NCBI GenBank assembly: GCA_044892505.1
Contig: CM097882.1
Location: 513,236,001-513,300,000 of the forward strand
Source of the DNA: Schmidtea nova
Taxonomy: Eukaryota
DNA: 64,000 nucleotides
Direction: 5' to 3'
Made by a program: the position numbers and the translations under genes. The notes beneath the pieces are model-generated. The model was not told the origin of the DNA. It worked only from the letters and a program-made list of their open reading frames with translations, and did no database searches. This document shows, piece after piece, positions 1 through 64,000 of this stretch (position 1 is its first letter; every line of letters starts with the position of its first letter).

Positions 1-5
1 AAAGT

Positions 6-977
6 ATGGATATTTCGTTTGCCAAATTAGGCCATGAAGAGTGTGAAGTTTGTGAAAGTTTCAACATTCATTCTAATAACCACACCAAAGATAATTTGGA
101 TTTAAGTTGTGAAATGTGTACAAAGTGGAAAACTCACATCAAGAGGGCTGATGACAGTAGGCAGGCATATAGAGCTGACCGTACTACACCAACGACTGAT
201 GACTCAAAACATGTATTTTTTTCGGCTGACTTACAAAAGGTCATTATGCTGCCACGCATGGAATCATTTAAAACTGTACTTTTCACTCGGCGTATAATTG
301 CGTTCAATGAAAGTTTTGTTCCACTCGGTGACAAACCAGTTGCTAAGTCAGTTGCTGTGTTGTGGCACGAGGCTGTCGCAGGCCGTAAAAAGGAAGATCT
401 AGTAAGTGCGTTTCATGCATTCTTTTTGACGCAGCGAGATGCTGAAGAAATTACATTGTGGTTGGACAACTGTGCCAGCCAGAACAAAAACTGGACTTTA
501 TTCTCTTACCTTGTCTATCTTGTTAACAGTGCGGAAATTTCTGCTCACAGAATTGAGCTAAAATTTTTTGAACCAGGCCACACGTTTATGAGCGCCGATA
601 ACTTTCATCACCAGGTTGAGCAGAGCATGAAAAAGGCTGGAAAAGTGTATGATTTTAACGACTTTGTCTGTTGCGTTCAGGACGCAAATAGTAAAACTTC
701 TGTGAAGGAAATGCAAATTTCTAATTTCTTTGACTGGCCAGATGCATCATCTACTTATAAAATTAACCGTACCACTCCGAGACCTTACCTGAGTGATATG
801 GTAATGGTGACTGCAACTCGCGGCAGCAGGAGTCTTGCCTATAAAACGGCATTGTACATTGTTGCATTTTTACTTCATGTAATATTTTATGAGAACGGTA
901 TGTCAGTATTGTACTTTAGGCAAAGTTATGTAGCAATCGTCAGGACTCTTGATTTGAAGTCAGTCATTCTTGGGTAA
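6..977 (+). mobile_element. Sola-like DDE transposase ORF (element truncated by window start; homology seems to end near 850)
   Basis: Motifs FSADLQKVIMLP, WHEAVAGRKKEDLVSA, WLDNCASQNKN and FFEPGHTFMSADNFH are typical of Sola-type transposases; N-terminal CxxC/H cluster. Confidence 0.7.
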
Positions 978-1449
978 TAATACTTGGGTATTTTTTCGTT
1001 AACAGTATTATTCCGTGCAATCATTACTTAGTTATAAATAGTCATCAGCGCCAATTATTGCAGACCTTGCAGGAACTTTCTTACCTGTTTCTTAAGCTTT
1101 TATGCTTTTGTTTGATAATGTTTTGAAACTATACAAGCAGTATTTCTGTGTATTCTGTATTTCTGTTTTGTTATTAAATGAGTTTTAGTGTAAATGTGTG
1201 ATTCATTGTCAGTTACTGCTTTATTGCTAAGTAAATCCATAGCCAGTATGCTATACCATTATTAGCTAATAGACCGTATCTGTAATATTAACCAATTAAG
1301 CCAATTAAGTCAGAATTTGCTAACTGCATTTTAAACTGCATCACTAGGCCTAGATGCAAACAAATATAAATGGATGATTGGTTTAGGTTAACTGGTTGGC
1401 AGAATTGAAAACACGTTTTGTTATTTATCTCCTAAGTGTATTTTTGCAG

Positions 1450-2024
1450 TTACGGTCTATTTGATAAGGAGGGCAGAATAAAGGTCGAATTCAACCAGCG
1501 GTTTGGCTTTTTGGGGGAAAGGAAAGGGGCACAAATAAATGGTTTGGAGTTGTTGTAAAAAAAGAAATAGAAGAACCCTTACGAGATTAATAACGCGCTT
1601 TATTAAACCTGGAACTGTTATAGTCAGTGATCAATGGTCTGGATACTGGGGACCGAGATTCAATCTGGCGCATTTGCCCGATCAAAATTATATTCATCTT
1701 TCAATTAATCATAATTTATATTATGTAGATCCTGTGACCGGAGTAAATACAAATCTTATTGAAGGACATTGGGGAAATTTAAAAACGGACTTGAGAAAAA
1801 AACGAGGGCTGTCATTTAGCAACAAGATGAATTACATAGCCTTTAGAATGTGGCTTTCAAGGGAAAATTTGGCGGATGGAAATATTTTCGATATTTTTTT
1901 GAATTTGGTTTCGAATTAAAATATTTAAATGGTTATTATTTTATTATTAATTAAATATTTATTTTAAATCAATTAAATATTTATTTTAAATTAATTAAAA
2001 TAATCCGGATTCCTGACCGTCGCC
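1450..2024 (+). mobile_element. Merlin/ISXO2 (IS1595-like) transposon 3' fragment
   Basis: VWLFGGKERG (frameshifted, about 1500-1540), IKPGTVIVSDQWSGY, INHNLYYVDPVTGVNTNLIEGHW; candidate right terminus ...ccggattcctgaccgtcgcc ending 2024. Confidence 0.8.
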
Positions 2025-2083
2025 TAATAATATTAATAATACTATTCATAATAATATTCATAATAATTTTAATAATAATAATA

Positions 2084-2231
2084 ATTCGGCATTGCCGATA
2101 ATCGTTCTTTTTAAAATCGGCAAAATTTGCCTAAATTAGTATAATCGGCACTGCCGATAATTATTGCTACCAGTAATCGGCAGTAATTGCCAGAAACAAC
2201 AACCACGCTATCAATGGGCATTTCCGATAAT
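2084..2231. repeat. Array of five short palindromic motifs AATCGGCA-n-TGCC(GAT)
   Basis: Copies at about 2084, 2115, 2143, 2175 and 2213. Confidence 0.7.
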
Positions 2232-2793
2232 AGATTCAATTTAACTCTAATCAAAAATTTCCCTTTGTTGGCAATTGCATACAAACTAAACTTAGAGCTT
2301 GCCAGTTGGAAAGAGATGCTGGCCAATCACGTCGCACCTACTTGTGATTGGTCAACACTCTTTCAAATATAATATATTTTATAATAATATTATTTTTTGG
2401 TTAACACATTTGTTTTTGTTGTTTTAACCCAAATATTTTAATTATTTAATTTAGATACAAGATTTTTGCATTTATTTCTTTTTATTTTTGTGATTTTAAT
2501 ATCAACCCGAACACAATTTAGGAAATACAGAGACAAAATTGAAATATATGTCTCCTAAATTGGATCAATGAGGTAATTTTGAAAACATTTTTTATAACTA
2601 ATTAGAAAAATTCTAGTTTATTTTTTTAATATTATCTGATTATGAACAGCTTAAGAATGTTCATTACTTTTTTCCTCATTTTATTTTTAACAGATTAACA
2701 CTTAATAGCAGTTTTCCAAAACTTGTTTCTATCTCCAACTAATTTTTACGAAAAAACTACAAAATGAATATTGTTAAGTTGTTTTATTTTAAT

Positions 2794-3420
2794 TGTTCGG
2801 TAGGAACCTTTTCTCTGACTCCACGTGTTCTTTACGGTAATCAATAAATTAACTCAACACAGAAATAAACTTTATTGAAAATAAATCTCCACAACAATTT
2901 ACAATTTATTTTGGATCGCGATTGGAAGCAGCCTCAGATATCACTAAATTTTTCCCTTTTACAAATAAAACCTTTTATCCCTTCACGAATCTGTTTGATT
3001 CTCTTTTTCTTTGTTCCCAATTCTAAATTCTTTCTCTAGTCCCTTTCTCTAAATTTTAATAATAATTTTCAACAAATTGTGGTCAAAGTTGTTGATTTGG
3101 GATTCCCTTATATAGGAAATCGTTCCTCAGCAACTAATTTGATTTACTAAAAGTTTTGATTGGACTCCCGTGGAACCCGTGTTTTATCCTTTGGCCACGT
3201 CGGCCGTTCCTCGGGAGAAATTTTAAACGCAAATTTCATTAGGGAATACTTGGTTCCCTTTATAATTAAATTTGCTGAAATTGGAGAATTTCTCCCTAAT
3301 TTAATTTGTTTTCGTTATTTTAATTAATTAATTTGTATTTTTTAATAACTTTTTTCTAGGGGCCCAAATTAATTTTATATTATTATTTTCGTAATCGTCT
3401 CGTCAATTGGCATCGGAACA
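2794..3420 (-). mobile_element. Ty3/gypsy 3' LTR (LTR-G), PPT at 3421-3437
   Basis: Minus strand reads GGGGGAAATGGGTA|TGTTCCG at 3420; U5-like end carries AATAAA and the ctgactcc motif shared with the LTR at 39412; left end may be 2772 or 2794. Confidence 0.6.
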
Positions 3421-4355
3421 TACCCATTTCCCCCGGGATAATATTGGTTTATGAGTTTAATTAATTATTTTATTTTCTGATTTTGTGCCATTTTATTATA
3501 GTTTTTGTGAAACCACAACGATATTATATCAGCGGTAGAATAATAAATCCGGACTGGAAATTCAACAATAAAACAATTGCGTCTAAAATAAAAATAAAGA
3601 CATTTAAGTCATAAAAATGATGGCCCAAAGAGGAGACTTGCAAATCTGTTCCAAACTCACCACATTTATAAATATTTTTGTCGATATAAAGGAAGTACGA
3701 TCAACCCTTCCATTAGAAAAATTTCCTGGCGAGATGTACTACAAATTTCCGGATTTTCATATTATAGGACAGTCGAGATAATCAAATAACATGTGAACAA
3801 TGACCCATTAGTGGTTTTTAATTATTTTATAGTTTATGATTGTACATTTGATTGTTTTTATGTTTAAATTCGGCATTGATCACCTTTCACACTAGCATAC
3901 ATTTAAATTATAGATTACTGCGGGGAGACGGTTTATAGTTCCAGACAAGGTTAATTATATGGAAAAGGTTCAGGATGGAAGAAGTGTATTATCAATTTAA
4001 ATGAGCATAAAATAACAGGAAAAGATGTCAAAGTATTGAAAAAACAAATTTTCCTCAATTAAACGTATGTTCAATAAATAACTAATATTTAACACTTCCT
4101 TTTACACACTAGAAAAATAAAATACAATAATTCCAAGATATTTGCAATAATTTTTATTTACACTTTATCACTGATAATTATCACTAGTAGATTTAGAAAA
4201 AGCGAACGGATTGAGAGACAGACGGAAACACAGGGAATTTTAGGAAATTTATAATTATAATTATACTATTTATTTTTAATAGTAGTATGATATTTACTAA
4301 TATTACATAAAATTAGATATGGGAGTGGCGGGTGGACAAAAATACAGACATTGAC

Positions 4356-4357
<2 letters not shown>

Positions 4358-4422
<65 letters not shown>
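4358..4422. repeat. (TA)n microsatellite
   Basis: About 32 TA units. Confidence 0.95.
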
Positions 4423-4424
<2 letters not shown>

Positions 4425-5089
4425 CACAATAATTAATGACTTATAATATATAGCAGGGGTGGTAATAACGTCGATCGCGTAATGATTTTTAGTCGATTTA
4501 GTGATAAGTAATAATAATAAGTAATAATCTATATTTTAAAAAAATAGATCGCGGAGAATTTGTATTGACAAAAATAGATATTATGTAAAAATTAGTTGAC
4601 ATTCCTGATATATAGTGAATGATTTATTAAAAAAAATAAATGTCATAAAATGACAAATAATGATTCAACCGAAATTATTCCAATGCAGGTATGAAAATAA
4701 GAACACTAATGAAAATAATTGCGAAATGATAGTGACAAAGTAAAAAGCATCAGATCTGCTCAATTATCAGAACAAACTGCTTGTAGTCGCTTCAGAAAAA
4801 TAGATATTTGCGATGAAAAATAATTGATACAAAGATACAATTCATAAAAATTTAAGCAAGAAATTGCTCTTTCGAGTACTATGGAAATAATGTCGATTCA
4901 GCTCAGAATGATCCCCTTATACTAAAAACAGAATTAACTGCTGTACTGGCTAGACATAATATTATAAATAAACAATCTGCTATATCAAAAAACCTTAAAA
5001 TTTGATTTAAGCAAAAAAAATTTAAGAAAATCGCAGAAACTGTTGTTGATTCTCAAATATACATATAAGAACATTAGCGTTCAAGTATT

Positions 5090-5450
5090 TAAATATAAAT
5101 TAATCTCGTCTATTTCACCTAGATGAGATTGGATTATTTCTAAGTACAATTCAAAGCCATGGATATTTTCCAGAGAATTGCCAGGTAATCTTTTTAGGAC
5201 GTGCTGGTGAAAGGAATGTCAGTGTCTTGGCCTTACTTTCACAATAAAGAATAGTGAATCAAACAATTATTTTTAATCCATATAACAAGGCTTCAGGAAT
5301 GTGTTGATATCAATTTGTATAAGAGAGAAAAGATTTTATTAATGGACAATGTACCCTTTCATAAATAACGCGAAAAAATGTGACTATATTTTTGGTCAAT
5401 GACAAAACAACGGATTACTTACCAACTTACTTATCAGATGCCTAACGACT
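5090..5450 (+). pseudogene. Highly degraded Tc1/IS630-like DDE transposase fragment
   Basis: LDEIGLF, ILLMDNVPFHK and YLP-like remnants in shifted frames. Confidence 0.45.
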
Positions 5451-5519
5451 TAAAATAAATTATGTTACACGTTTATAAACACACGATAATATTTAAATTA
5501 TTTTAACATAAAATAAGTA

Positions 5520-6913
5520 CAGGTTTGACCGGAAAGTTTCTGCAATTAGAAAAATTAATGCCATTCAAGATCTATGCATATCATATATTTCAAATTTTGT
5601 GGACACAAAGAAGGATAATTTTTGATGTTATAAACGAAATTTAGTTTAAAAAATCTAAGAATATCAATGTCATTTTAATGAAACTGTTTAATTTGTTTAT
5701 ATTGTCTTTTTCCGTTTATGCAGAATTTGGCTTTAAATTGAAAACATCATAGATTTTAATCGCGAAGACTTTAGAAAACTAATTTACTACTGCTGGAAAC
5801 GAGGCCTATCAACCAGAGACATCGAAAAAGAAATCAACAACACACTAGTGGAAGGAACAGTGAGTATTCGAACATGCTATGAATGGGTTGCCAAATTCAA
5901 GGCGGAAGATTTCGACGTAAAGGACAACGCACGAAGTGGACGACCTTCCTGTGACATAGATCACCAGATTGAAGCAATTTTTGATGAGAATCATCATGCC
6001 TCTGTTAGAGAAATTGCTTTTGAGTTACAAGTTGGAAGAGAGACAATGAGAAGTCATCTACTAAAGATGGGAAAGCGATATCTTTCAACAGTATGGATTC
6101 CACAGTTCTTAACGGACGCGCAAAAGGAAAAAAGAGTGGATGTGTGCAGAATACTTCTGGAAATGTATGAAAAAAACAATTTCCTGCATCGTGTGATCAC
6201 CATTGATGAAAGTTGGGTCTACTGGCATGGAAGTGTGAGCAAACACTATCTATCATGGCGAGGAGCTGGTGACGAACCACATACTGAGGTGAGAGGCAGT
6301 CTTACCAGCAAGAAACATTTGTTAACAATTTTTTGGGATTGCAAAGGGTCATTTTAATGGATGTTTTGCCTTGCGGTGCAACAATGAATGCCAACCATTA
6401 TTGCTCATTGCTTGACAATTTGAAGGATGCTTTGCTGGATAAAAGGCGCAGAAGAATGTTGGATGGATACCATTACCTTCAGCATGACAATGCTAAGCCA
6501 CATATCGCTCATCTAACTCAGGCGAAGCTGGTTGAACTTCATCTCAGCGTCGTACCACATCCACCCTACTCACCTGATCTAGCTCCATCAGACTTCTACC
6601 TCTTCTCCCCACTCAAATCAGCTCTACATGGCAAGACTTTCAACAGCGCACAAGATGTTCAAGTGCAGCTAGAGTCGTGGACAGAGAATAAAAATGAAAA
6701 TTTCTTGGTCGCTGGCATTAACAAGCTCCCTGCACGTTGGCAACGTTGCATCCAGTATGGTGGAAACTATTTTGAGTTCCTCGATGATATGGATGATTAA
6801 TTTGCTTCATAAAATTATTTGTCTTTGTTAAATATATATTCATTGATCAACGTGACTGTAGAAACTTGAATACATCAATTTTTCTAACTGCAGAAACTTT
6901 CCGGTCAAACCTA
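5520..6913 (+). mobile_element. Full-length mariner element (DD34D), 1394 bp
   Basis: About 41-bp TIRs caggtttgaccggaaagtttctgca...; TA target duplication at 5518-19 and 6914-15. Confidence 0.95.
5749..6800 (+). pseudogene. mariner transposase with likely ATG>ATA start loss and one frameshift near 6345
   Basis: WIPQFLT (WVPHEL-like), ITIDESWV, QHDNAKPH, PPYSPDLAPSD with 34 residues between the second and third D; frame is open upstream to ATA-GAT-TTT at 5749. Confidence 0.9.
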
Positions 6914-8454
6914 TATTTTGTTTTATTATATTTCAGTTTTTATATTATTATATTTAGTTTTAGATGATAAATTTAAAATTTATTAAATTACAAAATTTGA
7001 AAAAATTATATAAATTTATTTTATTTTACAATTATTTAGATATTTTCAAATGTTTTCGATACTTTAAAATTGACAATTATGACTGAGTTTGATGTCACTG
7101 CACAGCTTTGTTTCAATTACAAATAAAAACATTAGTAACATTAGTATTTTTTGTGATTTCATCCATTTTAAATGGTTATAAAGGCACAAGAAAATAAAAT
7201 CAATTAGTACAGTAAAAATTTACTACAGGGATTAAAAATATAAAAATCGATAAAAATTGAAATTAAGTTAGAAACTAAGTATATTAAAGGGTTATCAAGA
7301 TAACATTTGTCGCTAGAACTATTTAAATTTAGTTAGAATGATAATTATAATATAAGTAAACAAACAACCATAATCAAAAGTCATCCAACCATAACTGTCC
7401 AAACACACTAGGATTTTTCTATCGGTAAATGCTAAGGACTGAAAAAGTTCATAAAATATACGTCAAACAATAGAATGATCAGTTTCCGCATATGTTGAAC
7501 ATGCATTAGAAGTTTACTATCTGGATTAGTTCTATTTTTAGTAGAATAACCATGACGTACGAGGCTTAATTATTAAATAGTTTAAAATTTAAACTTTAAA
7601 TGATATCGTCCTTCGATGATACAGCTATTGGAATGTTAAATCTATGACAACTATTATTATGACACAATTTTAAAGGTTAGTTTATCTAATGAATAAACAA
7701 GAGAATTTTTTCTCGTTCAGTGTGTCAAAGAACAGGCACCTTGATTGAAATTATAAATTAAAAAAGAATTAAGGTGATCACTATTTTTTCCTTAATTTCG
7801 CTTTTGAGATGATTCAGATATAAAATGTTTAACATTATTCAAATTTGTCATTATTTCGTTGAGAAGTTGTGTAGTCAAGCTCCTATTGGGAAAGTAAAAT
7901 TATTTTTGAATTGAGATAAAATGCAAGCTTTGTTTTAGTAATAATTAATATTTTTATTTAATAAAATCATTAATTTGTGTATTATTACTTTGGGAGTTAA
8001 ATTGATTTCATTTTACAGCACTGAATTTATTTAGTTATTCAGTGTTTAAAACAGAAACATGTTGAGATTGACTTAATGTAGTCAGAATTTTTGGGATAAA
8101 TAAAATTTCAATATTGTTGGGTCTTAGTATTTGAATAGTGAATACGAATAGTAGAATTTGAATTTAATTCCTATAAAAATTTTAAATTAAGTATATTTAT
8201 TACATAAACATTTATAATTACCTCTTGATTTATAAAATTATGCTATATAATAGAAATATATTGACACCAACAGCATCTCCTTTAAAATTTGTTTTGGTAC
8301 TGTCAGAGTGCTTATATGTAATACTTAAAATAACAAAAATAACACCAACTAATAAATTTTATTAAATTTCAATATTACGTTAAGAAGGCTGCCATTGGAT
8401 TTTTGAACGTCCGATCAATCAACTCCCGGTATAGCAAAGTGTATATACACAATC

Positions 8455-8930
8455 ATCGATTGATTGGTTTGGATTGTAAGAAGTGTATTGGATTTGGATT
8501 CGTTGTGATATCTGTCATGTCAGGAAAAAGGGTGGAGTGCAACATGCACTGTGTAAGCGATATTGAAGGAATACTTTCCAGATACTGTTTATATACATTG
8601 TCATTCACACCGGCTAATTTAAGATATTTGCTTGGTTGTGACCGATATTTCTGATATTCGCATCTTCTCAAATGTTGTGAATGTCCTGGTTACATTTGTC
8701 CAAGTCACTAAAAGAAAACCTGTCTTGATGAAAGCTCAAAGAACCGCAAAAGCAGGACAATGACCAGTTTGATTGACAAGTCAAGACAAAACTAGCTGGT
8801 CTTCCTATGCAGCCGTTAAAGAGCAGATTTTTATGTTTGTATCAACGATTTTAAAGACACTGGAACACTTAACAAGCCAGGCTTATTACAAAATAGATGC
8901 AAATGTCTTACTCAATAGTTTAACAGTCCC
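8455..8930 (+). pseudogene. Degraded hAT transposase (ZMYM1-like/DUF4371 type)
   Basis: GLDCKKCIGFG..SVMSGK, YIHCHSHRL and DKTSWSSYAAV remnants. Confidence 0.7.
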
Positions 8931-8953
8931 AATTTGATAGTTAAAGAAGTAGT

Positions 8954-9378
8954 GTAAATGAATAATAAAATAATAATTTTATTGGAATAATTGCAATATT
9001 GCCACAAATAAGGAAAAATGAAGGCTAGATAGGGTTTATATGGCAGCAATTTATAATGTCTATCAACGTTAATAAATCCATAAATAAAGCTGAATAAATT
9101 ATAACTTAATTAAAGTTTATTGAATGAAATTACTAAACAATGTACTGTAAATACATTTTTATTGATAGTTTATTTGTAAAATAAAAGTATCAGTAGAAAA
9201 AAATTTTTGGCCAATTTACACATTTTTACCTTTCGTATATAATTTTACACTCTCCTAACTCTGTTTCCATCATAATTCTTTTTGCTACCAATTATGTGCT
9301 TAATCACATTTTTATCTATTTGTTTCGTTCGATTTCCATTTTATTTTCATTAAAATAATTTAAATTTAACGACCCCAA
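8954..9378 (-). mobile_element. Short gypsy-type 3' LTR with PPT at 9379-9392
   Basis: Minus strand reads TAGGGGGGAATG|TGTTGGGG; left end is inferred from tgt plus an AATAAA pattern. Confidence 0.5.
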
Positions 9379-10449
9379 CACATTCCCCCCCTAAAAAATT
9401 TTCGTTCTCGAAATATGCTTTTATATCTTCACACATACACATATATTCATATACCTAGATGTATTCGAAAATTTAATTTTAATTTTATTAAGTTTTATTA
9501 ACAACTCTAATTAATTTATTATTAATATTTTGGCGTTTATATCTACATATACACATTTTTAAAATTAAATTCAAAACAAAAATTAATTATTAATAAATTT
9601 GTGATAAATTAATTCTGGTATTAATTAGTTCTCTTAAATATTATATTAAAACTATAAGAATATTAATTTCAGAAATATTGAAATATATTTATTTTCACCT
9701 GAACTTTCCTAAGCATTGTTATGATATTAAAATAATTTATTTTTATAAATTTTAATTTCTTTTCAATATATTAATTAATACTTTTATAATTTATAAAAAA
9801 TCTTGTTCCTCATTGAAATCATTAATCATTATGGTCAATAACTATTATGAATCGGTTATCACCCGAATAATTAATTACTTTTTTTCCAGGAGACTGTTAT
9901 CTGGAACGAAATCAATGTCTTTAAATTTCGGTTATCAACCGAATAATTAATTATTTATTACTACTCTACTATAAGAGCCAGTAGATTTTCTCGGCGATAA
10001 TTTCTTGATCGTAAATAGGCAGGTAAGAAATAGTTATTGTTTCTATTATTAGTTCTTTTATTATTTTAGAAACAATCTCAGAACTTTGACCGACCACGAC
10101 CTCAACAAATTTAATATTAAATTATTGTATATCCAGATAATAATAAATTTACAAATACATTTAAGTTTTAAGAGTTTATGATTTTTTAGAAAAATTAAAA
10201 ATTTTTTATAATTTCCAAATTTTATCTTCGTTTTCTTCAGATGACAAATTGTTATTAAATTAAATTAAAAGTAAACAGAAATTTTCGGCACTTCCTTTTT
10301 CGTGTGCTAATCAACCAATCTTAATTTCTTTATTTAAATAGCAATGTATTTCTAAAAATTAAAGATTTTAATACTATTGAAAAACTATCAATACATTCTT
10401 TAATTTTATCATTTATTCAAATTGAAATAAATTTTCAAATTGTTAGTTA

Positions 10450-12810
10450 TTGTTCAATTAATTACCATTCTCTTTACATGGATAAACACAGACATTCGGA
10501 TCCAGTCTTGCTCGTTGATTGGTTTTTATAGCCACTGATTTTATAAATCCTGTCTCATACAAATACGTAGAAACAAATGTGAGCAATGTGAGTATAGCCT
10601 TTTCCTATATTTGTGTATATTCGTTTTGAAGAGACATCCAAAATTTGGCACATGATGAAGTATTGAAACGAACACGTAGTGTTTCATCGGTTGATATGAC
10701 GAAAAGTTGTTCTTTTTCATCAATATTAAGTTCTGAACTTGCAGAAATTGAAAAAGAAAATGGGTCTCGAACAAGCCCAGCTCTTTTTATTGAAAATCTC
10801 AAATCGTTTAGAAAAGTTTTCCATTGGCCTTGTGAGATGACAAATAATCATACTCTTGGTTTCTTGAAATTAAATATTATTATTACTAATAAATTCAGAA
10901 AAACACGGTAGCACGGTATTATTAATTTCAATTTCGCTTTTCCAAAAATTAAGTTTCTTTTTTTATATAATTCTCTTCCTCGAAGCTCAAATTCAAATCA
11001 TTAAGTTTTTCGAATATATCAACAAGATAACTCAGTTTTTGAAGCCATTTTTCGTTTACAAAGAATTCAGAAAGAACGGGGTTTTATCAGATAAAAACAA
11101 CAAAACTTCATCTTTAAGATCAAAGAGGCGTCGTTACACTTTACCACGAGACAACCATCTTACTTCTGTATGTAAAAGAGGCGTTTCATAAGTAGAACCC
11201 ATTTCATTGAAAAGTATAGTAAAGAGTCTACAATTTAAGCTTCTATTTTTTTATAAAATTGATCACGCTAACTGCATTATCTAAGACTGAATAAAAATCT
11301 TCCTGCATTTATTTCGCTACTAATGCCTCCCAATGTATCATACAATGATTAAATATATATTTGGTGCAATTTTCTTTATTATGCCTTTCAACCCTTTTTT
11401 GTCTCCAGTTAATGCAGCTGCTCCATCATTACAAATTGAGACATAATTGGACCATGATAGTTTATTTTCTTTAAAAAAAGTTATTAAGAATCTCAAAAGT
11501 TTTCTCATCAGTTGTTCTTTCCACCAGAGCCTTGCAAAATAGGAATTCCACAGAAATATCTCCTTCATAGCAGTATCTTACGTATGCAATAACTTGAACA
11601 AGATTTGAAATATCTGTTGATTCATCTAATTGTATTGCAAAATATTTACTATTATACAAACGGTCCAACAAATTTAATTTTATATTCTCCACGACAGTTG
11701 TTATACGTCGCGAAACTGTGTCTCTCGATATAGGAATACTTTTTATATCATTAGTGTATTTTTCTACATGCATAATTGACACCATTTTTATAGCAGCAGG
11801 GAGAATAAGAGATTATCCAGTGATGTATGGCTTCATGTATTTTCGTATCAAATATGAAACTTCCAACGATGCTTTTAAAACTTTTTGTGGCACTGTTGTA
11901 TGTTTTACCATAAAAGTTTTCTGGCTTTGCATATTACTGGCACATCTTTTAAAAAAAAAGATTTATTATTATCAATTAACTCGGGATGTTTCGTTTCTAA
12001 ATGCCTCTTCAATTTAGCAGGCTTCATACTTTCGGTAGCTAATTTTTCCAAACATGTAACGCATAATGGAAGTTGTTCATCATTGATAACGGTGTAAGAA
12101 AACCGTTATTTAATATATACTTCTTGATATTTCATATATTTTTTTCGTTCCTTTTACATTAGAAGATGTTGGCTCTTCACTAAATCTTTGTGACTTAGTT
12201 GCACTTGAAGTAGCAGTGTTTATACTTTCATACGATATTTTTCCCACTTAACTAGTTTTTTGCAGTTCCACAAACAACATAGTTATCATTTTGTAGGTTT
12301 CTGAATGACTACGTCTAATTACCCATTTATTCATAGTTAACGGTGTCTTTTTTTTATCAAAATATGAAAATAATGCATACTAACGTGTAAATTATAAAAT
12401 CTCTGAAAAAGAATACTAGTAAAACGACTGAACACCACTTAAAACACAAACAATGAGTTCTGAATGTTATCAATTAAAAATGAAATCAAACACAGAGTAC
12501 TAGAAACAAAAATTCAAATTCAATTATGGCGCGAAAATTCTCATCTGAAACAAAAAAAATATTTGTACACTCATTCTATCGTTTGTTTTTTGTAAGAATT
12601 AAATCACAAAAAATAAATTATTATATTATTTAATAATATTTGTATTGATGTATATATTTTGCAAATTTTTAAAGTTGAAAAACCTATATATAAAAAAGTA
12701 TGCAGTTATACAAAATTTTAAAAATATTTTTATTAGATTTGTCAAAATGATAAAACCAAAATTTTCCACCCCTCTGAAGTTGTTCGCAACCCACACTTTG
12801 TATATGACTG
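10450..12810 (-). mobile_element. Degraded Buster/ZBED5-type hAT transposon
   Basis: BED finger (CVTCLEKLATESMKPAKLKRHLETKH), FAIQLDESTD, ICNDGAAALTG, LSYLVDIFEKLNDLN and STYLYETGF; 5' TIR-like cagtcatatacaaagtgtgggttgcga at 12782-12810. Confidence 0.85.
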
Positions 12811-13652
12811 ATATGATGACTATCACACTGATAAATGACTATCATTATTAACTGTTGATAAAATAATTAATATACAATTTTATAATTACAGTAAAACCTC
12901 AATTTATCAACATATATATTGAACACCAAAATTTTAAAAATATCGGAGAAAATGTGTTCCATCTAATTGAGACAAAGTTAGAAATTATTAAAAAGAATCA
13001 TGCTGAGCGTGCTTAATTGATAATTTTAAATGAACTTTCTTGTATTTTACGATGATGTGTATAAGAAATTAGATTAATTACTGATAATATTAGTAATGTC
13101 GTGCATTAGTAAGAATTTTAAAGCTACAATGCATTCTTTTTTAAACAGAGGAGTGAAGGGCACCGTTTACTGTTGCATACAAAGACTAGGCAGCTATCGC
13201 CAAGTGAGAATATTTTAACTGTTCTCAAATTAGAAAAACCGAATGAATTATATTTATTATTATAATTATTATTCAAGCAAAAGAGAATTGCTCTCTTTGT
13301 CACGTAAATTGCAATATTGGAATAAAGTGCAATTGACTATCTCACATTGAACCCTTTTTTAATATAATTCTAAGACACATTTAAAATTTTTGCATCTGAT
13401 ACGACAATTCAGTTTAAAAAAATGTTCAACTAAACTTATGAAGAATTCTTATATTATTTTTATATATTATTTTGATATTTCAAATGTTTTACCAATTCCT
13501 GACGAAGAAGAAGACGATATTCTTCCAATGGATCTTGATGGTAACAAATATATTTGCCAATTTTAAATTCATTATTTTTGATTTTCAGATATTTTACAGA
13601 TTTTTGAACAATCAAAATTATCCGAAATTTATTCACATACACACATCGATTA

Positions 13653-15904
13653 ACGCTACCTCTTTTAGCGCTGTTTCGTTATAGCGCTTTTTTGATTTTT
13701 TGAAAAAAAATTTATTTTAATTTTAAAATATTTTTTAAAAAGTTTTCTTTTTCTAATTTCATATGAAAATTGATAAAACTTAATTTATAATTCTTGGAAT
13801 CCCTGTTTTTGAAAAGAAAAAGAATATCAAAAATAATTATAATTCGAAGAATCCCAAAATGTGAAATGTTGTATTAAATTGTTCATTTGAAATAGTGATA
13901 TGGTTTTATATAGACCTCAGTAATTTTGATTAAATAAAAAAATTAATTGCTTATAAAAATATGGCAGAGAAAAGAACGGGAGATCCACAGACACATGTTG
14001 CTAAAAATCTAGAAAAAGCCTGAAGTTGGAGATGAAAATGAATGTTATTAGGTGAATTGATAACGGTGAACGACAGTCCGAAGTGTCTTCCAGTCTAGGG
14101 TTGGCTGGATCAACCATAAGAACCATTATTAAAAATACCGATAACATTAAGAAATCCATTTGTACAACAAATTTATTATCTGCCATGAAAGTAAAATGAA
14201 CAAGAAAGACTCAAGTAGAAGAAATGGAGAAATTATTAACATTCTGGATTGATAATCAAACACAGAGAAACAAACCGCTCAACCAGGGCATCATAATGGA
14301 AAAAGCCAAGATATTATATTTAGAGCTTATAAATCGAACTGGAGAAAACTCAACAACGGAGAGTTTTGTTGCAAGCCGAGGCTGATTTGAAAAGTTTAAA
14401 CTACGTGCAAATTTACACAGCATTAGTCTTTCCTGAGAATCTGCCAGTGCCGATAAAGAGTCTGCAGAGGTATTTAAGAAGAGGTTATATGATATTATAA
14501 AGCAGAAGAATTATCCTTGGCAGCTTATTTTCAATTTTGATGAGGCCGGTCTTTTTTGGAAGAAAATGACATCAAAAACATTCATATCCAAAGAAGAAAA
14601 ATCCGCATCAGGTTTTAAAGCCGTGAAAGATCGTTAACCCTAATAATTAGGTGGAAATTCAACTGGAGATTTGAGGATGAAACCGTAACTAATTTACCGC
14701 TCTGAAAATCCCAGGGCAATGAAAGGAATTTCTAAACAATCAATGCTTTGAATGGCAAACAAAAAATCATGGATGACTGCAATTTTATTTAAAAAATGGT
14801 ATCAAGAGCATTTCTGACCTGCTGTAAAATCGTATTGCGAAAAAAATGGATTAGAAAAAAAGCATTGCTGATTCTCGACAATGCTCCTGGACACCCTCAA
14901 AACTTATCAGAATTTCAAACTTGTTTGCCTGTAGAAATTAATTTTACACCTCCAAATACCACATCAATTTTGCAACCGATTGACCAAGGAGTGATTTCAA
15001 CCTCTAAGGCTTATTATATTCGAAAAACTTATAAGCAACCACTTGAAGCAGTTGACAGCAACCAATGTTCCATCAAAGAATTTTGGAAGAAATTTAATAT
15101 CATGAATGCCATAGAAATTATCGGTTCATCATGGAATGAAGCGCAAAAAAGTTGTCTCAAAGGATGTTGGAACTGCTTGCTTATTAAAACGGTTGAAGAT
15201 GAAATAATTGATGAAGTACCACAAGTTATTACTGAAATAACGGAAATAGCAAATGATATTGAATTTGAGGAAGTTGATGATGTGAACATCCAAAAACTAA
15301 TTGAGAGTGATAACAATGGTATCTCCAATGAGGATCTGATTGCTAGTGTATCACAAATTCAGTCAGAAATTGCGGAGCATACGCTAGAAACAGAAGATAT
15401 AACAGAAAATATTTTAACGAAAAAATGTTTGGAACATAATCTAGGGATAATCCAAAATGCCTTAGAAGATTTAAGCGAAAAGGATCCCAATTTTGAAAGG
15501 TCCTGCGCTCTAAAATGAGGAGTAATGAACACTTTATCATCCTACATGGAAATTTTAAAAGAAAAAAGAAAATTATTTAAGCAAGTAAGCTTAGACATGT
15601 TTTTAAAAAAAATAATTAAATATGAATTTACGCCTTTATTTTATGATATGTATTAATATATTTTTTGTTTTTATTGAAATTGTTTTGTTATATTGAATTC
15701 TAATTTATTTTCTAATTTTTAAATGAAGTATAAATGAAATACAAATTTAATTTTAAACTAAAAAAACCATCTTTTTTATTTTTGACTTCAAAGTACCAAA
15801 AAAATTGGTACCATATTTTAGTATAAATAGCTCCTCTTTTAACACTGTTTCTGTTAACGCTCAATTTTCAGGAACGCATTATGAGCGCCAAACGAGGCAT
15901 GCTG
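13653..15904 (+). mobile_element. Tigger/pogo transposon, pseudogenised
   Basis: CENP-B HTH (LGLAGSTIRTIIKN), FVASRG.FEKFK, IFNFDEAGLFWKKM and ALLILDNAPGHP..TTSILQPIDQGVI; degenerate TIRs (cctc.ttt.gcgct) at about 13653 and 15904. Confidence 0.85.
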
Positions 15905-16189
15905 TCATGAGTTGTTAAACTTTACTATGGTTTGCTACCGTTGTTGTGAAGGTTTGGATTCCCTCCCCCTTTTTGTTGGTTTTTATATTTTTTTTATTAA
16001 ATAATAATAATTAGAATTCAAATTAAAAAATTTGAATATCAAGCTTACTATAGTAATTAACTATAGTAAGCTGGGAAAAATCGATCAGAAATATTAAGAA
16101 ATTAAAAATTCAAATTGATAAAATCTGCTATACTAATAGCCAGTTTAAATTCAAAGTGTCAAAGAGCATTAGCAAAAGAAACAAATTGA

Positions 16190-16390
16190 AAGGCTACATT
16201 TCTAGTTAACATACCTTATCTCACATTTGCTACCGATCATTCCAATATTCAAGTATTTCAAGCAGATCAACAATACCCCAATTACATTCCTCAATATCAA
16301 CTTAATCCAACGTTCTTCAAAATCCCACACTTGCAATTGAACATTTCTAGTTGACATACCTTATCTCACATTTACTATTGATCATTTTTA
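16190..16390. repeat. About 45-bp direct repeat (tttctagtt.acataccttatctcacattt.ct..tgatcatt)
   Basis: Copies at about 16199 and 16345. Confidence 0.7.
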
Positions 16391-16625
16391 AAACGATCTC
16401 TAACCAGAGGAACAAATTATAACAAAGTGAGCAATTAAAAATCCTGAAGAAACCCATTATTAAAGGAACCATTTGTAAAGTAACCTTTTCGTAGTTTTAG
16501 ATTGTTGTTTAATAAAAGTTCTATATTAATTACTTATTTATAAATATTGTATTCAACCGCAAACACACAGATACATAGCAAACACCCCGAGTGTCTACAC
16601 ACAGTCATTGTAAGAATCTCTCGGG

Positions 16626-16645
16626 CGAGAGAGAGAGAGAGAGAT
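16626..16645. repeat. (GA)n microsatellite
   Basis: Short GA run. Confidence 0.8.
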
Positions 16646-17059
16646 TTCCTTTGTTTTATTTCCAAAATAAATTTTAAAAAACAAAATTTGTTTTATTAAA
16701 ATTTGACGTAATAAAATTAAGTATATATACTTTGCAAGATCTTACTTGATTATTAAATGATGGATTTTACGGTTATATTTTAAATATCTTTTGTTATAAA
16801 AATTTTATGAATATATCTTTGTTTGATTTTTTTTATTATAAATATATATCTGTGGTTATTTTATACTAAAATTGCAAGCATATTATTGATTTTTTTAAAT
16901 GATATATAATAAAAATAAAAACGCAATTTAAAAAAATATATTATTACAATATATTTCGACAAATTCAATAAAATAAAAATTGATCTTATTTATACGTTTA
17001 TTAGTGATTAAATAATCACGTTCACCATCCAATAAAACTTTTATTAATCATAGTAAAAT

Positions 17060-18500
17060 TAATTAGAACTTCTCAAAATGCATGTAGATATCAAAGCCTC
17101 ACAATTCACACTTTCATAATAATTTTAAAAACCCCTAGACAATATTTTGAAATTAGAAATATCAATGCTTTTCTTGCATGTCTTATTATGCTCAATAATA
17201 TTACTATTTCCGCTCTTTCTGGCATGCTCTTGAACTTGTGTACAGAGATGACGGGCAGTTTCTCCAATGTATGTGACGTTACATCCATTACAAATAAAAC
17301 AATATACTAGATCAGAACACAGACCATATGGCGTCACAGATTTATTACTGAACATGTCCAAACTTTGCAAGACTTAGAAATTATTTTAACATTAGTATTT
17401 CCAATATTTTTTATATTTTCTAAAATTTACAAATCCCTCAGAAAATGGTAAAACTATAACAGAACCAATGCCATCCTTCAAATTATTTTTATTTATTTCA
17501 TTATTATTACTATCAACATGGTGATTCATACACATTACAACATCAAGCTTCAATCAAAGGAACACTATCAAGGGAATTAAACAGATCAACACCAGGTGAA
17601 ATTTTGTCATAATCACATTCAACTTATTAATATACTTATCAACAGTTTTACCCCCATTCCTTGCAAGGAACATTGTAGTAACTTTAGTAATTTATCAATA
17701 CTATTTATAGATTTACAATAAGTTGACAGTAATGTCCAAGAATGATAAACCAATCCCTTATCATATTTCTTTTATATTTAAAATCACAAAAGCTTTCCGG
17801 TGATGTATACAAACCAGTATCTGTTGTTTTCCTATAAATTTCAGTTTCAAAATTTTTATCTTTCTTTTCAATTAACAAAACAAGAAATTATATTTTAGAA
17901 CTAATTTCCTCTTCAAAAGAAAAATTTAATATTTTTATGTAAATTATTCATATAATACAAAAAGACTCAACGTGTTCTTTATTCTTAAATACAAGAAAGA
18001 TATCATCAACATAACGTTTGTATACTAAAAGTTTATTCACACTACAATTTGTACAAATTATTTTTTATACTTGACATGGAAATAGAAGCCAGTGTAGGAA
18101 CTAAAGGTGAGTCCATGACAACACCGTCAATCTGTTTATACCATTGATTATCAAAGGTAAAATCGACATTAGAAGTGGCAAATATAAAAAGTTTACGAAA
18201 AGCAACAGCATCAATAATATTAGGTAGTAAACTGTTGACACTCTATAAATTGAAACAAATATCAATCGTTTCTATTAAAAAAGGCTAGCCACGTCAAACG
18301 AAACCATAAAATTATCATTCCCCCGCTTATTTAAATTTACTATAAAATAGACAAACTCAAAGCTATCTTAACATTCATATTCAGTCTTAATCAAGGGCTT
18401 CAACAAACTATCTAAAGACTTAGCAAATCTGTATTGTGAAGTTTGAATTATTGACAATATAGCTCTCATAGGTAAATTATCTTTATGAACTTTTGAAGAC
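17060..18500 (-). mobile_element. Penelope-like retroelement: decayed RT plus GIY-YIG endonuclease
   Basis: FDVASLF..ETIDI, WYKQIDGVVMDSPLVPTLA and CNGCNVTYIGETARHL..VQEH. Confidence 0.85.
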
Positions 18501-21047
18501 CATATAATTTAGCAGGTTGTCCCCCGAGGCCAAAGTGAACTAGTGTTGAGGTTCCCAGAATCTCAACTTGATATATTTTATAAATAAATAAGATAACACT
18601 GGTTCGTATTAAATTTTTATTAAATAAAAAAATGATAAATCAAAATCAAACAACTTTTTTCAAATCAAAATTTGTTGTGTCTAAATGTGTTATGATTGTA
18701 ATATATGATGCGTGAATGCTGCTTTGAGCTCGATTTATTGTATGCTCTATTTTAATGTTATAGTCGATAACAACTATAAGATTTTTAATCGCAATGATTT
18801 TTGGGGTGATCCTACTGAGGGAAACCTTAGTTTATATAGTTATTTTTTGTGGTCCTTGACTTCAAGTGGTAAGGATCATCAAACGTCAATAATATTGTTT
18901 TTTGTAAACAATTTTTCTATTTTTAAGTTTAATTACTATTTTTAGTGTCATCTTTATTCCCAGCATCCCTGAGGTTAAAAATGTATTAATCTATATCTGG
19001 TTGATACCTATACTTTATTTATACTATTAATTTTCTAATAATTTTTTTATATCTGTCTGTTTCTTTATTATTTATTTTTTTTGTTTTAATTGATGTAGAA
19101 TTTTTTTTTAATAATCTTGCCGTTACATGCTTTTGTAAATGCATCTATAAAAATGGAATGAAACATGGTGTAAAAAATTATTTCACACAAGATAATTGAT
19201 ACCATCCAATGTATTAATATAATGAAGTAAATCTGTAATGTCGAGTCAAAAAATGAAGGATTATTCATATATTTTACAAATTCCTTTAAGGCACTAATTT
19301 GTGTATTCATAATCACTTTATTATCTGGTATCCAATTTTGTAAAAGAATCGTATGAGATTTAAAGAGATAAAACTATTTAGAAAATTAAACAAATTGATA
19401 AAACCTATAAAATCTATTATTAAATGAGAAAATTTCAAATATTAATATATTAAATATTAAAACTTATTAATATTATTAATCTATATTAACATTAATTATA
19501 TTATTATTATTACAATTATTGTTATCATTATTAATATTATTATTATTATAATTATTTACTAATTGCTCTCAATGAGCATTTAATTTTTTTCTTACTCGTT
19601 GAGAGCGTTCCCTGCACCTGAAAAGCACCAATATACTGCTCTTAATAAGCTTATATGAATTCTTATGACGCTTTGCGTCAAACAAATTTAAAAATAAATT
19701 TTTTATGTATAATAATTGATTAGCCCCTAGAAGGCGATAAAAATATATATGTATATATCTGTATGGGGGTCCTGGCCCGGGATAATATTTGATTTTTTTA
19801 ATTACATCGTTGCCATGTTTAAAATATGTTTATAGACAGAAATAATGATCAATACATTAAAATCGATAAATTATAACACAAACAAAATTATAATAAAGTC
19901 CATCAATTATACACAAATTGTCATTACATTCAGTTTAAATAAAAATAACAAATAAGAACATTTAAATATTATTGTCATCACATAATTAAATAAAACATTT
20001 AAATATAATTGTCATCACATTATTTTTACCAAATAAAACATTTATTTGTCAACATTGTTATTCAGTTTCATATTTGGTTTGATATTGGATTTCATTAGTT
20101 TTTGTTGTCATCTTGGTTTATGTACACATTCACTCTGTATTTATTTATCCCTATGCTATAATATTTTAGTTTTATTATTTTTACTATCCTTCCATCTTCT
20201 AACACTAGCAATTTCCTTATCTATATGGTTATTTAAAATTAAGTTATGAAGTAGAGATATTCATATGGTTTCATCTTTTAAAGGTGTTAATTTCTCATTA
20301 TTTCGAAACAAATTATTATGAAAGTGTGAATTGTGAGGCTTTTATGATACAATCATTTTATCCTAAAATAAACACAAAATGCAATATCTACAATGTCCCT
20401 TAAAAGACAAAAAATTTTAAAAATCACAAAATCATTGTCCTCACCCCTTAGAAAGTTGCTCCCATATAAGAAACTAAGTTTGGGAAAATATTTAATTGAT
20501 CACTGTTGATTCAGGGTATGCGCCAGTTGTTTTAAGTTTTTATAAATTTTGTGCAAATTTAAATACTCTCAAAGCTATCTATTTTCCTCAGCATTCAAAA
20601 TACCTTACAGAACAGAAATTAATAAAAATTTTAGAAAAATTAAGTGTGAAATGGTTACTGTCAACGATGGTACAGAAGGTGAAGACACGTGTTTTTTTAA
20701 AAACGCAAATAATACAGCATTTAAACAAGTCAACTTCATACATTTCAATACCAAATTAATTTCACTAATAAAATAAAGTTCTTATGATTAAATTAAAAAA
20801 TAGAACGAATTTGTCTTATGTCTTTCAAAAGTTATTGACAAAAGACAGAAAATAGAACAATGCAGTAATTTAATTTGGAATGAACCTTATTATTATTTTG
20901 TTTTAATTTTTTATAAATTTTGTGCAAATTTAAATACTCTGAGAGTTATCTATTTTCTAATACGGAGTAGGTATAAGTGCTTACAGTTCATTTTTAATTA
21001 TCAAACCATGTTAATTGCATTATTTATATTTCCTTATTGCTTTAGTA

Positions 21048-22971
21048 TGAATTGTATTACGAGAAGTAATGCAAATGTGTATCTACTTGGATCAATAAAG
21101 GAAACTCTTGCTGGAGCTAAATTGCCTTCCATTGGTGATGTAATGGGTTCTTAATCTGCAAAAACTGCAGACCTGTGCTGAAAGTAAACATGATGCTGCG
21201 TTACAAACAATAATTGAAGTGGAGGAGTTTTGGAATAGAGCACGGATTCCAGTAAGAGCACGTCACCGTGCCGTTAAACAGCTTGAAAAGAAAATGACAA
21301 GGTGGGAAAATCTCAAGAAATGCAAAGGACGCCAATCTACAACACAAACTGCAAATGAAGACGAGCTAAAGCAGACATTCGCTGACCCCTTTGATATTGC
21401 TCATGAAGACGCCTTGGTATTAATTAAAATTGAAGAAGATCGACAGTTTCTGTTAGCTCAAAGAGAAAAAGGACGAATTGGTTCAATGACTAGTGTGGAT
21501 ACGTCTCCAGCGCGGAAAGAAAAGAAAGCTTCTGCAAAACAAGAGAAACGATTAAAATTTGAAAGAAAACAGAAAGAAGAGTGTAATTCATCACAACTCA
21601 AGGCAGCTATTTCTTTAAGCGAGACTAAATCCAATGATGAAGACACTTCAGATTCCATATTTGGAAATGGCAATGGAAGTCAAACCCCTCGGAAGTGTAA
21701 AAGAGGCAGACGAACTGTGTTGACGCCTGAAGTTTTGTCATCTCTTGATCGCACAAAAACCAGCATCCGTTCGGCTGTTCACAATCTGTCAGTAGCTGTC
21801 CAAGCATCTGCATGAGATGTAGCTCGTCTCATGCATCGTTCTGTCACGACAGCTCACGTGAAAGAAAAGTTTGATCCTAAAAAACCACTGGTTTTTCATT
21901 TCGATGGCAAAATACTGAAAGATGTGACAGGAGAGCAGAATGTGGGCCGACTTGTCATAATCGTTTCAGGCTCAGGAACTGAGCAGCTCCTTGCTATTCC
22001 CAGACTGTCAAATGGTAAAGGTAAAGAAATTGCCAATGCTCTAGTAGAATCAGTGACTTCATGGGGTCTACAGGAACGCATCAAAGGTCAATATGGCGCT
22101 GCAAGGAGACATAGCTGAGATGATTCAATTCGGCACCAATCAACTACAAAACGTGCTGCCACGTCATGACTAGATGGAACTCCTTGAATTAGTGATCATC
22201 TTCCTGGGCGGCGTTCCACCACGTGGAGTTCATTTTCTCAAACCTGGAGCTTTGCATCGCGCACGGTTTATGGCGAAGCTGTTGTATTCCTACAAAATAT
22301 TCCTGTTCCGAGACACAAATTTCAAGCTTACGGAATGCGAAAGGAAAAGATTGGCCGAAGTGTGCTTATTTGGGGTGCAAGCGTATGTCAAATCGTGGTT
22401 GTTGTGTTAAGTTCCTTCAATGGCTCCCTCTAACGACTTACAACTGCTGAAGAAGCTGGCTATTCTCAATTCCGTAGCATCAAAATGTGCTCTCAATAAA
22501 TTACTCGGTCATCTCTGGTACTTGAGTGAAGATTTAGTGGCTCTTGCGTTATTTGATCGAGAATTGTGTGTCGAGGAAAAGAAGAGCATGGTGAATGAAC
22601 TGCAAAAGAAAGCTATACCTAATCCCAAGAAACGAATCACGATTAAGAAAGAATACGTCCCTGACCTACAGTTGCACAATTTTGTCACTAGCAATTCTTT
22701 GAAGATATTTAAATTGCTATCATTATCTGAGACCTTCTTGGAAGCTGATCGAATCACTTGGATCATAAGAGAAGATTATTTATATGGCAAAGAAATTGTG
22801 CGACAATTGAGAGTCACAAATGACACAGCAGAGAGAGGAATTGCTATGATTCAAGAATTCAGCGGCTTGCTGACAAAGTACGAGGAACAGACTCAGTTTG
22901 CATTACGTGAGCATCGCAAGAAGTTTCCCAAGTGCAGCAAGAACACTATTTTGCAAAATATGCCCAAATGA
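21048..22971 (+). pseudogene. hATm-family transposase, internally deleted near 22088 and interrupted by stops; right TIR-like gggacactcta ends at 23239
   Basis: FWNRARIP, FDIAHEDAL, LVFHFDGKIL, EQLLAIP, PGALHRARFM, GHLWYLSEDLVALALFD and VTNDTAERGI; the expected FDTT..NTG segment is missing. Confidence 0.8.
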
Positions 22972-24136
22972 TTATAACACGATGTTTTTCTTATGTTCGT
23001 TGCTATTCAGTCGAAAATATAAAGCAATATAAAAAATGTAAAACGAACAGTTCAGTTTTTTGTTAGATTATTGGCTGCTCAGACGGCATTTAACATATTG
23101 AAATTTTCAATTCGTTTGTGCATTCCCTTAAAATCGTTTTGTGGCAAATTTTTTGCATAAAGTTTTTTTTTCATAGAGGGACTACACTGAAAGGGCGAGA
23201 GGGTAGTTATTCGAAACTCGAAAAATAAGGGACACTCTAATCTAAATGCATTTTCAGAGTTTTTAATTAATTTTACTAGGATTAATAAAAGTTTTATTGG
23301 ATTGTGCACATAAGATTATGTTATCACTAATAAACGTATAAATAAGATCAATTTTTATTTTATTGAATTTGACAGCGGAGCTGTCGAAATATATCGTAAT
23401 AATATATTTTAAAAAATGGTGTTCTTTTATCAATTTGAATAAATTGTCATTTTTATTTAATAGTTTATTTAAATGATATATAAGTTTAAAAATTTTCAAG
23501 GCTCATTCGAGTATTGGCTACGTCATTATTGCAGTTACTCGAATTGAAATAATAAATTTCATTTTCTAAATATGAATTATTCAGCAAATTGTTTTTGAAT
23601 TAATATATATCATATGATATAAATAAAAAATATATATTAACATTGTTTTCAAAATAAATTAATTTTAGGCTCTATAAACGCCAAATACTGTCAATCATCA
23701 TGGCACAGCAATAATTACCATGAAAAAGTATTATTTAATTAAAAATTATAATAAAAATTATTTTATGCGTCCAGATTGTAAAATCCGGAAAAAATTTCCT
23801 ATTTTGAATTTAACAGTATCATAGAAATCATTTGTCAGTTTTCAGTAATTAGCAAGAAATTGTTATTTAATGAAAATCGGTTCATTTTTAAAACCTATGT
23901 TCCAATTCTTAAAAGAACAGCACCGATAAATAATCGGATAATGCCACAGCATTATCACCATGACTTTTGATTCGCTAAACGGTAAAATAAAATTCGATTC
24001 ATTTTAGTTTTTTAGCTTTATATAATTAATTTTTTTCCGGTTAATTTTTTTGGAGTACTTTTGAGTTATTATTGAATCAATTACACAATTATTATTAATA
24101 TCACAATAAATACAAACTTATTGCATAAATTTAGAT

Positions 24137-24430
24137 ACAAATATGTTAAATATAAAACAAAGCAGCTATGCACTCAACATTCATCTGTTATAGTTCCGAC
24201 TTAGATAATCACAAATACCTTACAAACAGTTTTTATATGCACAATCATCATGATTATTAAACGGAATAATATATTTACAAATATGTTAAATATAAAACAA
24301 AGCAGCTATACACTCAACATGCATCTGTTATAGTTCCGACTTAGATTCAACGACTTAGATAATCACAAATACCTTACAAACAGTTTTTATATGAACAATC
24401 ATCATGATTATTAAACGGAATAATATATTT
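24137..24430. repeat. Tandem duplication (140 bp plus 154 bp)
   Basis: Units 24137-24276 and 24277-24430; the second has a 14-bp internal duplication. Confidence 0.9.
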
Positions 24431-24659
24431 TCCAAAACACATTAAATTAATTTCATTGAATACAGGATGATTCTCTATGTAAGGAAACATTCCTTCAATA
24501 GATTTTCTTTCCTTTGATTGATTACATAAAAATCCCTCTTTCATCTAAATCTTTCAAAATACGCGTTGGTGAGAAATTATCCGGAAATATCCAATTATTT
24601 GGTTTTAAAAAAATTGTCAACATTGATTACACATAATTCTTTTATTAAAAATACTTTAA

Positions 24660-25452
24660 ATTTACAAATATCAAGTCATTTTCTTTACAAATACAATCAC
24701 AATTTTATGATGTTTATAGTAAAGAACTGTGTATTAACAATTATGGCTTTATTTACATTATCCAACAAATGTAAATAAAGAATTCTTTTCCAATTTGATT
24801 TGCTTATTAGAACTAAATGAATAAAATTTGTCTTTCTAGTATGAAGTCCAATTGATGTCCGGCCAACATTGATGGCTCAACGTGAACTTTTCTCAACTTT
24901 AATTTTGCATCTAATATTTGATAAAGTAATCTGATTTTGACACTGACACCGGGAATCAGATATTTAAGCTAATCCTTTTATAAATTTTTTTTCTATCTTC
25001 ATCAGTTGCAGCATATCCTATTGGCATCAAATATATATTTTTTAATCAGTATTGTAATTTATCATTGTTTCAATTAAAGCTTTTTGAGCATATTGATTGT
25101 TTTTGCCTTTTACTTTAATACTATTAAAACTCAAAATCACATCCTTCAACAGAACATTAAACTTGTAATTGACTGTCATAACATATGAAATTTCACCCAA
25201 AGCTTTCCCATCTTTATCGTTAACGTTTAATTGAAAAAAACAATAATGTATCACTGAAATCCAAATACATAGTTTGACTAGAACTAATTCTAAACTCAAA
25301 TATTTTAGATATTTATAATTGTATAGAATGAAAAAATTTCCTGAAAAGTCTCAAACTCAATTAACTCAATCAGGCAGACGATCAAAAATACGCAATTCAG
25401 ATTTTCCACTGATAATTTTTATTCAAGGATAGTTCTATGTTCCTTCATCCAT
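24660..25452 (-). pseudogene. Polinton/Maverick major capsid protein, decayed
   Basis: KSELRIFD, MYLDFSDT, FNVLLKDVILSFNS..NNQYAQKALIETMINY, KYLIPGVSVKIRL and DAKLKLRKVHVEPS resemble Polinton MCP motifs. Confidence 0.75.
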
Positions 25453-25459
25453 TTTTAAC

Positions 25460-25768
25460 ACGCACACTATTGTTTTTTTCATTTTTTAGAAGCAGTCAGT
25501 TTCGGAGTAATTGTTTCTTCTTTCTTTTGAAACACGTCTACTACCGATTTCAATTAAAGCATAACATCACTGATAAAATCTTTTGATAACCCATAATCAC
25601 ATATTTAGCTGTTTTCATACCAAAACTCACAGTAAGTTTAAGAATGGATAATCTAAATCTGCCTATTATTTTCAATCATCCTAAACCATACTGCTTACCC
25701 ATAAAATATGGTAATTTGCCACCATTTTGAGATGAGCTATACATTGGAATTATATCTTGATTAGCCAT
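25460..25768 (-). pseudogene. Polinton/Maverick small core-like protein (QxGxG family), decayed
   Basis: MANQDIIPMYSSSQNGGKLPYFMGKQYGLG*LKIIGRF; start codon abuts the stop of the upstream penton-like gene (TAA-ATG). Confidence 0.65.
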
Positions 25769-26380
25769 TTATTTTCGAATTATCAAATGAGTTTTTGAAT
25801 CTTTAGCAAAATCAATTAATTTTCCATTATCATGTCTAATATTTATTTCTATAATGTTTATATACATGATGCCGATATCGGCAAGTATATCGGATTCTAT
25901 CTATGGGATTTCTCGTCAGCAGTTTTCGAATTTTGCAATATACTTTTCAATTCATATTTTTCATTATAATCTGTAAGGATTAATTTCATGAAATCCGTTT
26001 CATTTTTTGGTAGCTTGAATTCACGGGCACTAATTGACTTTCTGATGAAAGTTTATCGTGTTATTCCACGAATTGAAAAATAATCTATCGCTTTTAGTTT
26101 GGAAATTTTTATTTCTAAACAATCCTTTTTACAAAATCTGTGACAATTTTAGGTTTTTTGAATATAAAATATATTCGTAGATCTAGAATACTCGTTACTT
26201 TTTAGTAAAATCATATGAAAAGTTTTATGATGAGTTGTCATTGTATCTATTGATCCACGTGAGTAAAGTAAAATTTTCTTACAAATTAGATATAGTGTTA
26301 TTGAAATCAATGGAATTTTTTTCAAAATATTGCCAAACTGGTGAATTCAAATCTTTTGTAGTACTAATTTTCAATCTTTA
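25769..26380 (-). pseudogene. Polinton minor capsid (penton)-like gene 2, decayed
   Basis: C-terminus YLPISASCINIIEINIRHDNGKLIDFAKDSKTHLIIRK*; N-terminal NSIDFNNTISN. Confidence 0.65.
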
Positions 26381-26699
26381 AAGGGTTTAAAATAAAAAAA
26401 TATTTCAATATTTCAATTTATTTTTTTTAATATTATCATTATCTTTTTATGCAATTTTGCTTTTAAAGTTATTTATTTACCTCTGATATATTAAATCAAA
26501 TAGACTTTTTTTAAAAAAAAATATCAACACTGCATTAAACTTTCCTTATGTATTAAACAAAAAAATTCTAAGTATTGTACCACATTATGATATTGGCATG
26601 GAATCCTTGATTCTTATGACTTTAATTTCGTATTTATTGACCAGCGACCATTGCATAGAAAATTTTAAAAATAGATTAATAAACTTTATAAATCTCTTT

Positions 26700-29600
26700 T
26701 TAAATTTTTTAATCCTTTATAATATAAACTTTATATTATAAAGGATAAAAAAATTAAAACCGCAAAAAATATTGCGGTTTGAGTTTCATTTTAAACCATT
26801 TCATAAACCCTAATTTCAATAAAGAAACATCGGAATCACCAACAATTATTGGTTCAATAATGTTACCGTAAATCAGTGCTGTCCAATTGGCGGCCCATCG
26901 AATCATATTCTGTGGCCCGATTAACAATTTAAAAATTTCTGTACTTGAAAATTATATAACCATTTTTAAAGTTTTCTCTCGTTGAAAATTACAAAAAAAA
27001 CGTTCTTTGCTTGTTTTTAAACCTTTATCAGTTTTAAATATGATCGGTAAATATTAATAATGTTTATTTATTTTCTAATCTAGTTTTCCATGAAACTAGA
27101 CTTACCTATATCTTATTCCGCGGTTATTACATACACATACACAAAGGAAATTAATATCAGACTATTCTGTAGTATTTTTTCCAGTCTAGTATGTAATGAA
27201 ACTAGACACATAAGTGATATATAATTTATTTTTTATCACATTTAGAATTTCTAAACGCGTTTTGCTTTTTAATTTTTTTTCTTGTGCAATTATTTATGCT
27301 TAGCATACACATCAAATCAGGTAAGTGCATATAGAAAATTAAGTATATAAATTTAAATTTTTGATGTTTTCCTCTTATTATTTCTAGTAGACTTATTATT
27401 CAACTATTTTGGAAGTGCAAAAAGCATAAAATCTTGTCCAAAAACAGGAAGAAGTATATTTTTGTATATTTAATATAATTGCATCAAAATAACCGTTTCA
27501 TTATTTAAAATTTACAGATTAATAATAGTAACCGTCAGAAAATGAGTATAAAAAAACTACGAATAAAAATCAGGATTTTAAAGAACAATGTTCATGATAC
27601 AGAAAGAAAATTGTGTATGTTTGATATGCCTGATAAATACTATTATATGTAAAGAATATAATTTGAAGTGTCATTATCAATCCCAGTATGAAGAGAAATA
27701 TTCGCATTACACTGGTGAGTCGAGTATCGTCATAATTGAAAATTTAAAAAACAATTTAAGGGGTAAGCATCTTTTATCACCTTCAAAAGTAAGGCTCAGG
27801 ATGTATCTGTATCTGCTTCTTATGCAGTTGCAGAAGAAAAAAATAAGCCAAAAAGATTCTTGCTTATGGTTAAATTATTAAGAAGTGTGCAATCAAAATG
27901 GCTCAAGCATTTAAAGAGGAGAAAATGACAAAACAATTCGAGTCAATTTATCTGCCTCGTCAAACCGTTGCGAGACAAATTTTAAATATAGACAACTTTT
28001 TAGTTGAAAAATTAGCAGATATAATAAAAAATTGTATATATTTTTTAATTGCTCTTGATGAAAACATTGACATATACCATACCAGTCAAATTCTGATTTT
28101 TATAGGGACAGTGGATGCAGTTTTTAATGTTTCGGAGGAGTTACTGAAATTGGCTTCCCTACATTCAACAACAAAAGGTGTATATATTCATGAGGAACTC
28201 AAAAATGTTGTGTGCATGTATGATGGTTTTGAAAAATGCACTGCCATTGTAACTGATGAAGCAAAATCAATGTTTTGGAAAAATATAGGACTCGCTGGAC
28301 TGCTAGAACAAAATGGGAGTAATTGTCTATTTTGCACTGCATTATTCACCAGCAAGCTCTATGTGAAAACAATATGGCATTAAGTTGCACGATGACTACT
28401 GTTATGAAAATAACAAATGCAATAATAGACGGAAACCGAGCAATCACTATCGTAAATTTAAAGAATATTTAGAAAAACTTGATTCCGAATATGCTGACCT
28501 ACTTTTACATAGTCAAGTTCACTGGTTAAGCGCAGGAAAATTCCTTAAAATGTTTTTTTCAACTTCGTAAAGAAATTAAACTTTTTCTTATGTAAATAGA
28601 ATTGGATTCATCAGTTATTATTAATGAAATTTTTTTTATTTCATTAGCATTTTTAGCAGATATTACCGAATATTTGAATATTTTGAAAAAAAACTTTCAA
28701 AACAAAGACCAAAAAATAAGTCACCTAGCACACCATATCATTGGATTTCGCAATAAGCCAAGTTTGCTTCGGTCGCATTCGATCAATAACAACTTGGTGC
28801 ACTTCAGATGTGTCAATGAACTTGATCTCAAAACACATGAAATCGGTTGATTGAAAATTTTGATGCCAAATTTTCTGATTTCGACGTAATTCATCGACGT
28901 TGAAGAAACCGATATTAAATATCAAATGGAACTATGTGAATTGCAAGCAGACTAATTTTTTTAATCAAGGCCGGAGTTTGGTGTACACTTATTGAAAAAG
29001 TTTCCAAAAGAAAAAATATATTAGAAATTGCGCAATTTGGGCGTAAAATTAATTTCTATGGTTGGCAGTACATATATTTGCGAATGAAAAGATTTTGTAG
29101 CTGCTAATATAAATACACTGTTTTCTCATTAATAAATATGTTAATAATTTTTTTCTTTACGCTTTCTTAATTGCTTGAACTAATAAAATACTAGAAAAAT
29201 GTTATTAAATGGCTTTTATTTTAAAATTTTAAGTATTGTGGCCCGCAAAACATACAAACAAAATGGCCAACACATTCTGAGAAGTTGGACAGTACTGCTG
29301 TAAATGAACATTTGTTGATAACGTTTAATTATTGCCGGTTTTGCTACACCTTCATTAATTTGTCCATTTTTAAAATTTACTTGTTTCGATAAGCAAAATG
29401 TTTTTTACAAAATTTGGATCAAATAAGTTGGAATTTAAAGAATTTATCTTTTGTAGTTCGATGATAGTCCACAATTATTTGTTAGATCCGTTATGTATAA
29501 TTCATCCTTTAATGTAAAAAACAGATACTTAATTAGACAAGAGATTAAATCGGAAGAATAAGCAACATATATTTGCAATTTTGTTTCTTCAAATGTATTA

Positions 29601-29750
29601 ACTAAATTTGTAAATGCCAGACGTTTGGCATCAGTTAACGTTTCTAATAAAAGTTAATAATTTCTTTGTTCTACTCGGAGAGCAGTGTCTTTATTTTCCA
29701 GAAGCATGACTCATTGTCTTTGTTCTCGAAAAAATGATTTGTCATAGGTT
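26700..29750 (-). pseudogene. Polinton minor capsid (penton)-like gene 1, split by a hAT insertion
   Basis: With 26874-29305 removed, the frame reads KPAIIKRYQQMFIYGNIIEPIIVGDSDVSLLKL (IYxDxIxxxxVGDxxxxLL penton motif). Confidence 0.65.
26874..29297 (+). mobile_element. Complete-ended hAT (Charlie/GTF2IRD2-like), transposase decayed
   Basis: TIRs cagtgctgtccaa / ttggacagtactg; 8-bp TSD ccgtaaat / ctgtaaat; CVCLIC..KEYNLKCHY, IALDENIDI, LLLHSQVHWLSAGK and SLAFLADIT. Confidence 0.95.
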
Positions 29751-30335
29751 GTAAAAATTATAAAAACACGATATACTTTTATCATATGAAATAATTGATA
29801 CCACGTGACTTAGGCTAGATAATTGTTAACAAGATTCATCTGTTATTGTTTTGATTGGTATGGTTTCTCCTATTTTAGTGTGACCTTGACTTTTAATAGT
29901 GTTAATTTTTAAAATTAAGTGTATTTTCATTAAATTAAGATGGTTAATTTATAATTATATTTAATATAAATTAAATGAAATTATACGTAGCTGAACAATA
30001 AAGAATAAAAGTGTATTATTGTACTATATTATTTATTTCCGTAAGTAGACTAAATAATTATTTGTATTTATGTTTAAAAACAGAACGTTAAACATTCAAA
30101 TCAGAATGCTTTAATTTTTTAATTTTCTTCAAATTGCCTTACACATTTCAAAAAATGAGAAAAAAAATTCTGTATTTAACATCGATATAAAAAGAATCGA
30201 GCATATTGTCAATAAAAAGAAAATTTCTTTAATAAAATGTTATAATCAAAAACCAAAAATTTAAACAAAAATTTTCATATTAATTTTCATATTAATTTTT
30301 CTAAGACAAAATCAAACCAATTATTTGTATTAGGT

Positions 30336-30369
30336 ACACGATATTTCCGTACAGCCTTTATTAAGTGTG
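30336..30369 (-). ncRNA. Degenerate minimal hammerhead-ribozyme-like motif (copy 2)
   Basis: ACAC-TTAATAA-A-GGC-TGT-ACG-GAAA-TAT-C-GTGT; homologous to 53412-53444, with a core G5 change and a broken stem II. Confidence 0.4.
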
Positions 30370-31393
30370 TATTTCATAAAGACTACCAAAATATCGTTTA
30401 CCTAATAAAAATTGTTTTGATCTATAGTTTTAGAAAACTGAATATAAAAATTATTGAATAAAAAAAATCAAATATGAAACCAAAAGATAATGATGATATT
30501 TTAACAAAGAAAAATCTTATTCATTTGGGTGTTTAATGAGTGTAAAATCGTGTAATGAGTTACAATCATTAATAGATATATTCAATTCACGAGGATAATG
30601 AATCTTGATGTTGTATAGCTTGTAGGTACTTAAGAAAAGATAAAATCTAAGGAAACATTTTGAGAAGAGTAAAAAGGACCTAATGAAACCGACTAATTTA
30701 CGATTAAATTACATAAATATTAATTTTCTTTGCCCTTATAAAATCTTTTACATAGATATAGAGTATTGAAAAGATACTGTTGTAAATTTATTTAAATGTA
30801 AATGAACTAAATGAAAATGTATTTTGTCCTTATTTAAATATCAAAAGTTGCATTTATAATAATGCCTCATAAAACAATTTGTTTCTACTGTTAGTTAAAA
30901 TACAATTTCAATATTAAATTATTCTTATTTAATTCAATGGATGTCCTTGAAACTAAAAGTACTGTAGCTAATATTTTTTTCTGTGATAATCAAAATCTCC
31001 ACTAGTTTTTTTGAAGTTGCACAGACGTTTTTGTATTCCACGAACACAATTATAAAAATATTTTTTTCTATTATAATTATGGAAAAATTTTAAAAATATA
31101 ATTTTAAGTATTTTTATTTCTAACAATAAGTAACAAATAATATTTTATAATTTTATAAATAAACATTTTAAATATACAATATACCTACAATGTTAAACAC
31201 AAGAGTAATGTTTATGGCATTGAAACTTCATAGAATGTGATGAAATGTAACATTGAGAGTCACAATTTGTGATGGTTTGAAACACGTGAGCTTTGTTTGA
31301 AACCTAATACTGATAAGAGCGGTCTACGCGCTTGTGGAGTATATATGTAATCTGAATAAATTTCAGTTTTGCAATTCACTTATTTCACTTTAA

Positions 31394-31643
31394 CCTTTTG
31401 CACTCCATTGGATACTATATGTCGAAATTATGTATACATGTATTGTTTACCGTAAAAAGGTCTAGGTACAAACCCATTTCATCAGTTACTAACATATCTA
31501 GCGTTTTGAATTCACATTTGCATGATACCTTTTTTTTTATTTTTAATTAATTTTGTTATAAGTCTACCATTTTTCCTTGAAATTGCAAAAATGTATGCTG
31601 GAGTTACAGGTATATCATACAAAAAATTCAAGAGTTGAAAGGG
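31394..31643. mobile_element. piggyBac-type MITE (250 bp)
   Basis: TTAA on both sides; termini ccttttgcactc / gagttgaaaggg. Confidence 0.7.
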
Positions 31644-33059
31644 TTAAAAATACTTTCTAAGTGTGACTATCAAAGATTGAACAAAGTGAAGTGTTATAAT
31701 CACTATAGCATAGTATATTGCAGTATATTAAACCATAATTTGATTAGAAAGGTAATAAGCATTTTAATTTTATTATATAAAGAATTTAGTTTTAAATTAT
31801 TTTAAATAAAAGATGTCCAAAAGAAAATTGGAAAATATAGGAATTTCACAAATAAAAAATCAAGCCAAACATTTCAAATATAATGGCTTTCGAAATTAGT
31901 AGATAGCAAAACCTCATCATCAAATCACAACAAGTCATTAAATTTTTCAATATAATGAAGAAACCTTTTGAACAGTTGCAAAAATTTCAAGATGGAAAAG
32001 GGAAGAATGGAAATTAGATTATTGAAAGCGTCATCTTAATCAGAAGACACAGACGTAATTAATAAATTATGTATTTGAAAGAAGAAACGATTGAAATTGA
32101 ATGTTGATTCAAATAAAGTTTTAAAGATGTGGTTTTAGCAAGAAAAATTAATCCATTAATGAATTTTATACAGGGCATACAGGACATATACCTAAAGGTT
32201 GGAGGAGTAAAAGATATACCGCTTGTAATCATGAAAAATTTTGTAAATGAAGTGCGACAGTCAGTCTTCTATAAACTAATAATAGATCAAAATAAAGAAA
32301 TTTAAGTATTACAAAGATATTAAAAATGACGGATATGTTAACATTAGACAGAGCAAGAATGAAAAAATGGAGTACGGCCCAATTTTCCCAATGGTTTATA
32401 ATGCTTTCACTAAATTTAAAATGCATTTACAAAATTTCAATAACTTGATTTCTCAAACTTATCAGTCAATTTAAACTAATTTTCTTTCAATTGGTGGGAA
32501 CGTCCAATCACCAAAATTGATGTCAGGAGTGGAATTTGTAAAAGCAGAAAGAAAATATCTGAAACTTGCAACTCCTTTACCGGTAAATGTTAAATATACA
32601 ATCAAAACACCATGATTTTCTTTAATTTATTTTTGCTACATTTTTGTGAAGTTTTTAGGTATCACGTAATTAGGAATAGGCCAAGGTCTTATCCCTAACA
32701 TTTTCATGTGATCTTGACATTTTAATTCTCTAATATATGCAAGCTAGCTTTAATTACGTACACACAATTTTAATTTTTAACATTATCAAATATATATTAA
32801 ACTTAATTTTAATATATAAGTGGCATGATTATGTTTTTTTACACGCAGATAAACAAATATAAATTTACTACATGGGGGTATTTTCCTGGTGAGTTATTGT
32901 CTAGGAGGTTATCGGTGGGGATTATTGTCCTAGAATCGTGTTTACTATGTTCAATAGATCAACTATTAAAAAGAAATAATTTGCACAGGATCGTGGTTTT
33001 GTGTAATTTAAACATTTAAATGAGGTCCGCTGAGTATCAAGATATTCTGCAGTATATGC

Positions 33060-33740
33060 TCTAATGAAAAATTATGACACAATAGTCGAATATTGTAATG
33101 AACAAATCACTGCATAAATTCAAAATAATTCCCAGTATCGTATAGTATTATTTGTACTTTATGATGTACTAGCATCATTATGGAACTATTTACAAAAACG
33201 TTGGTTAAACATTGATGTACATCATTATATTAAAGCTAAAATACAAAAATTAAAAGCTTAGTATTTCGATGAAAATGTTTAAAAACACTTTAATAGAGGT
33301 TGGATACTGCGGCTATAACTTGTTTTACTGAATGTATGTAATCACTTAGAAATAAATTGTACCGATGATGAATTAAAATACTGGGATTATTTTGATAGCA
33401 GTCTCGCGTCAAATGAAATAAACAATTTTCCTTTCGGGAAGGATAGTGTAGTATGCCTCACAAATAAATATTTACATTTTTTCAAGTAAAGAAGACTGAT
33501 AAAATCTATGAAGAGTATTTTGAACTTAAATACTTGATTGCAGAGAAAACTTAGACAGGACCATTTAAAACTTTCGGTGAAGGTGTAAAATAAGTACAGC
33601 CAAATTCAGAATTTTGTAAAATAGCTGTACTATATGATATAATGGAAACATTCCAAGCATCCAATGCTGACTGGGTTTAGTACAATGAAAAAATAAATTA
33701 GAAATAGGCTGAATGCTGATCATTTAGTTATTTGATGAGG
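33060..33740 (+). pseudogene. Degraded hAT (ZNF862-like) transposase C-terminal part
   Basis: LYDVLASL..LQK, and FQASNAD-GFSTMKK..RNRLNADHL (hAT dimerisation motif). Confidence 0.55.
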
Positions 33741-33999
33741 ATTAAAATGCAATTAGGAAGAGTAAAATAAATTTGTATATAAAGAGTAGACAGCTGTAAA
33801 AGACAGACAAGAAAATATGAAGTGCAACATTTCAGTCCTTTCACTGAAATGTTTTTTCTTAGTTTTTTCAATGGTTCTTTTTTCTTTTTATGATGGAAGT
33901 TAAGTTTCCTAACAAATTTTGTAATTAAAGAGTGATCCATATTTACACAACTATATATTTATTGTTAAAATAATTTTTGTATTATACAGAATATTGAAA

Positions 34000-34560
34000 A
34001 AGGTGGTACTAAATTTTAGATGTGTATTACTCATCAAAACAAGCATAACATCAAAAATAATATGGATCTGAAAATGCTTCCTTTCACTAGGTACGGCATC
34101 AGTAATTGCCACAACATTCATATTTGGTCAGAAGAAAATTCTCAAAGTTTTAGAATCGAGAACCAGTATCGCTTTTCTATTATTGTTTTGGTTAGAATCT
34201 TCTTGGGTCATCTTATAGGACCTTATATATTATCTAATAGACTGAAGAAAGCAATCTATCTTCTCAATAAATGACTTTCCTGAACTTATGGAAGATATTC
34301 CGCTTATCCATTTACAACATATGCGGCCTACATATTGAATAGCCACCTCGCTCAGGGGATTAAAAATCTGTTAAATGATTTGTGGGGACATATAAAGAGT
34401 ATGATGTACGCAATATCAGTGGATATCGTGGAAGAATTGAAAACTGTTGTCAGGAAATACGAAAAAAAGTCGGGAATCATTGAATGTGTTTAATGTTCAA
34501 TGATAAAGCGTTCTACATTGTGTATTGAAATGAACGAGGACTTTTGTGGGTAAAATTAAA
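34000..34560 (+). pseudogene. Tc1/mariner-superfamily (DUF4817-associated type) transposase fragment
   Basis: FTRYGISNCHNIHIWSEEN, QYRFS..GHLIGPYIL..RL and LPELMEDIPL. Confidence 0.65.
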
Positions 34561-36712
34561 TATTAATGTATTTTATAATAGTATTTATATTAATCAAACT
34601 TTGTCTGATAACTTTTAAAGGAAGAGTTTTCAGATCCATACTCTATTGAATTTTATGCTTGTTTTAATGAGTATGACAAGCACCTAAAATTTGGTACCAA
34701 TTTTTTTACTTTCATTTTTCTAATATTCCACATTTAAAAAAGCTTGTACTGTTTTAAACATTCCTGGAAAATTTTGCCTATAGATACTTCATCACCGCGC
34801 AATCATAAAAAATAAAGAACATTGACGATAATTGAAAAGTATTTTAGGTACTTTAAAATTTTTAAGAAAATTAAATAATTGGTTTTACAATTACTACAAA
34901 TCGTAAAGATTTCTATTAAGACAACAAAACTTAAGTCATCAAATTATTACCCAATGAAAAAGCAGATAATACAATTAAAAAGAACTATGATCAAATTTTT
35001 ATTTTAGCTATTTTCTAAGCAAGTCGAATAGGATTATTCCAGTAGAAAATTCTTATTTTTATTGCGTTAATAAAACTTGCTATAAAGACTTATATTTTAT
35101 TATTTTTTAATTATTTAACAATAAATAATGATTATATTGATTATCAAGTAAATCAAAATCATTACGATGTGCAACATGCACAAATATTGTCTGATTGGTC
35201 CATTGTATGCACGCATTTATACCAAACAAATGCAATACTAGCAGTGTAGAAGCTATATAAATGCAATACAAATAAAACTGTCTTTGTTCTAATTTATTAA
35301 TGAAGCACATGCAGCCACAAATAATAATTTAATAATCTATGTTTACACGGGCACAAGTGTACGAATGTAAAACACATGGAATTATGTACCATTATTAATA
35401 GTGTTGTACTTTGTCCACTGTCAGTCCACTATTCACATAATTTATATTTTTGTGCCTAATTAGTAGAACTAATTAAGTAATCATAAGTCATACTCATACT
35501 ATCTTTTCCTCAATAAGAATCGACAATTTTGGATCAGATTAATCGTTTTGTTAGAATTATCAATTTTGAAAATACGATTACTTTTGTTGAGGTATCAAGA
35601 AGAGGAAAATCGTAAAGTGAACCAGGAGATCATCCTAAATTTAATCAAAGGTAACAGCAATTATACATTATATTTTTGTTTTGCTGATATAAAATTTGGT
35701 AAGGAATTTAAGTACTATTTGATTCTGAAATTATTGTTTTGCTTTTACTGAGAATGGTTTGTCAATAGCCGATATCTATCTTTTGTTAGAAAATAGCAGT
35801 GACAAAGGATTTTGCATTTTTTTAAAAATTATTTTTTTGTAAATATCAAAACAATATTAATAAAAAATCTCGTTTATTTATTTGATTATTGTTTATTATA
35901 TTAAATTTAGGCAACATATTTTTGGGTTATATCGTTTGGAGTCCAATACAAACTTTGTGTTAGTTCGTCAACCCACTGATACGAACCTAACATAAGTGTG
36001 TTTTCTTTAATCTTTTGAGTTTTGAAAAATTAGTAATAAAAATTTAGTTTCTTCGGTTCAAAATTCCTAGTTATTGTTAAAAATGAATCCAGAAAAACTT
36101 ATTATTAATTATTTTCGAGAAATAATGTTCTCTTTAATCAATTATATATTTAGAATAAAAGCTATCTTAGAATTTACAAAAAAAATCTATTTACAAAATC
36201 TAATTAAAACAATTAAAATACATAACTATGCAAAAATTCAAAATTTAACATTTAAGATTACCAAATTAGTCTCCATTGAAAGACACCGAGCGCATTTATA
36301 ATGTTAATATGTAAATAATAAATAGATTTGTTTAGGACATAAATAAGCAATAGATGTGCTTTAGTGAAAGGTTTAAATAGATATGATGAAAAGTGAAGTA
36401 AATCACTTGAGTGTACTCGTGCAATGTCTCGTTACTTGAATTCGTATTCTCATTTTTTTATAAAGACTATAGATCAAAATATTGTTTAAAAGTTACTAGA
36501 ATTTTCGACACAGTCTATTTCACTGAAAAAAACTGGCGAAAATTTGTGTAGTCTTTACGAAAAAATGATATTTGATATAGAAACGAAACGATCAAAGGTG
36601 AAAATAAGAAATGTTTATGATAGTATTTGTATTTTGTTTAATAGAATCAAACTCGATTTAAAAGATCTAAATATACGAATTATTACACCTGTCTGGTTTA
36701 TCCACACCCACC

Positions 36713-36791
<79 letters not shown>
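36713..36791. repeat. Compound (CA)n(TA)n microsatellite
   Basis: Direct reading; it explains the YIYIYI ORFs. Confidence 0.95.
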
Positions 36792-36793
<2 letters not shown>

Positions 36794-37105
36794 GTGAATT
36801 GTTTGTAAATTTGATAGACCTTAATTTGTTCATAATTTATTATACAATTTCATTAATATAAATAATACAATGTTAAGATCAAAATTTATTCATCATTAAT
36901 TGTAATTTTTATTTTCAAACATCTTTTATTATTTACAAATTATTGTAAGTAACTTTTTAATTTTTTTTATATAATAGTTTCTATTTTAAACAATATCATT
37001 TTAACATGACAAAAAAACAATGTAAGTTTTTATGAAACCATTTACTTTAAGATCTAGATTTTTAATGCAATTTTCAGTAGTACAATGTATATAAAATATT
37101 CAAGT

Positions 37106-37858
37106 TGTTTGTTTTCATCGTCAAATGAGTCGATAAAGCTATTTCCAGTGCCACTCCTCTCGGAACTATAGTATTTTACATTATATCGTTGTGTTGGGTT
37201 ATTAACAACACAACAATCTTTATTTTTAAATTTGTCAATATACACAAGTTCAATTATACAAATTTGGGTTTTCATCCTTCAGCGTTAGGGTAGGTTTCCC
37301 AATGGTAAATCTCCCTTTCTAGTACGCAAGAAAAATTGAATTAAAATGGATTCTGGCCTTTAGTTTTCTCTCATATGTTCTTTCTATCGCTTCTGATTTG
37401 TCATCACAATGTAAAAATTACAAATTTTTTCTTCGACCATACTGACGATTACGGTAAATTGCTCCCGGTTTATATAATGAATTTTTTACTTCATCCTGTA
37501 GCGCTTTAATTTCATCTGTCAATTTAATTGTTTTGATGTCCTTAACAATGGAGTTTGCCGCTAATTTTTTAATCAATTTTTAAAAAATTGGATTTGCGGC
37601 TTTTCCCAGAGCATCCTTCAATCATCCAAATTATTTGGATAATTAAATGATCTTGCTAATGTCCCCGGTTTCCACATCGCTCGGGTTTCCCATTAGTTCG
37701 AGTATTACATTAGCTCGGGTTTTTCATTATCTCGAGTTTTCCATTAGGTAATTAATTATTTTAATTAGTTAGTTTCTTCTTAATATTTCCTTTTAAGGGC
37801 CCCTTTTTAATTTTATATAGCCATATTTGAATTAGTCTTTCCATTTGGTATCCTCCCA
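37106..37858 (-). mobile_element. Ty3/gypsy 3' LTR (LTR-A), PPT at 37859-37876
   Basis: GGACGGGAAACTGGTA|TGGGAGGATACC matches the start of the LTR at 63258; 17-bp U3 repeats; left end approximate. Confidence 0.7.
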
Positions 37859-37913
37859 TACCAGTTTCCCGTCCTAAATCTTTTTTTATTGAATTTTTCT
37901 AAATTTTAATTAA

Positions 37914-38645
37914 TGTTTGTACTATTAAGATCAAAACTGGATGATTGATAATCTTAACACAGCTGACTCCAATTATCAATAAAACTGTCTTTTATAAATA
38001 ATAATATGAAATATTATAATTTATATTTAGTCGGTTGCTAGTTCTTATATAAATAACTGAAACAAAGACAATTACTTTTTCTAATGTTTAATGAATAATC
38101 AAATTTACAAAATTGTTGGGCCCAGCGAATCGCAAATAACCTAAAAGAAAGAATAAATTAAATAGAAAAATAGGAATATAGGAATAGGCGTATGACTTCA
38201 CCGAGCGATGTCTAATGACGAGTGGTGTCAAGCTAGCATGGTTGACTGATTAAATGCGATGTTTATGTGAATGACCAAGGTATGGACGAAATAGAATGCC
38301 TCAACGCCAGGGTATATATTCTGTAAACCATTTTAAATCGATCATTTTTCACAGTTTGAATGTCAATCAGAAAAGCAAAAATGGACAATCATGGTAATAA
38401 ACGCAAGATAGCAAGGGAAACTAAGAAGCATCAAGAGGCCGAAAGGATCGATCGACGCCTCACGACAAAACTTCCCTCCGATGTCCGGGCGAAAGTACTG
38501 CGTCATCTACGCCATTGGAGGCGTGAATTTAACCAACCACTTATATTTTCCAAATGTCAGAAACTCATGTTTAAAGTTCGCTGGGAGGGAGATAAGTCAA
38601 CAGCCAGAGTCGAAACGCAGGAACCGGGATTGGTGCTGTTCAACA
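37914..38645 (+). mobile_element. Truncated LTR-like segment (LTR-C) carrying ORF-X
   Basis: Starts TGTTTG, A-rich U3, TATA at about 38312, CAG acceptor at 38354 and ATG at 38360; same layout as LTR-D. Confidence 0.5.
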
Positions 38646-38650
38646 TTTGA
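38360..38650 (+). CDS. ORF-X, LTR-borne protein of unknown function, 3'-truncated
   Basis: RHLRHWRR-x18-RWEGD..TQEPG matches the ORF at 43204-43848. Confidence 0.6.
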   Translation: MSIRKAKMDNHGNKRKIARETKKHQEAERIDRRLTTKLPSDVRAKVLRHLRHWRREFNQPLIFSKCQKLMFKVRWEGDKSTARVETQEPGLVLFNI

Positions 38651-39182
38651 AACTTTCCTTATTAAATCAATATCATTAAACTCAATTACACAAATTGTTT
38701 CTTTCAAACATTTATTAATACCATTTAAAAAGATATCGATTATCAGATTTTTAACATTGTTATTGTCAACTGAGTTTACTCCAAATGCCTTTTTTGCTAC
38801 TGAAATTAATTCATACCCATAATCAAGAACAGGTTCAACATATTTTTGTTTTCTTTCATAAAAGTTTCTTCTCAATTCTTTTAACTTCTTCGCATACTAA
38901 TTTATCTTCCAACGCATCATTTAATTTTGTCCACTCATTTCCAATTTTCTTTTTGTCAATCATACACCATGCATCACGAGAAACTCCAGTTAAATATAAC
39001 GGAAATCTCTGTATAATTTTTGGCTCTGCCCACCCATAAATTGCAGCATACATATGATATTCATTCATAAAATTGAAAAATGAAAATGGATCTCCTCTGT
39101 ATTGATCTTTCGGTAATCTTTGAGAACTGGCAACATCATAGCATTCTTTGTCAACATAAACTAATAAATCTTCACTATTCAT
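38646..39182 (-). pseudogene. Ty3/gypsy gag (capsid) with a frameshift near 38870, truncated
   Basis: Follows the PBS; YAAIYGW..RFPLYLTGVSRDAW..LEDKL and RKQ..EPVLDYGYEL..DIFLNGI resemble the retrotransposon gag domain. Confidence 0.8.
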
Positions 39183-39388
39183 TATGGATTATCTTTAGTC
39201 TGACCTCATAAATTCATTATAAATACATTTCAATAAATTATTTTCTCAAATCGCACAAAATCTAAATTTCAAAATTATAACTACAATCAATAATTTACCT
39301 TGTCACTATTTCTATGAATCTCTTTATCACAATTTATTTTCACTCCTTGTTCAATAAATTTTTATCCGATAACTCTCCACCAACTTTG

Positions 39389-39406
39389 ATCACGTCGGGC
39401 TCACCA
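39389..39406 (-). promoter_or_regulatory. Primer binding site, tRNA-Trp
   Basis: TGGTGAGCCCGACGTGAT is a 17/18 match to the tRNA-Trp PBS TGGTGACCCCGACGTGAT, 5 nt after the LTR end ...CAACA at 39412. Confidence 0.9.
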
Positions 39407-39571
39407 AAATATGTTGTGTTATTATGTCGTTGGTAAAACTTAAGTTTAACAAATTATTCCTGACTCCAAGCGTGTTTTTAATTGACCCCCAAATAACAAA
39501 TAACAATTGACAGTAGGAAACTTTATTGAATATCATAAATATTTTCACAGTGATACAATTGACTCAACAAT

Positions 39572-40072
39572 CTAACTGATTGTTTCTGATAATTTAAAAT
39601 TTGTGGCAAGTGTTGCCGTTAAGATAATTCGTGCACTCCTCCAGAATTTCGAATCAGAAAGGCTTGATATTCTGCCATCGTTGCTTGTCAAATGATACAT
39701 ATAAACTAAGGATTTAATAGTCCACTTTTCGATATTCTTTTGTATGATTTCGATTTGACTCATATTCAAAACTCTCGGTTGAACCCATTTTACCATCAAT
39801 TTCTCATTGACTTCATCGGCATCGGCTTCAACAGGTTTCGTTGTTGCTGCTGTCTTGACTTGACGAAATGCTTTCTTTTCTTCCTCGGAGAACGATTTGA
39901 TATGATTAAACCATCTTAAAGCATGGAAATAGAAGTCTTTAATTGACGAACATGCTTGAAACACTCCAACATCAGCAGTAAATTGATAATATCCATTAGC
40001 ATGGTTTTCATTGAACATATAATCGTTCAATTTTAATTGACCGATATCGATTTTAAGATTACCAAATTCCAT
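39572..40072 (-). CDS. ORF-Y, intact 166-aa ORF of unknown origin inside LTR-B
   Basis: ATG to TAG uninterrupted, protein-like composition; the stop codon lies in the R-like repeat. Confidence 0.55.
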   Translation of the reverse strand: MEFGNLKIDIGQLKLNDYMFNENHANGYYQFTADVGVFQACSSIKDFYFHALRWFNHIKSFSEEEKKAFRQVKTAATTKPVEADADEVNEKLMVKWVQPRVLNMSQIEIIQKNIEKWTIKSLVYMYHLTSNDGRISSLSDSKFWRSARIILTATLATNFKLSETIS

Positions 40073-40337
40073 ATTTTCAAATTTAAATCAAATTAAGAAA
40101 CTTTAATAATTCTTTATTCCTTCAAAAAATTCACAAAATTCGAAACCAAATAATTCTTGAATAAGTCCGATAAAACAAGAGAATAGATCCCAAAAGGTTC
40201 CAATTAATAAGTCCAAGCACAAAAATCAAATTCGACTCCAATTGAAAAATTAATCCAATACAAATCAAAAAATTAAATCCAAAATTAAAAATCAACTCCA
40301 ATTAAAATTAAAAAATGATCCGACAAAACAAAAGAAT

Positions 40338-40990
40338 TCATTCCAAATATTTTGATAGATTTTGATAGCATAAACGGTGAATAGTTATTAACGAATCGAA
40401 TTCCATAATGCTTGTTAACCCATTTCTTTTAAATCTTCTGATAATTCCTTCCAGAGATTCGTAGAGAGATTTATTAATACGATATGAAATTAATTTGCAG
40501 AGATCAAATGATCTTCCAAGTAACTGCAAATGCCGTTGTTTCATTAGTTACGTAGCGCTCTGGTGGTGGATTACTGATATTACTTTTGGAGGAGTTATTG
40601 ACTTGATTTTTAAACCGCTTATTAAGTAGCATGGATGAAGCAAATTGTTTATAAAGAATAAATATCTGATCACTGAGTCTCACCACTAATTGTGACATCA
40701 TAAAGTTAACTTCTGCTTCTATTTCGTTGTAAAGAAATTGTCGCTTAAACTTTTTAAGAGCACAAACAGCGGAATCATTGTATAAATCAAGAGGATACAA
40801 TAAATATTCGATGTAAGCCGGATCTTGAGTATCTAATATGTGATTGGTTAGAATGCACGGTATTGAAGTTTCAATGGGAAATTGGATTCTTTGTCCGTTT
40901 GTCATTTCTAAAAGGAATTCTCGATACCACAATTGTGATAAATCGCAGGAAATTGAAAGTGTATTTTTGAAATTATTATTTGAAATTGGC
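40338..40990 (-). pseudogene. CYFIP: Captured intron-free CYFIP/Sra-1 (cytoplasmic FMR1-interacting protein) internal fragment with one frameshift near 40540
   Basis: CDLSQLWYREFLLEMT.GQRIQFPIE, LYPLDLYNDSA, KRQFLYNEIEAEVN and KQRHLQLLGRSFDL match conserved CYFIP1/2 sequence. Confidence 0.93.
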
Positions 40991-41267
40991 CAAAAAGGTT
41001 ATCAATATTGAATATCACAAATATTTTCACAATGATACAATTGACTCAATCTAACTGATCATTATGCAATGCTTATTGCAACACTGTTGTGAGGAATAGC
41101 ACTCGCGTATAATCTTGATTCGAAATATTACTCACTATTGAAGAAGGTAACAATTGGTAATTAAACTGGTTGTTTTCTGGGTTTGACTTAGATTTACTTG
41201 CTGAGCTTTACTCGGTTTTCCTTTATTTCTGATATATTATTTCGTCGGATTTCCTTTGAATTATTTT

Positions 41268-41537
41268 CTAAACTTCTCTTCTAACTTTCTCCGGCTTCAC
41301 AAAATCTTTCAATTTCTCCGATAAATTGAATACTGTCTTCAACCGTCTATCGTAAATGTTGTCTACTATTCTCTCGTAATTTTTCTCTCGCCAAATGTTC
41401 TGTCTCCCTCTGCTGAGTTTCCTCTTTTTATATCTCGTCACTTTGTGGCACTTAAGTTTATCTCTAATTTTCCATTTTTCTCCCAGCATAATTTCCCGAC
41501 TTTTTTCTACAACGAAGTTATCTCTGACAGCTGTCAA
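41268..41537 (-). CDS. Small U3-encoded ORF (ORF-W), basic, unknown function
   Basis: 89 aa; NIYDRRLKT resembles RTYERKLKA in the decayed frame of LTR-A. Confidence 0.35.
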   Translation of the reverse strand: MTAVRDNFVVEKSREIMLGEKWKIRDKLKCHKVTRYKKRKLSRGRQNIWREKNYERIVDNIYDRRLKTVFNLSEKLKDFVKPEKVRREV

Positions 41538-41959
41538 GATATTCTCTGTTTTTTCTTTTTGCCGCTCCGGCCTGTTTTATTTTTGTTCGCGTTATCTCTG
41601 AATAGCAGTCGAGATAAGTATATTGCTGTTGTTTCTGTTTTTCCCGGTTCTGAAATTCCTTTTCCTTTTGTACTAATTAATTAGTGCTGACCTTTGTTTT
41701 TGTTTACTTGTCTGATTTCTTTTGTCGGATTCCTCTTTCTCATTTCTTTTTGTTTCCGTTTTCTTTTCCGAGTTCCCATTAACCGTCTCTTTTGTCATGA
41801 CGATTTTCCCACCAGGTAATTTTATTTATTTATTCATAAATTTGTTGTTTAGGTATCCTCAACAATTATAATGAATTTAACAAATGACTTCTTGGTAACC
41901 GCCAAGCAATTATTTGAAGAATCGAAGAGATTTTGCTCAATGAAATCGATATAAAAAAT

Positions 41960-42160
41960 AGTAAGTTGAACTTTTTCTTACATACAAAAACTCAAGAAGA
42001 AAAAGGAAATGTTGGTTATTCCGGCGTGAAGACATTTTAGTCATATTTATAGCTTGTGCTGGTGTGTTGGTTAGATGGACAACTGAGATCATTAAGATTT
42101 TATATGTTAGGGTGATCTCGCCAACATAAAAACATTCCCCCGCTGACACCCATGATGTAT
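41960..42160 (+). pseudogene. Degraded gypsy integrase zinc-binding region
   Basis: GNVGYSGVKTF ... SRQHKNIPPLTP resembles the H2C2 region. Confidence 0.4.
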
Positions 42161-42443
42161 CCCTAACTACTCATCATGTTGGTGCTGTGTTAACGTTGTG
42201 AAATGACAAGGCAGGTGAGCAACCTTGCGGCTACTATTCCCTTGTTTATTCACGGGTCCACCACTACCGATAGAAGGTGTTTGTGGATTTCTTTCGGTCC
42301 CACTCATGCTCTTTCCTTTTGTCCTAGGGTAATTTAATTTTAATGTATCTGCAGCTTTAAATGAATCCGGGTTTTAGTTACATTCAATCCTCAAATGTTC
42401 CGCAAACAAACAAGACAAGTCAAATCATTCGTTTACAATGCAT

Positions 42444-43008
42444 TTATTTATAATTTAACAACACCGAAGGTCTAATTACATTCAGCAATTCCTGCTCGGA
42501 GAGTCCACTGAGCAGATCCACTTCTATGTCTAGGCGGTCAGCATATGCCCGTCTCTCCCTACGCTTCTTCGCTCCGAGGCGATTCCTTCGTTTTGTCCTT
42601 TGCGACCCTTGTGGTATGGTTGTGGTCACTTCGGTAGCCGTGGTTACGATTATTTCTTTTTCGGTTTGCGTACTCGTAGTTGCTGATGTCGAATTTATCC
42701 ATTTGTTGAAGGTGCTCGCTCTAATCACTGGGCGCAATTGCTCAGTGATGAAATCTTGGGTCGACACCCTTAAGTAATTTGCCAGCTCTAATTTCATGGC
42801 TGCGACCTCTCTCGCTTGTTCGTCGACCGTTTGTTCAGCTCTGTATCGAGCTTGTAAAATGGCTTTAACCCTCTCAGGATTAAACCATGTCGTTTTGATC
42901 CTTTGGTGTTCCTCGCTTAACTGTCGTAAGCGGCTCTCGAGGACTCGGGAACGTGCCTTTTGTTCTCTTGCCTCTTTTTGTAATTTCTGTTGGGAGTCGT
43001 GTCCATAC
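42444..43008 (-). CDS. ORF-Z: coiled-coil/basic protein exon (about 187 codons) preceded by a strong splice acceptor
   Basis: CTAAC branch point and CTTTTACAG at 43009; frame open 43007-42444 (QKLQKEAREQKARSRVLESRLRQLSEEHQR ... KRRNRLGAKKRRERR). Confidence 0.55.
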
Positions 43009-43203
43009 CTGTAAAAGGTGACATTATTTAGGTTAGGGGAATTTGTCCGGTTTCCTAGTCACGATATTATTATCAAACAATCGTACATTTCCTTCATATT
43101 GTTCTCACACATTCGAAAAACCAAAACAAAATTCTTTCGAAAACAAATACATTTATTTTTATATTCACAATGGGTATTTGGATCGTTCACTCCGGATGAG
43201 TGT

Positions 43204-43848
43204 TCATCTTGATTGACTGAATAGTCGGATCTCCTGGTCGGCTTGGTTCTCGTCCCTGCGGATTCCGTTTTCATGGTACAGCTCTGGGGCTGGGCTCCAA
43301 CCTAACTTATCTCGATAGATGAACCCCTCCCAGAGGCGAAGGTCCTTGGGCTCCGGATATTGATCTAAGGAGACACTTCCTGGCGCATTTGAGTAGATTA
43401 AGACTTCCCCAGTGTCGCCACACCGAGGCCTGTCTAGCAGCACGTACCCGAGTTGGTGCAGGGCATGACCAGTTATTATATCGGTGCTCAACAGCCAGCG
43501 GGGCTGATTCGTGTCGTCTACGAATTGGTAGAACCATCGGCCCGGCTGCGTTTTGATGGAGTTCGAGGAGGACATCCAATTTGCGTCTCCTTCCCACCTC
43601 AGTTGTAACCTAAACGCGCACGCTGGGATGCGGGCGCCTATGCTCAGGTGATTCCTTGTCCATCGGCGCAGATGTCGGCGCGCTAATTCTGTAGTTCGGC
43701 GCGGAGCTTCCTCTTCGCCTTCGATTATAGAGTTCACTTTCGTCATGACGACGGAGCGGGTGCGCCGTTTCTTTCGGATGATACAATCTTCTAGTTTCAC
43801 GGGTAGGAATTCCACTGGCCTCCATCTACTGTTTTCTATTTTGACCAT
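43204..43848 (-). CDS. ORF-X homologue (about 214 aa from ATG 43848), unknown function
   Basis: Intact frame; RHLRRWTR-x18-RWEGD..KTQPG is shared with 38360-38650. Confidence 0.7.
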   Translation of the reverse strand: MVKIENSRWRPVEFLPVKLEDCIIRKKRRTRSVVMTKVNSIIEGEEEAPRRTTELARRHLRRWTRNHLSIGARIPACAFRLQLRWEGDANWMSSSNSIKTQPGRWFYQFVDDTNQPRWLLSTDIITGHALHQLGYVLLDRPRCGDTGEVLIYSNAPGSVSLDQYPEPKDLRLWEGFIYRDKLGWSPAPELYHENGIRRDENQADQEIRLFSQSR

Positions 43849-45074
43849 ACTACTCTGAAGAAAGATGACCAGAATTAATTGATGAACCTTACGGTTGATC
43901 ATCTCTATATATACTACCTGGCCCACTAAACTTGTCGATCTATTTTCTGTAGGCCTCTGCAAATCATTCTCATTTCACCCAGCGAGTGACGGTGAAGTAT
44001 TGTAGGCCGCTATCACCGATTTGTTGGCGAGCTAATCTACTCCGCATTTTTACCCCGATGATTTTTTTGTTATACCTAATTCACTTTTTGTTGTTTATGA
44101 CATCAATTTTAGATTTATTATTTATCATTTCACTCACGCTCAATTTATTTTTGTTATTTATGATTATTTTATATTTATTAGTTGTCACGCATACTCGTTT
44201 CCTCAACAAACTTTTATTAATTCACCCCACAATTGACTAACAATGATCATACTACTATGGGAATGTCAAGAATCCCTCACTCTATCTGATTTAGTAATCC
44301 GTGTATTATCGACACCTATTATAGGTGCTTGCCTCTCATATTCCTCGGGGTTTAGGTGCATACGCTGGAAGGTATAATTGATTTATTACCACCCCCTGAC
44401 ACTGGTGCTCTTGCCTAGACTAGTATGACTTATGCTTTGCCTACCCCTGTTCTCGTTCACCCTAGGTTTCTCAGCACTGATGTTACTTGTTACACATACG
44501 TATCCCTCGTCTAGAGATATCGCCATGATATATATCATTCATATGCGACTATCTTTCCTTTGATTGACTCTATGATTGCTCATTCACATGAGTCTATCTT
44601 TGCTTTAATTTACACTCACTAGATTTCACTCGATACCCTATGTGCACTTATTCCCCTTCCGCTTACCAAATATTTAGTAAACCTATGGTCCCGCCGCATC
44701 AGCACCTCACATGAAAATGTGTTGCGCTGAGAGGCCAAGAATCCGTCAGGCTGTTAGGCCTCCGGAAAACCTTATTGATTTTAGCATGATTATGAGGGTT
44801 TAAATCGATTAACAAATAGAACTCAACCATACCTGTATTTAGATTCCAATCGGATTTACAATGTTGTCACGATAAGTTCACACTCAGTTACACTTGGTAA
44901 AAATGACAGTTTTTAAATGACTGCCTTATACTGATTTACCTACAGTATTTATACTAAACCGGTGTTGTTGGTTAGCCAATCAGCATCGAGTATGTGTGTC
45001 TGTTTGTTCATTTTTTATGTTGTCGGCTTTTTGCTGCCTAACTTAACTCACTGATTTATTTGTTTAATCATGCG

Positions 45075-45321
45075 GTAAGTTTTCTTTGTCATCAATTTAT
45101 TTTATTTTGTTTTTGTTTTAGGTCTTCGGTGACGTCCGCCCACGCTCTGTCATATTCAGATTTTATCTGCTTCGCATGAGTGAGTTTTGAAGATTTATTT
45201 TGTTTTGATTAATACTTTATTTCTTTTAGATGTTGCCGCTTATTTGCTACTTTTTATGCTGGTAATTTATTTTATTGTTATTTTGTGTAGCTTTATTTTA
45301 TTGATTGCATATTATTTTCAG
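45075..45321 (+). other. Three consecutive GT-AG mini-introns with 58-nt and 32-nt exons
   Basis: Introns 45075-45121 (GTAAGT), 45180-45229 (GTGAGT) and 45262-45321 (GTAATT), all T-rich and ending TAG or CAG. Confidence 0.6.
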
Positions 45322-45339
45322 ATGCTGCTCGATTTGGCT

Positions 45340-46088
45340 GGCCCAACACTTGAAAGACGAAGTTGAAAAAGTTTCAAACTTTGAAACACAACCCAATGTT
45401 TGCGTTTATAACGAATGCAAATGTAATTGATGAGACTAATTTAGATAACAATATTTTGAGTTCCTTGAAATCACCAATTTTAGTTTAGAGCCGATTGATT
45501 TAAGAAGTTCAACTTAATAGACTGATAAATATAAAACTTTACGTGGTGATTTAGAGAAAACCGAAGACAATTTTCTTGATATGATATCTACGTGCTGGGC
45601 ATTCACTCTAACAAAATTCACATTTATCAAAAGTTGCATTTGCTCTTTTATCAGCGTTTGGCTCAAGCTATAATTATGAACAAACATTTTCACAAATGTA
45701 ATATATTTTAAATAAAAACAGTACTTTTTTAGTACTGAGCATTCTAATTAATGTGTTACACTTAAAATGATTAAATATGAACCAGTCTTATATAAATTAA
45801 CTTCAACAGTACAGCATCATAGTAGCCATTGATTTCACCTACTGATAGTTGTTTAAAAGGTTAAAATATTAAATGTTGGTTTTGTTGTTTTTTGATTTAT
45901 TTTTACTATTGTTTACTGAATTTATCACATTTATGCTTATATAAAATTTATTTAACTGGATAATAAATGAATTAACTTTTGGTTAACCTATTTTTTTTAA
46001 ATTGCCACTGACCTACTATGAGTTTTAAAAAAATCTCTCTTAGGCGAATTTTACCCACGACCAAAAAGGTCTTCCGACCTCAGGTCTA
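45340..46088 (+). mobile_element. hAT (Charlie-type) 3' fragment with right terminus
   Basis: ALLSAFGSSYNYEQTFSQM and Q-HHSSH* remnants; terminus aaaaaggtcttccgacctcaggtcta. Confidence 0.65.
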
Positions 46089-46091
46089 TAG

Positions 46092-46200
46092 CGTCATCTG
46101 TAATAAAAGCGAAGAAATTTACATCGGAAACACCATTCGGACTTTGTATTAGAGAATTAAGGAATATCTTTGATCCTGGTGGAAAATCCTCTGTGTACTG
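46092..46200 (+). pseudogene. GIY-YIG endonuclease remnant (Penelope-like)
   Basis: ICNKSEEIYIGNTIRTLY*RIKEY. Confidence 0.5.
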
Positions 46201-47158
46201 ACATTTTCACTAATGTCAGAAAAAGAATAAAGAAAATTTAATATCAATGAAAACTTAAACAAACGAAAACGATGAAAAATATCAAACTTAAAGAAGCGAT
46301 TCTCATTAGAGACATGCACCACAAAAATCGACTCTAAAGAGGAAGTTAGCGAAATCAATCATTTACTATCGTGTTGAAAAAAACTTTTTTGTTCTACAAA
46401 AGAGAAAGAGAAAGAGGAAAAGGAAAAGGAAAAGGGAAAAAACTTTTCGAGCTAACTCGGTTAAATTGCAAACATAATCGATAATTGTTTCCCTACTACC
46501 TTGATATCTCTATCTAAATTTTTGCACTCATCATCTAAACAACTTTCGTTTTTAAACAACAACCTTTGTATTTTTAAAAGTTCGAAATAATAATTTCTAT
46601 TTTCAGTGTCATCACGTTTTCCAGCATCTTCAAGGTTAAAAATGTAATTAGTAACTAATTTTATGATTTTTACTATACTCCCATCTTCCTACAAAAGTGC
46701 AGAAGCAACAAGTGTAATTGTAATTGTGTATTGTAATTTTTAAAAAAATGATTGTGCTGGGTTTCGTCAAAAGATTTATAAAGAAAGAACACGAAGAGTC
46801 AGAGAGTAGTGGACTATTTCATAATAATCCAACAATAAATAAAAGCTTTATATTATTTAGTGACATTTATTTTCGTTAAAATACGAAATTTCTTTTTTTG
46901 TTATAACTTTAAAATTGTTGAAAAATTGAAAAATTTGGTGAAAAATTGAAAAATAATTTAACCGTAAAAACATAGTTTTTAAAACTCTCTATATTTCACT
47001 CTCTTAATATTTATCAAAACTGAAATTTCAATATGCGTTCTCAATGCTATGAAATATTTATTCAAATATTTATTTCAATTATTTCAAATATTTATTCGTA
47101 CTTATTGAACGCACCACGTATATAATATATTTTAGATATAATTACGTTATATCTTTAA

Positions 47159-49683
47159 TAAGGATGTTAATATCGTTTTTTGGCAAACTGATTATCATTT
47201 TTATTGTCATAGAAAAATATAATTATTTGTATTCAGGGCTCTTTGAGTAGTTTACCGCTTGACTGAGCAGTAAATCGGCTACATGAGTAAAAAATATTCG
47301 TATAATAAAAAAAAGTAAGTCAATGAAAAGTTTCGAAAATCCAAAACAACTTTATATATCAAACAAGTCTTGATTTTTGTTAAAAAAGGAACGATTCTGC
47401 GTGTTCTGGAAGGAGCCGGTTACGTAGTTTACTTATCAAACGCCCAGTAGCTGAAAACAGCCTCTTGGATTGCACTGACGTCACCGGAATACACAAGAAT
47501 CTCCTAGCTAAATTAGCTGTTTTTGGGAACAACTTTTCATTTTGTTTCCACCACTCCAGTGCTGTTTCTGTTGCAGTTGTCGTCCATGGCGATTTGATGT
47601 AATATTCAAAGTCTGACTCTTCCATCGCCTGCTGTGACGCACTATCACCCATCAGAAACATAACTGCTGCATGATTTGGTCGAGATCGTTATGTTGTCAG
47701 TTCAGACTTGGCACTAGTCGATGGCGGTTCAGAGGCCGGCATTTGCCTGGTAAGATGACGGACATTATCATACGCAAGTTTCTTGAACTTGTCGTCACAT
47801 CCGGGAAGATGTTTGTACCTTGGATCGAGAATTGATGCAACGACGCATACATTAGTTGCTAAAAAAACGTAGCGAAATATTCTCAGCAACATCTTTCTTG
47901 AAATCTCCCACAATTGTCAAATCTTCTTGAATGCTTAGAAGATTATAGATGAGACCCCATAACATTGGAAAAACACAAGAGGCTGATGGTTGACTTACGG
48001 CTGACACGATTGAAGTCACGATCTGCAATGCTTGCAATACCGGAAGTAGTTCAGTAATCAGTTGCAAATTGTCATCCTTTATTTCCAATGTTTTGGCATC
48101 GTTCAATTTCATCATGTTTCTGTCAGAAAGTACTGCCACAACTAGTCATCTCAGTACTAAGAGACGTTTGAACATGTAATATACGCTACGCTGTCCCAGC
48201 GGGTTTTGCAGTACTGAATCAGTTTGAGCGATGTCTTGTCTTTGTCCATGGACACATGTCATTTCATCAGATCACCCACTGCCATTGGGCTATGTGAAAA
48301 ATGTCCAACCAAACGTGATGCAGCAGATATACACTTGGAAATCGGATTATTAATGATAGCGTATGTGTCCATTGCACTATTAATACATATTTGAAAATTT
48401 ATGCGCCGCACAGTTGACGTCAAGCCACCCATTCAGGTTACCAGCTTCTTTTACATTGGATGCATGCAACAACTTTACTTTTGATTGATCATTCATCAGC
48501 AACACATCCCAGAGTTTCAGCGATGACGACTTGCGTGTGGCGCTCATTCGTCAGAACTGTGGCAAGAACAGGCGTTTTCATAGTCCAGTCTGGATCAATG
48601 TAGCTTGCGGTGAAGCTTAGATAAGCTTCATTAATGATACTCGTCCAGATATCGGTGGTGACAGCTATGTCTTTGACATTTGTTTCAATGTGTGTAAACA
48701 TCTTCTCCATAAGCTGCTTCTTCATTCCTGTCATTTGTGATGTCATCATCTGACGACATGGAGGTTTGTATTGTGGTTCTATCAATTCCATCAAAGCACG
48801 GAAGGATGGTGATTCCACGATCGAAATTGATAGCATATTCTCAGCGATAAATTTGGCTAAAGCAGCGGTAATTTTCTACTGCTGACTGTCAGGGCAGTTT
48901 CGTTGTGTTCCAGTGAATGCTGTAACTCGCGGCTGAACATTTGAGGGAGCCGCTAATCCAGGATGCATGGTACGCAAGTGCGCATGTAAACCAGTTGTAG
49001 CGCCACCGCTGCGACCTATTTGTTGCAAACATAGTTTAAAACGCGCCATTGTAGACGAAACTTTTTCAAAGTTGTCCCACACATCAGATTTATTAATACG
49101 ACCAGCCATATTTGTAAATTGAAAGTTTTTATTTTAAAATTGTTTAATGTTGTACTGATGACTGACTACAACTAATGTACTCAACGAGCGAATATATCAT
49201 ATAATAATAACTGGACTAGAGAATGCGGTCATATAATAGATTTAGCTTTTTTAATACTAAGTGATTGTCCAATATCTAGTATCTTGAGTATTATGAGTGG
49301 GAGTATTTTTGACAATATTCTGTGACTATTGGATCTGGGTCATCCACTGTCTCACATTCTGCAGCTGACAGTCTATTTCTTAGAATTCGACCCAATTAAC
49401 TTGCCGCGGGCGACTTATCCTAATAGTAGACTGTGGGAGATAACTAAGCTGTCAACTTGTCACCGTTAGGGCACAGCGAATAAATATGTACTAGTTACAG
49501 AATGTTGAGAAATTCTCGCTAACAGCTTTATTCCTTAAAATTGAGAAACGCAGCAGACGATGTCTTTAAACCATAAAATTATACAGCAATAACAAAAATT
49601 TGATTATCGTTTGTTAAATTCAAGAACCGATTTTCGTTTTAGAAACCGATAATCGGATTTCCGATTATCATTTAACAACCCTA
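47159..49683 (-). mobile_element. Complete-ended hAT (ZBED1/Ac-like), transposase frameshifted
   Basis: TIRs taaggatgttaa / ttaacaacccta; TSD atctttaa / ctctttaa; BED finger (VWDNF..HLRTMH), AVTTDIWTS, CAAH, CKTRWDS, ASILDPRYK and IPVTSVQSKRLFS. Confidence 0.93.
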
Positions 49684-49845
49684 CTCTTTAATCCGAAGTT
49701 AATGAATAGATAAGAATTTATATTGAAATAAGGAAATAACATTAGATTTGACATATCAATATTTTTTGTGTGGTGTAAAATAAATAAACCAAACTTTAAT
49801 TGAAAAACATATTCAAAAATATGATTTATCAATTTTATTACATTT

Positions 49846-50330
49846 NNNNNNNNNNNNNNNNNNNNNNNNNNNNNNNNNNNNNNNNNNNNNNNNNNNNNNN
49901 NNNNNNNNNNNNNNNNNNNNNNNNNNNNNNNNNNNNNNNNNNNNNNNNNNNNNNNNNNNNNNNNNNNNNNNNNNNNNNNNNNNNNNNNNNNNNNNNNNNN
50001 NNNNNNNNNNNNNNNNNNNNNNNNNNNNNNNNNNNNNNNNNNNNNNNNNNNNNNNNNNNNNNNNNNNNNNNNNNNNNNNNNNNNNNNNNNNNNNNNNNNN
50101 NNNNNNNNNNNNNNNNNNNNNNNNNNNNNNNNNNNNNNNNNNNNNNNNNNNNNNNNNNNNNNNNNNNNNNNNNNNNNNNNNNNNNNNNNNNNNNNNNNNN
50201 NNNNNNNNNNNNNNNNNNNNNNNNNNNNNNNNNNNNNNNNNNNNNNNNNNNNNNNNNNNNNNNNNNNNNNNNNNNNNNNNNNNNNNNNNNNNNNNNNNNN
50301 NNNNNNNNNNNNNNNNNNNNNNNNNNNNNN
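49846..50330. other. Assembly gap (485 N)
   Basis: Run of N. Confidence 1.
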
Positions 50331-51151
50331 TAAATAAAATTAATTAAGTAAAGTTTGGTTTATTTATTTTACACCACATCAATATTATTTAAATTAAGCT
50401 ACGTTCCGTGATCGGATCGATCTGAAATTTTGATAACATGCAGTGTTCTCGGCATCGAATCTAGTTGCCAAATTTCAGCTTGATCCTATCACAGAAAGTG
50501 GGTTAATATGCCGTCACAAAATTTGCGTGGCACAATCAATCAATCAATCAAACGCGAAGTTAATATAGAGAAAGTAAAAAAAAATAATTAAAGTGTTACT
50601 CACAAATAAACCAGTAATCTATTTTAATGTTTATTAATAAATTAATTTCAGGTGACTCAAGTTATTTTATGTTATAGAATTCGTTGATTTCATAATTTCC
50701 TTTGATTTATAAATTAATAATGAAAGAAAATTCATACATTTATATATTTTTTATGAACCTTTTGCAAACAATATTTAATATAGTCGTACGATGAAATCTT
50801 GCATTTATAGAAGTAATAAACAGAAATTTACAGAAGTAATTAAATAATATTCAAATAAATAATGTCAAAATCTGCAAATAACTTTTGACAGTAAAACGAT
50901 GTGGATAAACAGTTCTTTTAATAGTAATTGGAATTTATTTACTAAGTCAATTATAAATAACATTTAACGCTTCCAACATTTAAATATTTATAGTTGTTTG
51001 ATTATATAATTTTAAATAAATGATTAAATAATAGTTTCGCATAGGCAAAATGAAATTTTTTATTTAAATTATCAAAATTTTCTAAATCAATAAAAAAAAT
51101 TGGGATAAATTATCATTATGATTTTATAACGCAAGATTTGGAATTACTTAT

Positions 51152-51447
51152 AAATTTATCAGTAGACATTTATACACAAGATAAATATATAATTGCATGA
51201 AAGAATTATAAGAATCAAAATTAAAATAATCTTCACATTTAATTTACTCTCAATATATAAAATAATTCAATTTGAAATGCAAAAAAAAATTTCCCCAGTT
51301 AAAATTTATCAGTAGACATTTATACACAAGATAAATATATTTGCATGAAAGAATTATAAGAATCAAAATTAAAATAATCTTCACATTTAATTTACTTTCA
51401 ATATATAAATAATTCAATTTGAAATGCAAAAAAAAATTTCCTCAGTT
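51152..51447. repeat. Tandem duplication of about 148 bp, with a partial third copy near 51498
   Basis: aaatttatcagtagacatttatacacaagataaatatat... is repeated. Confidence 0.9.
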
Positions 51448-53399
51448 AAAATGTTTCCTCAATAAATTTTTAATTTTAATTTAAAAAGAAAAATTCGAAT
51501 TACTTATAAATTTGTCAGCAGACATTTGGTTATTTAATTTAAGCTAGTAATATATAAACTAATATTTACCGATGGTAAAAGAGTAAGAAACGACCAAAAT
51601 TCTTTATCAAGACTGAGAATTGTGTGATCAGTTAATCTTTGCAGAAACTTATCCAGCGCATTTCGTCTGAATTCAATGAAAAGACCGGAAAACCTCTCAA
51701 TAGCTGTTAGATTGTGTTTTTCAGGCAAAGGCTGGATGGTATTTGGTGTAAAAATAGCAATTACAATAATATCCAATTACTGGTACAATAGCCATTGGGT
51801 AACGGTCTGACAACCTTTGGAATAACCATTGGAAATCATTGTATCTTCTTTCCACGTAATACGGCCTGAAATCGCCCTGAAAATTTATAAATTCTCTTAC
51901 TTCAAAAGCTTAACTTTTTACTTTTGTTTGTATTGTGTAGACAATATATGTTTCTAAAAACGATGAAACTTTTTTATGATTTTCTATTTTAACTTTGAAA
52001 TTCAATTCACTAGATTCACAACAACGGATATCACTTTCATAATTTTTATCGGGTTTATTATTGCTCTAATATGTTACATTTATTTTTATTTATATCAAAA
52101 TTTTATTACGTCCGATTTAAAATCGATTTGATGAAAGAAATCATTTGACTCACTACTCATCTCCAATTATTCATAAATTATTTTTGAAAATTATTTTAGA
52201 AAATTTATTAATATAAAATCTATTATATATCAATATGAAATTTAACCTGATTCAATAATTATTTAAATGCAATATGCTTAAGTATATATTTCTTTGTTTT
52301 TAATTATTTAAACAAAATGATATATTTAGGATTTTGTGAATTTCTATTTATATGAAATAGGATAAATTTAAATTTAGAAAAATATTTTAAATCTGAAATA
52401 AATTAAATATTTTGAAAATAAATAGATTCAAATTTTTAAAAAATAGGCTAACTTGCCAAGAATCAAATTTAAAAGCATATTGGTAATGACTACATTTACG
52501 ACTTATTGCGTATCTGGAAAAGAAAGAGTAAACGTAATTAGTATTGCTTGTGCAGAGGGGACAATATAAGGATATCTATAGTAACCATGACACTTAGTCA
52601 CTGATAAATAGTGGTTTCTTGGTAGCAGAATTAATTATTTAATATTAGTCACTGATCCTTATAACTTGTGATCCAGCTATCAGTGAATTGACTTCTCTGT
52701 ATACTCACGCCATCTTATCTAAAATCCACACCTATTTATCCTAAAAATATCTGATCAACACCTAAATTCAATTTTTCCTCACCATCCTATATAAATTAAT
52801 GAAACGGCGATACGGAGGAACCGATTTTTCGATCCAAACACTTTCTAACCATCGGGAACTCACAACTAGTGAACCAACAGAACCCTTCATAAAATCTTTT
52901 TAATCGAGTAAATCAACTTGAAACAGAGAAAAAAGAAAAAAAAACATGATTTTGTTCAAAAGATTTATTAAGCATATTAGAAAATCGTACAATTACAATT
53001 TACACAACAAAAAGAAATAAACATACTTGTAACAATCGTTACGGTTAAATCACTCAATACAATTAGCTGATGACGGCTGGTAAATTGATTTACAAATTTA
53101 CTAATGCCCGTCCGCAAAAGTATAAGTTACAAATGTATTCAGTGAAGTTTACAGCTAAGAGTGTGTTAAAATTATGATTTTTCAGCTTATATTTACAATG
53201 TTTTTTGTGTGACACCTACGCATTGTTAATTAAAACAAGAATATTTAAAATTTAATTCATATATTTATTTTAATATTTAAATTATTTATTTTAATAAATG
53301 ATTATTTATTTATTTTCCTTAAATTTAATTTTATAATTTTTTTTCTAAATTATTATTATCAATAATTCCCATAATGATGACTATAGATCAAAATTAATT

Positions 53400-54760
53400 T
53401 TATAAACAATAACACAATATTTCGGCACAGCCTTTATCAAGTGTGTATTTCAATCGTTAATCCTAAATAGTAACCTTAATTATATTTTTAATATTTTATA
53501 AAGATTTTATTGGATGAAAAAAAAATTATTTTAATTTTTTTGTGCGAATTGGATGTTGATAGACGGTTTGTATTTTTTTATGTAAAAAGTCTCAGAAGCT
53601 AATCTTTGTAATGAATTTTTGTATCCCTCTTGTAGAATCTGGCATTTTGTTTCTTCTATAGATGGAGTTGTTTTATGTACTTTTTCCCAATGTTCGTAAT
53701 AATTACTAGTTTTGTTTTTAGTGTTTTCATTAAGTCGGGTGCGAAAAGTTCTATGTGTTTCTCCTATGTAAGTAGCGTCACATTTTTGACAAGAAAGTTT
53801 ATATACTATATTTTTGGAAAAGCAAAAGCATCGGGTTGTGTAACGGCAAAGACATTTATGTTTGGAGATGTTGGAAATTGGTGGCTTTCGGAGTTGTGAT
53901 CTTACGGTGCGGAGGTTATGAACGTTGGACGGATGTGGATATTTATTTATAATTCAACTAAATAATGTGTGTATTTACTTTTTTCGCGCGGTAATTGATT
54001 GATTAAAACAGTCAAATTTTAATTTCAATTATATTTCCATTCCAATCTCTGTTATTTTTCCGATATTTTAATGGGGACTTCTTCTATAATTTTTAATAAA
54101 TTATTCTCTTTATTTTAATACCAATTTTATTCTTTGACCATGCTTTTTATTAGCAATGATCTTTCCCATTCAATTCTCGCGCGGTCTTTTGTATGTAAAT
54201 TTGATCTGCACTCAAATTGTGTGCTCACTTTTGAGATGCATCTTTTTTTATCGTTTTCTCATACTTCGATCAACTTTTGGAATGCGGTTAGTAGACTTAC
54301 TATTTGCGCTTTAATATTTTATATACTTTGGTGCTATTTTCCTGTTTAATGCTCTTATGGATGATCGTGCAATTTAAACTATTTTTTAAAGTATTTTTTT
54401 TAAAGTATTTTTTAATTTTTGACGTATTAAAACAAAAATTAATCCTCACTTTTACCAACGCAACAAGAATCTACGAGCGAATGTGGTCAGATATGTAATC
54501 TATTATCGTTAATTCCCAACAACGTTTCAGTTCCATCTTCGTTGCTTGCATTTTTGTCTCTAACTCATTAATAGTTCGGAGCGCCCGTTCTAAACTTCTA
54601 TGAAGGTTCTTTATCTGACATGGCGCTAGGCAAGTGTTCTGTAACCCCTCAAGCCTACGTTTCAATTCCCTATTTGATTTTTCATCCCAAACTTCCCGTT
54701 GTCTAGAGTTTTACAGTTGCTAATCTTTTTACCGTTTAATTTCGGCGCCATTAGATAAAA
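53400..54760 (-). mobile_element. Penelope-like element lacking RT (N-terminal domain joined to GIY-YIG)
   Basis: N-terminal RLEGLQNTCL..SLERALRTINELE; C-terminal KCLCRYTTRCFCFSKNIVYKLSCQKCDATYIGETHRTFRTRLNE..KPSINIQ. Confidence 0.75.
53412..53444 (-). ncRNA. Minimal type-I hammerhead ribozyme candidate (U3-A8 core variant)
   Basis: ACAC-TTGATAA-A-GGC-TGT-GCC-GAAA-TAT-T-GTGT, just 3' of a Penelope GIY-YIG region. Confidence 0.55.
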
Positions 54761-56320
54761 AGATAATAAATGAAAAATCTATCTTATCTGAGTTTTATCA
54801 TCATATTTCTAAGTCTCCAACATTGGTTTTAACCTGGTCTATAAGAAAATGTCACGACTCTCACGCAGGATAAAGGATGAAGATTCTTACACATTTATTA
54901 AGATGAAAATCAGATCACTAAAGACATTTAAAATTATTTCATTATTAGTTCAGTTGAAATCACTGGCTGGCGTCGTTTCGTCTAACTTTCCGCGGAAGAC
55001 GATTAGAGTATACGGCATGTCCGAGTGCCAGCTACTCTTTATTCGTTATCTTTCCAGATGAAAATAGGAGCCTTCATCAAGGAATACTGCTAGGTAGGGT
55101 CGCAAACTAGGCCTGACCGCGTGTCTCTCTGCCTCCATCTACTTATATTGGCAACTCCTTCAAGCCATACCAGAGGACATGACAACCCCAAGTATTTTCC
55201 AGATTCAATAGGGGTAGCCAACATTCCTTTACTCATCAATTGTTTTGTCCGAAGATGTCACTGATAACCCAATGTGGTAACATTTGCGAGAAATCTTTTT
55301 TATGCGCTGTACTTGTAGCGTCTTTACAGTTGGGTCCTTTATCATCATATGGCCCTTACCCTGATGTTCTGGCCAAATTACGAACCTCTTTATACCTGGA
55401 TTGGATTTCATCTAAACAAAAATGGTATAAGAAATGATTTCAAGCGCCTTGCACGATTCCATGGCTATTAGACTTTATTTCGTATTGTTTAGATTTTATA
55501 GTAATTATAGTGCATCAGAATTTAGAAAAATATATTTTTGTCATGTCAAAATTCATAACATGTATAACTCTTTCCCGTTTGTTCGATGCTAATACCCAGG
55601 AATACTAGTTCAGATCTTTTACAATCATTTAACTCATACAAAGAGTAATGATAGTTGATGATTTCCACAGCATTATCGATAATCTAGTTACGCACAGATC
55701 AAAGGTGCTGATTTCTAAGACCAAATTCGACTTCATGTGTTTACACAATCACTCGTTTACCGAGCACACTATCATCCTTAGTCATAAAGAGGCCTGCCTT
55801 ACATTCTCGTCGTTCTAAATTCGTATTGTTGACAAAGGTCTTTTTGGCAAAAAGACCGATTTTGATCCTGTGTAATTATTCGAATAATTGTGAGTTTTTA
55901 CGAAAATGTTCATCAGTGTACTTAATTAGCCAACAACTGTATCCTCATCATTGGTTCTTTTTATGTAGGCTGACGTTAATGACAAAGACGTTTGTGACAC
56001 GAAAACGGGTATCTAGTGTGAATTCTGTGTTTACTCCTGTCGGTGTTAATATTAAAATCGTAAAAGTAGAAAGAAATAATATTAAAAGCAAAACTAAAAT
56101 ATCAAAATAAAAATGCAAGAAAAAAAATAGAAAGAAAATATCCAGAAATAAGCTGAAAGTCAATTTGAAAGAATTTCGTATTGGAGTGATCAGGATCTTT
56201 TTAAAATCAAAATATGTCATTTAAATAAACATTGCGGAGAAAACTTAACACTGTTACTTTATTATTATATAAAAATGCAAGTACTTACTAAAAGTTATCA
56301 AAAATAAAATTAAAATACAT

Positions 56321-57041
56321 CGTGGAGATTTATATGGTTGAACTCCAAATCAAAAGATGAATTCAATAATAGAAATAAAAATTGAATGAAGGGTAAGCAG
56401 AGAAAGTTATATTGATAAAATAAATTAATTAAAAGTAATTAATCGCTCAATGGAAAGCTCGAGTCAATGGAAAACCCGAGAGATGAGAAAAACTCGAATC
56501 GCAGGAAGACCCGAGACATCAAATGCGGGTGATTGCGCAAAGCAATTAGGGATAAAATCCACCCTGAAGATCAACAACTTAATTTGTTGTTGGGGCAATT
56601 AGGCCAGAGAATTTCAAATAATGTTGACCCAGATTCAGATAATTGTCTTTCGATGAACCTGAAAAAAGTGAGCGGAAAAGAAAAGAACCGCCAGTTGGTT
56701 GAAAGTGAAAATCGTAAAATATTGCAACAAATGTTTGAAAACATTTAAAATTAAAATAAATTATTAAAGTTCAGAGTCGTGAAGAAGATAATGAAAAGAA
56801 GTGAGAAAAACTTTTAATAAAACTTAATAAAATAAAACGTAACGTAAATCAAATCAAATAACGAGAAAAGTGCAAATAAGTGCAAATCAAAAATTGAATT
56901 GATTAAATAAGTTTTTATCAAAGACAGATCGTATTTGTGGTGACAATCAAATAAAATATTCTGTGGTGGGATTTATTGATTTTCGGTTAATAAATGGACA
57001 CGAGGAGTTATATTAAGCCCCGATCTATTGTTCAAATAACA
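56321..57041 (+). mobile_element. Solo gypsy LTR of the same family
   Basis: 17-bp AATGGAAAACCCGAG-type repeats at 56448-56517; AATAAA and U5 end ...AAATAACA; start approximate. Confidence 0.55.
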
Positions 57042-57296
57042 CTCCTCTTAGTCAGTTGCATATGTGATTCCAAATTTTCCTTCAGCATCATTCTACTTCA
57101 ACTGCATAATTGGTACATCTCCCTAAGTCGTAATTTCTAGGCTCTCAATCCATCTCATTTATCTACTCAAGAGGTCGGATCTCCTCAAATGATTTGCTGA
57201 GCTTGTCAGAGAACATTTGTCAGACTTGGGACTAGTTTATCCTCCAAAAATCTATTATCATTAATTACATTATAGTTTTACCCGTTAATTAGAAAA

Positions 57297-57995
57297 TGTC
57301 ACGGCTTGATCCGGTCGCTCGCCTTGCGAATGAGAGGACCCGAGCATCGTGGGAATCGGTCGAGCACTCCCAGCACACGGTTCCAAATTATTTAAGAACA
57401 ATTTTCTCGAAGATCGTGGATTCACTTATTAAGATCATGACTTGATCTCTTCATTCACATGGAAACCACTGGTAAACTCGCCATGCACGGTTTCGAGGGA
57501 AAATTAATTATTTGATTTTAATCGGGTGGAGAAATATTCAAAAGGCATCGAATATAAAACTACAAATTACCGTTTATTAAATCCGATCGATACAAAGCTC
57601 TGATGAAGTTTTCAAATGTTAATTCGTAAGAATAATTTTCCGAGTTTCAAGGAACAGACAAAAAGGTTCCACAAAAAATATCTTACAAGCACATAGACCA
57701 CCCATAACATTCACCCATTACACAACATGCACGTAATAATTGGATTAGAAATTCGAAATCACAGAAAATTGAACATATTTTATTGGTAAATCTTTTATTA
57801 TTTAAATAAAGTTTAATATAAACTTTGAGTTCTTTATTGATTTATATATAACCAGTGCACGTTGGAATTTCAAATATCGGAACCTCAATAATTTGTTTTT
57901 GTAATATTTCTTTCTGGGACCCCCCCTTAACTTTATATTTTTTTTATTGAAATTCGATTCATCATCTAGCATCTGCTCATATCAATTCCTCCACA
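57297..57995. mobile_element. LTR-like segment(s), possibly one solo LTR or two opposed fragments
   Basis: TGTCACGG...CCTCCACA flanked by AAAA on both sides; the reverse complement of 57905-57930 resembles 63293-63312. Confidence 0.4.
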
Positions 57996-58189
57996 AAATA
58001 ATTAATAATTAATTTTGTACTTTAATTATTACTTTTTACATTTTGATGTATTTATTGATTTGCACTTAGTTTTTCTGCTTTTTATTTTACTCCGTGTTTT
58101 TCCAAACAAACCCAAACACTCTGTAATTATCTTTTATTCATTCACAATCTAACTAAATTAACCGTTGAGTAAAATGAAACTAGTTAATT

Positions 58190-58385
58190 GAATATTTAAT
58201 AAACACAATTGATGAAAAGACTATTGCATTTAGACCAAGGCGTATTCCAAAATGTAAGCAGGTAGAAGTAAAAAAATATTTGAAAGAGACGCTGGAATCA
58301 GGAATATTACAGCCTAGTTGATCTTCATAGACTTTTCCAGTTGTAGTGGTAAAAAAGAAAAATGTAGATATAAAAATATGTGGTT
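58190..58385 (+). pseudogene. Ty3/gypsy reverse transcriptase N-terminal fragment
   Basis: RPRRIPKCKQVEVKKYLKETLESGILQPS*SS*TFPVVVVKKKN.DIKIC. Confidence 0.8.
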
Positions 58386-59094
58386 GCCAGGCGTCCCGAT
58401 TATTTGGAATTGTCACAGGATTTTGTCCCAGTGTCAGGAACAAACCTTTTGAGACCCACAAAAGTTCCAGTTTTCAAATTTTTTATTATGCATACTTTTT
58501 AAGCATTGGTAGTTGAAAATATTTTACAGAACATTGGAAACTATGATTTCAATTGTTGCTAAATGTATAGCTATGTTCTTAAAAGTAAAGTAGTCTTGCA
58601 GAAGGCAAAATCTAACGAAAAATATGCAAATTGATGCTTAAAATTGTTTTTTACTATGTCTATATTTTAATTTATTTTTGTCTGTTCTTGTTTCAGTAAT
58701 TAAATAATTAATGTTAAAATTTGTCTTATGTAATTTAAATTAAAAATTAAGTAAAAGCCACATGGAAGCCCAAGCAAGTCAAAATCTTGGAAAGAGAAAA
58801 AAATTAAATGATCTAATATTTTTGATATTTTTGAAAGGATGGAGGTGTCTCGGTTTGACTTGCAAGAACGCCATCAATCCTAAAGAATATGCATTGTTTA
58901 TATAATGCTATATGTAAAAGGAACTAGACCATTATTACCAATGTATTTGTTTGCATAAAAATCAGAAATCCGTTACAATGGCTAATTACTGATAAAACTG
59001 AGAAGTACAATCAAATCTTGTTACTATGCCACTCTCGCTACACCGTATAACGATGACCAACATCTCCTATAATATAAAATTAAATTACACTATA

Positions 59095-60158
59095 CACCAG
59101 GTTTCACTGTATATGGCTACCTATAATAATCAAATAGCTTATATTATAGAAAAATACACACCTACCTGTACCTAATTCATTGCTGTTTTACTGAAAATGG
59201 CGATTTATTATGTCGTAGACAAAGAGTAAGAAAAAATAATAATTACACACAAATACAAAACATAGAAAAAAACAGATGGTAACTTTCATGGGTGTGTTTT
59301 GTTTTATTCAATATGGCTACCATATATAATTTTTATCAGCAGAAAAATTGAAAATTAAAATGAAAAATAAAATTTCAATAATTGGATCTGATGAATCTAC
59401 ATTGAGTTTCCGCGAAAATGATGAAATATCATCATAAGTGTTATAATTTAAGTATTGAAAAATTTATATTTTCCCAGTTTTTCAGACAATTCACTGGAAA
59501 CAATGGCATTTCGTGAAGATGAATTAGGAAAATGGTATCACCTTTTTTATTTATTAAAATATTTTTATGGTCTTAGCCTTTCAGATATTCCTGGTACATC
59601 GTACAACTGCATTTCATTCGATATCCGAAAAAAATGTTCGAAAATCGTAAGATGAAATAATAAATATTTAAAAAGTTATTTGATTTTTATAGGATTTCAG
59701 ATATCGACAAAGCCAGAATCATAAACGCAAAGGAAAATAAACAAGATTACTTTCATTTGGGAAGCTTACTTGGCCACCATATAGCCCTTTCCTCAACCCA
59801 ATCGAAAGTTTATTTAGCAAAATAAAATGCAGTTTAAGGAAGAAAATATCCCGATCAAATTTTTACTTACCTTTGATGTTAATAATTCCATAATATCATA
59901 AACATTTTCCACTAATTATTTAAAAATTAAATAAAAATAGAATTGATGAATAAAGATAACCTTTTAAAGCTTTTATATTGATCTCATATCATTATGAGAT
60001 GAAAAGAAAAGACTTAAAAGTTATCCTAATTACAAAAATTACCTGAAAGCCATTTTAAAATGGCTAATTACAACAAGTTTTAAAAAATGAGTAATAATAA
60101 CTCGTGATGTATCTCACTCACCTGCATTATAGGTCGCCATATCCAGTGAAACACGGTG
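59095..60158 (+). mobile_element. Related Tc1/IS630-like element nested in the outer element; DDE remnants with intron-like segments
   Basis: 33-bp TIRs caccaggtttcactgtatatggctacctataat / inverse ending 60158; TA flanks; IIGSDES and WPPYSPFLNPIESLFSKIK. Confidence 0.8.
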
Positions 60159-60756
60159 TAGAAATTCAAAACACTCACCTGTGTGTTATCGGTGTGCTAA
60201 CATTCATTGACATCCTTTATTATGTGGTAGACAAAAAGGATAGAAAAATTTTGTAAACCACAAAAAGGCATTATATAGTAAAAACTGCATGCAAACTTTT
60301 AATGGGTGCAAATCTAATCAATCACTAACATCCCATAATAAATCTTACGCACACAAAAAAGTTGATATTTTCTTCATTTTAATTATTTTTTTATCGATTT
60401 TTAAAATGAAATTAAAAGCAAAATCATTGAAAAAAAATATATTTCAAGAGGGCATATTGTAAGATGTCTTTTTCATTTAAAAATTAAATAAATTTTTTAT
60501 AGCAAATCTGATAATTCTGAAGGCTCCAAGTTAAGCTTTCGGGAAAATGACCAGCCAAATTTGTAAAAATTATTTTTTTATTATAAAAATAATAAAATTT
60601 TGATAGCAATTCTGATATTTCTGAAGGCTCCACGTTAAGCTTTCGGGAAAATGACCAGCTAAATTTGTAAATATTATAATTTTTAATATATCATTAAATC
60701 AAAATTTTTATAGAATATCATTTAATGAAGGGCAATCAAGTTCTACAAGGCTTGGT

Positions 60757-61053
60757 TTGGAGAGAAAAACTAGAAAAAAAGCTGACAAAGTCAAAATCGT
60801 GAATGCCATGGAAAATGGGGAGGATTATTTTCAATTTGGTAGACTGTTAGGAATTACTAAAAACACAATAAAAGCAATAGTAATTAAGTATAAAAAATTT
60901 GGCTTTATATCAAAAGGGAAAATCGGTGGCAGCAAATCAAAGATTTCCGAAGAAAATGGAAACAAACTGTTAGATTATGTAGAAAAAAAATTATTTTTCA
61001 AATCTAACAGAAATAAAAAATTACTTAAATACACAAAACTGTTCGAGTTTTGA
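60757..61053 (+). CDS. Truncated transposase DNA-binding (paired-like HTH) ORF
   Basis: GRLLGITKNTIKAIVIKYKKFG..KGKIGGSK. Confidence 0.65.
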   Translation: MERKTRKKADKVKIVNAMENGEDYFQFGRLLGITKNTIKAIVIKYKKFGFISKGKIGGSKSKISEENGNKLLDYVEKKLFFKSNRNKKLLKYTKLFEF

Positions 61054-63257
61054 AAAATAGTCCAAAATGCTTCAAAAAAATAGATATTGTAGCAGCTGCA
61101 AATATATTTAATAAAACAAATATAGCAGCTAAAAATATATTTAATAAAACAAATTGTTCTTTCTTAGCTGCCAATATATCATCAGATTTCACAGTTGATT
61201 TAGTCTTCTTTTCCTTCATTAAATAGCTGTCTTTAATGCGCTCTGGTATATCAATGGTAGAAATATCGATCTTTGTGCTTGTAGCAATCACTGGGGTGAT
61301 TGATTGTCTCATTCGCCTCTTGTGCTCACTGAATTCTTTTGTACGATTTGCGTTCTTTTTCATTACTACATTCAATGGGTAACTTTGTGGTTTGCATTGG
61401 GTTTTAATTGGTGCAGCTTCCATTTTTCTTAAATTGCTTCTTGCATGTAGTTTTTTAAATAAGGTGAAAAGTGCCATTTTTGTGTGATTTAAACAAATCG
61501 CATTTTTTTTTAATAATAGATTTTAATATATAGATATAGATATTTAATTAAATAATATAATAACATATAAATAACGGAGGCACTACAGATATCTCTGGAG
61601 ATTAATGTTATTAATGTAATAAAATAATAAATTTTACTTTAGTTACTTAATTTATGTGAATATTAATCCATTAAATTGTTGGCAAAATGCTAAAAAAGTG
61701 ATATTTAAATGAAAAAATTAAGTAAATTTCTTAATTAAAACAAAGAAAATTCATGAGTAATCATGAATACGCACACCAACTAGCATTATAGAGGATGCTA
61801 GTCATCGTTATACGGTGTATAATACCACTTTTACTAGGTTCCAACAAAATTAAATATAAAATAAATTTACTATACCACTCTACTCTCGCTACTATGCCTA
61901 TATTGTGTAATTGTCAAAAGGCACGAGTTTTGAAAAGCCTATGTTTTTGCACAATGCTCGATTATCACTCATGTCCCAAAGGTGAAGCGATAAATTAAGT
62001 CAAACTGCACACAACAACACTCGGCGCACTTGGAGTACCGTACGGAAGTTGTTGCAACAGAAAGTGGGAAGCCAGGTGTGATGCAAGCGTGCGATCAGTA
62101 AGATAACGAGATGCACATGATCCGCCAAAAGAAGATGCGCCAACCGACAATTCTTTAGAGCTTTGGTCGGATAATTAACTTGAGAAAATAAATCTATTTT
62201 TACAAACCCTCGTTACTATGCACTCTTGTTACTTTGCCACTCTTGCTCGATCGTGACAGGTGACATAGTTACGAGATTTGACTGTATTCGATTTATATTA
62301 AAATTATTACACTTTTTTAACGGATTTCGGATTTTTACGGTAACAAATACATTTTGGAGAAAAAAGTGGAATTGGAAGAATGCAACAATAATTCATTAAT
62401 TAGTTAATTTATAAATTTAATTAAGTGTTTAAAAAACCAACAAATCACGTGAGAAACAATTATAGATTAATTTAGTAGTAAATTAAATCCAAAGATAAAT
62501 TGATAAATAATTTACCTATTCCCATTTCGAGTACCACAGGAACAATAAAAGTAATCGGTAGACATACATGGAATATCTGAAAGGCTAAAAACATTGTAAA
62601 TATTTTTTAATTAAAAATAATTCCTCAACTTCGCAAGTTTTTAGTGAAGAATTTTCTGAAATTCTTTGAAAATATAAATTTATTATAATTTAAATTATAT
62701 TACTTACGATGATATTTCATCATTTTCACGAAAACTCAAGGCAGATTCCTCAGATTCATTTTAAAGAAATTTTATCCGTCATTTTCATTTTCAATGTTTT
62801 TAATGATTCAAATTTTGTGTGAGATTATAGAATGAAACAATTGACGCATTTGGAAGTTTACATCTTATTTTTTCTATGTTTTGTGTTTGTGTGAGATTAT
62901 GTTTTATTCTATCACTTTTTCTACGACATAATAAATGATACGATTGAGTAAAACAGCAATGGATAAGGTACAGGTAGGTGTGTATTTTTCTATAGTATAA
63001 GCTTACTGATTATTATAGGTTATACACTTCAGCGAAACACAGTGTACAAACTGCTGCAGAAAACATTGGTTACCAAGGAAACTAAATCAAACGTGATTAT
63101 GGGCTAATACCATTTATATAGATTGTTGGGTTGTGTCTAAACAATCACAAAAAATATATGCAAATTAATAAAAACATAAAATTTTAATAATTAAAGTACA
63201 AAGATTAATTTATATTTGTGAAATTAAAAAATAATGATTTAACGGGGGAAACTGGTA

Positions 63258-63957
63258 TGTGAGGATACCGAGTAGTGAGACTAATCAATCAATGGGGGTT
63301 CCCCAGAAAGAAATAATTAAAAAATTAATTAAAAGTTAATTGGCTAATGGGAAACCTGAGCCAATGGAAAACCCGAGCAGTGTGAGAAATTTGGTTGATC
63401 AACAAAATAATCTAATTATTCCGGGAAAATTAATCATTAAGAAAACCCGAGATTAAAAAATGGAACGCGACGGAGAACCAAGAAATCAAATTGATAATAA
63501 ATTAAATTAAAGAAAAAACTCGGGAAATAAAATAATAAGACAACTTATGAGAGGCACCCACCAAATAACTAAGTCAGATAAAATGATTCAATTAAAACGA
63601 ATAATATAAAAAGGAAAGACAAATCTGAAAGTGCGCCTGAGTGGTCAAAGAAAAATAAGCTTAAAATGAGTAATTGTAAGACAAGAGAAGAGTTTAGTGT
63701 CATTTAGAATCAAATTTATTCGACGTTCTGTACTAGAAAAGAAGATCTTCGTTTGGGAGACTTATCCCTACGATTTAGTCGGAAAACTAGCGAAGACAAG
63801 TTGAAATTGTGTAAAGAAAATTGTAATTAAAAATTGTATTGAATAAGTGTTGTAAAGTTGTCATATATCTTACAGTGTTGGGTTTCTTGAATCAATCCTA
63901 TGAGAACACCAAGGAGTGAGACAACAACACTGAATACTTGATAAATACCCAACAACA
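63258..63957 (+). mobile_element. Gypsy 3' LTR (LTR-F, 700 bp), PPT at 63241-63257
   Basis: GGGGGAAACTGGTA|TGTGAGGATACC ... CAACAACA; U3 17-bp repeats. Confidence 0.75.
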
Positions 63958-64000
63958 TTATCATCCTTTCTTTTCCCTGACTTTCAATTAATATTTTATT

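Follow-up and report, generated by a model that had tools for sequence, protein, structure and literature searches.

Two putative genes under selection inside the long terminal repeats of giant Burro-type Ty3/gypsy elements in the planarian Schmidtea nova

The DNA analysed here (the window) is a 64,000-nucleotide stretch of Schmidtea nova contig CM097882.1 (assembly GCA_044892505.1, positions 513,236,001 to 513,300,000), numbered from its first letter. On its minus strand, the repeat at 42057-45348 is a solo LTR of a Burro-type Ty3/gypsy element, the Burro-type assignment resting on size, gene order and cargo as set against the published description. This LTR is 3,292 bp long, runs from TG to CA, has edges that coincide with the repeat edges in 19 other loci, and is flanked by a 4-bp target-site duplication (left copy 42053-42056, right copy 45349-45352). 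A sequence-only reading of this DNA had placed an LTR at 42177-44208; that interval is indeed repeated, but it is the inner part of the longer LTR and both of its proposed ends were wrong. Consequently the minus-strand frame at 43204-43848 (ORF-A, 214 aa, open) starts 1,500 bp inside the LTR, rather than the 300-400 bp that had been suggested. Downstream of it, at 42444-43006 on the same strand, lies a further LTR gene, ORF-B (acceptor 43009, ATG 43006), the window copy of which is frameshifted near codon 11.

Whole elements carrying these LTRs are 24-30 kb long and have an env-like gene of the mononegavirus type. LTR direct repeats enclose interiors with gag/pol domains in all three pairs fetched; two LTR pairs span 24.5 and 29.4 kb, numerous others are spaced about 26 kb apart, and the LTRs of one element pair are 99.4% identical. 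Duplications of 4 bp were found at the window LTR, at nine solo loci (two with common flanks), at two of the three pairs and at 4/7 divergent loci. A few bases past the 5' LTR, all three pairs have a conserved G-rich 18-mer, a candidate primer-binding site that may be of the tRNA-Pro kind. In the interior, a PF24664 fusion glycoprotein (E 1.6e-52) lies upstream of RVP, RVT_1, RNase H and rve domains, and the cargo includes RING, TRAF zinc finger, MATH and ankyrin domains. A further candidate LTR pair, L111/L112, was rejected as a segmental duplicate.

These properties can be set beside those of the Burro elements (GYPSM1/Burro1-4), giant planarian Ty3/gypsy elements described as longer than 30 kb with interiors of up to 25 kb (PMC6431247). 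The likeness extends to the 24-30 kb size, a CCHC-knuckle Gag, a mononegavirus-type fusion glycoprotein between Gag and protease, the PR-RT-RH-IN order, and the ankyrin, RING and TRAF/MATH cargo (PMC6431247). In contrast, the two measured spans fall slightly below the published size, MATH is here encoded downstream of pol by an ORF of its own, BIR and BCL2-like domains had no match among the 20 interior ORFs scanned, and genes inside the LTR are not mentioned in the text of section 7 of PMC6431247.

Both frames named by the sequence-only reading exist as it gave them (38360-38650 on the plus strand and 43848-43204 on the minus strand), and sequence comparison places both in one family, ORF-A, which that reading had called ORF-X and of which 43204-43848 is the second copy. 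Its recognition of a shared RHLRxWxR, an 18-residue spacer and RWEGD was sound: the two frames match each other in pairwise BLASTP (E 1e-4), both motifs are absent from 30 shuffles of the window, and a profile of 40 further copies, constructed with both window ORFs and their nearest relatives left out, gives the two frames scores of 71 and 91 bits but no score to either sequence in reverse. The spacer is 18 residues long in all 36 scorable rows (49 family rows in all). TQxPG, also put forward as shared, is a coincidence, found in 1/49 family rows; 43204-43848 has TQPG, and the TQEPG of the 38360 ORF lies past a frameshift, outside the family frame. As had been noticed, there is no significant similarity between the DNA of the two pieces (best E 0.06), while protein identity of about 25% persists across LTRs without DNA similarity; the first nine bases of the two window LTRs are identical. 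The window copy of 214 aa is basic at its N-terminus and is predicted to form an alpha/beta domain. The family has 5,177 first-look candidates genome-wide, and its dN/dS is 0.16-0.38 over 21 pairs, which are not independent, with upper bootstrap limits of at most 0.60. This agrees with the earlier proposal of an LTR-resident accessory gene under selection, as does the presence of ORF-A in both LTRs of full elements with its duplication at both element ends.

What stands at 38360-38650 on the plus strand is no short gene but a remnant marked by deletion and a frameshift. A divergent LTR of the family contributes its 5' terminus (38114-38178, plus strand, 94-96% identical to the termini of LTRs bearing ORF-A and ORF-B), which abuts ORF-proximal sequence, about 1.2 kb having been lost, including promoter and donor, and no promoter pattern is left in this LTR; it is because of this loss that the frame starts just 246 bp inside. 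The ORF-A remnant (38360-38633), preceded by an acceptor that ends at 38354, keeps the family frame until RWEGD (about 38593), is then frameshifted, and ends at a junction with another repeat. Its dN/dS against its three nearest relatives is 0.33-0.53, one interval including 1.

The sequence-only reading, right about ORF-A, had pictured an LTR with one gene and missed ORF-B, which lies downstream of ORF-A at 55 of the 63 distinct places where the latter occurs. Among the best 150 ORF-B matches 138 are free of stops, and dN/dS is 0.05-0.32 over 15 non-independent pairs (upper bootstrap limits at most 0.60). The protein has a long N-terminal coiled coil (a helix predicted for residues 2-102, pLDDT 82-98), then a TQT motif (26/36 rows) and a disordered linker, then a bZIP-like basic region; its C-terminal helix is leucine-rich. 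The TQT motif is presumably an LC8-binding motif, and LC8-family genes give 61 matches in the host. In the basic region, Asn is found in 21/21 rows, Gly at +4 in 18/21, Ala at +5 in 20/21 and Arg at +9 in 16/21, a spacing of Asn, Ala and Arg that matches host bZIP basic regions. Among weak matches the most frequent is Pfam bZIP_1 (7/44 rows, best E 7e-4), its best score of 20.1 bits lying below the gathering score of 27.6 bits, and with a profile of the ORF-B tail only one of ten host bZIP stretches scored above the best of 500 shuffles. Leucine heptads were not found from +19 on (+19 is mostly Gly and +26 mostly Ser), and the model breaks the helix where a zipper would follow the basic region. 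Zipper-less or viral bZIP-like proteins include SKN-1, EBV Zta and HTLV-1 HBZ; ORF-B resembles Fos/ATF-type bZIPs in the residues of its basic region but differs in having no heptad zipper and in placing its coiled coil at the other end, beyond the TQT motif and linker. The arginine-rich helix may equally serve RNA binding or as a nuclear localisation signal.

Upstream of both frames, an inverted CCAAT box (44981-44976) and a TATA box (44953-44946) form a putative core promoter (44946-44981, minus strand), about 400 bp from the LTR 5' end. Of 23 LTRs, 20 have the pair, whereas in 200 shuffles it turned up in 2.0 on average and in 6 at most; from its position we infer a transcription start near 44920. 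There follows a poly(A)-signal-like hexamer and then a splice donor (44831-44839, minus strand, intron starting at 44832). This combination is shared by 18/23 LTRs, while the shuffles, again 200, gave an average of 0.03. ORF-A begins some 1 kb downstream of promoter and donor. The TATA boxes that the sequence-only reading had taken as promoters just before the ORFs are TATA-like words distinct from the conserved promoter, and we rejected the ORF-proximal TATA as the main promoter; a second such word about 60 nt before ORF-A in the young subfamily counts against this. From the donor to the ORF-A acceptor runs a putative intron 1 of 978 nt (43855-44832, minus strand), in which two short motifs, near 44731 and 44700, are conserved; the motif about 130 nt into the intron occurs in 22/23 LTRs with one mismatch allowed, a count that has no shuffle control.

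The YAG acceptor noted earlier before each ATG is real and conserved: a YAG within 16 nt of the start is present in 15/16 ORF-A and 14/14 ORF-B copies, against 32% of all ATGs. In one copy, L086, the intron is missing and the leader is joined to ORF-A exactly at donor and acceptor. This loss, a single event seen in three duplicated loci, proves splicing, not the start site, and could also have arisen in the copy at the 3' end of the RNA; L107 was rejected as another intron-less copy. A second poly(A) signal (42443-42448, minus strand) sits on the stop codon of ORF-B and precedes a T/G-rich stretch. The canonical hexamer is found there in 22/40 family loci, again a count with no shuffle control, and other loci have, by eye, mostly one-letter variants. 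Four sequencing runs are DNA-like and cover the non-repeat flanks; among them, the 15 of 43 joints listed include no leader-to-ORF junction and are uninformative about expression.

Searches for homologs returned nothing for ORF-A, by single sequence or by alignment, or for ORF-B, by alignment, among proteins of near length. In a full HMMER scan the ORF-A alignment had a single weak match, a 348-aa frame that we rejected as repeat-like; the ESM Atlas gave nothing for either protein, Pfam gave no family common to the ORF-A rows, and sequences in the PDB gave no match. Fold searches with the ORF-A model (mean pLDDT 68) reached a best Z of 3.5 and no Foldseek match at E <= 0.001, a result that speaks neither for a new fold nor for its absence. 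Against viral folds ORF-B stayed at chance level, the best being rhabdovirus phosphoproteins (E 0.58 and 3.9).

Here, we propose that ORF-A and ORF-B are real, selected and spliced LTR genes, a conclusion we hold with high confidence. That their frames are by-products of conserved LTR sequence might be argued from the lack of a homolog in any protein collection, but change biased to third positions, dN/dS far below 1, conserved acceptors, the intron loss and the protein identity retained without DNA similarity largely refute it, and we regard it as extremely improbable. The LTR of giant Burro-type elements would then be a small two-gene transcription unit, in which the promoter produces a short non-coding leader, a single donor is spliced either to the ORF-A or to the ORF-B acceptor, and either mRNA can be terminated by the poly(A) signal that sits on the stop of ORF-B; that the start site and the poly(A) signals are used in this way we infer. 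Since promoter, signal/donor and acceptors are conserved in this order, with the putative start site upstream of both ORFs, both genes most likely lie in R/U5, between start site and primer-binding site, and not in U3, and would be copied into both LTRs and into every solo LTR.

What might the two proteins do? Our preferred answer, which we offer tentatively and with somewhat less than even confidence, is that they are early regulators of the element: ORF-B would dimerise through its coiled coil, probably clamped by host LC8 at the TQT motif, and its bZIP-like basic helix would bind DNA, most likely that of its own LTR, setting element transcription. The lack of a leucine zipper and bZIP scores that all fall below the cut-off argue against this role for ORF-B. 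ORF-A could be a co-expressed nuclear partner or a second regulator, a role that is a guess given its lack of any sequence or fold match. The fullest form of this model, an autonomous, alternatively spliced two-gene early unit that encodes a zipper-less, LC8-clamped bZIP-like regulator and a new-fold protein and is supplied in trans from solo LTRs, we consider doubtful.

The same arginine-rich helix might instead bind the genomic RNA in the manner of Rev or Rex, serving read-through, export or dynein-linked transport. Such an RNA has to retain the introns of both LTRs and be read past two poly(A) signals within the 5' LTR, the short motif of intron 1 is widely conserved, ORF-B has its leucine-rich C-terminal helix, and the donor overlaps a poly(A) signal; in foamy viruses, U1 at the LTR donor is described as suppressing 5' polyadenylation (PMC3694450). 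The invariant Asn, Ala and Arg at the spacing of bZIP DNA contacts argue against this reading, which we think unlikely. Proteins directed at the host, with ORF-B mimicking or blocking AP-1/CREB-type factors or soaking up LC8 and so tuning stress or cell-death responses, would suit the RING, TRAF zinc finger, MATH and ankyrin cargo, the many host LC8 genes, the YAG-before-ATG layout that four interior accessory ORFs share with ORF-A and ORF-B, and a second-hand report that Burro1 protects stem cells through an IAP-like region (PMC13465017). Location in the LTR, together with conservation throughout the sampled subfamilies, points instead to a core function in replication, and apart from the short basic region neither protein is similar to a host gene; this reading we judge rather unlikely. 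A selfish or structural module, such as a toxin-antidote pair or particle-associated proteins, appears quite improbable: the tight ORF-A/ORF-B linkage, the non-significant phosphoprotein fold matches and the mononegavirus-type env favour it, but no toxin fold was found, the ORF-B fold matches are at chance level, and most older copies contain stops, so that solo LTRs are not kept intact.

MMTV sag, HIV/SIV nef and foamy bel2/bet overlap the LTR in U3, upstream of the start site. Early regulators encoded in R/U5 would share with these an accessory ORF in LTR sequence that is reached through splicing, but the analogy to sag and nef drawn by the sequence-only reading points in the wrong direction, as ORF-A and ORF-B lie downstream of the conserved promoter and of the putative start site. 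Here two whole genes with introns stand between promoter and primer-binding site, and they have no sequence similarity to these retroviral genes. To our knowledge, no retroviral gene lies on this side of the promoter. The foamy virus LTR is also alike in that a splice donor adjoins a poly(A) signal (PMC3694450), but its donor lies upstream of the signal, whereas in the LTRs described here the order is reversed, with the donor within 1-2 nt of the preceding hexamer.

Solo LTRs are usually viewed as non-coding promoter relics. With both ORFs inside the LTR, any end repeat left behind could act as a small gene unit, and a very abundant LTR family holds two selected genes. In addition to two new protein families, our findings offer a model of splicing, polyadenylation and transcription control in a 25-30 kb env-bearing element, and make ORF-A and ORF-B candidate effectors for an element class already reported to affect planarian stem cells; the LTR unit may regulate the element or the host. 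If an early unit does reside in R/U5, reverse transcription would have to begin with a product of about 2.9 kb, and the many solo LTRs with open frames could serve in trans as sources of regulators for the whole family, perhaps also for host genes. As a caution, reads that map to LTRs in these genomes, and RNAi probes directed at them, may hit mRNAs.

Here, we find that the LTRs of Burro-type elements, the giant Ty3/gypsy elements of planarians, carry a conserved, selected and spliced two-gene cassette. The sequence-only reading had described one LTR-encoded gene; the feature is real but larger than was seen, as the LTR carries two genes, ORF-A and, 3' of it, ORF-B. The stretch 42177-44208, taken earlier for an LTR, is repeated, but these are not its limits, since similarity continues to 42057 and 45348. 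This 3,292-bp copy (42057-45348), with a TG start, a CA end and a 4-bp flanking duplication, is a solo LTR, a single LTR without an element interior. Such 4-bp duplications (all read by eye) also surround nine solo loci and two of the three paired elements examined. The three LTR pairs fetched span 24.5 kb, 29.4 kb and, in a third with other insertions inside, a longer distance, and one pair is 99.4% identical. Young LTR subfamilies (L009, L011, L018, L019 and L020) appear mosaic against the window copy, with parts of ORF-A near-identical, other parts strongly different, and the middle of intron 1 unalignable.

Both frames that led to this family are present, ORF1 at 38360-38650 (+, 96 aa) and the window ORF-A at 43848-43204 (-, 214 aa). 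Among the motifs said to unite them, RHLRxWxR, an 18-residue spacer and RWEGD are common to both (BLASTP E 1e-4), but TQxPG is not: TQ(x)PG occurs in one of 49 family rows, and in ORF1 it lies past a frameshift just after RWEGD. Thirty shuffles of the window produced neither RHLRxWxR nor RWEGD, the spacer has 18 residues in all 36 scorable rows of the 49-row ORF-A alignment, and a profile built from 40 other copies gave ORF1 71 bits and the window ORF-A 91 bits but gave their reversed sequences no score; the two frames are therefore homologous. The ORF1 locus is a divergent LTR of the ORF-A/ORF-B type, with a 65-bp terminus fused to the ORF-proximal part and promoter and donor absent, and the final codons of ORF1 derive from another repeat that starts at 38634. 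This piece of an abundant repeat (38634-39398), whose junction cuts ORF1, extends further in other copies, making the junction one of deletion or recombination; its minus-strand frame at 38856-39188 is Gag-like by eye, with no Pfam match. Divergent ORF-A members, about 25% identical to the window ORF-A, sit in LTRs 2.8-3.5 kb long that share these end words and are likewise flanked by 4-bp duplications (4/7 loci in one set).

The window ORF-B runs on the minus strand from an ATG at 43006 to a stop at 42444 and is frameshifted near codon 11. Of the 63 distinct ORF-A places, 55 have ORF-B downstream, and some of those lacking it are short loci or insertions. Genome searches returned 1,224 first-look candidates for ORF1, 5,177 for a central ORF-A member and 9,567 for ORF-B, figures that are not copy numbers; all 150 candidates scored for each query matched. 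At 54408-54686 (-), a sequence distantly similar to the ORF-B coiled coil (E 5e-7), with neither ORF-A nor family LTR ends nearby, may represent another LTR family that is still more remote.

Selection on an LTR-encoded protein, as suggested earlier, extends to both genes. Nei-Gojobori dN/dS is 0.16-0.38 for ORF-A (21 pairs of 7 young-family copies) and 0.05-0.32 for ORF-B (15 pairs of 6 copies), with upper bootstrap limits of at most 0.60; the pairs are non-independent, and those with L121, saturated at synonymous sites, were left out. ORF1 against three near relatives gave 0.33-0.53, one interval including 1. ORF-B is free of stops in 138 of its best 150 matches whereas most older ORF-A copies contain them, which argues for selection during replication and not on inserted copies.

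Signals for expression were scored in 23 LTRs, chosen solely for having the 5' end within the locus retrieved. Twenty of them have an inverted CCAAT box with a TATA box 27-30 nt away (shuffles: mean 2.0, maximum 6), about 325-410 nt from the LTR end with one exception, and 90-140 nt beyond, in 18 of 23, an AATAAA-like hexamer is followed directly by a GTA donor (shuffles: mean 0.03); 16 of these 18 have an ATG-free leader, the non-coding stretch from promoter to donor. The YAG acceptor noted before the ATG holds for both genes, ending at most 16 nt upstream in 15/16 ORF-A and 14/14 ORF-B copies against 756/2,351 background ATGs, among copies selected for a clear start and with one ORF-A reference set one codon off. 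A second poly(A) signal lies on the ORF-B stop (canonical in 22/40, counted without shuffles), and a TATA-like word near ORF-A is confined to some subfamilies, with a (TA)n run in one. Most telling is L086 (942-1944), in which LTR end, promoter and leader continue straight into ORF-A; at this joint a GT donor begins at the identical base in three relatives, and two relatives enter at the identical base from a pyrimidine-rich CAG. This is a precise intron loss, a single event present at three duplicated loci (L086, L087 and L088, spaced 26-28 kb and interrupted by a second family LTR). It shows that element RNA is spliced; L086 alone does not fix the start site.

In the window copy, we infer that transcription starts near 44920, that the first intron (44832-43855) is 978 nt long and that a second acceptor, at 43009, is used alternatively. 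ORF-A and ORF-B would therefore be placed downstream of the start site and upstream of the primer-binding site, most likely in R/U5, so that some 2.9 kb would be reverse-transcribed before the first strand jump; R would end at either the first or the second poly(A) signal. Two short intron 1 motifs, near 44731 and 44700 (-), are kept across divergent LTRs (10/23 and 22/23, with mismatches allowed and no shuffle control) and are candidate cis-elements.

What might the two proteins do? Searches of protein collections, the ESM Atlas and PDB sequences found no homologs of either, and ORF-A has no shared Pfam family. The model of ORF-A (mean pLDDT 68) combines a long helix bearing RHLRxWxR and a beta-rich domain with an N-terminus that is basic and poorly ordered, and its fold search gave no match (best Z 3.5). 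ORF-B comprises a 100-residue helix (pLDDT 82-98), a TQT motif (26/36 rows), which we take to be LC8-binding, a disordered linker and a basic helix, where Asn is present in 21/21, Ala at +5 in 20/21 and Arg at +9 in 16/21. Host contig C2 holds several clusters of near-identical LC8/dynein light chain matches, about 20 in all and free of interruptions. The commonest weak Pfam match to ORF-B is bZIP_1 (7/44 rows), its top score of 20.1 bits falling below the cut-off of 27.6. Against this, ORF-B lacks a zipper, and its tail profile raised only one of ten host bZIP stretches above shuffles. ORF-B is not a bZIP member, although its action may resemble that of a bZIP basic region.

The likeliest reading, held tentatively, is that the cassette would be the element's early regulatory unit, with ORF-B as a putative dimer that binds DNA and regulates the LTR. 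A less probable account is Rev/Rex-like control of the genomic RNA, which would keep its introns. Foamy viruses offer a precedent for control of a poly(A) site in the LTR by a splice donor, as one study reports (PMC3694450). That ORF-A and ORF-B are host-directed effectors is slightly less probable again, a selfish or structural module is improbable, and that these selected frames are non-genes is very hard to credit. To return to the early regulatory unit, its setting is an element whose anatomy matches that of Burro (PMC6431247). Interiors encode Gag with CCHC knuckles, protease, RT, RNase H, integrase and a Monjiviricetes-type fusion glycoprotein (E 1.6e-52), with further ankyrin-repeat, RING and TRAF/MATH frames; the BIR and BCL2-like motifs described for Burro, however, were not found in the interior ORFs scanned. 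Judged from the element alone, the host is probably a planarian. Searches of article text turned up no description of genes within Burro LTRs; figures, supplements or repeat-database entries may already draw such ORFs. A YAG also stands only a few nucleotides ahead of the first ATG in interior accessory ORFs (a RING protein and unknown proteins of 396 and 176 aa; L066:5978-6445, L074:5458-5928, L068:1396-2583 and L068:2654-3181), and a single leader may therefore serve many spliced mRNAs.

Elsewhere in the window, decayed frames of DNA transposons or other mobile elements lie at 5737-6800, 11471-11812, 14793-15518, 21144-22971, 27582-28383, 47380-49133, 53531-53953 and 60655-61053; three of the eight are confirmed by hAT dimerisation, GIY-YIG and HTH/paired-like matches, and the rest were judged by eye. 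Amid repeat fragments at 40504-40998 (-), a 164-aa frame matching CYFIP/FragX_IP (E 2.5e-61) is an exon of the host or else a gene fragment that was captured.

Follow-up and report, generated by a model that had tools for sequence, protein, structure and literature searches.

A locus of Schmidtea nova raises the question of how a fragment of a host CYFIP gene and a second open reading frame (ORF-Y) came to lie inside a long terminal repeat (LTR), and which element took them up. The window analyzed here is a stretch of 64,000 nucleotides (GCA_044892505.1 CM097882.1:513236001-513300000), and all positions are counted from its first letter. A preliminary description of this DNA had proposed that two cellular RNAs were captured at the R boundary of the outer LTR, and that this LTR may work as a mobile gene-capture cassette.

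The Outer LTR

The outer element, referred to as family A, has the following layout in the window.

41864-39412, minus strand: family A LTR, whole
41006-41864, minus strand: 5′ part of the family A LTR (an old, high-copy family with a putative superfamily assignment)
41006-41059, minus strand: first copy (54 bp) of the duplicated A-LTR segment, the final 7 nt of which (41012-41006) equal nt 21-27 of the LTR of family B, described below
39524-39580, minus strand: duplicated A-LTR segment, copy 2, 57 bp, continuing into the AATAAA of A
39412-39580, minus strand: 3′ part of the family A LTR
39406-39390, minus strand: PBS-like 17-mer motif of element A
38630-39188, minus strand: broken gag-like frame of element A

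This layout agrees with the preliminary description in the extent of the outer LTR (41864-39412), in the PBS-like 17-mer and the gag-like frame that follow it, although the frame is broken, and in the duplicated segment, the copies of which (41059-41006 and 39580-39524) lie 1479 bp apart and differ by two substitutions and one 3-bp indel. Removal of the 1425-bp insert leaves an ordinary LTR of 974 bp that is collinear with its family A relatives, again as described. The PBS of element A is putatively of the tRNA-Trp type; no tRNA gene behind it was found among six inspected of 3067 pattern matches. Element A itself is presumably Ty3/gypsy, a label given from the look of its motifs, and its gag-like frames in the window had no Pfam match, including none to a gypsy gag or pol domain.

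Family A yielded 3985 candidates at first look, and the nearest relative among the best 40 scored is 87% identical. The insert is present in none of the 29 A relatives fetched, and no partner A LTR lies within the 64-kb window. Because these relatives lack the insert, a partner is missing and the best kin of the outer LTR reaches only 87%, compared with a distance of 1-3% between the CYFIP part of the window copy and its own kin, the outer LTR appears to have been old already when the insert arrived and not to have been replicated together with it.

A Nested LTR of a Bel/Pao Family

Nested in the older A LTR, the insert forms a single mobile unit. It is a solo LTR of a second family (B) and is composed of the parts below.

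39581-41005, minus strand: solo LTR of Bel/Pao family B, long CYFIP form, without its first ~20 nt and with an exact right end
40965-41005, minus strand: head of the B LTR up to the fixed capture junction, 41 bp, derived for the most part from the spliced 5′ mRNA of one host gene (gene f)
40404-40964, minus strand: complete exon captured from CYFIP paralog B (host C1:50647362-50646800), starting at the acceptor
40340-40403, minus strand: first 64 bp of the next CYFIP paralog B exon (host C1:50644012-50643949), ending in a 13-nt microhomology with the parent LTR
40073-40339, minus strand: T-rich spacer of the B LTR, with an AATAAA at 40118-40113 that is the likely B poly(A) signal
39581-40072, minus strand: ORF-Y, the LTR-encoded N-terminus of the B gag-pol polyprotein

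At 30 fetched loci, the B unit has both ends as in the insert, with a TG start about 20 nt further 5′, and other copies of the B LTR have 5-bp target-site duplications (TSDs) as flanks, a PBS after them or a purine tract (PPT) before them. The exact 20-nt start of the B LTR occurs 156 times compared with 0 for the control (100 of the 156 are in the set examined), and copies of greater age outnumber these. Family B LTRs run from TG to CA and are associated with a PBS, a PPT and a short TSD, which is an exact 5-bp repeat in 11 of 13 full elements and measures 6 and 4 bp in the remaining two. A natural full copy has, in one frame of 2098 aa, Pfam matches to Peptidase_A17 (E = 2.3e-49), DUF5641 (6e-24), DUF1759 (2.9e-14), RVT_1 (4.3e-10) and rve (5.8e-7, below the curated cut-off), and this domain set identifies family B as Bel/Pao.

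LTR pairs were called in 13 of 14 B elements tested, and cargo is common to both LTRs in all 13 of them; eight of these pairs are without substitution, and the others are at most 1.4% apart. Together with the VPS35 pair described below, the cargo is the same in both LTRs of all 14 full elements compared. Such near-identical LTR pairs with shared cargo indicate that family B is young and that its cargo passes through reverse transcription.

ORF-Y had been regarded as a second captured cellular RNA, a claim that had to be given up. In B 5′ LTRs, it starts within the LTR and reads in frame via the PBS into gag-pol; the open frames that continue from it reach up to 2131 aa, and cargo-bearing B elements have open frames of 1856-2352 aa. 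ORF-Y matched neither a Pfam nor an Atlas family, and no host-like locus was evident, as judged from the score table, among the best 150 of 342 candidates. ORF-Y is the start of the polyprotein of the element itself, although it may descend from an ancient capture. ORFs starting inside an LTR are known from Ty1. In all 50 LTRs listed, a poly(A) hexamer is located 35-78 nt before the ATG, downstream of the site at which cargo is found. In the window, the frame of ORF-Y meets a stop 7-9 nt into A sequence.

At the left junction of the insert, the B LTR lacks about 20 nt and has a 7-nt word in common with the poly(A) signal of A; the junction lies 54 bp beyond the insertion point. The 54-57 bp duplication is likely the result of one-sided aberrant integration or of later microhomology repair, and repair against an empty allele would be expected to give the same pattern. 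One-ended retroviral integrations are described, in the available part of PMC5041404, with one exact end, one trimmed end, a larger target duplication and a finish by host repair. The left junction in the window resembles them, whereas the integrations in that part of the source are of HIV and ASLV under drugs or mutations and ours is one natural case (PMC5041404). An origin of the duplication in reverse transcription is judged unlikely because the CYFIP part of the B copy differs from its kin by 1-3%, whereas the A LTR has no relative above 87%; the likeness of other A-copy pairs, given below, speaks against a firm decision. Two further arguments were dropped, namely a shared derived base as proof of local duplication, where the 3-bp deletion is ambiguous, and the truncation in the window as a marker of a B start at nt 21-27, where the event looks local.

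The original proposal, capture of two cellular RNAs by the outer A LTR at its R boundary in the course of reverse transcription, is hardly credible and can be considered largely refuted. The break in the A poly(A) signal falls at the 7-nt microhomology, which is a possible landing site for strand transfer, and the two duplicates differ at three places, a likeness within this segment that 20% of pairs among 26 A copies attain as well. However, the insert is a complete B LTR seen elsewhere with its own TSDs, and ORF-Y belongs to gag-pol. Moreover, a recent product of reverse transcription would need a near-identical donor, whereas none of the 29 A relatives carries the insert and none exceeds 87%. 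The passage of CYFIP through spliced RNA and reverse transcription stands, with the outer LTR no longer its carrier, and the mobile gene-capture cassette is to be sought in the inner Bel/Pao LTR instead of the outer one.

The CYFIP Cargo and Its Host Source

The CYFIP piece was confirmed by a match to Pfam FragX_IP (E = 2.5e-61), and its length was corrected from about 650 to 625 bp (40964-40340), the 41 bp before it being the head of the B LTR. The protein identity between the cargo and the canonical CYFIP gene on C2 is only 59%, a value that might suggest a horizontal or very old origin; this was ruled out by a divergent, intron-containing paralog (paralog B, C1:50.636-50.688 Mb), which is 97% like the cargo and is grouped with it in the tree at 100/100. 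Cargo and source paralog are ~98% identical. The first base of the cargo follows the acceptor AG, and a real 2787-bp GT-AG intron of paralog B is absent from it, which bears out the earlier claim of an intron-free piece; comprising a whole exon and 64 bp of the next, the segment is not a single native exon.

A search with the CYFIP piece returned, among the best 40 matches of 118 candidates, eight long copies including that of the window, one host gene and 31 short copies, and a protein search with CYFIP gave 62 short matches among 73. A single capture event is indicated by a 2-bp deletion common to all eight long copies. The short form keeps only 70-77 bp. It was considered as a splice product and rejected; at least three breakpoints lack GT-AG and lie at short homologies, which indicates several deletions instead. 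An L1-type processed retrocopy was likewise rejected, since no tail was seen and the eight long and at least 62 short matches are always within a B LTR; for the same reasons the cargo is not a single-copy retrocopy with its own TSD or poly(A).

The distinct changes in the CYFIP cargo number 34, of which 24 are nonsynonymous, nine are synonymous and one is a stop, at a neutral synonymous share of 0.205. With near-neutral changes and a shared frameshift, protein-level selection is unsupported, and the cargo looks like a neutral passenger at the protein level. The only 5′ LTR of the long form had no 3′ LTR within the 19.5 kb read, the other six long copies had no B internal region in the 10 kb upstream, and none of the copies examined belonged to a full element with two long-form LTRs. 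The copy in the window is a dead nested solo LTR that carries a CYFIP passenger.

The 13-nt microhomology junction at the CYFIP end is bridged by contigs from sequencing runs. The contig depth of these four runs follows repeat copy number, so that they look like DNA, and the contig pieces displayed span none of the A/B junctions.

Five Host Genes at One LTR Base

A pattern search with the LTR head gave 55 matches, and other copies carry other genes at the base at which CYFIP starts. Five host genes (cargoes a-e) were identified at this fixed base, namely the CYFIP paralog, a calpain (62% to Dugesia calpain), a SNARE-domain syntaxin-like gene and two unnamed genes, c and d; for each of the five, an intron-bearing or genomic source was located. 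Genes c and d, as well as gene f, had no Pfam match, and no homolog of gene d was found among longer proteins. The junction is identical in all 90 typed heads with cargo a-e, from a total of 162 typed heads that form a sample biased by the searches used.

A host AG precedes the first cargo base in all five genes, the AG background being 2.7-4.4%. Continuity with the frame of the upstream exon verified three of these acceptors (CYFIP, calpain and syntaxin). The acceptor of gene c was assigned from context, and the AG of gene d probably lies 34 nt inside the true exon according to a frame reading, with a 6-nt repeat at that point. The 5′ junction thus matches an element donor joined to a host acceptor (three verified acceptors, one from context and one cryptic AG), with use of the donor presumed. 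Homology to the parent LTR at this left junction is 0, 2, 1, 0, and 1 nt for cargoes a-e. Homology at the far junction amounts to 13 nt for CYFIP and 9 nt for gene d against control maxima of 8 and 7, whereas the 7 nt for gene c and 6 nt for syntaxin are not above control, in a test whose window was wider than that of the control. Cargo and source are still 97-100% identical at the junctions.

All ~18 internal introns of the mapped cargoes are gone, including those of 2.8-12 kb, and the calpain cargo has also had a coding GT-AG stretch of 46 nt cut out, a loss that shows element RNA to undergo cryptic splicing. The introns upstream of the acceptors measure 3.2, ~43, ~12.9, and ~5.8 kb, and a search of 19-80 kb upstream of the five acceptors, in one assembly, turned up no remnant of B at any of them.

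We consider it probable, at roughly two chances in three, that the LTR of family B, nested here in an older LTR, is a repeat host-exon trap that works by splicing and one template switch. In a B copy located in a host intron, a GT near LTR nt 68 would serve as donor for splicing to the host exon that follows, and this splice would skip the poly(A) signal of B itself, resulting in forced read-through and a spliced chimera. The chimera would be co-packaged with normal element RNA, and a single switch of reverse transcription at microhomology back to the LTR would give the host piece to both new LTRs. We infer that the GT was used as donor, that founders sat in long upstream introns and were later lost, and that read-through was forced and the RNAs co-packaged. 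Long upstream introns are as expected of insertion targets. Several observations run against this explanation: the founder insertions are assumed, and none was found for the five acceptors; the AG of gene d probably lies within its exon, and the 6-nt repeat there is explicable by slip; the far junction of c is an exon end with 2-nt homology, which a single template switch would not predict; the far homology of c and syntaxin stays within control; one f-derived copy keeps a short intron; and two donor-bearing LTRs were not evidently intronic.

The missing founders invite a reading in which the LTR donor is trans-spliced to unlinked host pre-mRNAs, with the ~45-nt head acting like a spliced leader and a template switch copying the chimera. 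No founder was found upstream of any of the five acceptors, the cargo from gene c consists of one exon bounded by splice sites on either side, and flatworms perform spliced-leader trans-splicing. An LTR can also use a trans-splice acceptor, there in cis, according to the available part of PMC4558846. Of spliced-leader-like features, the LTR head has a donor-like GT. The absence of founders is nonetheless weak evidence, as truncating intronic insertions would be expected to be purged or polymorphic and one assembly was searched, and the long upstream introns suit insertion targets. We regard trans-splicing as an unlikely alternative, although one to be taken seriously.

Probable Origin of the Putative Splice Donor

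In one form of the LTR (form f), gene f sequence continues across the junction, and the head together with the first 450 nt corresponds to spliced host 5′ mRNA. The host locus of gene f extends from C2:235713407 onward, and several of its introns have been removed, one of them inside the head itself. All eight f-type LTRs typed have a GT at the junction base. Two of the eight have the form AAAA followed by GT, and the same AAAA ends 81 of the 90 derived heads. Another form (j), which gave 40 matches of 75-100% identity and for which the 30 loci read included no host source, looks like the native LTR and older. Two donor-bearing LTRs examined were not evidently in host introns.

From shared sequence rather than a rooted tree, we infer the order j, then f, then a-e. 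In the proposed course of events, a native LTR would have gained the 5′ mRNA of gene f by template switch, and a cryptic donor within the captured piece would then have served the five spliced captures, followed by secondary captures and deletions. The capture slot may lie in U3 or R.

Splicing by way of this donor might also have come after capture, with two switches of reverse transcription onto partly spliced pre-mRNA and subsequent cis-splicing of element RNA. Consistent with this, one f-derived copy retains a 69-nt host intron whose acceptor is altered, cryptic splicing is seen within cargo, and double-switch captures are common in family B. No unspliced intermediate at the fixed junction was seen among the 90 heads, however, and the loss of all ~18 mapped internal introns, even those of 2.8-12 kb, also argues against it, so that we find this order of events improbable, although it too deserves to be taken seriously.

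Further Captured Host Genes

Host genes found in B LTRs total 12, or about a dozen, including roughly seven secondary cargoes with mostly microhomology junctions. A Tudor-domain exon was added on top of calpain and the 3′ end of gene g on top of syntaxin. The 5′ end of an SRAP/HMCES-like gene, with two introns removed, has a Pfam score just under the cut-off. The 3′ end of gene h was captured in a B LTR, and a spliced piece of gene k was captured in antisense. A VPS35 cargo of ~372 codons (E = 1.8e-125), from seven host exon pieces, replaces ORF-Y in frame with gag-pol in a frame of 2352 aa; both LTRs of this element share the cargo and differ at one of 1848 positions.

Microhomology of 6-13 nt was found at the Tudor, SRAP, h, VPS35 and antisense k junctions, and these junctions speak for the view that all captures, those at the fixed base included, are plain microhomology switches, the left junction being a hotspot or pause site of reverse transcription and its AG a matter of chance. 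The available part of PMC5131818 likewise gives microsimilarity at 25 of 29 junctions. At the fixed base, however, the left homology is 0-2 nt, an AG is present in five of five and three exon starts are verified, and this view is therefore effectively refuted and very improbable. Microsimilarity at both fusion points was seen for Tudor, SRAP and VPS35 and was not seen for a-e, with their left homologies of 0-2 nt.

It is conceivable, although doubtful, that B is a self-renewing exon trap in which the host-derived leader is trans-spliced to unlinked pre-mRNAs and which provides a small-RNA source and VPS35-like fronts of Gag. If so, active B would sample the stem-cell transcriptome and copy spliced chimeras back, small RNAs in sense and antisense, directed against a dozen host genes including Tudor and CYFIP, would arise from its LTR transcripts, and host domains such as VPS35 would be swapped onto the front of Gag.

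Comparison with Known Systems

Gene capture by LTR elements is usually viewed as rare, internal and crippling. In a literature search of partial coverage, no source described host exons being captured repeatedly at a fixed LTR donor. What sets family B apart is the LTR-resident, serial capture of host exons at a reused splice-type junction with the coding frame kept; the underlying routes are known. In the oncogene-transduction model, read-through or splicing is followed by co-packaging and one non-homologous switch. Retroviral read-through and splicing into host exons (c-erbB, c-myb) are described in the available part of PMC3186009, and such read-through and splicing also in that of PMC3185771. 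The preferred reading of family B, cis-splicing from an intronic copy, is similar in the proposed intronic position, in the joining of an element donor to a host acceptor and in a second junction made by recombination in reverse transcription (PMC3186009, same part). Unlike in retroviral transduction, the putative donor of B lies in the LTR and comes from captured host mRNA, the product resides in the LTR and not between LTRs, and a Bel/Pao element of an invertebrate host is involved.

Spliced host mRNA pieces are reported to enter animal LTR elements via template switching of reverse transcription at short homologies (Tan et al., 2016; PMC5131818, available part). Family B shares with these retrocopies the intron-free cargo, partial genes, multi-gene chimeras and further rounds of copying. 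In the same part of that work, cargo replaces internal ORFs and the elements are non-autonomous, whereas family B has cargo in both LTRs and many carriers retain long open frames for gag-pol; microsimilarity is found there at most junctions, whereas family B reuses a fixed splice-type joint five times (PMC5131818). Solo LTRs of ta-TRIM in tapeworms are cis-spliced to downstream host exons, including use of a trans-splice acceptor (Koziol et al., 2015; PMC4558846, available part). The fusions presented in that part are transcripts only, without re-copying into an LTR, whereas the cargo of family B is in LTR DNA (PMC4558846). BARE-2 of barley acquired foreign sequence in its LTR by abnormal template switching, which was inherited by a subfamily (PMC13317346, available part). 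The donor given there is a retrotransposon, Wis-2, in one event and with no splicing, compared with host exons in family B (PMC13317346). Planarian BEL/Pao families are known from the Flow superfamily (PMC3118150, available part), to which family B is similar in its domain set, its size (6.8-9.7 kb) and the fit of its host group, making a placement in Flow putative. LTR cargo is not mentioned for the Flow planarian families in that part of the source, whereas family B carries it (PMC3118150).

LTR-resident cargo is doubled in each round and remains in every solo LTR, at no cost in coding capacity. Five captures at one junction are natural replicates of the route of read-through, splicing and template switching known from retroviral oncogenes. 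They allow tests of whether an LTR becomes an exon trap through a cryptic donor, whether splicing is in cis or in trans in a trans-splicing animal, and whether piRNA cross-talk with host genes is driven by the captured pieces. For annotation, host exons here resemble repeats and LTRs resemble paralogs.

Captured host sequences in B LTRs

One subfamily of family B, the Bel/Pao LTR retrotransposons whose LTRs carry captured host-gene pieces, has LTRs of 1848 bp containing approximately 372 codons from host VPS35 (L256/L377, G000:C3:90318228-90327950; further copies at C2:425.75 Mb and C1:199995340). This cargo lacks six introns, differs from the host exons by seven nonsynonymous and no synonymous changes, and is continuous in frame with gag-pol, giving an open frame of 2352 aa. 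The L256 LTR also holds, at nt 96-330 within syntaxin cargo, a spliced host piece in antisense orientation (source G000:C2:116556393-116556114), for which an 11-nt microhomology was identified.

In seven loci (L252-L255, L263, L265, and L268), an SRAP/HMCES-like 5′ end (host source G000:C1:459121821) was captured at LTR nt 17-23, and the forms carrying pieces of host genes h and f likewise part from other forms at nt 22-33, hinting at the start site or some required end sequence in this part of the LTR. A truncated LTR (L365, G000:C1:286470296-286470115) contains a gene-f piece from which a host intron of 69 nt has not been removed; the acceptor of this intron is altered.

A second CYFIP paralog, full-length and fast-evolving, is located at G000:C1:50636085-50687992 (-); it shows 56% identity to the canonical exon, a long branch, and an open frame across the mapped exons. 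RhoGEF and PH exons, presumably Trio/kalirin-like, lie about 27 kb upstream of the exon of host gene c (G000:C1:89.607-89.625 Mb; L355, L356) and could be part of that gene or of a separate one.

N-terminal region of the B polyprotein

Gag N-terminal extensions encoded in B LTRs are of two unrelated types, the ORF-Y type and a second type (e.g., L262, L252, L266, and L269), either of which may be an old capture. Both are shuffled among cargo types, which indicates frequent recombination in family B. The L230 polyprotein (G000:C2:412.96-412.97 Mb) encodes a ubiquitin-like domain at aa 271-338 (Pfam E=6.6e-16) that terminates in GG immediately ahead of gag, possibly a cleavage signal.

Genomic insertions and other window features

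Many B insertions are sited in ATT/TA microsatellites, and tandem arrays in which neighbouring B elements share LTRs occur at G000:C3:49.66-49.68 Mb and C1:436.69-436.71 Mb. Besides the case in the window, another LTR of the older family A (L016, G000:C1:324.736 Mb) contains a B solo LTR; this independent insertion is in opposite orientation and is flanked by a normal 5-bp duplication.

Other features of the window are:

42444-43974 (-), a pair of long frames, 204 aa and 256 aa, richer in GC and located upstream of the A LTR
59119-63020, long inverted-repeat pairs, arms 77-113 bp
16960-23371, long inverted-repeat pairs, arms 58-70 bp

A Pfam search of the two frames gave no significant match. 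The inverted-repeat pairs look like DNA-transposon ends.
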